DNA of 64,000 nt from Geosiphon pyriformis uo1 (lineage: Eukaryota > Fungi > Glomeromycota): NCBI GenBank assembly GCA_016748015.1, contig JAAOMT010000025.1:23133-87132 (forward strand). Direction: 5' to 3'. The notes under the pieces are model-generated. The model was not told the origin of the DNA. It worked only from the letters and a program-made list of their open reading frames with translations, and did no database searches. Made by a program: the position numbers and the translations under genes. Below, one piece after another: positions 1 to 64,000 of this stretch (position 1 is the first letter of the stretch; each line of letters begins with the position of its first letter).

Positions 1-1445
1 TTGGTAGACATTTTTTGGAATATGAGTCAGATCTCTTTGTTGTTTATACTGATAGTTTAATCAAAAATTTTGGTACTGTGAATGCTCATGGTGGTACTGC
101 TGCATACTTTTTAGACATAGACAAAAGTGTTGGGGTTGGGGTGCATGATTTGCTTTCTTTAACTTTAGCAGAATTATAGGCTATTACTTTTGCTTTGAAT
201 TGTGTGCTAGTGTTCAGTTTGGTAATTTTGTATATAGATAGTTAAGCTTTTTTGAATGTTTGTGCCTTGCTTAGGAGTAATACAAGTCCCAATTTTTATA
301 AAAAATGTTGGTTAAAAAAGGAGTGTATCCATCAAACAATTATATTTAAGAACTTGTCAATTAGTTAGAACAAGATCAAAAGTTATTTTAGAGTTGTTGG
401 CAATGAGTGTGCTGATCTTCTGGTTGATGCTACCACTAAATCTAATTTTGTGCTGCCTGTAGATATGTCATGCCACTTCTTGATTATCAAAAACATACCT
501 GTTTCTGGGAATGTTTGTCACTTTGTTAAGTGTTTTTTTAATGCTATAAGTTTTGTTGATTGAGAGTCCAAATGCACTAAGTGTTTTGTGAATAGTAGTC
601 TGTATAATAAGTTTTATATAAATCAAATCTTTAATGTGTGATATCCCAATAGTAAATGTTGTTTTGGGTTCACTAACTCTGTTTCTGTGGTGCTTAGGTT
701 TTACTTTATAAAGGTCTTGTATTGCCAATTATCTGTTGTCAAAAGAAAAAGACTGTATAATTTGAAATATTTCAGTGTTCTGTGTATTTGCTGTGGTCTG
801 GTCAAAAACTCTAACCATATATTTTCTTGTATTTATGATGCACATACCAGGAAAAATCTTATTGATAAGACTATTGATTATTGGAATGATCTGCTAAGTG
901 TCTGTACTGTTAGAAGTATGGTAATAGGTTTTTTGTACAAAACTGATTTTTCTAATTAGTTGTACATGTCTTTGGCCAAAGGTTTCATAATGAATGAATA
1001 GATAGTAGTTCCAATAATGTATTTCTGATCATTTATTTGGTCTGGGGTTTCACTAAGAGTCACAGATCTACTATGTAACTGCTGACTACCAAATTAAAGA
1101 TACATTATAAAAAACTGAGTTTCTTGCCACATGATAAATCTACAGTGCTAATAGTGTCTAGTTTAGCTTTTTCATGGCCTCTTAGTAAGGTTTTTGATTT
1201 TGGCATTAGATTTGGCATCCATGTTTGTTTTAGTTTGCATTCCCATCTATCTAGTATAAATTTCAGCTTCTTATATAACTTCTCTGTTGTAATTAATTTA
1301 GGTGTTTAGTGTTGTCTTAATTGGTCCAAATGGCTAGTCATGTATGGAAAATACATGAGCCACACTTAATATAAGAACTTATATGATTTTGTAGCTTTAA
1401 GTAGTAATTGGGCTATACTTGTTAAATACTTAATAAAAAAAAATT
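1..1445 (+). mobile_element. LINE copy A, 3' part (RNase H, C-terminal Cys motif, 3' UTR, poly-A); degenerate
   Basis: Manual translation gives an RNase H-like series (VYTDS..., TLAEL*AI, LYIDS, GNECADL) and LCICCGLVKNSNHIFSC, collinear with ORF2 of the LINE at 48552-53239. The 3' UTR (about 1310-1433) matches the other LINE tails, followed by an A-run at about 1434-1445. Confidence 0.9.
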
Positions 1446-3500
1446 AAAAAAATAAAGTAATTATCAATTTATTTTTATTGTTTTTATAATATTTAAAAGT
1501 TTTTTGTATTAGATATTATAATTATTAAATAGTTTATTATAGAAAAAATCAGAATTTATAAATTGACTTAACTATAGTTTAATTTTATTATTAGCTTTTT
1601 TTTTTTTTTCTATAATATATTAATATAATTTTATTATTTTTGTTTTATAGTCTATTTTTTTGAAATTTTTTACAAATTATAAACTTTTAAAAAAAATTTA
1701 TTAATTAAATATTAGTTTAATAACTTTATGATATAATTTTCTAGTCTAATTTTTTATTATTTTTATTTCTATTATTAAAATTCTAGTCTTTATTAAAGCA
1801 TATTTAAGTTTTAATTATATTTAAAACTTAATAACTTTTTATTAGTCTTAAATTTATAGTTATTTTTTAAAGTATATTTTTATTCTAATTATATTACTCA
1901 AATTATGATTAAAATTTATTTGTTATTAAAAGTATTATAAACAGATTATGTTTTATTTCTGTTTTTTAATATATTTTATGTAAATTTAAACGGTTTTTAT
2001 TACTAATATTAATATTTACACAAAGCATTTTTTTAGTTTTTTATAAAAGTTTTTTAGAATTCTAATTATTATTATTATTATTTTAAAAAAAATTAATATT
2101 TTTTTTAGAAAACAATTTCTAAATATATATTTTTTATGCAAATTAATAATTAGTTTTTTACTTTGATTTATATTATAATATCAAAAAAATCAATAATTAA
2201 ACTTTATATTTGTTAGTATAAATAATTAAATATTTTTTTATGTAAAATTATAATTTAATTATTAAGTGATTTATTTAAAAAAAAAATTTCAAAAGTTTTT
2301 GTTTTATTTTTTTAATAATTACAAAAACTACAATTTTAATAAATTAAAAAAAATACTTATAAAAGTTAATAATAAATTTAAAAGATTTAGTTCAGAATAA
2401 TGCCTAAAAACAAATATATAAATAAATTAATATTAATAAATTAATTAGAAAAAAAACTGGTTTTTGGTTTTATAATTGAAATATATAGTTTTATAATTAT
2501 TTTTTAACAAGTTTTTAGATATTAACATTAATAATTTAGTAAAATTAAAAATTATTTATTATAAAATTAGTAAAATATTTTTTTAAATTGATATAAATTA
2601 TTATTAAAGTTAATAATAATTATTAATACATAATTGTTATAAATAAGTAAATATTAAAAAGCATTAAAAATAAAATATTAAATTTTTTAAATTAAGATTT
2701 TTAAAAATTTTGGTAAATTTAATAAAAAAATTAATTAAAATTCAAAAAATAAAAACAGTTATAATAATTTATAACACTAAATAATAATTATTATATAATA
2801 AAATACCAATTTTTTAGGCTTTAATATAAATAAACTGTTTAATTAACTTTGTTTATAAAGTTATATATAAAAAATTAATAGAGTTTTATAACTATAAAAA
2901 AATATTTTCTTAATAATTTTGCTGTTATATTAAATATTAAGATAATTTTAATTATAATATTATAATAATACTAATTTGTTAATTTATATTTTTAATAAAT
3001 AATATGCTTTATGTAAACTATTATATAAAAAATTGTGAAATATTTTCTAATTACTATAAAAATTAAGATTTTTTTGGTCTAAAAAATAAAATAAAAAACT
3101 TTTTTATATTTAATAAAACTTTTAGTACTTGTTATATTTTTTACTAATATATTTTTTATTAAATAACTTAATATTATTTTACTTCTATATAAGTTTTTGT
3201 TTTATAAATATCTATAATTAATAATTAAAAAAAATTTGTTAATATTTAACAAAATAATTTAATACTTGCTATATTTTATACTAAGATAATTTTTATTAAA
3301 ATAATTCAATATTGTTTTATCTTTATATTAGTTTTTATTTTATAAATATTTATGACCAATATTTAAAAAAACTTTTTAGTATCTAACAAAATATTTTAGC
3401 ATTTGCTGTATTTTTATGTTAACAAATTTTTTATCAATTAATATATTTTATATAAATCTTTATATTTTGTAAACTGCATAAAATTAATACTTAATAAAAA
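1446..3500. other. Extremely AT-rich, unidentifiable sequence (probably old, transition-eroded DNA)
   Basis: Very few G/C bases and no ORF of 60 aa or more in the ORF track. I could not recognise any homology. Confidence 0.5.
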
Positions 3501-3651
3501 AAACTTATTTTTTTCTTATGTCTAAATTTTCCAAAGAGCAATTTTTTTGAAAAAAATTTTTTTATTTTGTCTTCCTATTTATATTATTTTCAATATTTTT
3601 CAAGGTAATAATCCTTTTATAATGAATTTAAAGACTGTTTTAAATAGTAAT

Positions 3652-5488
3652 ATGTTAAAAAAAAAAGCTTTTAAAGATGTTTTTTATGATTCTGTTGTTA
3701 GTATTTTCTCTCAAAAAAAAAGATCTCTGTTGGCAATATTAAATACTCTAAAAATAAAATAAAATTTTTTTAATCAAACTTAATATTGTTAATAATGTCA
3801 TATTTGAATATAAATAGTGTGTTTAGTAATAATAAGATTGGTAATACTATAGTAAATTCAGGTAGTAGTTTTCTTCATGGTTTGACTGCAACAACTTCCA
3901 AAGCTAGAAAAATTAATATGAGTTTGAATAGTGGCTCTTTTATTAATATAATTGACCTTATAATAGATAAAAAAAAAGTTCTCTCTTTTTTTCTCTTAAT
4001 ATTTTTCTTGACAAAAAGTGGATTGACCTTAAAATAGTAAAAACTCAGATCAAAGTAACTGTTAAGAAATTTTTTACATTAGACATTAATCTATTAGCTA
4101 TAAAAAAAAATTAGCAACAGCAAAAATTTAGCTTATTAGAAAAATTTTTCAGCAATTAATAGTTTTGGGAAGACTATTATTCCCTCAAAATTTAAAAAGA
4201 TCATTAGATCTATGTTTTCATTAGAAAAAAGCATGGAAAAGACTGTATTATTGGCTAAGAAAAAAAGAATCAAAGTAAATAGCAATCTTAAAAAACAAAA
4301 AATTAATTCAAATTAAGCTGTAGTATCAAGAAGATTCTTATAGATATGTTAAAAGAATGATTGTTATTGCAATAACTGAGTTTGATAAAATAGTGTTAAT
4401 CTGATTATAACTAATTGGGTTATAACAAAAAACTGTAGTAGAATTTATCAAATTAAATTAGTCTGAACAGTTGGCATTAAAATAGTTTTTCTTAATTGGG
4501 AAGAATTTGGTACATGTGGCTATGGCCATAGAAAATTGTAGTACTTAGATGTTTAGAGATTGTTTTAGGGTGCTTTTATTTACTTTTTTCATGGAAACCA
4601 CTACTTATAATCTTGAATTTCTTTTGAAAAAAGCTGATGAAAATACTTGTATTATTAATCAATTATTTGAGACTGGCAATAAAATCCATTGTACAATAAT
4701 TGGTTTTAAATTTAATAAGAAATTAAAATTTGTTTTCTGTATAAAGCCAAATTTTGGTAATATAAAACTATCTTGAACTAAAATAGATTTGATTTGATGC
4801 AAAAAGTATGGGAAGTTTAAACATTTTGCTTTAATGTGTGATATACTAAATACATTTACTTTTAAGCTTTTGAAAATATTTAAAAGAATTGCTTTAGATG
4901 CAAATTGTCTTTAATTGGCTAAATTGTATACAAAAAAGTGTTTCTATCTTTTATCTTGCTGCCTTTGGTGACAAATCTTGGACACAGATGGTTTCATTTG
5001 CTGTCATTTCTAATAATACTCCAGTTTTGGTTTTGAATTCTTTTCTTTTAATAGATTATATATTAAAAAAAGTTTTATAGTTGCTTAAAATAATTTATAT
5101 ATTAGTGTTTACTTGGCTTTTTTAGAACGTTTTTTAGAGCTTTTGGCTAATCAAGTATCTTAAGTATTGTGTAAAAACTAAGCAGTATAGACCTGGTGCT
5201 CTTGGTGTCCACTTCTTAATTTTTTTTTGATGTGTTTGTTTTTCTGAATTTAGGGTTAAATTTGGATATGACTTTGAACAATTTATTTAAGCTGTTTGCT
5301 TTTTTTTCTTCAATTGCAAATAATATGGTTTTAAATTTGGGTTTGAGCAGTTTAAAAGTCTTGACTATTAAGATAGATAGATTAAATCTAAAATAGTGGT
5401 TTTTAAAGTTTTTGTCAGTTCAGTTTTGGTGAGATTAAATTAATTGTATACTGGTTCAGATTTTTTAACATTTTTTTTATTTAAATAA
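3652..5488 (+). pseudogene. LINE B ORF1 (RRM-like domains plus CCHC-like knuckle)
   Basis: Collinear with ORF1 of LINE C (KFFTLDINLLA, FLIGKNLVHVA, GENTCII-like and FGDKSWTQMV segments). Many stops and frameshifts. Confidence 0.8.
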
Positions 5489-8400
5489 CTGATTTAGTTT
5501 GGAAGTTTACTACATGTTATGTTCAAGGTCTTAACATTCCTACAAAGCAGAAAAACAGTGTTTATTGGTATGTAAACTTGAGTAATATGATTTTAATTAT
5601 CACAGAAACAAAATTGAAATCTAATATTAGGCTTTAACTATTAAACAAGTTTGATAAGATGCAGATTTTCATATCTGGTTTAGATAAAAATTTTTTTAGT
5701 ACTAAGATAACTATTATTGTAAACAATTTTTTGGTTTAATATGTTTTTAAGGTAGAGAAAATTCCTGGTTAAATTATTTCAGTAAGGCTTCTGTTTAAAA
5801 AGAAATTGTTAGTTATAATCTTAAGTTTATATGTTAATGCTTTTGCTAAAGTAAGATTTAATCAGGCATCAAAAGTCAATTTTTTTATTGCCAAAACAGT
5901 TAACTCCAATACTTTTATGGTAGTGGGTAGAAACTTCAATAAAAATAGTTTAAAAAGAAGTACAAGTTTTAAATTTTGTTTGAATTTGGATTTGGTCAAC
6001 TTATTTAGTAGGTATTTATTGGTTAAAGCTTTAACTTGGAGCAATTTAAAAGGTGTCAAAAAAGTTAATTCTGTGTTCACATTTTTCAACACAAATCACA
6101 AAGCTGTCTTAGTGTTGATTGATTTGGATAGGCTCTTGGGTGTTTATTTAAATGACTTATACAAACAAGCTAATAAAAGTTATTGAAAGTTTAAAATTAA
6201 GGATACAGATTATGCCAAGTAAATACAATTTAAAGAATGCTTTTCTGTCAAGCTTTTGGTAATAGAGAATAAGTTTTCAAATACTAAGACTTGTAGTGAT
6301 TTGAATATTATGTAGATACTGATAAAATATTTTCAAAACATTGGTTCAGTAAATTTTAGTATTCAAAAAACAAGCAGTTTTCTAAGTTTTTTGGATTAGA
6401 ACTTTTGATTGTCAAAATTGTTAGAAAGTTAGATTTAGATAACATGTTTGGATTTGATTGTTTTATTAAAAAATGGTCAACTTTGGGTAGAAATAAGACT
6501 ATTATAATTGTAAACATAATATGAAATAGTAAAAAGTTTATGAATATCATTAAATATTTGTCATCTGTTTATAAAGAGTACAGAAGATTTAAGATATACA
6601 AGTTAAAATTGGCTGAAGAGGTGGTTATCAAAAAAGCAATTAAGAAACACATAAAAAATTTTAGTTCTAATAAAGATGGTATGATTAAGAGCATTTTGAA
6701 TCAGCTTTTCACAAAGTAGTTTTGGATTATTTAATGGTAGATAGTAAGCTAATTTTGAAGCTAGAAGAGATAAAGCTCAGTGTTTATATGATTATGAAAA
6801 GTTGGATAAGGAAGAAGATTGTGTTTGTAACAATATCTGATCTTTGGGCTTGTTAATATGTACTGTTAAATTACATAAGAGATGATGTTTTTTCTGGTGT
6901 AATAAGAAAAGTCAGTATAGAAAAATTGTTTTTGGTTATTAATAGTTTGCTTAATGGCAAGGCTGTTAACTTGTCTGGCATTTTTAATGAACTTTAGAAG
7001 CATAATAACAATAAGATAATAAAATGTTTTTTGGATTTGTTGAATACATGTTTGTCTATTGGTAGTGTATTTGCTTTATAGAAAAAAACTTAGATCTTAA
7101 TAATTCCTAAATTTTATGATTGGAATAAGGTTCTCATTAATACTCAACCTATTGCCTTGATTAAAATTGCCAGAAAGATTGTTTCTAAGATTTTATCTAA
7201 TTGGATTTTATTTGCATGTAACAAGTTTAATGTTCTTTATAATTATAATTTTTTGGTTTTAAAGAGTATATTTACTTAGTTTTTTGTGTTTGTTGTTAGA
7301 TTAATAATTAAAAATGCTTTAAAAAAAAATAAGAAACTCTAGTTGGTCTCACAAGATATGTGCAAAGCATATGACTCAGTTGGTTGACACCATTTAAAGA
7401 CTAGCTTGTGATGGAATCAAATGTGTAATAAATTTATCAAATTTTTTGGCAGTATACACAAAAATAGAGTCAATAGAGTGATAACTAATTTTGGTTTTTT
7501 GGGTGGTTATAAAGTGCACAATAGATTGGATTAAAATAAAGTTTTCTTGTCTTTTCTGTAGTAAATTTTTTACAATTCACTCTTGTGTGAAATTAAAAGA
7601 CATAAACAGTTGTATAAATACTGAATTAATATTAAGTTTATGGCAAAAACTGGCAGGATTGAAAACAGTAATAAGATGCTCTTCTTTTTCACAGCTGGTA
7701 TATTTGTTAATAATACAATTTGAATTAGGAATAGTCAGACTTCTATACAGTATACTTTGAACATTTTTAGTGAATTTTTTATAATCAATAATATTTTGAT
7801 CAACAATGAAAAAATAGTAACTATTTCTATTAATCAGAATGTTAGAATTGTTTTTTTAAATATTAGCAGTCAGTTGATTTTAATTGCTAAAAAGAGTAAA
7901 GCACATAAATTTTTAAGAATCTTTTTGTTGACTAAAGAATTGTCCAAGCCAAGTATAGCCAAGACTTATTCTGATGTTCAGTTTTTTATTAATGTAGTGT
8001 TCAGGAAAGCTATTATAGATAAGCAGTTCTCTTATTTGGTATTAGTTGTTCTGCAATCCATAGTTAGTTATAGAACTTAGTTTAGTTTTGTCTTATCAAG
8101 TATGTGTTACAAATAAAATAATATAATTAGAAAAAGCTTTAAGTTTAAAGTCTGCTTGCTCCATAATCTCTCTAGTAAGGTTTTACATCATTATTTTTTG
8201 TATGGTCTGAAATCATTTAAGCAAATGCAATTTGAAAGAAAATTGACTATCTTGATTTTTTTTTCTAATGCTTTTAGTTGGACATTTATTTAATCATAGA
8301 TTTTTAAATTTACAGATTATAAATTGAACTTTTCTAAATTTTTTGCAATTTTTTATCAAGTTATATATTAGTCTAGTAAACAATTTTTTAGCTGGGGTGA

Positions 8401-9761
8401 TAAAGTTTTTTTTTGCTAATAAGTTATTTTGATAAACAATCTTCTTAATGCTTTTTATAGTTCTGGTAATTTTTCTATGTCAGTAATTTTAGGGAAGATC
8501 TTGTATTTTGGCTTTGTTTATTCTTTGAAACACTTTGAAATTGCTTTTAGTAATAGGTTTTTTGATAAAAAAAGTGTTGTAATGAACTGGATGACTTTTT
8601 ATTGATGGAAAATATTAGATCTTAAAGGCCCTGTGTTTTATTGGTTTGAGTTTATATCTAAATTTTTGCATGATAAAAATTTTTTGTTGAGTAATTTTGC
8701 TAAAATCAATCAGTTATTAGACTTAAAAATTTTGGAATCCAAGAGGTTTTTTAACATTTGGAATAGTTTACATGAAATTTGGTTTGGCTTATTTGATGTT
8801 TATACAGATAATTTATTAAAAGATGGTGGCTTTGCTAATATAACTAGTAAACAGCTGTGTATTTTTTTGCTATAGATATAGATATTGAAATTGGAGTATA
8901 TAGGCTTTTGTCATCTACTATGGCTGAATTACAGACTGTTGCTCTGTTCTTAAAGTGTATTCCATTTTTCTGCATGATAATTTTGTACTTTAACAGCCAA
9001 GTTGCAATTAATACATGTGTGTTTGAGATGTTGTTTGTTGTATTAGACTTTTATAATTGTTGTTGGTTAGAAAAAAAACATATTGTTAATTTGATTAGAG
9101 ATAAGAATTTTATAGTAAGATAAGTAAAAGTCAAAAGTTATTTAAAAGTGTCTAATAATGTAAAGACTAATGCTATAGTAGATAAAACTGTTTATTTTTC
9201 TTTTTTTTTGTTAGTAGAAGTGCGAAAATGTTTTTGGGTTGCTGAAAATACTGTTGTATTAGGCAATACTTATTATTTTATTAGAAATTTGTTTAGATCT
9301 ATTTGTTATATTTATTAAGAAACTGGTTCTGGTCATAATGTAATTCTGAATTAACTAAAGATATAGATTAAACTACTACTGTAAGAATATAATATTCTGA
9401 TTTACATATGTTTTCTGAGTTTATTAGTTGAAAGTCTTCTAATCTGTGTATATATTTAATAAAAGCTATATATAAATGACTACTAATAGTAGTTAAAAAA
9501 AATTGTATGATAAATGATATTCTGGTATACTATGTTTGCTGTGTGATAAAATGGAGTTCTCTGATCATGCTTTTACATGTGTTTAGGATGTTAATATTTA
9601 AAAAAAAATTTTAATTAAAGTATTTGTGTATTGAATTGCTTTGGTAAAAGTTTGTGATCTGTCTTCTTTTATTATTTTGTGAACACTTTCTAGATTTTTT
9701 TCAGATATAAGTCTGTATACAATAGTTTGTAAGAAATTTGTGTTAAGAGATTAATATACAG

Positions 9762-10633
9762 TATTATTAGTAGAATATAGAAAATATATTAACATATAAA
9801 TTAGCCAATCAAAAGTAGCTGTAGTAAATGTGGAATTTCAGAATTTCTCTCAGAATAATTGCAAAATTCTAGGAATTTCAAGATTCTCATACAAGAAATT
9901 ACAGAATTGCAAAATTCCAGAATTTTTTTCAAAAGAATTGCAGGATTCCAAGAATTTTAGGATTTTTGGTGTGAAAAATTGAGAAATTAAAGAATCTCAA
10001 TTATGTATATATAGCAGTAGTATTAGAAGTAAAAGGAACAGATCTCTTAGTTTGGATTTGATCTAAGCAATCTTTTTATTCACAAATATCAATAAATAAT
10101 TATTTACTATCTTAATTTATTCCCCACTATTAACACTTCATGTTGATAGTAATTGATATCTAACCACACTAAAACAATAACTCTTGATCATGGCTATTGA
10201 TGAGATATTAACTTGCAATTGCCTTGGTTTATTTTCTTTATTTTTTTTGTTATCTCTTTTATTTTTTTTTCTGTATTTTTATTTGTTGTGTACTAATTGA
10301 TTAAAAAATTAAAACACTGAGTTATTGACATTATGAATAGCCTGGTAAAAGACCTAGAAATAAGGGTAGAATTATATATAGATTAATGGATAATTTACCA
10401 GAAGAGCATGACTGTTAGATTAAACCAGCCACCATGCTGAAGACAAAAATTGGGAAAATGACTTGAGAAATCAACCAAAACCAACTATAAGAATCTCTGT
10501 TTATTATATAAAAAACTTAACCAAAACCTTCAGATACTAACAATCTTCAGATATCACCAACTATTTCAAGCTATTAAACACCAAGTTACAGGTTTGTTAT
10601 TTGCTTTGAGACTCCAAATAATTACCTATAATA
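9762..10633 (+). repeat. Gypsy-1 5' LTR
   Basis: Direct repeat of 18978-19836. The termini TATTAT...ATAATA are transition-mutated TGTTAC...GTAACA. A GGAATTCC-type repeat array is followed by a TATA-like tatgtatatatag at about 10002. Confidence 0.95.
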
Positions 10634-10635
10634 TT

Positions 10636-10652
10636 TGGTGCTCTTTGTAAGA
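10636..10652 (+). promoter_or_regulatory. Primer-binding site (TGGTGCTC...)
   Basis: Lies 2 nt after the LTR end and is complementary to a tRNA ending ...GAGCACCA. Eukaryotic tRNA-Ile(UAU) and fungal elongator tRNA-Met end this way; I cannot tell which. The same PBS occurs in Gypsy-2. Confidence 0.8.
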
Positions 10653-10696
10653 TATAATCCTACAGAAAACCAGTACCAACACACAACCATCTAAAA

Positions 10697-13600
10697 GTGG
10701 CAGAACTAAAAAAAATAGGGACAAACTATTTAGGATTTACCAAATTCTTATTCCAATACTACTTTCTACATTTGGAATTAACCAACAATTACCTATTAGC
10801 AGAATTAGCCTTCAACTTTTATGTCAACAAAAGAATTTTATATTTGTTAAAAGTACTAATAGAAACCAATTTAGCAAGTAGAAATTTTTACAATGAATTA
10901 ATTCAAAATACCAGCCTACAAACAAACTATAACTTCACAGCAATCTTTACTAAAATCAATAAAAAAATTGAATATCACACTCAGCAAAGATATCTAATCA
11001 CTTACACAAATAAGAGTAAAGAAAAACTACAAACACCAACAGTAATACCCCAAGAGATACAACTATCCACTTGGAAGAAAACAAGAGTTAAATCACCAAC
11101 TAAATCATCATATCACTATACATCTGAAAGTGCCATCAATATTTTGTTAGCAAACATGTCTACATCAAACACAATATCAACATTTGAACAACTCCTATTT
11201 TAAAGTAAACAAAAAAAAGCAAAATTGTTAGGAACTTACAGTAATTACTTTGAAAAATTCAAATCACAATCTCCAACACCATCAGAATTTCAATTACCAC
11301 CATTTTAACCAGATTTCAAAGCCACAAGTTCTTGGAAAATAACCAAATCAGAAGAAAAGGAGAACAATAATCAGAAATTTAATTACCAGAATCTGATTGT
11401 AGAAAACCTGGAAATTGAAACCCTGAATATTCAAACTCAGAAAAATTGGAACAATACTAACCCTAATAATTAGCAAAATCAGAACAATCTAAACTCTAAC
11501 ATTAATAATTAACAACACTTATCTTTAGTAATTGTTATCAACCCACCACCAGTTGCTGCATAACAACAGCCACCACCACAACCTCAAATTCAGTTACCAC
11601 TCCAATAACAACAACAACAACAACCAAACTTAGATCCAATAGTCTATGCCCCAATAGCAAAACTTGAAAGGTTCACAGGTAAAAAAGATGACATCCAAAT
11701 ATGGCTCAACAATATTAAAAAAGCCATCACAGCCAATAGATAAAATGACACAAAAGTCTTTCAAGTCATTCCATATTTTCTTTAGGATACTGCTGACTTG
11801 TGATATTAAAAACTCCAAACTTTTGATGCATTCAAGCTAGAATTTCTAAGATATTTTAGTAATAACAACAGCATTAATTGCTTGGCTAATACATTTACTA
11901 CTATTAAGCAAGAAGACACAGAAACAGTTACCATTTACTTGAAATAGTTTCATCAAAATCTATACTAAATCCAAGCCATTGACACTGATTATTTCACAGT
12001 AGCCCAAATTTTGAATCAGTTTATCCACAGATTACACAGTAGCATATTGCACATGTACATCCATTACATCCAGCCAATTTTCAAGCTATAATTACCCATA
12101 CCAGAGATTTTGAAGCCACTGAATTAGAAGCCAATCATGCCCAAGCCATTAATCTAATAATGAATAGATCATCTGAATTGAATTCTAAATTAAAACAATT
12201 CAGTAATTTAATTAATCAGAAACTAGAAAAATACTTAACTGACAATTGTGCAATTTATCAGCCACTACAATGATGCAATAATTCAGGAAACATAAATCGT
12301 TTCCAAAATCAGTCACATTCCTCATCCTCAATCAATCAACAATGACAACAAAAAACATGTAATTGTCACTATTGTGGAAAACAAAGACACTTACAAATTA
12401 ACTGCCACTGTTGCTTAAATAACCAATGATTGGGAAATCTATATTGAAACCCTGATTGCCAGTTTCAAACTCCGAGTTACCAACCAAATTCAGAACCATA
12501 CCATCAAAATTACTTACTAATAATACAGCAACCAATATATCAACTGCCAATATATCAGACTTCAGCACCCATAATATATCAACTGCAGCCACAAGTAATA
12601 TATCAGTCTTAACAAACTTAAACACCACCACAAAACTTATCTCAAAATGAAACCCAAAGGCTGAGAATAACACAACAAAGCTGGAGATCAGCAATAGTAG
12701 TTCATCAACCAATCTCCAGTTCTTTAACCCAATAATTAGGATCTTGACAGTGGAATTCAGACACTGAGTACACTTAAAACCCAAATTTTCAATACTATTT
12801 AAGTCTTCTAGTAACCCCAGAAGACATCTTATCCAATAACCAGAAAACCAACTACAACCAAATACCTATCAACAACATTTCACCAGCCACTGTTATAGAA
12901 GACAAATCACTTACAGCTATATTTTTCTTTGAAATCAAGAAACTGTTAGAAATTTTTTTGTTCAGTAAAGCCACATTCGAAGAAAAATTCATTACTACAA
13001 TATACACTGATGTCAAAGTTAATGGCCACTTTATCAAACTGATCCTAGATAGTGGATCAGCTAGCAGTATTATTATAAGACAACTTATAAACCAATTAGG
13101 TCACTGAGTTGATTGAGCTGCTAGTGCAAGGATAATTATAGCTGATAGAGCCACCAAGACTCTTATTGATAAAATAAATAACTTATTTATTGAAGTCAAT
13201 GACATTATTATACCAATCAAGGTATTAGTTATAAAAGCCACCCAATACCAAGCATTTGTTGATAATGATTGGCTGTCCAAAACAAATATGATGCTTGAAT
13301 AAACCACTTAGGAGTTACAACTTAGTCAGAATGGATAACATATACAAGTACCAGCAACATGTGATCATTTCAAACCCAGCACCAATGTGCTAGCACCACT
13401 CATCAAGTTTGATGACAAAAAAAAAACCTATCTAAGAAGCTTACCAAGTTTTCTGGACTAACAAAAACCACAACAAGCTATCACCAATTTTGATTTGAGA
13501 TAACAGCAGAAAGAGAAAGCAAAAAGAAAAACTTATTTGAAACACCAACCAAACATTGTGGAATGACAGCAATCATAATGAACTGCTGCCAAATTGGGAG

Positions 13601-16600
13601 TGGAAAAAAAATAATAATAAAGGAAAAGGAAAAAAAAAAAAAAACCCAATATTAACTACCACTTATAGTCCATATACTTACACTTTACCACAATCATCTA
13701 ACTATTGCCAACTGAAACTAGTATGCATCGATTGCAGCAAAAAATTGTTATCAATAGGTGTATGCTGTGGCAATAATAAAGAATACACAATGGCAACAAA
13801 ATTCTATTGCTGTCCATGTGTTATAGAATGGTTTAGACGACCAAAAAGACAAGGAAAATGAGATAACAAATTTTGTTTCACCTGTGGAACCATTTTGTTT
13901 AACAAAGAAATGTGGAATGACATTTTTGGGCATGAAGGAACATGTGATGAAACATGCCAATATACCATTCTAATAAATGACTGGATATGCAAAGGAATTC
14001 TAATTAACAACACCTAAAAAAAAGCATTATGATGGTTAGAAAAATATTCCCATAATAAACATAAGATCTGAAAAATAGCAAGCACAAAGACAGAAGGTGC
14101 CACAACCAGTGAGTTGTTAAAAATTAAAAACAATCTATTAATCCTTCCAGAACTCGAATATATTCTAATGTTTAATGTTTTTGGCAATATTAAGGATGAT
14201 CTTAAAGAATTCCACAAGCACTACTAACATCTGACACCAACAAGAGAAGAGCAAAAGCAATGTTTAAAACAACTAAACACTTGACTATGTCAATACTGCT
14301 TAATCCCATGTAACTTCTAATATTGTAATAAGTATGACCTTATTTATAATCTACCACTATACATAATCTACACAATCCTAGAAAAAAAAGAACCAATCAG
14401 CAGCTGTGCATCTGAATCGAAATCTATTTTCAATCCCAATTTAAATTCTAACAATGAAGATGATAAAAACACCAGTTCCAGTTCCATCTAAAATAGCAAC
14501 CAAAATAACAACAATTCAAACTCAGACTTAAATCTTGAACAATATATTGTGCTCCCAGACCTTATCAAGAAGCAAAAACTTAAATGATTCAGTGATAATA
14601 ATGAAAATATTATGCCAAAACAAGCACATAATACTGATACAGGATTTGATCTGAGATATCTGAAGAAAAAAATCATCAAATTGGAACCACATTTACACAT
14701 ATACATTGATTTAAAAGTAGCATTAAAAATTTTGGCAACAATGATAGTTCAGTTAGCATTCAGAAGTAGTTTAGTAAAAAGAGAAATTAATATCAAAGGA
14801 GAAATAATTGATGCAAAATATGTAGAAATATTATTGCAATGCTCTAAAATGACTCAAAAAAGGCCTATATAGTAGAGCCAAACAAAAAAATAGCACAGAC
14901 AATATTTTTGCCTCTGATTAAAATAGCTCAATTAGTATTAGTGAGAAACAGAAAAAAATTAAGAATAACAACAAGAGAGATTAGTGAATTTGGATCTATG
15001 GGTAAAATAGATATACTAGTTAATATAACAGAGGAAGAAGTTATTGACAAAAGAGAAATTATTTTCAATTATCAATCAATTTTTATTCTACCATATAACT
15101 AGTACATGTTAGCCATAGAAAAGAAAGTAAAAAATCAAGCTCAAATTTTTGAAGCAAAAACTACAATGTGTAAATCAGGAAAAATTAGACTTACCAATCT
15201 TTACATATTAGCCAAAAGTTCAAAACATATCAAAATTCCCATCTATAATACAACAGAAAATGTTCTTGAAATACCAAAAAGAACTACCATTGAATATTTA
15301 AGCACTAAAATTGAAGAACAATTACCAAATCCCATTTCAGACTTTCCACAACTGTATGGATATGTGGATATTATATCACAAACAATATACAGACAAGAAA
15401 AATGTTATTTGCTCTAACCAAAACAATTGGAACAGATAAATTTGAGAAATCTAGATCCACTACAATGTATACAGCTTAAAATATTACTTAACAATTTCAA
15501 TAACATCTTTGCCAGTGAAAATGAATTTGGCAGAACCAACATAATTTAGCATCAAATAAAAACTAAAGATGTGATGCCAATTAAACAGAGAGCATATAAA
15601 GTACCACTAGCCAGCCATGAGATTATTTATCAAGAAATCAATCGGATGTTAGACAATAGATTAATTCAACTATTAATAAGCCCATGGTTATTACCAGTAA
15701 TATTAGTCTGTAAGAAAAATAGAAAAATCCACTTTTGTGTGGATTACTGGAAACTTAATAGAATAATCAAGAGAGATAGCTACTCAACTCCAAAAATTCA
15801 AGAACTTTTCAATGGTTTTGAAAGAAAAAAATGGCTTTTAACTTTAGACTTAAACAGTGGTTATTAACAAGTAGCCATAAAACCAGAAGATAAAGAGAAA
15901 ATGGCTTTTACAACACAAGAAGAGAATTTTGAATTTGAAATTATGCCATTTGGCTTGATGAATGCTCCCACCACATTTCAACAACTTATGGAAATAGTTT
16001 ATACTGAACTGCTATAAAAATTAGTAGTTGTATATCTGGATGACACCAACATGTTTTCCAAAACATTCAATGATTATTTGCATCATCTACAACAAGTATT
16101 TAAAAGACTAAAAAGAGTAGAATTAAAGTTAAATACCAACAAATGCTTCTTTGGAAAAACAGAAATAAAATTCTTGGAACATGTAGTAAGCAAAAATAGA
16201 ATCAAAATGAATCCAGACAAAATTGAGATAGTTAAAAATTTTCTAATATCTACCAACTTGACCAAATTATGAGCATTCTTGAGATTTGTGAGATACTACT
16301 GCAACTTTATCAAAAACCTTTCTAAAATAGCTCAGCTATTACACCAGCTCCAAACAAAGAACACCAAGTATAATTGGACAAAAACCCAGCAAGAAGCTTT
16401 TGATACATTAAGAAAAAAGCTTATTCAAGTTCCAGTAGTGATCTATTCAGACCATAGTAAGCTATTTATAATCACAACAAATACATTGGGTTAAGCATTG
16501 GGAGCAGTACTATTTCAGAAAAAACCAGATGGATGAGAACACCCAGTAGCTTATGCCAACAGAAGTTTAAATCCAGCTGAAAAGAACTATAGAACCCCAG

Positions 16601-16835
16601 TACTAAAACACTTAGCTATCTATTGGACTGTTATTAATAGAAAAAATACTTAAGTCAAAAGTTTGATGTTTATACTAATCATAAAAGATTGACTTCAATC
16701 CAAAAGCAAAAATTTGGAGATGATTACTATGTCAGATAGAAGATAGAACTTTCATCATTTAATTATACAGTACATTAGAAAAAAGGAAAAGAAAATAGAA
16801 ATGTTGACAGTTTATCATAAATAAGACAAATCTAA
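10697..16835 (+). pseudogene. gag-pol: Gypsy-1 Gag-PR-Cys-rich-dUTPase-RT-RNase H polyprotein
   Basis: PIAKLERFTG (capsid), CHYCGKQRHLQINC (zinc knuckle), LILDSGSAS (aspartic protease), DTGFDLRY...RSSL...FGSMG (dUTPase), YLDD (RT), HPVAYA...NVDSLS (RNase H). Ends IRQI*. Confidence 0.9.
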
Positions 16836-16897
16836 AAACATTTTAATCCAAAAATATAACAAAATCTAAACAGTCAAAAACAAAAATATAACAAAAG

Positions 16898-18279
16898 ATA
16901 AATGCACAAAAATATTAACAACTTCAGCACTATATAAATACTCAACAGTTCAAGAAGAAATTATTTCAAAAGGAACAAAACAATATAAAACAACAATCAA
17001 AATATTTTATCAACCATCAAAATATATTTTACCAAAAAAACAAAAGAAATCCAGATCAACCAATCAGAGTAATTACAGAATCAGAAAAAAAGACAATATT
17101 ATTCAACATGCACTCAGATTCAACAGCAGAACATTTTGACAAAGAAGCAACCATAGAAAAAACCAGAAAAAAATACTATTAATTATTAATGTATCCAAAT
17201 ATCATCCAATATGTTCAAAATTGTGATGTTTGTCAGAGAAGAAGAGGAACAAAACCCAATGAACTATTGAGACCAATCAAAGTAAAACAACCATTTAATT
17301 GCATTGGAATTGACTTAGTCAGACCATTAACAATCATCAGCAGAGGCAACAAATATATTGCAGTAGTCATAAATTATCTCACTAAATAGCCAAAAGCAAA
17401 ATTCATTCGAAAAGCAAATGCAGAATCTATTGCTGAATTCATTTATTAAAATTTAATCTGCTAACATAAATGTTCAAAAGAATTGTTATCTGATCAAAGA
17501 ACTCACTTTGTGAATAGAACATTAGCAAAACTAAGTCAAAGATTTGGAATTAAAAGACCATTATCATCATTATAACATTCACAAACAAATGAGTTAGTTG
17601 AAAGATTCAACAGAACATTGTGTGAAGCAATAGCCAAGATCAGCCAAGAAAACCAGGACAAATGGGATCTGTTTATACTATTAGTATTATTTGCTTATCA
17701 GACAATAAAGTAAGACACTACACAAGCAACACTATTTGAATTAGTATATAGTAAAGCAGCAATATTATTAATTGAGATAGAAGTCAATACATATCCAACA
17801 GAACTAATAATTGAAGACAATTTTCAGAAAACATTGCTAAAAAGAACATATGACTTGATAAAAATTCTAGAAAACAAATGGCAAAGAGTAGCTGATAACA
17901 TCCAAAAGTCACAAAAAAAACAAAAAAAAAGACATAATAACCAATAACCAGATAAACCAGTTGAATTCAGAATTGGAGACAAAGTATTATTACATAATCC
18001 CAAAGCAGAAAAACAATAGAGTGAAAATTTGACCTCAAATAGAATGGACCATTTTACATAGAAAAAATTCTAAGAAATAGAGCTTATAAATTAAGATTAA
18101 ACAACAAAATCTTAACCAAAGCAGCACATAAAGATTGACTAAAATTATATCACAATATAGCATCATTATTTGTCAGTAATATTCTACAATTGAAAGTACA
18201 AAAAATAATAGTCCGACCAGATAAGATTTTACAAGATCTAAAACCAATCATTATTATTGACACCAACATGTCAAAATAA
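16898..18279 (+). pseudogene. int: Gypsy-1 integrase (separate ORF)
   Basis: H-x6-H...CDVC zinc domain, IGIDLV...SDQRTHF...QTNELVERFN (DDE core), GPF motif and C-terminal QDLKPIIIID. The start codon has decayed to ATA. Confidence 0.9.
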
Positions 18280-18304
18280 AGCAACAAAAAAAAAATATAA
18301 AGAC

Positions 18305-18965
18305 ATGATAGACGTAATAGAAAATATCAGAAAAAATAGAAATTACTGACAACATTTACTTATTAGCACAACAACTTTTTTAACTAATCCAACAATAAGT
18401 GATAAAAATTACAATTAATCAACAAACTATTAGATACAAAAACACCAAAAAGGAACCATGAGATAAAATACAGAGAAAAACAGAAAACACTATTGACAAA
18501 ATAATTACAAAGATGAAATTGGCAATAAAAACACAACCAAAAGTCACCCAATATTAAGAGTTGATAATAAAAACATGGAATTGATGAACACAACAATTTT
18601 CAAGAAACTTTTGCTATTTTCACTTGAAACAACATTTAAATATTCAGAATTTATATACAAATAAAACAAAATGACTATTTAATACAACAATATTATAACA
18701 ACTTAAACAATTTTTGGGAAAGAACAATCTAACTACACAAGCATAAACTATCTATTGATTACAAGTCAGATTTCAAAATCAACTAGAAATTTTACTCAAT
18801 CCAGCAATAAATTTGATTACCATTAATCAAATAAAAAAAATAACAAAAGCCCAATTTGAAAAATTACAGAATAAGTTAACACAAGTAATTCTTGAAAAAA
18901 AAGTTCAAAAAATACTCAGAAACAGAAAATTGGAATTAAGAGATCTTAACAGAACTTAATATTAA
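18305..18965 (+). pseudogene. Gypsy-1 ORF3 (unknown function)
   Basis: Homologous to 21062-21704(-), 40776-41495(+) and 58142-58776(-). Lies between integrase and the PPT. Confidence 0.7.
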
Positions 18966-18977
18966 AAGAGAGAATAA

Positions 18978-19836
18978 TATTACTAGTAGAATATAAGAAA
19001 TATATTAACATATAAATTAGCCAATCAAAAATAGTCATAGTAAATATGAAATTCTAGAATTTTTTTTAGAAGAATTGCAGAATTCCAGGAATTTTAGAAT
19101 TCTTATACAAGAAATCAAAGAATTTCAGAATTTCAGGATTCCTCTCAAAAAATTGCAGAATTCCAAGAATTCCAAAATTTCTGGTGTAAAAAATTGAGGA
19201 ATTGAGGAATCTCAATTATGTATATATAGTAATAGTGTTAGAAGTAGAAGGAACAAACCTCTCAGTTTGGATTTAATCTAAGCAACTTTTTTATTTACAA
19301 ATATCAATAAATAATTATTCACTATCTTAATTTATTTTCCACTATCAACACTTTATGTTAATAGTAATTGATACTTAACCATACTGAAACAATAGCTCTT
19401 AATCATGGTTATTGACAGAATACTAACTTGTAATCATTTTGGCTTATTTTTTTTATTTTTTTTGTTATCTTTTTTATTTTTTTTCTGTATTTTTATTTGT
19501 TGTATACTAATTGATTAAAAGATTAAAGTGCTGAGTTATTAATGTCATAGATAGCCTGATAAAAGACCTTGAAATAAGAGTAGAATTATATATAGATTAA
19601 TGGATAGCTTACCAAAAAGACATAACTGTTAGATTAAACTGGCCACTACACTAAAGACAGAAATTACAAAAACAACTTAAAAAATCAACCAAAACCAACC
19701 ATAAGAACCTCTGTCTATTATACAAAGAACTCAATCAAAACCTTAACCTTCAGATATCACCAACTATTTCAAGCTATTGAGCACCAAGTTATGGGTTTGT
19801 TATTTGCTTTGAGACCCCAAATAATTGTCTGTAACA
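18978..19836 (+). repeat. Gypsy-1 3' LTR
   Basis: TATTAC...GTAACA; direct repeat of 9762-10633. Confidence 0.95.
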
Positions 19837-20184
19837 ACAAAACCTATTGGAATTTTTGCTAGAAAAAAAAAACTGTTTCTGCTGTTATTAATTACATAAG
19901 GCATTTGGTAGAGTTACATTATGCTAAAATGTGGCTGATAAGATCCAAGTATAGAGTAAATATGAAAAAGACTGGTTTATTTAAGAATAGTGGTTTGGTA
20001 TTGAAATTGTTTTGTAGTGTAATATTTATATTGTCAGATAATATAATCAGGTTGCTTGGTATTGTTGAGTTTTTTGCTGTTAGTTTTGGTTATCACAAAC
20101 TGTGTCTGTTTTTTTTAGGGTTATGTAGTAATATATGTGTTTATATAGATGTATAATATTACTTTGTTTAGTCTTAATGGCCAG

Positions 20185-21048
20185 TATTATAAGTGATTAT
20201 TTGGAGTCTCAAATCAAATAACAAACTTGTAACTTAGTGCTCAATGTCTTGATTAATATCAGTTGTTGGAAGTGTTATAGATCTGAAGATTTTGGTTGAG
20301 TTCTTTGTATAATAAACAGAGATTCAATGACAATATATTGGTTGGTGAGTTGTTTTCCCAATTTCCATCTTCAGTGTGGTAGCCAGTTTATTCTGACAGT
20401 CATGCCTTTCTGGTAAGCTATCCATTAATATATATTTGTTATTACTTTTATCTCTGGGTTTTTTACCAGGCTATCCTTGACATCAATAACTCAGTGCTTT
20501 TTCACTTTAATCAATTTAGTAAAACAAAGAAATAACAAAAGAAAATAAAAATAAAGAAACAAAGATAAAGAAAATAAACCAAGACATTTGTAAGTTAGTA
20601 TTCCATTAATAGCCATGATCAAGAGCTATTGTTCCAGTGTGGTTTAAGTATCAATTACTATCAACATAAAGTGTTAATAGTGGAGAATAGATTGAGATAG
20701 TGAATAATTATTTATTGATATTTGTGATATGAATGGTTGTTTAGATCATATCTAAAACTGAGAGATCTGTCTTTTCTACTTCTAATGCTACCACTATATA
20801 TACATAATTGAGATTTCTCAATTCCTCAATTTTTCACACCAGGAATCCTAGAATTTCTGGAATCCTGCAATTCCTTTTAAGAGAAATCCTGGAATTCTGG
20901 AATCCTGTAATTTTTTGTATAAAAATTCTGAAATTCCTGGAATCCTGTAATTCCTTTTAAAAGAAATCTTAGAATTCCACATTTACTATGACTATTTCTG
21001 ATTGGCTAATTTCTATGCTAATATATTTCCTATATTTTATGAGTAACA
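20185..21048 (-). repeat. Gypsy-2 3' LTR
   Basis: Direct repeat of 29347-30186, which has an approximately 25-nt deletion near its right end. Confidence 0.95.
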
Positions 21049-21061
21049 CTATTCTTTCCTT

Positions 21062-21704
21062 TTAATATTGAGCTCCATCGAAATCTCTCAATTCTCCTAG
21101 CTCTAATTTACTGTTTTTGAGTATTTCTTGAACTTTTTTTTCAAGAATTACTTGCATTATCTTGTTCTGTAATTCCTCAAATTGGGTGTTAATTATTTTT
21201 CTTATTTGGTTAACTGTAATGGAGTCTATTTTCAGGTTAAGTAAGATTTCTAATCTGTCTTAGAATCCTGTATGTAGTCAAATTGTTCTTTTCCACAAAT
21301 TGTTCCAATTATTGCAGTATTGTTGTGTTAAATAATTGTTTTGTTTTGTCTGTATATAAGCTTTGAATGTTCAAGTGTCATCTCAAGTAAAAGTAACAAA
21401 AATTTCTTGGAAATTGTTGTGTTCACCATTTCCAAATTTCTATATTTAACTTTTGATATTGGGTAACTTCTGGTTGTGCTTTTATTGTCACTTTTACTCT
21501 TGTAATTATTTTGTTAACAGTGTTTTCTGTTTTCTTCTGTATTTTGTGTTGAGGTATTTTTCTGGTATTTTGGTCTTGAATGATTTGTTGGTTGACAGTA
21601 ATTTCTATATTCTGTTGTTGAATCAGTTGGAAGAGTTTTTGGACTAGTGAATAGATGTTGTCAGTAATTTCCATTTTTCTGAAGTCTTTTATCACATCTA
21701 CCAT
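21062..21704 (-). pseudogene. Gypsy-2 ORF3 (unknown function)
   Basis: ORF 21423..21704 (MVDVIKDFRKMEITDNIYSLVQKLFQLIQQQ) continues past stops to ...ITVNQIRKI...DFDGAQY*. Confidence 0.75.
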
Positions 21705-21734
21705 GTCTTTATATACTCTTTTTCCTGTTCAATT

Positions 21735-23111
21735 TTACATGTTTGATCCAATGATTATGATTGGTTCCAGATCTTATGGAATCTCATCTGGTTGGACTAG
21801 TATTTTCTGTACTCCTAATTATAAAATATTACTAGTGGATGATGATACTATATAATAATATAGTTTCAGTCAATTACCATATGCTGCTTTGGCTAAAATT
21901 TTGTTGTCCCATCTTAATTTATAAGCTTCATTTCCAAGAATTTCTTCTATGTGAAATAGTCCATCCCATTTGGGGTCAAATTTTCTACTCCATTGTTTTT
22001 TTGCTTTGGTATGGTGTAGAAGTACTTTGTTTCCAATCTTGAATTTAACTGGTTTATTTGGTAGTTGGTTATCATAATTTCTTTTTGTTTCTCTTGTGAC
22101 TTCTGAATGTTATCAGCTGCTTTTCACCATTTGTTTTTTAGTGTTTCCATTAAGTCATATGTTCTTCTTAACAATATTTTTTGGAAATTGTCTTCTGTTA
22201 TTGGTTCAGTTGGATATGTGTTAACTTCTTTTTCTACTAGTAATATTGCTGTTCTACTATATACTAATTTAAATAGTGTTGTTTGTGTAATGTCTTGCTT
22301 TATTGTCCAGTAAGCAAATAGTACTGATAGCATAAACAAATCCCATTCATCCTAGTTTTTTTGACTGATCTTGGCAATTGTTTTACACAATGTTCTGTTA
22401 AACCTTTCAACTAACCTATTTGTTTATGGATGGTATGGTGATGATAGTAGTCTTTTTATTTCAAATTTTTGACTTAATTCTGTCAATGTTCTATTTACAA
22501 AGTGTGTTTCTTGATCTAATAGTAGTTTTTTTGGACATCCATGTCAACAGATCAAATTTTGATAAATAAATTTAGTAATGAATTCTGTATCTGTTCTTTG
22601 AATGGCTTTTGCTTTTGGCCATTTAGTGAGATAATCCATGACTACTGCAATATATCTGTTGCTTCTGCTGGTAATGGTTAATGGTTTGATTAAGTCAATT
22701 CCAATGTGATCAAATGATTGTCCCATTTTGATTGGTCTCAATGGTTTACTTGGTTTTGTTTCTTTTCTTCTTTGACAAGCATTACAATTCTGAACATATT
22801 GAATAATATTTGAATACATTAATGGCCAATAGTATCTTTTTCTGGTTTTTTTTATGGTTGCTTCTTTGTGAAAATGTTTTTGTTGTTGGATCTAAATATA
22901 TGTTGAATAGTATTGTCTTTTTCTCTGGCTCTGTGATTACTTTGATTGATTAATCTGAGTTCTTTTTGTTTTTCTAGTAAAGTATATTTTGATAGTTGAT
23001 AAAATATTTTGATTGTTGTTTTATGTTGTTTTGTTTTTTTTGAGATAATTTCTCCTTAAATAATTGGGTATTTATATAATATTAGAGTTGTTGGTATTTT
23101 TGTATATTCAT
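21735..23111 (-). pseudogene. int: Gypsy-2 integrase (separate ORF, ATG at 23111)
   Basis: MNIQKYQQL..., CNAC, IGIDL, WDGLF (GPF region), C-terminal DLEPIIIIGSNM*. Confidence 0.9.
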
Positions 23112-23142
23112 CTTTTGTTATATTTTTTTGGGTTGAAATGTT

Positions 23143-26100
23143 TTAGATTTGTCTTATTTACAACAAACTGTCAGCATTTCTGTTGTCTTTTCTTTTTTTA
23201 TAGTGTACTGTAAATTTATATAATAATAATGCTATTTTCTATCTTGTATGACAATTGTCTCCAAATTCTTGCTTCTGGATAGAAGTCAATCTTTTATGAT
23301 CAGTATACACATCAAACTTTTGGCTCAAGTATTTTTTCCATTTGGTAACAGCCCAATAGATAGCTAAGTGTTCTAGTGCTGAAGTTTCATAATTCTTTTC
23401 GGCTGGACTTAAGCTTCTACTGACATAAGCTACTGGATGTTCTTTTCCATCTGGTTTTTTTTGTGATAGTACTGCTCTTAATGCTTGGTTTGATATATTG
23501 GTGGTAATAATGAATGGTTTGCTGTAATCTGGATACATCAATACTGGAACCTGAATAAGTTTTCTTCTCAGTGTGTCAAATGCTTTTTATTAAGCTTCTG
23601 TTTATTCATACTTTATATTTTTAGTTTGTAAATGATGGAATGGCTGAGCCAGTTTAGAAAAGTCCTTAATAAAACAATAATAATAGCCTGCAAATCCCAA
23701 AAATGCTCTTAGTTCTGTCAAATTGGTTGGTACCAGAAAGTTCTTTACTATTGCAATTTTATCTGAATCTGTTTTGATACCATCTTTGCTTACCACATGT
23801 CCCAAAAACTTGAGTTTTGTTTTGCTAAAGAAGCATTTATTGGCATTTAGTTTCAATCCTGCTCATCTGAGTTTTTCAAATACTTGTTGGAGATGGTGTA
23901 GATGATCATCAAATGTTTTTGAGATTACATTGGTGTTGTTTAAGTATATGACTACTGATTTTCATAGTAGTCCAGTATAGACAATTTCCATGAGTTATTG
24001 AAATATTGCTAGAGTATTCATCAAGCCAAATGGTATTACTTTAAACTCAAAGTTTTCTTCCCGAATTGTAAAAGCCATTTTCTCTTTGTTTTTTGGCTTC
24101 ATGGCTACTTGCCAATAATCACTGTCTAAGTCTAATATCAAGAACTATATCTTTCTACCAAAAACATTGAACAGTTTTTGGATCTTTGGTATTGGATAGC
24201 TATCTTCTTTTGTCACTCCATTTAGTTTCTAGTAATCTACACAAAAATGGATTTTCCCATTCTTCTTATGGACTAGTACCACTGGTGATGACCATGGGCT
24301 CATTGATAGCTGAATTAACCTATTGTCAAACATCTGATTAATTTTTCAACAAATAATCTCATGGCTAGCTAGTGGTATTCTGTATGCTCTCTGTTTAATT
24401 GGCATCACATCTCCAGTTTTTATTTGGTGCTTAATGATGTCAGTTCTGCCAAATTCATTTTCATTGGCAAAGATGTCATTGAAGTTGTTGAGTAACATTT
24501 TGAGTTGCATATGTTGTAGTGGATCTAAGTTTTCCAAGTTTATCTGTTCCAATTGTTCTGGTTGGAGCAGATAACATTCTTCTCATTCGTAGATTGTTTG
24601 TGATGTGATATCTATATATTCACACAGCTGTAAAAAATCTGAAATGGTGTCTGACAGCTGGTTTTCAATTTCAGTGGTTAAATAGCCAATAATGGTTCTT
24701 TCTGGTATTTTGATGATGTTTCCTGTGTTATTGTAAATTAGAATTTTGATGTGCCTGTGATTTTTGGCTGGTATGTGGAGATTAACTAATCTAATCTCTT
24801 CTGATTTGCAAAGTGTTGCTTCTGCCTCAAAAATCTGAATCTGATTCTTCACTTTTTTTTCTATAACTAATATGTACTGGTCATATGGTGGAATGAAAAT
24901 TGATTGACGGATGGAGATAATTTCTCCCTTGTCAATAATTTCTTCCTCTGCCATATTAACTGGTACATCTATTCTACCTGTGGATCCAAATCCCTATATT
25001 TTTTTTGCTGTAATTTCTAATTCTTTCCTGTTTTCTACTGACATTAAATGAGCTATTTTAACCAGAAGTAGAAATATTACCTGTGTTATTTTTTTATTTG
25101 ATTCTATTATATAGGCTTTTTCTGAGTTATTTTGTAACATAGCAATGATATTTCCTATATATCCTGCATCAATTATTTCTCCTCTGATGTTAATTCTCTT
25201 GTTTGCTAAACTACTCCTGAAGATTAGTTGAACTATTATTGTTGTTAGAATTTCTGATGCTATTTTCAGATCAATACAAGTGTGTGAATGTGGTTCCAAT
25301 TTGATGGCATTTTTTTCTGGATATCTTAGATTAAATTCAGCGTTGGTATCATGTGCACGTTCTGGCATAATATCTTCATTGTTATTGCTAAACTATTTTA
25401 GTTTCTGTTCCTTGAAGAGGTCAAAAAGTACAATATATTATTTGGGATTTGAATTGGAGTTTGAATTGTTGTAATTTTTGTTGCCATTTTGAATGGAGCT
25501 AGAACTGTTATTTTCATCATTATCACTGTCAGAGTTTGAATCAAGATTGAAAATTGATTCCAATTTTGACATACAGCTGTTTATTGGTTCATCTTCTTTT
25601 AAGATCATGTAGATTATGTATGATGGTAGATTGTAAATAAAGTTACATTCATTACAATATTGGAAGTTATAAAGGATTAAGCAATGTTGATATAATTGAG
25701 TATTTAACTACTCTAAATGCTGCTTTTGTTCTTCCTTAGTGAATGCTAATTGCTGGTAATGTGCATAGAATTCTTTTGGCTTGTCTTCAATGTTGTTACA
25801 GATGTTGAATGTGAGTATGTATTTAGGTTCAGGCAGTGAAAATGGGTTATTCTTAATTTTTAACAACTCACTGGTAGTGGTGTTTTCTGCTTTTGCACTT
25901 ACTATTCTCCAGATTTTATGTTTGTTGTAAAGATATTCTTCCAACCATTGCAATGCTTTTTTCCAAGCGTTGTTGATTGGAGTTCTTTTGCATACTCAGT
26001 CATTTATCAGGATGGTATACTGGTATGTCTCATCGTATGTTTTTTTACACCCAAGAATGTCATTCCACATTTCTTTGTCAGACAAAATAGTTCCATATGC

Positions 26101-29100
26101 AAGACAAGGTTTATTATCCCATTTTCGCTGTCTTTTTTGGTGTTCAAATTGTTCTATAACATATAGGCAACAATAAAATTTTGTTGCTATAGAGTATTCC
26201 TTGTTGTCGTCACAGCATGCACTCATTGATAACAATTTTGGTTGGCAATAGTTAGATGGCTGGGGTAAAAAGTAAGCATATTGGTTATAAGTGATGGTTG
26301 GTGTCAGATCTTCTTTCTCTTTTTTCTCTTTTCTCTTATTGTTATCTTTTTTCTATTCCCAAGTTGTTATTAGTTTGGCTTGATTGTTGTTAGTTTCCCA
26401 GACTTGGTCGGCACTCTAGATAAGTTTTTTTTTTTCTTTTTTTTTCCCTTATTGTTATCCCAAGAGAGTATTAGTAGTAGCTTGTTGTGGTTCTCATCAG
26501 TTCAAGAGACTTGGTATGCTTCTCAGGTAAATTTTTTTTTCTTTGTCAAATTCAATGAGTAGTACTGGTGGGTTAGTGGTCTTGAAATGACCACACATGG
26601 CTGGTACACATGTGTATTGATTGTTCTGGCTCAGTTAGAGCTCCTGTGTGATCCAATTAAGGGTTGTATTTGTTTTAAACAGCCAATTATTACCAACAAG
26701 TGCTTTGTATTGAGTGGCTTCCATTACTAGAACTTTAATTGGTATCATAATGCCATTGACTTCAAAAGGGAAGTTGTTGATCTTGCCGATAGAAGTTTTT
26801 GTAGCTCCATCTGCTGTAATAATTTTGGCACTGGCAGTGCAATCAACTTGGCAACCTAATTGGTCCATGAGTTGTCTTGTAATAATGCTGCCAGCTGATC
26901 TACTGTTTAGGATCAGTTTGATGGAATGGCCATCAACTTTGGCATCAGTGTACATAGCAGTAATAGGTTTTTTTTCAAGAGTGGCTCCACTAAATAACAG
27001 TATGGTTGATGGTTTCTCAAGTTCAAATTGGAAGATGGCATCTAGTAATTTGTTCTTGGTAATAGTAGTTGGTGGAATGTTGTTGGTTAGTGTTGATTGT
27101 TGGTTGGTTTCTAGATTATTGGGTTGAACATTTTTTGGGGAAACCAAAAGACTTAAATAGTATTGAAAATTCGGGTTTTGGGTGTGCCCAGTTTCTGGAT
27201 TCTAAGAACATAATTCTGTTGGTTGGTGAGAGGAACTGGAGATCAGTTGATGAACAATCATCACCAATCTCCAGTTTTGAGTGACTCTTAATCTGAGATT
27301 TCCTGATGTCATTTGAGCTGGGTTTGGTGGCAGTGCTTGAAGTTGCTAAGATTGATAAATTACTGGTGGCTGTAGTTGATATATTGCTTGTGACTGTAGT
27401 TAATAAATTGGAGGTTAATATATAGATGTTTGAAAAATTGGCTGCTGCATCATTAACAGGTAAGTTTGATGATATGGCTCTGAGTTTGGTGGATTATTTG
27501 GAGTTTAAAACCGGCAATTGGGGTTTTGATATTAATTTTCTGATTATTGGTTATTTAAACAATAACAGCAGTCAATTTGTAGATGTTCTTGTTTACCACA
27601 ATAGTGACAAACATGCATTTCCTGTTGTCATTGTGGATTGGTTGATGTGGATGGACATGATTGATTTTGGAAACAATTAGAATTTCTCTGATTATTGTAT
27701 TACTGTAGAGGTTAATAGATTGCTTAATTGTTATTAACTAAGTATTTCTCTAATTTCTGATTGATTAATTTGCTAAATTGCTTCAATTTGGAATCCAAGT
27801 CAGATGATCTGTTCATTACTAGATTTACTGCTTAGGCATAGTTGGCTTTTAATTTAGTGGCTTCAAAGTCTCTGGTATTTGTGACAACTGCTTGCAGATT
27901 GATGAAATACATTAGACATACGTGTTGCAGGATGCTACTGCATAATTTGCGAATAAACTGATTTAGGATCTGGGCCACTGTAAAATAATTGGCATTAATG
28001 ACTTGGATCTGGTACAGATTCCTGTGAAAGTGCCCTAAGTAAGTAGTAACTGCTATGGTTTCTCTTTGTTTAATGGTAATGAAGGTGTTTGCTAGTCTGT
28101 TAATGCTGTTATTGTTGCTAAAATATCTTAAGAACTCAATTTTGAATGCATTGAAATCTTGGAGTTTGTTGACCAAGTTTTGGTACCATGAATTGGCAGT
28201 ATTTTGAAGAAAATATGAGATGACTTGCATGGCTCTGGTATTGTTCCATTCATTAGCCGTGATGGCTTTTTCTATGTTATTGAGCCATATTTGGACATCA
28301 TTTTCTTTGCTGGTAAACTTTTCGAGTTTTGCTATTGGGGCATAAGCCATTGGGTCCAAGTTTTGTTGTTGAAATGATAACTAGATTTGAGGTTGTGGTG
28401 GTAGTTGTTGTGATGGATTGGTAACAATAACTGGAGATAAGTTCAGATGATTGATTATATTAGAGTTTTGATTGTTTTGATTTGGTGGTGGTTGAATATT
28501 TGGAGTTTCAATTTTCAGATTTTCTAAATTTGTATTTTGCTAAGTCTGAAAGTTCAGAGTTTCAATTTCTGGGTTTTCAGCAATCGAGTTTTTGTAATTA
28601 AATTCCTGATTGTTGTCTTCCTTTTCTTCTGATTTGGTTATTTCTTATGGATTAGCTGTTCCAAAATTTGGTGGAGGTAACAGTGATCAAAATCCTAATG
28701 GCATAAGCAATTACGAATTAAATCACTCAAAATATTCACCATAAGTTCCTAATAATTCTGTTTTTTTTTGTTTACTTTAGAATGAAAGTTGTTTGAATGT
28801 TAATATCGCATTTGATGTGGACATGCCTGTTAATGTAATGTTAATGGCACTTTCAAGTATGTAGTGATATAATGGATTAGTTGGTGATTTAACTCTTGTT
28901 TTTTTCTAAATAAGTGGTTGTATTGTTTTGGGTGTTACCACTGATATTTGCAATCTTTTTTTGTCTTTGTCTTTGTAGATGATAGGGAATTGTTGTTGGG
29001 TATATTTTTCAATAGTTTGGTTGATTTCTCTGATGATTGGTGCAAAACTGTAGTTTCTTGGTAAGCTGGTATGTTGAAATAATTCTGTATAGAAGTTTTC

Positions 29101-29283
29101 TCTTGCTGATTCAATGTTAACTGTTTCTTCTAAGCAGTCTGTGATTTTATTGTTGACATAGAAGTTAAAGGCTAATTCTGTTGGAAAGTGATTATTGTTT
29201 AATCCTAATTGTTGGCTATATTGTTAAAACAAGAATTTGGCAAATTCTAAGTAGTTGGTTCCTATAGTTTCTGATTCTGCTAC
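23143..29283 (-). pseudogene. gag-pol: Gypsy-2 Gag-PR-Cys-rich-dUTPase-RT-RNase H polyprotein
   Basis: ORF pieces 27832..28359 (capsid), 26635..27147 (protease), 25996..26235 (Cys-rich), 24994..25368 (dUTPase), 23602..23856 (RT thumb) and 23239..23541 (RNase H). Ends IRQI* at 23143. Confidence 0.9.
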
Positions 29284-29346
29284 TTTTGGATGATTGTTGG
29301 TTGGTGCTGGTTCTCTGTAGGATTATACTTTATAAGGAGCACCAAA

Positions 29347-30186
29347 TGTTACAAGTGATTATTTGGAGTCTTAAATCAAATAACAAATTCGTAACTTGGT
29401 GCTCAATGTCTTGATTGATATCAGTTGTTGGAAGTGTTATAGATCTGAAGGTTTTGGTTGAGTCCTTTGTATGATAAACAGAGATTCAATGACAATATAG
29501 TTGGTTGGTAAGTTGTTTTCCCAATTTCTGTTTTCAGTATGGTGACCAGTTTATTCTAACAGTCATGCTTTTCTGGTAAGCTATTCATTAATATATATTT
29601 GTTATTACCCTTATCTCTGGGTCTTTTACTAGGCTATCCTTGACATCAATAACTCAGTGCTTTTCTTCTTTAATCAATTTAGTAAAACAAAGAAATAACA
29701 AAAAAAAATAAAAATAAAGAAACAAAGATAGAAAAAATAAACCAAGGCGTTTATAAGTTAGTATTCCATCAATAGCTATGATCAAGAGCTATTGTTCTAG
29801 TGTGGTTTAAGTATCAATTACTATCAACATAAAGTGTTAATAGTGGAGAGTAAATTGAGATAGTGAATAATTATTTATTGATATTTGTGATATAAATGGT
29901 TGTTTAGATCAAATCTAAAACTGAGAGATCTGGCTTTTCTACTTCTAATGCTACCACTATATATACATAATTAAGATTTCTCAATTTCTCAATTCCTCAC
30001 ACCAGAAATCCTGGAATTCCTGGAATCCTGCAATTCTTTTTAAGAAAAATCTTGGAATTCTGGAATTCTGCAATTTCTTGTATGAGAATTCTGAAATTCC
30101 TAGAATCTTGCAATTCTTTTTAAAAAAAATCCTGGAATTCCACATTTACTATGGCTACTTTTGATTGGCTAATTTCATAAGTAACA
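29347..30186 (-). repeat. Gypsy-2 5' LTR
   Basis: TGTTAC...GTAACA termini; adjacent to the PBS. Confidence 0.95.
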
Positions 30187-30389
30187 CCAGTTATATATAA
30201 TAAGTTTATAAGTCGCATTTAGTTTAAATTACTTGGTTTGGTCTTATGTATTAGATAGTAATTGGACTTCACTTAATAAATACAATTAATAAAAAATAAT
30301 AAAAAATTATTTTATTAAATATTATTAAGTAAACTTATTTATTAGCTTTTTAATAATATATAATTAAATTTTTATTAAGTTTAATAATT

Positions 30390-32673
30390 ATTTCTTTTTT
30401 TGTTTTCTTAATTTTATAATCATAATTAGAGTAAAGAATAAAAAAGCTGTACTTAATATCTTTCTTGAGATATCTAATAAAATTTTAACCAAAGAAGCTT
30501 TCTCTGTTGTAAAAACAGCTAAACAAAACGTTTTAGAAGTCTTTTTTTTACCCAGTAATTGTAAAAAGCTGTTTTTAGTAGTTGTTGAAGCATTTTTTTT
30601 ATCTTTGGCTGGTTTTTTATTAGTCAAAGTTCTTTTAAAAAAACACACTTAAGTTAGTCTTAGTGTTGCTTCTATTTCAACTAAAAGCCCAAAAGTTTTT
30701 AATAATAAACCAGTTAACAAGCTGGTTTTTCTCTTTATAGCTTTTATATTTAGTGTTACTAACACCATTTCTTCAAAAAATATAATTAAAAAGACCAAAA
30801 ATTCAAACAAGTGAGAGTAGTCACTTGTCTTTATTATTATTACACCAAACTTTTTTGTGGTTTCTAATGAAATCTTAGATGAAATCTTTGTTGCATTATC
30901 TAACATGTCATTCAAGATGGGCCAAAATCAATTACTGGCTGTATTGCCAAATATGGTGTTTTTTAGCAGATTATTACTGGTTTTAGAAACAAAGCAATTA
31001 TTTTTTATAGTATTATTTGTTCTTAAAAATTGGGCTGACTAAATAGAAATTGAATTATTTTCTTTGCTAGTTTCTGGTGCTACTACTAGTAATGTTTGGA
31101 AAACTATTTCTAGTTATTAAAAATTTGCTGGGTGAATAGCCTCTATTCTAATGCCTGGTACAACTTTTAAAATTAAGTTGATTTATATTAGAGATGTTTT
31201 TTAATCTGTACATGGTTTTTTGGATGTAAAATCTGTTTCTAAGAACAATATAAAGCTTTTCTGTATAAAGTTTGCTTTTCAAAACTCCCTAAATATTGTA
31301 TTTTTGGTTAAGCTTACAAGTTCTATTTATTTTGTTTTTCTTAAAATTGCCAAGTTTTTGGTAATTTCTGAGTCTGGTTTTTTTTCTGCTGCTGTTATAT
31401 TGTGTAATATAATATTAGGTGTGTTTACTGTTAATATTAAGACAGTTTTTGGTGTTTTTGGTAAAGTTCTCTGTGTTGTATTAAAACCTATTAGTGTTTG
31501 GCAATATATAATTGTTTACTTTAAAAAATTAAGTATTGCTGTATTTGTTTTTAGTCATTAATTAGTTTTGGTGAGTAAAAATAATGTTAGGATCTTTTTT
31601 TTAGTGAATCAAAGTGAAATTATTATATCTTGTAATAGGTTTAAGGCCAAGTAAATCAATCTTTTTTTTGGCTATACTGTTTTTGAAACCAGTAATATAA
31701 TTTTTTAATTCAGTTATTGTACATGTTTTATTTTTTATTCTCCTGATTCTGGTTATTATTCCTAGTTTGTTCTGCTTATGTTTAAATCTTAGGTCAATTT
31801 AGATACTGCTATTATTAAAACTGGTACACTAAAGAAGTATTATATCTGATAGAAAACTCCTGGTTGTTAATGCTGTTTTAGATGTCAAAAAATGAGCCAT
31901 TTAATTATAAACTATAAAATTTTTCCACTTTTTTCTTTCAAAACTTCCAAGATATTTGCTCTATATTTTGTGAATATGAAGTTTTATGTTAAGATGTTTG
32001 CTCTTTTAAGCTTTTCTGAATTCTTTTCATTAGTAACTTTTATTTTTTTTTAAGATTAAAGATAATTTTTTGATTTTGTCTTGGCTGATGTCTTTAAAAT
32101 CTGATATAACCAAGTTGTTAACTTTAGTTAAGTTAATTGTTAAGCCTATTAAATTTTTGGTTATTATTTTGAACAGTTTATTAAAGATAATTTGGTTTTA
32201 AGCAATATTTTTAGTCTTAAAATTAATAAATTTATAATTTATTTGAGTTATTTTAACAAAGTTGTTGGTAAGTTAGGAAGAAAAATAATTTTACTAAAAA
32301 AAAAGTGTTATATAGAGGATGTTAACATGTTTGGTGACTTGAATTATCTAATTGGTATTAATGATAATATATTTTCTAGTTTGATGTTTCTTTGAACACA
32401 TAACCCTAATAATGATAAGATTAATCTCTTAAAAACAACTGAGTAATAGATTGAATTAGTTTCTTATAGTATTTAATTATTTAATATAATTTAAAGAATA
32501 TTAGCTTTAAGTAAGTTTACTTTTATTGTAGCAATATAATATAGTTTAAACTGGTTTAAATAGCTAATTATATATAGAAAATGTGTGAACTATATTTAGC
32601 ACTAGAATATTTAGTTTGTTTCTAATTCTTAAATAGTGATTGGACCATTCTTATTAAATCTTCATAAAAAAAA
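30390..32673 (+). mobile_element. ORF1-only non-autonomous non-LTR element (HAL1-like), copy 1
   Basis: One decayed ORF (about 30422-32539) resembling LINE ORF1 (FQSVHGFLDVK, IWQYIIVYF, CFRCQKMSHL knuckle, coiled coil). It is followed directly by the LINE-type 3' UTR and poly-A, with no endonuclease or RT. Confidence 0.8.
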
Positions 32674-33238
32674 TAATAATTATTAATTATACAATTAATA
32701 AAAAAATATAATGACTTTTTTATTTATAACTTTTTAAAAAAAAATTCTATTTTTTATTAGTAAAAATATAAACAAAATTATTCTAAAAAACTTTTTGTTT
32801 CTTTAATTTTATGATCATGACCAGAGCAAAAAGTAAAAAAGCTATATCTGATATTTTTTCTAAAATATCTAATAAAATTTCAACCAGAAAAGTTTTTTCT
32901 GTTGTAAAAACAACTAAACAAAATATTTAAGAGGTCTTTCTGTTACTTAGTAATTGTAAAAAGCTGTCTTTAATAGCTGCTAAAGCATTTTTTTTATCTT
33001 TGACTGGTTTTTTACCAGTTAAAATTCTTTCAAAAAAACACACTTGGATTAATCTCAGTATTGTTTCCACTTCAACTAAGAGCCCAAAAGTTTTTAATAA
33101 CAAACTAGTTAACAATGTTACCAGACGAAATTAGAGATATCATTTAGCATAAAACTATCTTATAATTCCTATCATTAATTAGCATATATTATCGTTCAAA
33201 TTATCACTTATTACATTAGCAAAAAAAAAAAAAAAAAA

Positions 33239-34197
33239 NNNNNNNNNNNNNNNNNNNNNNNNNNNNNNNNNNNNNNNNNNNNNNNNNNNNNNNNNNNNNN
33301 NNNNNNNNNNNNNNNNNNNNNNNNNNNNNNNNNNNNNNNNNNNNNNNNNNNNNNNNNNNNNNNNNNNNNNNNNNNNNNNNNNNNNNNNNNNNNNNNNNNN
33401 NNNNNNNNNNNNNNNNNNNNNNNNNNNNNNNNNNNNNNNNNNNNNNNNNNNNNNNNNNNNNNNNNNNNNNNNNNNNNNNNNNNNNNNNNNNNNNNNNNNN
33501 NNNNNNNNNNNNNNNNNNNNNNNNNNNNNNNNNNNNNNNNNNNNNNNNNNNNNNNNNNNNNNNNNNNNNNNNNNNNNNNNNNNNNNNNNNNNNNNNNNNN
33601 NNNNNNNNNNNNNNNNNNNNNNNNNNNNNNNNNNNNNNNNNNNNNNNNNNNNNNNNNNNNNNNNNNNNNNNNNNNNNNNNNNNNNNNNNNNNNNNNNNNN
33701 NNNNNNNNNNNNNNNNNNNNNNNNNNNNNNNNNNNNNNNNNNNNNNNNNNNNNNNNNNNNNNNNNNNNNNNNNNNNNNNNNNNNNNNNNNNNNNNNNNNN
33801 NNNNNNNNNNNNNNNNNNNNNNNNNNNNNNNNNNNNNNNNNNNNNNNNNNNNNNNNNNNNNNNNNNNNNNNNNNNNNNNNNNNNNNNNNNNNNNNNNNNN
33901 NNNNNNNNNNNNNNNNNNNNNNNNNNNNNNNNNNNNNNNNNNNNNNNNNNNNNNNNNNNNNNNNNNNNNNNNNNNNNNNNNNNNNNNNNNNNNNNNNNNN
34001 NNNNNNNNNNNNNNNNNNNNNNNNNNNNNNNNNNNNNNNNNNNNNNNNNNNNNNNNNNNNNNNNNNNNNNNNNNNNNNNNNNNNNNNNNNNNNNNNNNNN
34101 NNNNNNNNNNNNNNNNNNNNNNNNNNNNNNNNNNNNNNNNNNNNNNNNNNNNNNNNNNNNNNNNNNNNNNNNNNNNNNNNNNNNNNNNNNNNNNNNN
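33239..34197. other. Assembly gap (N run) hiding most of the Gypsy-3 5' LTR, PBS and gag start
   Basis: The Ns begin inside the LTR poly-A tract, which is seen intact at about 41611-41642 in the 3' LTR. Confidence 0.99.
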
Positions 34198-34199
34198 AT

Positions 34200-37100
34200 T
34201 TTACATCACTCAGAAGTCCTACCAGACAACAAGAACCCCTTCAAACTAGTTCCAATCTTCTTGATTTTCTAGCTGAAAATCAAAGTGAACACTTTGAGAC
34301 AGCAGCAAACAAAGAAAACAACTCTGAAATAACTGAAAAAGAATCAATAGACAGTGAAAAGGAAGAAGACAAAATGACAACATACATTGCAAAAATCTCT
34401 GAATTTAATGGAGAAGATATTGAGACCAGTCCCCAAGAATGGCTTGACCAAGTTACTAAAGCTGGAGATGCAAATGAATGGAATGCTGCCAGAATGTTAA
34501 GAACAATTTCCTACTTTTTCAAAGGAACAGCAGGAGAATGGTTTGAAAACTTGGCTGCCTCATTCAATGATTGGAACGCTTTCAAAGCAGCCTTCCTTGA
34601 ACAGTTCACCAACAATAACACCTCCATTACTCTTCGCAATTGTTTTCGAAATATCAAACAAGAACCCTCCGAATCCATTATAACTTATATTGGGAAATTC
34701 AACAAACTTCTCAGACGAATTCGCCAACTCGAGACAAATGATTATTATTCCGATGCTCAAATCTTAGATCAATTTATTGCTGGTCTAAAAGATAAACTAA
34801 TTAAAAAGGTTTACCTACATGTGCCAGAAGATTTAAACTCTGCTATACAGCATGCGAAAAGATACGAAATGGCCATAAAAGAGGCCAACTGCACAAAACT
34901 TATAAATTTGGCAATTGGAGAAACCAGCTCAGCAGCTGAGGAAAAAATTGACCAACTCACTAAGAAGGTTGAAAACTATTTCACCAATCAACAACAACAG
35001 CAACCCCAAAGATATCAACCACCCCAAAGACGAAATCAAAATAACTTTGCACCACTTTCCAATAACCAGCCTTAGAATTGCCATTACTGTGGAATCTCTG
35101 GCCACTGGAAAAGAAATTGCAGAAAGCTACAACGAGACCAACAAAATAGGAGTAATCAATGTTACCCTCTACCACAGCAATCTTATTATCAACTGCCACC
35201 ACCAGCTTACTATCCATTAAGACTCCAATACCAAAATAACTATTATCAGCCCACCCCACAGCCAATCCCACAGCAATACCAACAACTGCTCACACAACAT
35301 TATCAAGTACCTGCTCGAAAACTGCTTACACAAAATTAATTCACACCACAAAACTGATACCAAGCAAACAACAATAGAATCAGTTCAAACAACCAATTGG
35401 TTCCCCAAAATACCACTCAACCAAGACCCAACCACTACCACACTCAATCCAGTTATTTAACAATGCCAGAAGAACAGGATTTTCACTATACTGCACTCTC
35501 AGAAGGTAGAGCTGTAGCACAACAACAAAACCCTTCCTATACTCCCACCACAATTTCACCAGCCAGAATCGCTGAAAATGCTAACCTTTCAGATATATTC
35601 CCTTTTGAGTTCGAAGCAAATGAGTCACCATTTCTGCTTAGCAATGCAGCTGCCAATAAACAAAAAGCAATCACGGCCATGTACACTGAAACTGAAGTCG
35701 AAGGAAAAACAATTCGCTTGATTCTAGACAGTGGATCCACCAGAAGCATTATCACCTACCAGTTAATGCAACAGTTGAAAAGAAATATTGACTGACCAGC
35801 TCAAACAGTAATCGTCACTGCCAATGGCATGAAAAAGACCCCAGTAGGAGAAATTGACAATTTTTTATTCACTCTTAATGGAATCATCATTCCAGTCAAA
35901 GTTCTTGTAATGGACGCACCCCAATACCAAGCTCTCATCGGAAATGATTGGCTTCAAAAAGCCAATGCTAATCTGAATTGGGAAACACAAGAGTTAACAA
36001 TCTCTTACCAAGGACAACATGCCCGAGTACCTGCCATTTGTGGTACATTCAACAAACACTCTGAAAAAGCCCCAGCTTTTGAATTCGAACCAGAAGAGAA
36101 AAAACCCCTCATTAAAACATTCATGGCTCTTGGATCAACGTCCAACTGGGCCAATGAAACAGAACAAGAACATTTTACCCCACACTCTGAACCCGAAACC
36201 TTTGGATGGAATATATCTTACTCAAAACCCGAACCAAGGAAACAACACCCCTATATTTCCCTTAAATATAAGGACTGCCACAAGAAACTATCATTAATGG
36301 GAGCCTGTATTTCACCTGAAAAAGAATATGAAAATCATACTTGTTATTACTGCAAGGCTTGCCACAGAAAATGATGGGGCCATCTAATAAAAAGGAGCAG
36401 AAAATGGGACAACACCCCTTGTTTGACTTGTGGAGATATGCTACTGGAAGAATGTAATTAGATTGATGTAGCCATAAGAGGAGGAGTCTACAATCAGACC
36501 TGCCAATATGCTTTATCAATTTCAGAAAAAGTAAAAAGAGGAACACCCTTTAATACAGCATACAACAGTGCTCTCAACAAACTTTATCACTACTCCCATG
36601 ATGCCAAAATGATTTTTGACCTAGCAATGGCATTAATTAATGAAGCTACCAAAGAAGATGTTTGCCAAATGAAGGAAGCAAAATACATTGAATACATCAT
36701 GGAATTAGCTGGATTTGATTACGAAGACAAAGTAGAAGTCTACCACCAAATCGCAAGTCACACCTACCCAATCCAAAAAGCTCAAATTCAATGATTAGAG
36801 CAAATGAACATTAGGCTATGTGAAGAATGTATTATGCCTTGTAATGAACAGTGGTGTCCTGAATGTTATGCTCTTAGCATTCTCTTGCCCAGTGAAAATG
36901 ATGAATACAAAATTAAATTTGGAGAACTTGAAGTAACAGAAGAAATTGAGACAACACCCATCTATCTCATCGAAAATCAGCCTGCTTTACAACTCAAATA
37001 TTTCAACAACAATGGACAAGGAATAAAACCAGAAAAAGCCCACGAGATCGATGCTGGATATGATCTAAGATATCCAGGAAAAGATACTCTTACTCTCAAA

Positions 37101-39260
37101 CCCAAATCTCTCACAAAAATCAACCTCAAAATTGCTCTCAAAATCCCACCAGGAGCAATGGTTCAAATTGCTTTTCGATCATCCTTGGCAAGCAAAGGAA
37201 TCAATATTAGAGGAGGAATCATCGATGTTGAATACACAGAAAACATCACAGTTATGTTACAAAATGAAACTGATAAACCTTTCAAAATTGGATATGCTGA
37301 AAAAATTGCACAAGCTATCTATCTACCCTTAATCAACATTTCGAGTTTACAATTAGTTAATCAAAAAGAACAGTTGGGAAAAAGTGAAAAAGGAACACAA
37401 GGTTTTGGTTCAACTGGACGTTTCACAGTTTCAGTAAACATAGCTCTCAATAAACAGAAAGAATCTCACCAGATTTTACAACTTCCACAACCAATTACCA
37501 TTTCACTCTTTGAAGAACACCCTGAAATTTACATTTGTGAAAAGCCAACAACCACACAACAAATTTTTGAATCAAAAGAACAAATCTGCTTGAAACATAA
37601 TATCTCGATCCCAAACATTTATATTCCAGTAGGAACAAAGAAAGTCCGAGTTACTTTTTACAATCCCAACAATTATCTCATAGTTTTATTAAATAACTTA
37701 GAAATTGAAATTATTCACAGTAACATATTTTAACAAGAATTATCCCAAACAGTCCCCAATTTTTCTGAAATTATTGAACATTCACTACTAAAAATCAATC
37801 CAAATCCCAGCTCCGAAAACTACTATGTTGTCATGGAAAAACTATCTTGAATCAACATGGGACAACTTGAACCACAACAACAGACCCAGCTTAAAGAACT
37901 AATTGCAAAATTTGCTGATATCTTCGCTGAAAACAACAATGACTTAAGAAGAACTGATTTGGTCCAACACCAAATTTATACAGGAGATGCCAAACCAAGA
38001 AGACAACAAGCATATCGAGTTGCTCCAAAAAGCCACCAATTTATTCGAGAAGAAGTACAACGGATGCTTAACAATGGACTTATCCAACCATCAATGAGTT
38101 CATGGGTTTTACCAGTGGTCTTAGTTAAAAAGAAGAATGGAAAGATACGATTTTGTGTTGATTATCGACAACTCAACAGTGTTATCATTGGGGATGCTTA
38201 CTCTCTTCCACGAATTGATGACATGTTAGATGTCCTTGGAAAATCTAAATACTTTTCAACATTAGACCTAGAAAGCGGATACTAGCAAGTTGCCATGGAT
38301 CCCAAGGACCGCCCCAAAACAGCATTCACAACACAAAGAGGAAACTACAAATTCAATATAATGCCCTTTGGATTATGCAATGCGCCAGCAACATTCCAAA
38401 GACTCATAGATGTTGTATATGCTGGACTCCTTTGGAAATCAGTAGTTGTCTATCTTGATGACACTGATGTTTATTCCCCATCTTTCGGACTTCATTTAAT
38501 TCACCTGCGAGAAGTTTTTCAATGATTACGTAAAGCAGGATTAAAACTAAACATTGAAAAATGCCATTTTGGAAAAACAAGTTTGGCCTTTCTTGGTCAC
38601 ATAGTTAGTGAAGAAGAAGTCAAACCAGATCCAGGAAAAATCAGTGCTGTTAAAAACTTCAAAGTTCCACGAAATACTACAGAACTAAGAGGATTCATAG
38701 GATTAGCATCTTACTATCGGAAGTTTATCAAAGAATTCTCGGAAATTGCAAAACTCCTTAACCAGCTCACCACCAAAAACATGGAATACAAATGAACTAC
38801 CGAACACCAAAAAGTTTTTGAAATTCTCAAGGAAAAACTGACAACAGCCCCAATTCTTGCCTACTCGGATTTCAGCAACCGATTTTGACTAGCTACAGAT
38901 GCTTCATATACTGCCTTTGGTGCCATCTTATCACAACTAGATGACAATGGAAATGAGTGAGTAATTGCTTATGCTAGCAGAACATTAAAACCAGCTGAGA
39001 AAAACTACCCTGTCATAGAACTAGAAACAGCAGCCATAATTTGGGCCTTACACTACTTCAACCTTTATCTTAGGCCTAAAGAATTCAATATTATCACTGA
39101 TAATATTGGACTCAAATGGCTTTAGAACAAAAATGCTCAGCTGAATGCAAAACAAATCTGATGGACAGGATTTCTAGCAAATTATTGATACATAGTACAT
39201 CACAAACCAGGAAAACTTCACACCAATGTTGACTGTCTCTCCAGAATGAGACAAGATTAG
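34200..39260 (+). pseudogene. gag-pol: Gypsy-3 single-frame Gag-PR-Cys-rich-dUTPase-RT-RNase H polyprotein
   Basis: ORF pieces at 34374, 35397, 35829, 36609, 36804, 37857, 38295 and 38583 are all in one frame, broken only by point stops. Motifs: CHYCGISGHWKRNC, LILDSGST, YLDD, TDAS...ELET...NVDCLSR; ends MRQD*. Confidence 0.95.
36993..37420 (+). CDS. dut: Trimeric dUTPase domain within the Gypsy-3 polyprotein
   Basis: All five dUTPase motifs in canonical order: AGYDL, RSSLA, GGIIDVEY, IAQ, KGTQGFGSTG. Equivalent domains at about 14580-15010(+), 24970-25400(-) and 62075-62466(-). Confidence 0.95.
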
Positions 39261-39309
39261 AAAACAAAAACCAACACTTAACTTAACCAACCAAAAGAGC
39301 CAACAAACA

Positions 39310-40695
39310 ATGAATTCAGAAAACTACAACAATCTTAAACAATATTTGGAAACATTAACAATCCCAACAGATTGGTCTCCAGATAAAAAACATCAACTAC
39401 AACAACAAGCCAAACAATATTTTCTACACAACAACATTATTTATCATCAAAATTTCAAAAACCCAGACAAACTACTCACACTAATACAAGAACAGGAAAA
39501 AGAAACCATATTATACAACATGCACTCAGATCCTTTATTAGCACACTTCGGAAAAGATAGCACCACTCAAAGAACACTAGAATACTACTTTTGGCCTTGA
39601 ATGAAGAAAGACATTCACGAATATGTCAAATCTTGTAATAGTTGTCAAAGAAGAGAAGAAACACACCTTACTGAACCATTAAATCCAATCAAAGTTGGAC
39701 AACCCTTTGACCGAGTTGGTATCAATTTAGTCAAACCATTATCTATCACCATTCAAGGAAACCATTATATTACAGTAGTTGTAGACTATCTTACTAAATG
39801 ACCTGAAGCCAGAGCCATTTAACAAGCAGATGCGAAATCAGTAGCAAATTTCATCTACAAAGACATTATTTGTAGACATGGATGTCCAATTGAACTTTTA
39901 TCCGACCAGAGAACACATTTTGTGAACAACCTAATACAAGAAATTTGCAAACAATTCAATGTCAAAAGACCTCTGTCTTTGCCCTACCATCCACAAACAA
40001 ACGGACTTGTGGAACATTTTAACAGAACATTGTGTGAGTCATTAGCCAAAGTTTCAACCAATTTTGAGCAAGAATGGGATATCTTTATTCCATTAGTGTT
40101 ACTAGCATATAGAACACTAAAACAAGATACCACAAAACACATACTATTTGATTTAACTTATGGAAGAACAGCAATGCTACCAATTAAGTTCACAGTAGAA
40201 ACATACCCAGCACAACCAATCAATAAAAACAATTTTCAGAAAACACTTCAACGAAGAGCTTACACTCTGCTTAGCATGTTGGAAGGAAAACAACGAATAG
40301 CAGCCATCCATATTGAAAACTTCCAAGCGCGACAAAAAAAACGGCATGATGACAAATTGTCTCCAGTCACCAATAAATTTAAAATCGGAAACAAAGTTCT
40401 CTTACACAGAACTAAAGCTGAAAAACAATGGAGTGGGAAATTTGAAAATAAATGGGATAGATCATTCTTTATCCATGAAGTTTTAGACAACGGATCATAC
40501 AAATTAAGACTTGATGACAAAATTCTAGCAAAAGTTGCACATGGAGATCGTTTGAAACACTATAATTCCAAAAACAATCCTGAACTATTAATTTCACAAA
40601 TTGGTATACATTCCCCTTTAATTAATTCCGAAGACATTTCCCAAAATTTAGAACCAGTAGTTGTTATTGAACAGTCTCCCAACTTAAACACTTAA
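39310..40695 (+). pseudogene. int: Gypsy-3 integrase (separate ORF with its own ATG)
   Basis: MNSENYNNLKQYL..., HSDPLLAH...CNSC, DDE core, WDRSF/GSYKL region and QNLEPVVVIE tail. All pieces lie in one frame, different from the polyprotein frame. Confidence 0.95.
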
Positions 40696-40775
40696 TTTAA
40701 ATTTATTATTATAGTTATTTTCTTATAATTTAGAAACAATCTCACAAAAACAAAACAAAAATAACATAAAAACCC

Positions 40776-41495
40776 ATGCACCAAAAAATAATTTTCTTTT
40801 ATTTCAAATTGCTTATAATAACTATTCCTCAAAACATTCAACAATTATCCCAAAAACTAATGTTAGCTTTAAAAACAATACCCGAATTATCCATTACTGT
40901 TACTGGAAACCATATTAATTATACCCAAACAGAAGTAGTTACAAATTTAGCCCCAAATTCACGAAAATATCACCCATATAAAAAAAACACAAGAAGTTAT
41001 ACTGGAATTCACCTGCCAGAACTTTTAAAGCTTGCTTTAAGAGAAAATCTAATGCTCACTCCGATTAGTATTCTACCAAATGCTACAATTCAACAAAGAC
41101 TTCAACTGTGTCTCAATGAGGAAAACACTGAATATCCTCCAATCTATAGATATTTTTACATTGGAAAAACACTCTACAAATGGAAACTAGAACTTACAAC
41201 AGCAAACCTCACAAAAAAAGCTATTCAGAAACAACTCCACAACGAATTCAAGACAACAGCTGGATCAACAAACAGTCGCTACAGGCTCAAAGCTGCTTTT
41301 AGACTTTATGACCTATTCTACACCTGTGAAAATGTACTACAAAACCCAATTTTTCAACCTTTGAAGATTCAATACATTGGAAAGCTCACAGAACTGAAAT
41401 TTTAACAATTTTCAGACCAAATTTCTTCAATAATTTTGGATTATTATCTGGAAATAACAAACAATACTTGGATTTTGACAGAGCTCAGTCTTGAG
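40776..41495 (+). CDS. Gypsy-3 ORF3, about 210-240 aa, probably helical, unknown function (one internal stop at 41403)
   Basis: 209-aa open ORF. TIPQNIQQLSQKL aligns with family A MEI[TP]DxIxxxxQxLFQ, and RLYDLF...PLKIQYIGKLTELKF aligns with TMYQL...ITINQIRKITxxQF. Confidence 0.75.
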
Positions 41496-41505
41496 GAGGA
41501 GGTTA

Positions 41506-41607
41506 TGTTACCAGACAAAATTAGAGATATCATTTAGCATGAAACTATCTTATAATTCCTATCATTAATTAGCATATATTATCATTCAAATTATCACTTA
41601 TTACATT

Positions 41608-41644
<37 letters not shown>

Positions 41645-42511
41645 TTCGAAATTATCATTTAATTAATAACCCAAATTGTATACAACACAAATGTAATCTA
41701 ATTGCAATAATCAATCATGCAATACCCCAAACTATGTAACATTCAAAAGTTTGCTGAAATTTATAGAAATTTGCCGAAATAATTGATAGTTTACTGAAAT
41801 ATCTAATAGTTCGTAGAAATAACTTGTAGTTTGCCGAAATGTATTTTTAATTCAGTGAAATTGTAGAAAATAGCAAAGTTCAAGTTCATAGAATAGTGTT
41901 ATGACAAGTTGTATAAAAGAAGAGCTTTTCTCTTCAAGAAGATGTATCTTACTTTAAATTTATCACTTAGAACCATTCCTACACATACAAAAAGAAATAA
42001 ATATCAAATAATTCGAAAAATCAAATTCTTTAATTATTGCACTTGGAAAATCCTCCAAACCCAACTAAAGTTTTGAAATTGATTAGCTACCAATTTCAAT
42101 AATCTGTTAGTGACTCCAGGCCTGGATTGAAAACGTTTCCCTTGACAAAATTTCATTTCTTTTACATCTTTTTATTTTTTTTCTTTTATTTTCTTACTAT
42201 AATCATTAGGGTAGCCTACAGACAAGATTTTTGTAGAAGAGTTGACTTTCACAGCAAAGTAACTATACATTTTAGTGAGCTTCCAGACAAGCAATTCCTG
42301 GGAAAGAGTTGACATTTACTACAACGTAACTACATAAAGTAACTGGCACGGAATTGGTCATTCTACTTATAAGCCTAGCAATTCAAATTATAGGAGATAA
42401 TTTGAAGATAAATTCAGTTACTGGAGGTTCAACCACATCCAGAAAACGTGAATTCACAGCAAACAAGCACCGACAACATTTAAGAAAAGAGACCAAAAAC
42501 CTTCAGTAACA
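41506..42511 (+). repeat. Gypsy-3 3' LTR
   Basis: TGTTAC...GTAACA. The first about 120 nt match 33116-33238. Contains a poly-A tract, an approximately 20-bp periodic TAGTTTGCCGAAAT array (about 41748-41865) and TATAAAA at about 41912. Confidence 0.95.
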
Positions 42512-45049
42512 ACAAGCTGATTTTTTTTTTTATAGCTTTAATATCTGGTGCTGCTAGCATCTTTTTTTTGAAAAAAATAGTCAAAAAGACCAAAAATTCA
42601 AAAAAGTGGAAGCAGTCACTTGCCTCTACTATTGTTATACTAAATCTCTTTGTAATTTCCAATAAGATCTTAGATAAAATTTCTGTAGTATTATTTGGTA
42701 CATTATCTAAGATGAACCAAGATCAACTACTGGCTGTATTGTTAAATATAGTGTTCTTTAGCAGATTATTGTCAGTTTTAGAAGCAAAACAATTATCTTC
42801 TGTAGTGTTATCTGTTTTTGAGAACTGGACTAACCAGATGAAAACTGATTTATTCTCTTCTCTGGTTTCTGGTGCTGTCTTTGGTGGTACTTGGGAAACT
42901 ATTACTAGTCATTAAAGGTTTTTTGGGTGAATAGCCTTTACTCTGGTACTTGATGCTACTTTTAAGATCAAATTGGCTTATATTAAGACTGTTTTTCAGT
43001 CTGTGCATGGTTTTTTGGATGCAAAATCAGTGTCAAAAAACAGTGTAAATTTTTTCTGTATGGAGTTTGCTTTTTATGTATCTTTGGAAACTGCATTTTT
43101 GGTTGAATTTACAAGTTCTGTTTATTTAATTACTTTTAAAATTGCCAAGTTTTTAGTGGTTTCTGAGTCTGGTTTCTCTTCTGCTGTTGTTGTACTGTGT
43201 AATATGCCTTTGGGTGTATCTGCTGCTAATATTAAGACAGCTCTTAATGTGTTTGGTAAAGTTGCTTGTGTTGTGCTAAAGCCTACTGGCATTTGGCAAT
43301 ATGTAATTATTTATTTTATAAAGCTGGACTCTATTGTGTCAGCTTTGAATTATTAGTCAGTTTTGGTAAATAAGAATAGTATTAAAATTCTTCTCTTGGT
43401 AAATTAAAATAAGACTATTTTGTTTTATAATAGATTTAAAACCAAGTTGGTTAATCTTTCTTCTGGCTATACTACTTTTAAAATCAGTAAAATGGTTTTT
43501 TAGATTGGTGGTCAGATATGTTTCATCTCTCATCTTCTTGATTCTGGTTATTATTTCCAGTTTGCTCTAATTACATTTGGCTTTTAAGAGGATTTAAATG
43601 CTGTTGTAATCAAAACTAATACACTGAGAAAATGCCACATTGGGTAAAAAACTTCTGGCTGTTGATGCTGTTTTAGGTGTCAAAAAATCAGCCATTTAGC
43701 TGTGAGTTACATGATGTCTCTATTTTTCTTTTTCAAAACTTCCAAGATGTTTATATTATATTTTGTTGGCTCTAAATTTTATGTCAAGACTTCTGCTCTT
43801 TTGAGCTTCTTTGAGTTTTTATCTCTGTTACTCTTTGCACTTCTTTTAATTGTTGCTAGTAATCTTTTGGTGCTGTCTTAGTTGTTTTTTCTGGAATCTG
43901 ATTTGACTAAGCTTTCTGCATTAGTTAAGTTTATTGTTAAATCTGTTGATAAATTGGTAATGGTTTTCAAACAATTTATTAAGAGTGATTTTATGTTAAA
44001 CAGCAAGCTTGATAACAAAGTTAATAAGTTTATAGTATATTTAAGTGCTTTTAGCAAATCTGTTAGTAAGTTAGAAAAAGAGATTGTTGTCTTAAAAACT
44101 GAGTGTAGTATGAGAAATATTAATTTGTTTGGTAATCTTGAAGTTTCAGTTGGAGTAAGTGATAAAGTGTTTAGTAAGTTGATGACACTCTGGAAATTTG
44201 AATCTCTTAAGATTAAGTCTAGTGTCATAAAAACAGTTAAGTGGCTTGTTAGATTAGTTTCTAGTAGTCTCACTTTGTTTGATGTAATTCAAAAGATGTT
44301 TATCTTGGACAAGTTTTCTTGTAAGTTGTCAGCATAGTATAATCTGAACTGGCTTGAGTAGCTGGTTACATATAGAAAGTGCATGAACCATGTTTAACAC
44401 TAAAACACTTAGTTTATTTTGACTTACGAAATAGTATTTGGGTCATATTCATTAAATCTTAATAAAAAAAAAATAAACAATTAAATAATCAGTTTATATT
44501 TTTATTAAACTTGATAATTCATAAATTTTAGTATAATTTTTAAGAAAATTTTTCACAGCAGTAGCAATAATTATTTGTTTTTTATTATAACATTTGTTTT
44601 ATGTTATTATAAATACATAGTATTATATTTGTTATTAAGTAATTTTTACATTTTTTAAATAAATATAATTAATTTTTAAAATATTAACTGGTAGTTATTT
44701 TTTTATTATTCATTGTTTTTAACTAAGTAATTAAAAATATATTTTGTTTAGATTTAAAAAGAACTTGAAATGTCTTATACAATTCAGCAAATTTTTTTTC
44801 TTGGGATTTTTTTTGAACAACCACAATTGCAACTTATTTCCAAAAAATGATTTGCTTTTTTGTATTTGGTAAAATGGTTATAATTATTATTATTTATATA
44901 TAGATAATCTTATATATTAATTTTTATTATCTTGTAATTTTTTCACATTATATTTAACAAATTAAATGAGCTTTATTGATTTTATTATTGCACAATCCAA
45001 TAATAGTTTTTTGGCAGTAAAAAATTAGATCAGACCAATGACAACTATT

Positions 45050-47865
45050 GTTCTATTCTTATTGCACTGTTTATGTCCTTTTGCGTTTTTCTTTCTTGCT
45101 TTTTTAACATAACAGAAGATTAGTAAATTTGACAAAAAAACAAACAATACATTACCATATCTTTATTATACTGTAAAGGCTCCATATTCTTTATAATCTC
45201 TTTGTACTGTTGGACCCACTCATTACTTGCATTATGTCTACCCCAAAGAATGCCATTTTTTTTAACAGGGTCAATATAGATATTAACAACTTGTGCAACA
45301 GTAATTTTATTACATTACCATCTGTACCATTGAAACATGCATACACATTTTTTGAGAGTCCATAAATGCTCAAATGTCCTATTCTGTCCTTGGCTTCTGT
45401 TTGTGTTTTCACTCCAATGTTTAAAGTGTTATTGTATTCAATATCTTCAGATGTCACTCCAAGACTTATGTAAATCCCAAGGTAAGGTAGAAGGAAGGAT
45501 TTGCAGTCATCAATGCCAATATAACGAGCTGTTTGTTTGAACATATTATTCATTTTTTGTCATTTAAATGATTGTTTGCTCTCTTCTTGCTGCTTTTTGT
45601 CACCAGTTGAACCATCAGCTTCATGATTCCTGACTTGAATACCAATGAACATCACGTTTTCCTCTGTGATTGGAGTTTTATCATCTTGAACCATGACAAC
45701 TGGAATGATAATATCCACTCCTCTTTGATTTCACTTACAAAAAACTGCTGCACCATGAAAGAAAAATTTGATAAAATCTAGCCTTGTAGGCATGAACTCA
45801 ATATATACGAAATGATTAAACCTGATCTTGCTATCACAAAGTGTTATACTGTTGGCTTGAATAGTAAAAATTGAACTAAGTTTTTTCCAAGCGTCCTGAC
45901 CAACAAGTGTGTCAAAAAATTTTTGTATGGTGATGGTCTGTGAATACATGTTCCAGACTTTGGGTTTTGACTGAATTGATTTGTTAATTGCCAAAAGACA
46001 CAGAATTCTACCAACAAGTTCACTCTGATCACCTGCATTGACAATGATGTGATTCCTGATTGAGCTGACTAATTGGCCCAAAACTTGCACAAGAATTCCA
46101 GATTGGTTCATTATATAACTTGCAGCTTCGGCTAACACTGGTTCACTTAGACATGCAGTAACAAGAGATTCCCGTGTCTCATTAACATGGCGCAAGATTC
46201 TCATATGGCTACTGACTAACTCAGATGCTTGTTGTAAAAGGCTCAAGATTTCTAAATAAAGCCATGATTCAAAAATTACTAGTGCTTTTGTTACTTTTTC
46301 GATAACCACAATTCACTCTGTTTCATATATGTTCTTGGCTTTTTTACTGTTGCAGAGAATTTTCTCTGTGGCAAATTCCACAATGACTTGGTTGGCAACA
46401 TCTGTCCAGAGAGGATGGCCCATATAGTGAATTTGATTCATTGTTGGTAAAACTGTAACAACTACCAGTTTTTGCATATGGCAGTCCAACACATTAAGTA
46501 AATAAAATGGTTTACACAGCCTTTTTTCTTCAGAGCTGATTCTGCTGGACAGATTGTGATAATTTGCAGAAGAGAAATTTGAAACTTTTGATAGAGTGTT
46601 TATGAAAAGCACCATAAAACCACCTGAGTCCAGAATGGCCTGTAGTGCCCTCTGCAGATTACAGAAATTATCATTTTTGGTGAGCATTCTGGTTTCATCA
46701 AAAGCCAACAACATTTTTAATAAATGTTTGTTTAGCTTCGTCAACATAACTATAAGTTTTTTATATTGAACTGCTACCTCTTTTCAAATGTCCTCAATCT
46801 GAGATCTTCTGGTATTGCTGAACCTCACTTTCATCTTACCTCTCACATTGTTCTAAAGACTTTTCTGCAAGTTGAACATATTATCACAAATATCACTAAT
46901 GAGAATATCAAATATGCGGCCACATGTCTTTTCTAATGTTTTTTTATGAAGTTAAAGTTGTGTGTTCATGAACCCTAAACACTTGCAAAACAAAGCCACT
47001 AGAAAAACAAGATAATGAGCTTCCAAATATGCCTTTCCAGTAAGTTCAGTGGCAATGTCCAAATGATTTGGATAGTCTTTCAATTCAGGATCACGTAAAC
47101 AAATATAAATGACTAAAATATTTTTTTCAACTGCCAATTCTTGCAATAGTCTGGACTTTTCTGTCCTGCTGGCCTGTACTAGTAATGTGTAAGGAGCATA
47201 AAACTGCTGTGACATCCAGCTCATTGTGCACTGTTTCAGATGACAAAAGAAGACATTGACGTAGTCCTCTTGAGATTTCATCAATGTACTTTTGAATGCG
47301 GTTTTCAACATAGCATAATTTAGGTTAAATTTCTGTGCATTGACACTACTTTGCAGACTGGATGCTGAAGGTCCTCTTGTGAAACCAGTGTCGAAATAAA
47401 AAGCAAATGGATAAGCCCAATTTAGCCAGCATTGCAAATAGTATCTCAAGGTTTCATTCAAAAAAAGGCCTCTATTCCCAACATCCAAGTCACAAAGTCA
47501 TTACCTGTTTTAGTTGTTTCCATCAACATATTTTGTAATTTTTGCATCTGCAATTCCCATCTATTTTTACTCATTTTTAGCTCTTTCACTTCTTCTTTTA
47601 GCTTTTTTTTTAGCTTTTCTTTTTGCTTTTCTAGCGTCTTTATATCTTCTATCCACCAATGCTTTTTGTTTTTGTTCTTGTATTTCTTCTGTCTCAAATT
47701 TTTTTTCAATTCATGTAACTCATCTTTCTTTTTAAACTCATCTTTCTTCTCACCCTCCCATAACTTTTCTAGCTTCTTACCCTTTTGCTTCAGCTTCTCC
47801 ATGTATCTCCTATACTCAGTCGTAGCCACCTTTAATTAATGTTCAATTTTGTTAACACTAGTCAT
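45050..47865 (-). pseudogene. CR/Crinkler-type protein: coiled-coil N-terminus, P-loop NTPase and PD-(D/E)xK-like nuclease; disrupted
   Basis: APYTLLVQASRTEKSRLL (degenerate Walker A), LLAFDETR (Walker B), SEPVLAEAA, NAGDQSELVGRIL, RFNHF, GAAVFCK*NQRGVDIIIPV...FIGIQVRN (REase fold). ATG at 47865; internal stops and frameshifts. Probable intron at 45099-45155 (GTAATG...TACTAAT...AG). Confidence 0.75.
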
Positions 47866-48551
47866 AGTGTTTTGCATGTTTGTTATGGTTTGGGAAGATA
47901 TGGCCTAATATATGTTTGGTTCGTGTCAATGATATTTTAGATTTTTGATTTATCAGTATAAATTTAACAAACCTTATTATTGTTAAATTATAACAATAAT
48001 CAGAGTTTTTAATTTCTGCAGTATGCCTATATTATATAATTGTTATTTAATAATTATTGTATTGTGCAATATTTCATTAATATGGTTATTAATATTGAAT
48101 AAAATTTGTTTTATTATTTTAAAATAAAAATAATTATAAGTTTTAAAAATTAGAATTAATACTATTAAAATTGAAAAAAATTAAGCCAGTATTAAAATAT
48201 ATTTTTGTTATTATTTTATATATATATATGTAACTTTAAAACTTATTAAATAAAAGTTTATGTATTTTAATTTGAAAATAAAACAAATTTAATAATGTTA
48301 TTTTTATGTATTAATTAAAACTTAAAATATGTAACAAAAATATTATTTACATATTTTTTATATGTAATTAGTAATTTAAACTTATATTAAACTATATGTA
48401 TTTAACAACTTTTTATTTTTTTTTATTTTATTTTTTTTACGAGTGAGATCCAAACACTACCTAATACTATACATCAAAGAAATGATCTAAATTAGGCATG
48501 AATCATGCACTTTCTACATATGACCAGCCACTTGGACCAGTCAGAACTACA

Positions 48552-51500
48552 CTACACAGCTATATGAACTGAAACTGAGCTACCTATGCCTGAAAAAAAC
48601 AAACAAGACTTGCAAAATCTGAAATGAACACCAAAAGCCTCAGAAACACCTAGTGACTTGACCATCCCAGCAGAAAAACTCAAAGCCAAACCAAAAACAG
48701 ACATGAGAGCCAAACCATCAAGTGGAATCAACCTGTTCTTTTCCATATAAGCCTAGTGTTTAGCACAAACTAACCAAACATTCTCCTTAAAAGCAGCACC
48801 AAGAGAGCACGCGAACCTGACAATCTCCAAACCAGCAATCTTGGGATCATAGAAGATGAAAACAGCCTTACACCACCAACCATTAAAAACAAAACCCTTG
48901 AATAGAGCCGTGGACATTGAAGGATCAAAAACACAGGATGACAACAGCTGCAATATACCCGAAAAAGAGTGAAAAAAACCAGAAAGTGCTCTCCAAGAAC
49001 CCATGTGAGAATCCAACAACTGATACTGAGCAGACTCGTCCACTTTACAAAAGAATATATGATCCAACACCTTTATCTCACCACAATACAAACACAACAC
49101 ACTAGGATATAGTTTATCATAAAGATGCTTTTGAACAGCCACAGGCAGATGATAATGCAAAATCTTTATGAAATAAGTGTGCACATTAGCCGAGGATCTG
49201 CCAGTAAAACCAATAACCATGTGCAAGTCAGGATGCCACACCAACAAAGAGCGGAGCCAATTGACCTCAGAAATCAAATCACTTGTCAAAAACTTGGAAC
49301 CAGAACCAATCTTCCAACATGCCCAACAGACAGAATAAAAGACATCATAAACAAAGTGTTAAGAATTGTCAGAAACAATACCACTATCAGCCATCAAAAA
49401 GTGTTCACTCAGGTGAGGAAAAAGAGACCAACCAGAAAAAAAAGTATTACCAGCAATGGCATCAGCACATTCATTTTCTAAAATACCAGAGTGACCCTTC
49501 ACCTTATGCCAACTAACTCTCAAATTCTTATCACAAATAACATTGACAATGTGCTGGCACTCAACCCAACACTAATTACAAAAGTCAAGATGAGTCAGAC
49601 TCAGTTTCGACTTACAAGCATCTAAAGCAGCCTGACTATCTGAATACAAGCAAATAGAACTAGATGAAGGAATACACTCCAAGGCCAATACAATAGCTTG
49701 CAACTTAGCCAAAGTAGATGACATCAGCCCCAACATACTGACGCCCAAGCCCAAACCAATGTCCTCAAAGAAAACAGCAGTGCTAGCTCTACAGCCCACC
49801 ATGCCTAAACCCATCAGAGATTCATCTGTATACACAGACAAACTACTAGTACCAACTTAAAAAAAACACTCACAAACAGACACAAAATCACTAGAATCAA
49901 AAATGTTCAATGGACCAATATCACACGAGACTACAGGAGAAGCAAGAAGAGAAGACGTATCATAGAAAAATACAGCAGAAAGCTTAAACCACTCAGGAAT
50001 AGAACCACGGGGGTCCAATCTCTTCCAATGCTTGAAAGTGTACCAATCAAAAACTGTACCATGACAGTCATGAAGTTGATCCACAAAGGCAATACCATAC
50101 CATCGGAGAGAAGGAAGAAACCTGAGAAACTTTAACTTGCCCAGAATGGCAAACATTGGAACTCCACTATGAAATTGGAATGAGCTGGCTAGAAAACCAC
50201 CCAGAGATAGATTGCAACCAAAAAAAATACAAACCATGCCTGCCAAAAAGTTATCAGAGGCACTGACATGAATGTGAACAGGAAAAATCAAAAGATGAAT
50301 GGGGCTTCAACACAAAACTTGCAAATTATGGGACTTGTAAGAAAACAGATGACCCAAAATGCCACCAAAGTTTACAAAATTGACAAGAAAAGCAACCTTG
50401 CTCTCAGACTGAACCTGAACAAAAGATTTCAAACCATAAAAAGAAGAATGGTAGATCATATCACTAGGAAAATTGAGTGGCAAACTGGACTTGATTTTCA
50501 ATTCCTTATGGATCAGAGCATCCCACTTGTTACACATGCCAACTGGAACAAAACTGAACTGCGTTTTATAACTGACAATTGGATGGAGAACTACCAACAC
50601 CAAATATAAGAACTGTTTATCCAAGACAGCTTTTTTCAGGACCAAATTAGTGAAAAAATGAATGCCTGAATTCACTTTGGCCAAACTAGACTTCAAGAGA
50701 TCCTCAGTTGATAGAAAAATACTTAAATACTAATGAGATTCACCTTTTTTGGCGATAGAGATTGGTGAGCCACTGATAAAAAGAGAAGGATTGCTGACTC
50801 TGCTATTGATGAGAATGGCCACTGTTTTGTCATTATTGATTGAAATATTGTTAATCTGAAAAAATTTACTAGCTATATTGAGAATATGCTGAGTAGTATT
50901 TTGACTGCTACCAACCCAGATTGTATTGTCAACAAAAGCACCAGCAGCAAAAAAAGAAGAGAGCCCAGCCCGAGATTCGGCACAATCACTTTCAGAAACA
51001 AAATGAGAATTCAACCTATACCCGCACACACTTTCTTGACGCTTGACTTCACACAACAGAGGATCATAAAATATATGCCACAAAAGGGGAGAAAAAACCT
51101 CTCCTTGGTCCAGGCCATTGTGCATGCAATAGCCATCTGTCAAACCAAAATCTGTCATCACACGGTTGGTGCAATCTTTATGAACACTGCCCAAAAACTG
51201 AATAAATTTGTTGCACATCTTAATTCTGACCAAGCTCTTTTTGAGATGCTCCCAGCCAACTGAATTGTATGCCTTTCGCATGTCCTGAAAAACCAACCAA
51301 AGCTCTTGGTTCTTTTCTAGAGCATCCTCAATAACCAAACCAACAGCAAAAATGAGGGACTGCATTGTTGTACCCTTCAAAACCAAAAAATTGTCTCCAT
51401 AAAAAACATTGAAAGTGCTGCATGCCAAAGAAATTCTATTAGAGAGAATCTTGGAAAGAATCTTACAAACTGTTTCAATTAAAGCAATAGGATAAGTATT

Positions 51501-53239
51501 CATCAGAACACCCTTCCACTCATAAGGTTTAGGATCATCGAGACCCATGCTTCCTTTCAGAGATTGGGCACTGATTCACTAGACAAACAAGAGTTCAAAA
51601 GCACCAACAACATATCTAAAACCGACCTATTACAGTGTTTCTAAAGCTCATTAGAAATACCTGACAAGTCAGCCACTTTACCATCTGGAAGATTAGAAAC
51701 CACCTTAAAAAATTCATCGTACCCGATCAAACACATAATGCCAGAAAAAGCTTCATCAAAAACATGTTCCAATGGCTAATATTGGTAGCACCATTTATCC
51801 AAGATATCATTAACCACATGACACTTCCTAGTCCAACCTTCCATGACCATATCCATCTTAAACTTAACCAGATCAGGTTCCAGAATCAATTCATTGTTAA
51901 CCACCAAATGATCCAACACAACTTTACGAAATGAATGCTCTAACATGCTTCTTATTGTATGACCTTTATTTACTTCAAAGCTTTCTATCCTCCTGTCTAT
52001 GGCAGATCTGATGTTTGCCTTTTTAGTGTGCTAAGACTCAGTGAGCTTGGATGCCTAATAGGATTTCCTAACACCTAGAAGAGTAGAACAAACATAACCA
52101 GAGCCCATACCAGAGTTCACCAGATACTAAATAATTGAAGCCTTAATACTGTCCAGAAAAGCCCAACACTTTATGAGAGAATCAAAATCCACAGCACACC
52201 TCATACAAGACATCTTAATAATCTTTAAAACCAGAAGTTCTAACTTGTGAAATCTCAAAGACTCTTTGGTAAAGACATCATCAAATTCCTTAAACCATTT
52301 TTTTTTGAACACTTCATTAGCTGAAAGAGTTATTATCTTGCAAACAACATCCCACATTGCATCTAAATCTGAAAACCTTGCAGAAGCAGCAAATTTATCT
52401 GAAAACATTGTCACATTAGCCAACATGGCACACTTAAAATCGATCTATTTATCTTCATTAGCACCCTTAAAATTGAACTTCCATCTGTCTCTGTTCACTC
52501 ATTTGTGAAAAAAAATCAACTGCATATCCAAAAGTCTATCTAGATCTAAAGACACTGAAACAGCCTGATAATCTGTGTCAAAATGTCCACTAACTCCTGA
52601 AACATCATAATGAACTATCACATTGACCAGGTTTGAAGAAACAAACACAAAATCAATTGTTTTCCTGACACCCCTGGAATTCTTCCAAGTGGGCATTTTT
52701 ACAGCTGGGCTTCCAGCCAAAGAGTTAACCAATCACAAATCAAGGCACTTCTTGAAACTTGCACACTTATAAGAATCATCTTCATTGAAATTGCCACCAA
52801 GAATGACAAAAGAAGATTCGTTGACAGATTTTGCAATGAGAAAGTTGATTTTGCCAGCCTGAGAGAAACAAACCATCGATGAAGCACCAGCGTAGAGCCC
52901 CAAAATTGACACAGAAAGTTTATTCTTGAAAAGTAACTTAATGGAGAGAAGCCAACAAGGCACCTCAGAAACTTTACATACATGTTTAGCCAAGGAAGAG
53001 TTTATGACAATTACAACACCAGCATCCAGATGTTCAGATTTCAATTCAGAAGTGAACACCCAAACACCATCAAATTTGTCAGCAATCCAGGGGCAAACCT
53101 TTCCTTTTAGCTTAGATTCTGGAAAAATAGAAACCAAATTGTCTATGTTCTTATGCCAACAAATGACATCATCCTATTTTGCAGGATTATTCATCTCTCT
53201 AATATTGCATGTGGCAATCTTCCAAACAAGCTTATTTAT
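48552..53239 (-). pseudogene. LINE C ORF2: APE endonuclease, RT, RNase H, Cys/His motif
   Basis: IATCNIR, ILGGNFN, TIDFVFVS...TDY (APE); QDMRKAYNSV, QGEVFSPLLW, AFVDN (RT); VYTDES...LQAI...SDSQAA...KGHSG (RNase H); CLYCGEIKVLDHIFFC. Confidence 0.95.
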
Positions 53240-55083
53240 TGAAAAGGAAGTTGAAAGTTCACACTGCCAGCCAAAACCAAACTTTCAAAACAAGCAGACA
53301 AGCTTAACACAGATTTGGAAAGACTCTCTAACATATTTTCTAACTTGATAACTTGAGAAAACATTAATAAGTCCACAATTATAGCAGTCTCATCACTAAT
53401 GGTCTTACCCAAACCTGTTCTCATCACTATATCACCCTCCAGATTCTGTAATGGAAGGGTCACCAGCAGCTGACATCCAAGGCTAGGCTGAGAAACTGCT
53501 GGCATGAGTGAATCCAACCTCTTAGCCAACTTACCAATTTGTCTCACGAGACTGACAAGACTGCTTTCAATACTAATTAGATGTTTTTCCAATTTATCTA
53601 CAACAGAAGAAAGAGGTTCACTATTAACAATAGAACCAAATTGTAACTTGCTACCAAAGGGGAGGGGAGCAGAAGAAGCACCAGCAACCAATGCCCAAGT
53701 TTTACCACCGAATGCCAGGGGACAAGAGATGAGAGCAGATTTCTTTGTGTAAATTCTCGCCAACCTGAGCTGGTCCTGAGCCGAAAAGAGAGTCTTTTTG
53801 CCACTCAAAAACACAGTATTCTTGACAGACCTACAACTAAGAAATGTATGACCAAAATTCTTGCAAACTACACACAATGCCAAAGAAAGATGAGACCAGC
53901 AGAGACCAACATCCTTTATAACTGGAGTCACTGCCATTGCATTAACCAAATCCAATTCAGAACTAAAACACACAGAAACACAGCAGGCACAAGAATAGTT
54001 TGAGAGATTGCAATCAATGAAGCAAGTTTTCCCACCAATAGAACCAATAAAGTCTCACAAATCATGAGCTGTGGTTCCCACAGGAAAAGTATATAGCAAA
54101 GCCCTAAAACTATCTCTGGCATTCTATGATTGTTTGTTGATATCAGCCTTGGCCACACAAACTGCATCTTTTCCAATGAGGATAGACCACTTAGAAGCCA
54201 ATAAATCAGCTTGTGTTTGATCTTCTAATTTGATGATTGCCTTTTGCTACAAACCCACCAACTGCATTTTGATTGCTTTAATCTTCTCAAATTCAGACAC
54301 TGCAGCATGCACAGCCTCCACAAAAGTTCCCACAGGAATTTTCTTCAACACAATAGCCCAATTCATACGATTGTTGCTAGGGCGCCTGAAATTGGTGTTT
54401 ACTATAACACCACAATCATTAGCTAGATTTGTCACAGCCATTATTGCCTTTTTAAAAGAGAATGTCATTCGGATAATTCCACCAAATTTTGAGGGGGTGG
54501 AGGCCCCCCCAAAACCATTCACACTAGAGAAAATTTTTCTAATGAAGCCCAACTTTTCCTGAGAGAATTTTTCAGAAACAGCCACAAGATCAATGTCCAA
54601 AGCAAAAGACTTGTGAATAGAAACTTGAACAGAAGACTTGAGTGGAAGGGGAGGTGGAAGGAGGATAGACTCATTTAACATATTATTATTATTATCACTT
54701 TTCTTACTGAAATCAATCGTGCCCAAAGGCTTTTCAAGAGTGCACTTTATGACTATCCTTTTGGGACCTTTGGGTGTTATCTCAACATTATTGTCATTAG
54801 ACTCTCCTTTACTTTCTAGTTGAAAGCTAATCTCCTCTACCAAGTACTTCTTTTCCATGTTAACATTTTCTGACTCAGTAGTATCCCTACAATCTTGGTT
54901 AACCAAAACATTAGATGTGCTACCAGTAGAAATACCAACCACTTTGAGGGGTTTTTCCAACAAACCACCTTTGCACTTTTTTCTAGAAAATGAATCAACA
55001 ACAACAGAACTGAAAATCAACTTCTTCTTGGACTCTTTTATAACAGAAATACCACCACAGTCGGCAGCTTTGTATTCGAACAA
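53236..55083 (-). pseudogene. LINE C ORF1 (RRM-like domains, CxxCxxxGHxxxxC knuckle, coiled coil)
   Basis: ORFs 54247..55083 and 53236..53973; CVVCKNFGHTFLSC; heptad segment LEKHLISIESSLVSLVRQIGKLAKRL. Confidence 0.85.
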
Positions 55084-56054
55084 AAAAAGTTTTGTAGTAT
55101 CTAACTGAATAGCAAAAGAAAATAGAGGTGGTAAAAACTACTTTCAAAATTTGCACTTTTTTGGGGAATTTAAGACATAGGAGAAAAAGAGTTTTTTAAT
55201 TTTTTTTTTATTTAAATATTAATTTAATTTTTATTTTAAACATTATATATTTAAGTTTTAATAACTTTATTATTACTTTTATATTAATACTTTATATTTT
55301 TACAAAATTTTTATTTTTATTAAATAAATTTTTTATTTTTTATTATTAAAAAACATATATTATAGTTTTTATAAATTTTTAAACAATAAAACAATAAAAC
55401 AATAATATTAATAATATTTTTAAATTAAAAATTTTTTTAATATTTAAACTATTTTTAAAAATAAAATTTCTGTTTTTGTTATATTTTTATTATTATTTTA
55501 TAAGATAATAATTTTTTTGTCTTAAATTTAATAGCTATTATTAATAATACTATAATTAAAAAAAGTTATAAATAGAACTATTTATGGTTTTATAAATAAT
55601 ATTTTTAGACAAAATTTAAAGATTTGGTTAAAAATATTAAAAACTTAGATAATAAAATAAATTTAATTTGAAAAATACTTTTAAATAATATTTGTATTAA
55701 ATAATTTAAAAATATAAAAAGTAATTTTGCAAAAATAATAAAATTTTTTTAAATACTAAATAAAAAACACATAATAAAAGTAAAATTTTATTATACTTTT
55801 AATTAAATACTTTAAAACTAAAAAAATAAATACAAATAAAATAATAGTTTTTTTATTTTTATATTTTATTGCTTTAAGATTTAAATAATTAAATCTAAAA
55901 GTTTTTATTAAAAAAATTTAATTTTAAATATTAATTTATTAATAATTGTCAAAAAATTATTTTTTATAATAAATAATTTTAAAAGACTATTATTTTTTTA
56001 AAAGTTTAAAAAATTATATACAAAATAATAATAATAGAAACAAATACAATAAAA

Positions 56055-57282
56055 CTTCTTTTTTTTCTATATCTAAAATTTCTTAAAAAGCACTTTTCTA
56101 AAAAAAAGTTTTAATTTTTCTTGTTGTTTTTTTTTCAATATTTCTTTAATTAATAATCTTTTTGTTATAATTTTGGAGACTGTTTCAAGTAGTAATATGT
56201 CTAAAAAAAAACATCTAAAAGTGTTTTTTATGGTTTTACTGATGGCTTTTTTTTTTAGAAAAAGAAAATTGTTTTTAAAAATGTAAAACACTTTGGTAAT
56301 GAAAAAAATATCTCTTTGGTCAAGTCTGAGTTTGACAATAGTGTGTATTCTGATGTGGACAGTATGTTTAATAATAATAAAGACAATAATATAGCTGGTG
56401 TTAATAGTGGGTTTTTTCTAAATTCAGCTGTGACTATTTCTAAAGCAAAAAAAATGGTTACTGGTTTGAATTGTGGTTCTCTTTTTGGCTCTATTAGTTT
56501 TAATATAAATAAGAAAATTGGGCTCCTTCTACTTTCTCTTGATATCTCTTTGGATAAAAAATGAGTGAATTCTAAAGTAATAAAAACTCAAGTAGAAGTA
56601 TTTGTTAGGAAATTATTTGCTTTGAATATTAATTTCTCTGCAATAAAAGACAAATTAGCAACAGCAAAAACTTAGTTAATAAAAAAATTGTTTTTAACTA
56701 TCATAATTTTGAGAGAGCCACTACTCTTTCAAAATTTGAAAAATCATTAAATTTACCTTTATTTTAGAAGCAAGCATAGAAAAAGCCACATTATTGGCCA
56801 GAGAAAAGAAGATTAATGTAAATAGCAATTTCAAGAAACAAAGAATATGCTCAGATTAGACTGTAATCATTAAGGAAATTTTTATAAATATGCCAAAAAA
56901 AATGATTATTGTTACAGTATTTGAGTTTGGTCAAATTGTGTCTATTAAAATTCAGTTTATTGAAATATAGCAGAAGACTGTGGTAGAATTTGCTAAATCA
57001 GATCAAGTAAATTAACTGGTAACAAAATAGTCATTCTTAATTAAGAAAAACTCAATGCATGTATCTAAAACTGTAAAAAATTAAGAAACTTAGATGTTTA
57101 GAGATTGGTTTAGAATGTTTTTGTTTATCTTGTTTGTAAAAATAACTGTTTATAATTTGGATACTCTTTTGAAAGGAGCTAGTAAGAAAACATGTGTCAT
57201 TAATTACTTACTTAAGACTGACAACTGGGTCCACTGTGGTTGGTTTTGAATCTGATAAAAATCTAGAATCTGTCTTTTGTAC
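56055..57282 (+). mobile_element. LINE copy D, 5' end and ORF1 fragment, cut by the Gypsy-4 insertion
   Basis: Conserved 5' motif and ATG at 56197 (MSKKK...). Collinear with LINE B ORF1 up to the TGTTAC at 57283. Confidence 0.85.
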
Positions 57283-58127
57283 TGTTACAAATGATTATTT
57301 AGGATCTCAAGTAAAATAACAAATCCGTAATTTGGTGTTTGGTTGGTATTTTGGTGTTGAAATCTGAAGGTTTTGTTGTGGAGTTCTTTGTATAATAGAC
57401 AGAAATTTAATAATTGTTTTCAGTAGTCTTCCGGAATCACAATTCCGTCGAATTTTTTTCTTAGTATGGTGGCCAGTAATTTTTTTGGTAAGCTATTCTC
57501 AAATCTATGAGTGTTCTACCTTTGTTTCACAGGTCTTTTACCAGTTCCTATGATGTCTGTATCTCAACGCTTAATCCTTAATCAATTTAGTAAAACCAAA
57601 AAAATAACAAAAAGAAAATAAAAAAAATAAAAAAATAACCAAAAGCAATTGCAAGTTAGTATCTCGTCAATAGCCATAATCAAAAGCTATTGTTTTAGTG
57701 TGGTTAAATATCAGTTACTATTAACATGAAGTGTTGATAGTAGAGAGTGAATTGAAATGGTGAATAATTATTTATTGATATTTGTGATATGGAAGGTTTT
57801 TAACTGATGGATTCTGTTCTTTTTACTTTTAACACTACTGCTATATATACATAATTTGGATTTTATGAGATTGCTCATATTCTCGAGCAATGTGCTATAA
57901 TTTCTTAAGCAATGTTCACATTGCTGAGCAATGTGTCATATCTTCTTAACATTGCTCCACATTGCTGAGTGATATGCCATGATTTCTGATATTGCTCCAC
58001 ATTGCTAAGCAATGTGCCATGATTTCTGACATTGCTCCACATTGCTGAGCAATGTGATCACATGTTAACTACTACTCACTTATTGGTCTACTATTTTTCT
58101 ATATTTGTTTTCTTTTTATGAGTAATA
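57283..58127 (-). repeat. Gypsy-4 3' LTR
   Basis: TGTTAC...GTAATA. R/U5 is homologous to the Gypsy-1 and Gypsy-2 LTRs, but the U3 repeat array is different. Confidence 0.9.
57870..58060. repeat. 40-bp tandem repeat containing the palindrome CACATTGCT-G-AGCAATGTG, in the LTR U3
   Basis: Units acattgctccacattgctgagcaatgtgccatgatttctg start at 57949, 57989 and 58029, with degenerate units upstream. Confidence 0.9.
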
Positions 58128-61100
58128 TTATCTTCTCCTTTTTAATATTGAGCTCTGTCAAAATCTTCATTTTGAATTAATTCTAATACTTTTTTTCAAG
58201 TATTGTTTGTTCGACTCTGTTTCTTATGTCTTCTACTTGTGTATTGTTCATTCTTTTTCATTGGTTAATGGTTATGGTTTCTATGTTAGAGTGTAACAGT
58301 ATTTTTGGATAGTTCCGAAATTTGTTGTGTAGTTGGTACATTGTTTTAACATGTAATGTTGAATTTGTTTTCTTTCCAATAAATTCTTCAATTTGTTGTA
58401 TTATGTCTTGGTTGAATATTCTCTTGGATTTGTCAATATACAACTCCTGAATATTCAACTTTTGATCTAACTGGTAATAGCAATATGATATTGGAAGTTG
58501 TTCTGTCCATTGCTTCCAATTTTCTTTTGTAAGCTCTTCTGTTGGTGCCATAACAGGTATTTTCCCAAAAGTGTTTTTCACTTTTTTTATTAAGTTATTT
58601 GTCCAGTTTTTATTGTTCTTTAGTAATCACTGATATGATGTATTTTTTGTTTTTCTTTTGGTGTTTTGATAGCAAATTGTTTGATTGTTAACAATAATTT
58701 CTATGTTTAAAGATTGTTGACTTAAGGCTTGGAATAATTGTTGAGCTATGATGTGAATATGATCTGGTATTTCCATTTTTTTTGGTTGCTTTTGTTATGT
58801 ATATTGTGTCTTTTATATGCTCTTTTATTGTTCAATTTTATGTGTTTGGTCCAATGATTATGATTGGTTTCAGATCTTGTGGAATTTTATCTGGTTGTAC
58901 TAGTATTTGTTGTATTCACAATTGTGGAATGTTATTGGTAGATGATAATGCTATTTGGTGATATGGTTTTAGTCAATCACCATGTGTTGCTTTGGCTAAA
59001 ATTTTATTGTTCTATCTTAATTTATAAGCTCCATTTCCAAGAATTTCTTCTATGTGAAATGGTCTGTTTCATTTGATGTCAAATTTTCCATTCTATTGTT
59101 TTTCTGCTTTGGTACGATGTAATAGTACTTTGTCTCCAATCTTGAATTCAATTGGTTTATCTAGTAGTTGGTTATTGTGTCATTCTTTTTGCTTTTCTTG
59201 TGATTTTTGTATGTTGTTAGCTGCTTTTTATTGTCTGTTTTTCAAAGTTTCTATTAAGTCATATGTTCTTCTCAACAATGTTTCCTGAAAATTGTTTTCA
59301 ATTATTGGTTCTGTTGAATAAGTGGTGACTTCTATCTCAACTGGTAATGTTGTTGTTCTACCGTATACTAATTCAAATGGTGTTGTTTGTATGCTGTCTT
59401 GCTTCATTGTCTGATAAGCAAATAATACTGATGGTATGAACAAATCCCATTCATCCTGGTTTTTTTGACTAATCTTGGCAATTGCTTCACACAGTGTTTT
59501 ATTGAATCTTTTTATTAATCCATTGGTTTGTGGATAGTATAGTGATAACAGTGGTCTTTTGATTCCGAATCTTTGACTTAATTCTGTTAATGTTTTGTTC
59601 ACAAAGTAAGTTCTTTGATCTAATAGTAGTTCTTTTAGACATCCATGTTGACAAATCAAATTTTGATAAACAAATTTGGCAACGGATTTTGCATTTGTTC
59701 TTTGAATTGTTTTTGCTTCTGGCCATTTAATGAGATAGTCCATGACTACTGCAATATATCTGTTGCCTCTGCTGATAATTGTTAATGGTTCAACTAAGTC
59801 AATTCCAATTCAATTAAATGGTTGTCTCACTTTGATTGGTTTTAATGGTTCATTGGGTTTTGTTCCTTCTTTTCTCTGACAAGCATCACAATTTTGAACA
59901 TATTGAATGATGTTTGGATACATTAATGGCCAATAGTATTTTTTTCTAGTTCTTTCTATGGTTGCTTCTTTATGAAAATGTCCTGTTGTTGGATCTGAGT
60001 GCATGTTGAATAATATTGTTTCTTTCTCTGGTTCTGTGATTACTTTGATTGATTAATCTGAGTTCTTTCTGTTTTTCTAGTAAAGTATATTTTGATGATT
60101 GATAAAATATTTTGATTGTTGTTTTATGCTGTTTTGTTCTTTTTGAGATAATTTCTCCTTGAACAATTGAGTATTTATATAATGTTGAAGTTGTTGGTAT
60201 TTTTGTGTATTCATCTTTTGTTGTATTTTTGGGTTGAAATGTTTTTAAATTTGTCTTATTTGCGACAATTTCTTAGCATTTCTATTGTCTTTTTCTTTTT
60301 TATAATGTACTATATAATTGAATGATGAAAGTTCTATTTTTCATCTAGTATGGCAATCATCTCCGAATTCTTGTTTCTGGATTGAAATCAATCCCTTGTG
60401 ATTAGTATACACATCAAACTTTTGACTCAAGCATTCCTTCCACTTGATGACAGCCCAATAGATAGCTAAGTGCTCTAATGCTGAAGTACCATAGTTCTTT
60501 TCAGCTGGACTTAAACTTCTACTGGTATAAGCTACTGGATGTTTTCTTCTATTCAGTTCTTTCTGTAATAGTACTGCTCCCAATGCTTGGACAGATGCAT
60601 CAGTAGTGATGATAAATAGTTTGCTGTGATTTGGATACATCAATACTGGAGCTTGAATAAGCTTTTTTTTTAATATGTCAAAAGCTTCTTGTTGAGTTTT
60701 TGTCTATTCATACTTCACATTCTTTGTTTGGAGTTGGTGTAGTGGTTGAGCTATTTTGGAAAAGTCCTTAATAAAGTGGCAGTAATATCCAGCAAATCCC
60801 AAAAATGCTCTTAATTCCATGATATTATTTGGTACTAGAAAGTTCTTAACAATTTTAATTTTGTCTGAATCTGTTTTGATTCCATTTTTGCTTATGATAT
60901 GTTCCAAAAACTTGAATTCAGTTTTTCTAAAGAAACACTTGGTTGCATTTAGTTTCAATCCAGCTCTTCTTAGTCTCTTAAACACTTGTTAAAGATGATA
61001 TAGATGATCATTAAATGTTTTCAAGAACACATTGGTATTATCTAAGTATACAATTACTGATTTTCATAGTAATTCTATATATACAATTTCTATGAGCCAT

Positions 61101-62467
61101 TGTAATATTGCTGGAGCATTCATCAAGCCAAATGACATAACTTCAAATTCAAAATTTCCTTCTCTTGTTGTGAATGCAGTCTTTTTTTTGTCAGCTGGAT
61201 TCATGGCTACTTGCCAGTAACCACTGTTTAGATCTAATGTTGAGAACTATTTATTTCCTCCAAAAGCATCAAATAGTTCTTGAATCTTTGGAGTTAGATA
61301 GCTATTATTTTTAGTTACTTCATTCAGTTTCTGATAATCCACACAAAACCAAATTTTCCCATTCTTTTTCCAGATTAGTACCACTGGTAATAACCATGGG
61401 CTCATTGATGGCTGAATTAGCCTGTTGTCAAGCATTTGGTTAATTTCTTGATGAATGATTTCATGGCTAGCTGGTAGTACTCTGTATGCTCTTTGCTTGA
61501 TTGGCATTGCATCTTCAGTCTTAATCTGATGTTGGATAATATTGGCGCAGCCAAATTCATTTTTACTAGCAAAGATGTCTTTAAAATTGTTGAGTAACAT
61601 TCTTAGTTGCATTTGTTGGAGTAAGTCTAGATTTCCCATGTTTATCTGTTTCAGTTGTTCTTGTTGGAGCAGATAACATTCACTTCGTCCATAGATAGTT
61701 TGTGATGTGATGTCCACATATTCGCACAGTTGTGAAAAATCTAGAACCTGGTTTGGTGGTTGATCCTCAACTTGAGTGGTTAAATATTCAATGATAGTTC
61801 TCTTTGGTATTTCAATGACATTTCTGGTTGTGTTGTAGATAAGAATTTTGATGTTTTTGGGGCTTTTGGCTGATATGTAGAGATTAGTAAGTCTAATCTC
61901 TCCTGATTTGCAAATAGTGGCTTTTGTTTCAAACAGCTGAGCTTGATTCTTTACTTCTCTTTTTATAGCTAACATATACTGGTCATATGGTAGAATGGAA
62001 ATTGTTTGACGGGTTGAGATAATTTCTCCTTTGTCAACAATTTTTTTCTTTGCCATATTAACTAGTACATCTATTCTACCTGTGGATTCAAATCTTTATA
62101 TTCCTTTAGCAGTAATCCCTAATTTTTTTCTGTTTTCTACTGACACTAACTGAGCTATTTTCACTAGAAGTAGGAATATTGCCTGTGTTATCTTTTCATT
62201 TGGATCTATGATATATACTTTTTCTGAGTTATTTTGTAGCATAGCAATAATATTTTCTACGTATCCTGTGTCAATTATTCTTCCTCTGATGTTGATTCCC
62301 TTTTTTGCTAGGCTATTCTTAGATGCTAATTGAATTATTGTTGTTGCTAGAATTTCCAATGCTATCTTAAGATCAATACATGTATGCAAATGTGGTTCCA
62401 ATTTGATGAGATTTTTCCCCAGATATTTCAGATTAAATCTTGCATCAGTATCATGTGCACATTCTGA

Positions 62468-63597
62468 CCAAAAAAAACTAAGCTATAAATAAAACAATTT
62501 CCAATACAATACTGGTATTATCTGTTGGAACACAAACTAAATATCTAGAAGTTGTATATTAATAAATTCAAAAGAATATTTAATTAAAAGATAATACAAT
62601 AGATTAAAAATTTTACAACAAAAATCTTAACTGGAATAATAATTCTATCAAGAAGTCTCTGAGTTTCATCAATAGTTTTTGTCAAAAAAAAAATAGCAAG
62701 ATTAAATTCTGTATAGATTATCACCAACTTAACAGCATAATAATTAGAAATATATATCTTTTTCTAAAAATTGACAACATATTAGATGCTCTAAGAAAAA
62801 CCAAGTTCTTCTCACTTTAGACTTGAAAAGTAAATATTGACAAGTTAAAATAGATTCTAAAAATTGTTAAAAACAGCATTTACTATATAAAAAAAAAACT
62901 ATAAGTTTAATATTTTGCTTTTTGAACTCTGTAATACACCAGCAATATTTCAAAGACTTATAAATATTGTTTACAAAGAACTCTTATGGCAATTAATAGT
63001 TATTTATCTTGATAATATTAATATTTATTTTTTAACTTTTAAAACTTATTTAATCTACTATAAAAAGTTTTTCAATAATTATGAAAAGTAAGATTAAAGT
63101 TAAATATTGAGAAATTTTACATTAGAAAAACAAGCTTAATTTTTTTTGAATATATTGTTAACAAAAACAGAGTTCAATCCAATTTAAAAACAATTAATGC
63201 TGTTATAAACTTCTAAATTTTACATAATACTACCAAACTAAGAGAATTTATAGGATTAGTTTCTTATTACTGAAAATTTATTAGAGAATTCTCCAAAATT
63301 ACCAAACTGCTCAATTATCCAATCAACAAAAATATGCTGTATTAAAAGACCAATAAACAACAAAAAATGTTTGATACTTTCAAAAAAAGACTTATTACAG
63401 TCTTAATTTTAGTCTATTTGGATTTTAATAAAAAGTTTCAGCTAATCACTAATGCTTTACACACAGCTTTTGGTACTATTCTATTATAATTGAATAACAA
63501 TAACAATAAGCAAGTAATTATATATGCCAACAAAACACTTAAGCCAACAAAACTCAAATATAGCTTAACTAAATTAAAAACAGTAGCTGTTATCTGA
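62468..63597 (+). mobile_element. Highly degenerate Gypsy RT-RNase H fragment (closer to family B)
   Basis: KIKFCIDYHQLN, KIDNILDAL, VIYLDN, LITNALHTAFGTIL, ending KTAAVI*-like at an LTR junction. Confidence 0.8.
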
Positions 63598-64000
63598 TGT
63601 TACTTATAAAAATTAGAAATTATAGTAAATAAATAAAATAGCTAATCAAAAATAGGTATAATAAAAAAAAATTTCAAGATTCTTCTTAAAAAATTACAGG
63701 ATTTCAGAATTCTAAAATTTTAGAATTTTTCTTAAAAAATTTAAAAGAATTTCAGAAATTTTATATAACATAAATTATGTATATATAATAAAAATATTAG
63801 AAGCAAAAAAAGTAGTGCAGATATTCTAAAACATTTTAAAAAATAGTTTTCTATAACTTAAAATAAAATTATATTAATATCAATAAAATTATTTATTGTT
63901 ATTTAATTCATGTTATTATTACTTAATTAAAAAAATATTAAACAATTTCATACTATCAACATTCTATGTTAACAGAATCTAATATTTAACTATATTAAAC
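63598..64000 (+). repeat. Start of another family A-type LTR, inserted in the RNase H fragment
   Basis: TGTTAC start, GAATTC/GGATTTC repeat array, tatgtatatata, and tatcaataaa...tatcaaca motifs as in the Gypsy-1 LTR. Confidence 0.75.

Follow-up and report, generated by a model that had tools for sequence, protein, structure and literature searches.

The window analysed here covers 64,000 nt of the Geosiphon pyriformis uo1 contig JAAOMT010000025.1 (positions 23,133-87,132). It contains the Ty3/Gypsy element Gypsy-3, whose features are listed below in window coordinates.

33116..33238, + strand: first 123 nt of the 5′ LTR, starting TGTTAC, 97.6% identical to the start of the 3′ LTR (computed over the comparable 123-124 nt only)
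33239..34197, no strand: assembly gap (N), into which about 883 nt of the 5′ LTR, the PBS and the leader fall
34374..39260, + strand: decayed ORF1 (Gag-PR-dUTPase-RT-RNase H) in a single frame with 17 internal stops (frame map, translation, Pfam)
about 35079-35120, + strand: CCHC, an ORF1 landmark
35727-35735, + strand: DSG, an ORF1 landmark
37029-37418, + strand: dUTPase, an ORF1 landmark
38451-38462, + strand: YLDD, an ORF1 landmark
about 38889-39245, + strand: RNase H, an ORF1 landmark
39261..39309, + strand: RH-INT spacer of 49 nt, A/C-rich (29 A, 14 C, 2 G, 4 T), without ATG
39310..40695, + strand: decayed integrase cistron with its own ATG, in frame +1 relative to ORF1 (Pfam Integrase_H2C2, rve_3)
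40696..40775, + strand: INT-ORF3 spacer of 80 nt, without ATG (from sequence)
40776..41405, + strand: ORF3, 209 aa, no Pfam domain
41493..41502, + strand: polypurine tract GAGGAGGAGG, 3 nt 5′ of the 3′ LTR
41506..42511, + strand: 3′ LTR, 1006 nt, TG...CA (LTR comparison)

Gypsy-3 is a single insertion, as its LTR ends (TGTTAC...GTAACA), the 4-bp target duplication ACAA at 33112-33115 and 42512-42515 and a paralogous empty site at 30717-30720 demonstrate. Only 123 of the 1006 nt of the 5′ LTR precede the assembly gap, and the sequence behind it does not match the LTR; already at the gap edge the gag frame is open. Since the gap spans the 5′ LTR and leader, the true start of gag is uncertain and continuity across the gap cannot be demonstrated. 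The primer-binding region also falls inside the gap. The RH-INT junction lies 5 kb away and is unaffected. A further Geosiphon copy (locus L089) is collinear with Gypsy-3 34380-41504 in one 7.2-kb alignment.

Homology to gag, PR, dUTPase, RT and RNase H (RH) lies throughout in one frame (position mod 3 = 0), and this frame ends in DCLSRMRQD followed by a TAG at 39258-39260. The integrase (INT) ATG stands in the context acaaacaATGa. The cistron carries an HHCC zinc finger, a DDE core and a GPY/F region, is interrupted at 39598, 39799 and 39820, and ends with a TAA at 40693; its product is 70-83% identical to Geosiphon proteins and 44-51% identical to intact stand-alone integrases. Pfam matches on the stop-free pieces of Gypsy-3 gave the order Gag-PR-RT-RNase H-INT. 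A chromodomain was found neither by Pfam on the INT pieces nor in the precomputed Pfam lists of the intact stand-alone integrases, and the aligned integrases end about 40 aa past GPY/F.

Three copies of a second family, family A, have a comparable junction in the window.

16833..16900, + strand: family A copy 1 junction, TAA, 62-nt spacer, ATA replacing ATG (sequence)
23109..23145, - strand: family A copy 2 junction, TAA (23145-43), 31-nt spacer, ATG (sequence)
60212..60247, - strand: family A partial copy junction, TAA (60247-45), 30-nt spacer, ATG (sequence)

Re-reading of the sequence placed the stop, spacer and ATG of Gypsy-3 and family A exactly where the first-pass annotation had put them. 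Readable Geosiphon junctions come from four families, namely Gypsy-3 (window and L089), L088, L087 and family A (three window copies and one in L087). In every such copy the RH stop lies exactly 4 codons past LSR/LSQ, a constancy greater than chance would give, and this position is kept between families whose nucleotide identity is about 75% or lower. The Geosiphon spacers are A/C-rich and very poor in G. Those of the window families measure 29-62 nt with no stop/start overlap, and the L089 spacer equals that of Gypsy-3 in length and phase. Within family A, the 30- and 31-nt spacers differ by the length of an A-run and the 62-nt spacer by an insertion of about 32 nt, so that the differing phases are weak evidence within the window alone.

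None of the four window copies is intact, and the longest ORF anywhere in the 64 kb is 309 aa. The extra in-frame stops of Gypsy-3 (17 from gag to RNase H, 3 in INT) replace codons for W, R or Q in relatives. Five internal stops are common to Gypsy-3 and L089; therefore a shared stop is by itself no proof of function. As all window copies are decayed, the window is insufficient to prove a split pol. The abundance of stops, and the five that the two Gypsy-3 copies share, would suit an artefact of decay, in which the stop after RNase H is a degenerative mutation inherited by dead copies of a live ancestor with a fused pol. The constant stop position across the four Geosiphon families argues against such an origin, as do the intact elements described below, and we regard it as barely credible.

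The same architecture was found in intact elements elsewhere. R. irregularis has many copies with a Gag-PR-RT-RH ORF of 1444-1447 aa and a separate INT ORF of 430 aa, and in R. irregularis and soil-metagenome elements together an open ORF1 of 1431-1627 aa is followed by an open INT ORF of 405-441 aa (L001 from R. irregularis, L003, L004, L007, L064 and others). Among the matches listed, all 57 polyproteins at least 54% identical to R. irregularis ORF1 lack rve and H2C2, so that no close relative has INT domains in its polyprotein. Fused RH-INT polyproteins appear only at 52% identity or less, where most matches carry INT domains. Intact copies with a continuous RH-INT frame, which the first-pass annotation had named as contradicting a split, were sought and none was found among close relatives. 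Its proposal that INT is missing from the polyprotein and has a cistron of its own, with a third ORF besides, is thus upheld, by the intact relatives and not by the window copies.

The INT start, previously noted as shared by Gypsy-3 and family A, proved to be conserved far more widely. It falls exactly at the Met aligned with 39310 in 83 of 150 cluster representatives (5 more start within 3 residues), ATG occupies INT residue 1 in 71 of 74 metagenome loci, and M1 is invariant, like Y6, in an alignment of 10 integrases (10/10). The comparison of RT and INT that had been suggested showed that the distances between RT-RH sequences rise and fall with those between integrases (Mantel r 0.87, 0/2000 permutations); in the INT tree the split elements form a monophyletic group. 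Gypsy-3 and family A are almost certainly decayed members of a large Ty3/Gypsy clade with a separate INT cistron; taken jointly with this clade architecture, both the RH stop (39258) and the INT ATG (39310) are with equally high confidence ancestral and not products of decay. The named members of the clade are Glomeromycotina (Geosiphon, Rhizophagus), and many further ones come from soil metagenomes. Their ORF1 reads Gag-PR-[dUTPase or NUDIX]-RT-RNase H and stops a few to about 300 codons past the RNase H motif ADALSR, and the INT start follows the consensus M-x4-Y-x2-L-x2-Y-L.

At about 38 RH/INT junctions across the relatives, stop and start either overlap as ATGA or are separated by 19-206 nt, in a few cases by more. 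All three phases occur, and extra in-frame stops are frequent (two in L001, seven in L006, two in L088); the L003 spacer has several stops in every frame. The ATGA overlap is present in about 10 diverged loci and an 11-nt overlap in 3 more, and both kinds recur at INT/ORF3 junctions. Within 80 nt on the 5′ side of the ATGA overlaps, RNAalifold predicted no conserved base pairing, an observation that counts against reinitiation. The phases, the extra stops and the ATGA overlaps together rule out readthrough, frameshifting and splicing-to-fuse as the route from RH to INT. The first-pass annotation had excluded readthrough and a fixed frameshift and had concluded from the phases that the spacer is non-coding: the exclusion is confirmed by the relatives (all phases, stops, overlaps), and the phases of the window, with its A-run and insertion, are weak evidence by themselves. 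Two details could still suggest recoding of the RH stop into an RH-INT fusion, by readthrough or, in Gypsy-3, by a +1 shift at GAU-UAG-A. In both copies of the Gypsy-3 family the INT frame is open from 9 nt upstream of the RH stop to the end of the spacer, and the family A partial copy at 60 kb has RH and INT in frame across a single TAA. However, an internal fusion point would not be expected to keep a Met at one aligned position in nearly all relatives, and given the intact relatives we consider recoding most improbable.

We then asked which features of the spacers bear on how INT is expressed. The 21 non-redundant RH-INT spacers contain 10 ATGs, 6 of which belong to one locus, against 31.9 after shuffling (0/5000 shuffles as low). 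Likewise, 3 ATGs were observed in 15 INT-ORF3 spacers against 19.6 expected (0/5000 shuffles). ATG-free spacers are equally expected in the leader of a subgenomic mRNA, which weighs against reinitiation, as does the occurrence of spacers of at least 200 nt that contain ATGs (L046, L041, L043). At six junctions the INT start has a purine at -3 in 5 cases and G at +4 in 4, and both predominate in the other listed contexts too.

ATGA overlaps at both RH/INT and INT/ORF3, ATG-depleted spacers and good AUG contexts favour post-termination reinitiation on the genomic RNA. We tentatively prefer this reading as a whole, mechanism included, while rating it somewhat short of probable. Full-length RNA would be the template for INT and later ORF3, each read by ribosomes coming directly from termination at the ORF before it. 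In one subclade stop and start would be coupled directly at the ATGA overlap; in the other members, the window families among them, 40S subunits would scan onward across a short spacer with little structure and no AUG until they reach the next AUG, placed in good context. Coupled termination/reinitiation functions in a fungal host (CHV1 UAAUG; PMC2699510), and 40S subunits left after termination can move on to an AUG of good context further downstream by scanning (PMC5972666). In the related pararetroviruses, reinitiation after long ORFs is independent of spacing and gives polycistronic translation (PMC5902531). On the other hand, reinitiation after ORFs of 1300-1800 codons is normally very inefficient in eukaryotes without a cis element (TURBS) or trans factor (TAV) (PMC5972666, PMC5902531). 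Reinitiation would yield little INT relative to Gag and RT. The integrase would have to enter the particle or cDNA as a free protein, recruited perhaps through its conserved N-terminal extension or by RNA binding; this entry step is pure conjecture.

A covarying bulged hairpin lies directly 5′ of the INT AUG in one subclade (L003-type), outside which the window families fall. It was detected in 28 of 92 loci with strong covariation, and it would suit scanning no better than an element for internal entry or protein binding. Cap-independent internal ribosome entry at the RH-INT spacer would use this hairpin or, in the window families, an A-rich unstructured tract; the G-poor A/C-rich Geosiphon spacers and the covarying structure adjoining the AUG are consistent with it. 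Nevertheless, no spacer sequence or structure common to the whole clade was found, and L001, an element with many intact copies and the sister of the hairpin-bearing L007, lacks the hairpin. Moreover, there is no spacer where the cistrons overlap at ATGA, and direct entry does not require ATG depletion. Internal entry is therefore doubtful.

The main rival to reinitiation is a capped subgenomic mRNA for INT together with ORF3, arising from an internal promoter in the RNase H/ORF1 tail or by splicing of a 5′ leader to a site just upstream of the INT AUG. Foamy viruses splice a leader in this way for Pol and retroviruses for Env. No reinitiation after a very long ORF would be needed, and the AUG-free spacers would suit a 5′ leader. 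The hairpin subclade has an invariant CAGC 3-20 nt upstream of the AUG, which also fits. Three JGI contigs of 1.85-2.3 kb start 158-282 nt 5′ of INT and span INT and ORF3, and one of them terminates in an A-run 17 nt past ORF3. Yet these contigs are collinear with the genomic ORF1 end and could be RNA or DNA, no spliced form was seen, and a sister contig has an A-rich stretch 3′ of ORF3. The 120-nt spacer of L001 contains no G and therefore no AG acceptor, and a 5-kb intron would be unusual in fungi. A subgenomic mRNA also leaves the conserved ATGA overlaps at two junction types unexplained. We consider it a serious but rather unlikely source of INT.

We compared the clade with known systems. 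Like canonical Ty3/Gypsy elements (Metaviridae) of the non-chromoviral GPY/F type, its members have TG...CA LTRs, a 4-bp duplication, a polypurine tract, a CCHC Gag, a DSG protease, the order RT-RNase H-INT, and HHCC, DDE and GPY/F. In canonical elements, however, INT is the protease-released C-terminus of Pol, whereas here a stop follows RNase H, INT has its own AUG and a conserved ORF3 follows. Chromoviruses carry a chromodomain at the INT C-terminus, and none was detected here. Dictyostelium Skipper, with a separate pro ORF, and plant Ogre, with an intron inside pol, are likewise examples of a gag-pol region split among more than two expression units. Skipper is split before or after PR, and Ogre between PR and RT with the break spliced out; here the split is at RH/INT, and the spacers are too short for introns or lack GT/AG. 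We found no published description of Gypsy elements with a separate INT gene.

Foamy viruses (Spumaretrovirinae) and hepadnaviruses make the replication enzyme apart from Gag or core, and it reaches the particle by binding genomic RNA. A replication protein translated independently of the capsid polyprotein thus needs its own route into the particle. There the entire Pol is separate, in the split clade only INT; foamy Pol comes from a spliced mRNA, and no spliced form was seen for the split clade. The hairpin beside the INT AUG might, speculatively, be a packaging element.

With coupled termination-reinitiation, as in the hypovirus CHV1 (UAAUG; PMC2699510), the clade shares a stop/start overlap (ATGA, conserved at RH/INT in one subclade and recurring at INT/ORF3), a good-context downstream AUG and AUG-free spacers. 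Caliciviruses and influenza B use AUGA/UAAUG with TURBS, and non-LTR retrotransposons have stop-start overlaps (PMC5972666, PMC5902531). Most split-clade members, however, including those of the window, have spacers of 19-200 nt and no overlap, and no TURBS-like conserved structure was predicted upstream of the overlaps. Caulimoviridae share an INT-less Gag-PR-RT-RH polyprotein and consecutive long ORFs with short gaps or overlaps on one RNA (PMC5902531). They have no integrase or LTRs, encode a movement protein and form an episomal circle, whereas the clade has LTRs, a target duplication and a functional-looking INT gene but no movement protein. TAV-mediated reinitiation in Caulimoviridae is independent of ORF spacing, and no TAV-like factor is known outside that family (PMC5902531). 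The resemblance is only an analogy.

Whatever the mechanism, INT must be made and reach the particle or cDNA by a route not described for Gypsy-type elements. The most far-reaching reading, which we judge unlikely, is an ancient and still active Glomeromycotina Ty3/Gypsy clade that is tricistronic on one genomic RNA, with a cis or trans device new to LTR retrotransposons and with INT joining the replication complex as a free protein. Reinitiation after an ORF of 1300-1800 codons would then yield integrase and subsequently ORF3, and ORF3 or the bulged hairpin would be candidates for the device. If true, the clade would show in living form the kind of polycistronic organisation, with INT uncoupled, that could have given rise to pararetroviruses.

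ORF3 is a conserved gene family downstream of INT across the relatives, with no detectable similarity to TAV or any Pfam family. By sequence comparison, the ORF3 of Gypsy-3 is probably a diverged member of this family (hhalign probability 26%, E 7e-4), with which it has the motifs YFY[IL]G and K[AG]AxR[IL]YxLF in common.

Gypsy-3 is a Ty3/Gypsy element inserted in the second unit of a direct repeat (units ~2.4 kb, ~78–82% alike), in an AT-rich window from Geosiphon pyriformis. The first repeat unit keeps the empty site, AGTTAACAAGCTG at 30713-30724, in which the uninterrupted paralogous target sequence itself is 30717-20.

Gypsy-3 and its surroundings in the window
30397-33115 and 42512 to ~44900: direct repeat
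33116-42511: Gypsy-3, LTR ends TGTTAC...GTAACA, 4-bp target duplication ACAA
33239-34197: the only N run of the window
37029-37418: dUTPase domain between protease (PR) and RT (Pfam E 1.7e-21)
39258-39260: TAG closing the ORF1 frame
39310: ATG of the integrase cistron (INT), +1 frame
40776-41405: ORF3
41493-41502: polypurine tract

The N run takes out ~883 nt of the 5′ LTR together with the primer-binding region and the leader. The gag start and continuity across this gap are not establishable, and the junction between RNase H (RH) and INT lies 5 kb downstream of it. The pieces of gag, PR, dUTPase and RT supported by Pfam all share one frame, in which the RNase H motifs follow. This ORF1 frame closes after ...DCLSRMRQD, and an A/C-rich spacer of 49 nt separates it from INT. 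In one alignment, window 34380-41504 runs collinear with L089, another copy from Geosiphon. In further Geosiphon junctions ORF1 stops at the same codon position, with spacers of 49 nt (L089), 57 nt (L088), 29 nt (L087) and 33 nt (a copy of family A, the second family of the window). L089 also contains a fifth copy, family A-like, whose junction was too decayed for reading. The three family A junctions in the window have exactly the coordinates and sequence given in the first-pass annotation, which had proposed a tricistronic lineage with a separate INT gene.

All copies in the window are dead, and its longest ORF is 309 aa. Decayed copies were translated with X at stop positions. Gypsy-3 carries 17 extra stops in the frame of ORF1 and another 3 in that of INT, at codons that read W, R or Q in relatives. 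Comparison of Gypsy-3 (34380-41504) with L089 (2049-9212) resulted in 904 transitions and 232 transversions, and at several sites TGA in one copy is CAA in the other, the pattern that CpG deamination of CGA, on one strand or the other, would give. Five internal stops are common to the two copies, reflecting either descent from an already defective copy or parallel mutation at hotspots. In family A, the spacers of 30 and 31 nt differ by a change in A-run length, the 62-nt spacer contains an insertion, and RH and INT of the 30-nt copy share a frame. Since the copies are dead, some other stops too are common to more than one copy, and the phase differences come from A-run indels, the window alone cannot separate an ancestral stop from shared decay, and we rejected it as stand-alone evidence.

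Relatives decide between the two. Many database proteins matching Gypsy-3 INT are stand-alone integrases of 405–441 aa, including a 42-member cluster from R. irregularis. All begin with M-[DEN]-x3-Y-x2-[LIF]-x2-[YF]-[LI], for which the Gypsy-3 counterpart is MNSENYNNLKQYL. An exhaustive search with the spacer plus the INT N-terminus, translated in the INT frame, yielded 162 cluster representatives. Of the best 150, 83 have their first residue exactly at the Met that aligns to 39310, and another 5 start no more than 3 residues away. In only about nine does the match fall inside a long protein, at 23–36% identity. Two stand-alone integrases of this fungal clade, P0048 and P0113, are labelled by NCBI as 'Bacillus sp.' MAG proteins, probably from contaminated bins.

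Relatives' loci
L001 (R. irregularis): ORF1 of 1453 aa ending in TAA, 120-nt spacer with a second in-frame stop, INT of 430 aa, ORF3 at 9313-9714
L002: TGA ending RT-RH overlaps the INT ATG (ATGA), ORF3 at 8074-8751
L003: ORF1 of 1611 aa with long tail at 4745-5473, 70-nt spacer, hairpin at 5500-5546, INT of 417 aa
L004: ORF1 of 1431 aa with long tail at 4330-4827, 85-nt spacer, INT of 424 aa, ORF3 at 6294-6794
L006: spacer of 201 nt containing six more in-frame stops
L007: long ORF1 tail at 4937-5716
L026: long ORF1 tail at 3494-4438
L064: long ORF1 tail at 5081-5908
L007-L012, L015-L022, L024-L029, L036, L037, L044, L064, L076: hairpin in the same place as in L003

The separation by stop, spacer and ATG was thus borne out by intact relatives, and it is kept in another member of the Glomeromycotina, R. 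irregularis, whose L001 has an intact ORF1 and a separate INT. R. irregularis assemblies hold many intact, near-identical copies with a 430-aa INT and an ORF1 of 1444–1447 aa, indicating that the family was recently active in this layout. A continuous RH-INT frame was sought with the R. irregularis ORF1 as query and length limits wide enough for a fused form. Among the matches listed at 54% identity or more, all 57 contain gag, PR, RT and RNase H without rve or H2C2; none is fused. Matches at or below 52% identity, from animals, plants and a choanoflagellate, have INT domains in most cases.

Across 25 elements, distances in RT-RH track those in INT (Mantel r 0.87), and both trees recover the same subgroups. 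In the INT tree the split clade stands apart from five fused outgroups. Rooting the RT tree with fused outgroups gave no resolution, as the outgroup gene models include several chimeras and a single decayed copy forms a long branch.

A metagenome scan with the INT alignment found 80 soil loci, 74 of them usable, and in 71 of the 74 an ATG stands exactly at INT residue 1. About 38 distinct RH-INT junctions were readable. In a subclade with the RH end KPGRIHSNVDALSR, the INT ATG shares bases with the preceding TGA (ATGA overlap) in ~10 diverged loci, the overlap is 11 nt in three and the distance is +19 nt in one. The remaining spacers are mostly 19–206 nt, with a few up to ~450 nt and one apparent 827 nt, and fall in all three phases. 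The first-pass argument from three phases is carried by the relatives' junctions more than by the window phases, which come from A-run changes and an insertion. Readthrough, a fixed frameshift and an intron fusing RH to INT were rejected, because the junctions of intact relatives vary in phase and carry overlaps and extra in-frame stops. Spacers of -4, 19, 24 and 29 nt are also too short for an intron, and the Gypsy-3 ORF1 end is without GT. Recoding or an artefact is accordingly highly improbable. Open ORF1 in the surveyed loci reaches 1627 aa. Past the ADALSR motif of RNase H, the ORF1 tail is 166–315 aa in several subclades and 4 aa in the window families; a Pfam search of the long C-terminal tails gave no match.

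ORF3 is a conserved family of 130–260 aa, homologous across loci and located 3′ of INT in the loci listed and in others. The window ORF3 shares its two motifs weakly, and a Pfam search of ORF3 gave no domain match. INT and ORF3 are -11 to 176 nt apart, the intervals contain very few ATGs, and the ATGA and 11-nt overlaps are seen again here.

ATG is rare in both spacers. In 21 non-redundant RH-INT spacers (2125 nt) it occurs 10 times, six of them in one locus, compared with 31.9 in shuffles (0/5000 as low); the counts for TGA and AGT are 40 and 37. INT-ORF3 spacers contain 3 ATGs, compared with 19.6 (0/5000). Around the INT AUG, position -3 is usually a purine and position +4 usually G. The ATG depletion in both spacers, the recurrent overlaps and the AUG context fit linear ribosome movement, and we tentatively favour translation of INT by post-termination reinitiation, in which ribosomes would pass from each stop codon to the next AUG, from ORF1 to INT to ORF3. 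CHV1 is a documented case of stop-restart in a fungal host (PMC2699510), and in caliciviruses and CaMV post-termination scanning leads to a well-placed AUG, with spacing-independent reinitiation after long ORFs (PMC5972666, PMC5902531). Our preference stays below even confidence because reinitiation after very long ORFs normally requires a special element or factor (PMC5972666, PMC5902531) and no conserved structure was predicted upstream of the ATGA overlaps.

ATG-free spacers would equally suit the leader of a subgenomic mRNA, the strongest rival and a less likely source of INT than reinitiation. L091, a JGI contig with INT and ORF3 of the R. irregularis-like family, terminates (1835-1851) in 14 A residues, 17 nt past ORF3. 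This run could be an A-rich piece of the genome or an internal transcript's poly(A) tail; in the sister contig L092 the sequence 3′ of ORF3 includes an A-rich stretch. JGI contigs starting shortly upstream of INT are collinear with the genome and may be RNA- or DNA-derived, and a search for spliced INT transcripts among JGI contigs of the R. irregularis family gave only collinear ones. Internal ribosome entry at the spacer is a still more doubtful route than a subgenomic RNA.

A conserved RNA-like element of ~41 nt precedes the INT AUG by 3–20 nt in 28 of 92 loci, one per locus. This predicted hairpin has two helices, the outer of 5 bp and the inner of 6 bp, together with a purine-rich bulge of 11 nt that does not vary (GAAAGCGAAAG) and a loop of 8 nt (CAnnGUGA). 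Pairing in the inner helix holds for 100% of 114 cells and includes 26 double changes (0/500 shuffles), and 7 of 11 pairs show compensatory changes. The element was not found in the window, the Geosiphon loci or R. irregularis L001. It was considered as a central polypurine tract and as a known RNA family; both readings were rejected, as it occurs once per locus, only before INT, and has no Rfam match.

Of the structural features of Ty3/Gypsy readable here, these elements depart in one textbook feature: INT does not form the C-terminal part of Pol. They are neither chromoviruses nor caulimovirids. The nearest functional analogies are stop-restart systems, the polycistronic translation of caulimovirids, and foamy viruses and hepadnaviruses, which produce an enzyme separately from the capsid protein. 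In the fungal and AM-fungal TE literature covered, no LTR retrotransposon is described as having INT in a cistron of its own; an earlier mention, as in Repbase notes, is possible. Judged from sequence, the split layout is supported clade-wide. Current models of retroelement assembly take it that INT enters the particle as part of Gag-Pol. The clade described here has INT uncoupled from Pol, which shows that this premise is not universal, and it offers a natural system for how free INT finds its cDNA and how three long ORFs of one retroelement are expressed via the eukaryotic ribosome or a subgenomic RNA. Annotation pipelines assuming RT-RH-INT in one ORF will misclassify such elements and label INT genes as host 'DDE-type integrase/transposase', as is already so in R. 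irregularis.

Several minor observations accompany these results. A Helitron-like/PIF1 gene adjoins the R. irregularis element (L001:11653-15839). In L002, a 16.7-kb ENA contig, the element is repeated head to tail every 8328 nt; its Gag-PR and RT-RH overlap in a -1 arrangement, and a lone in-frame RT stop lies at 5502-5504, in both repeats. Some relatives (P0367, P0370, P0387) have a NUDIX domain in the polyprotein instead of the dUTPase, an alternation that suggests repeated capture of nucleotide-pool-cleaning enzymes.
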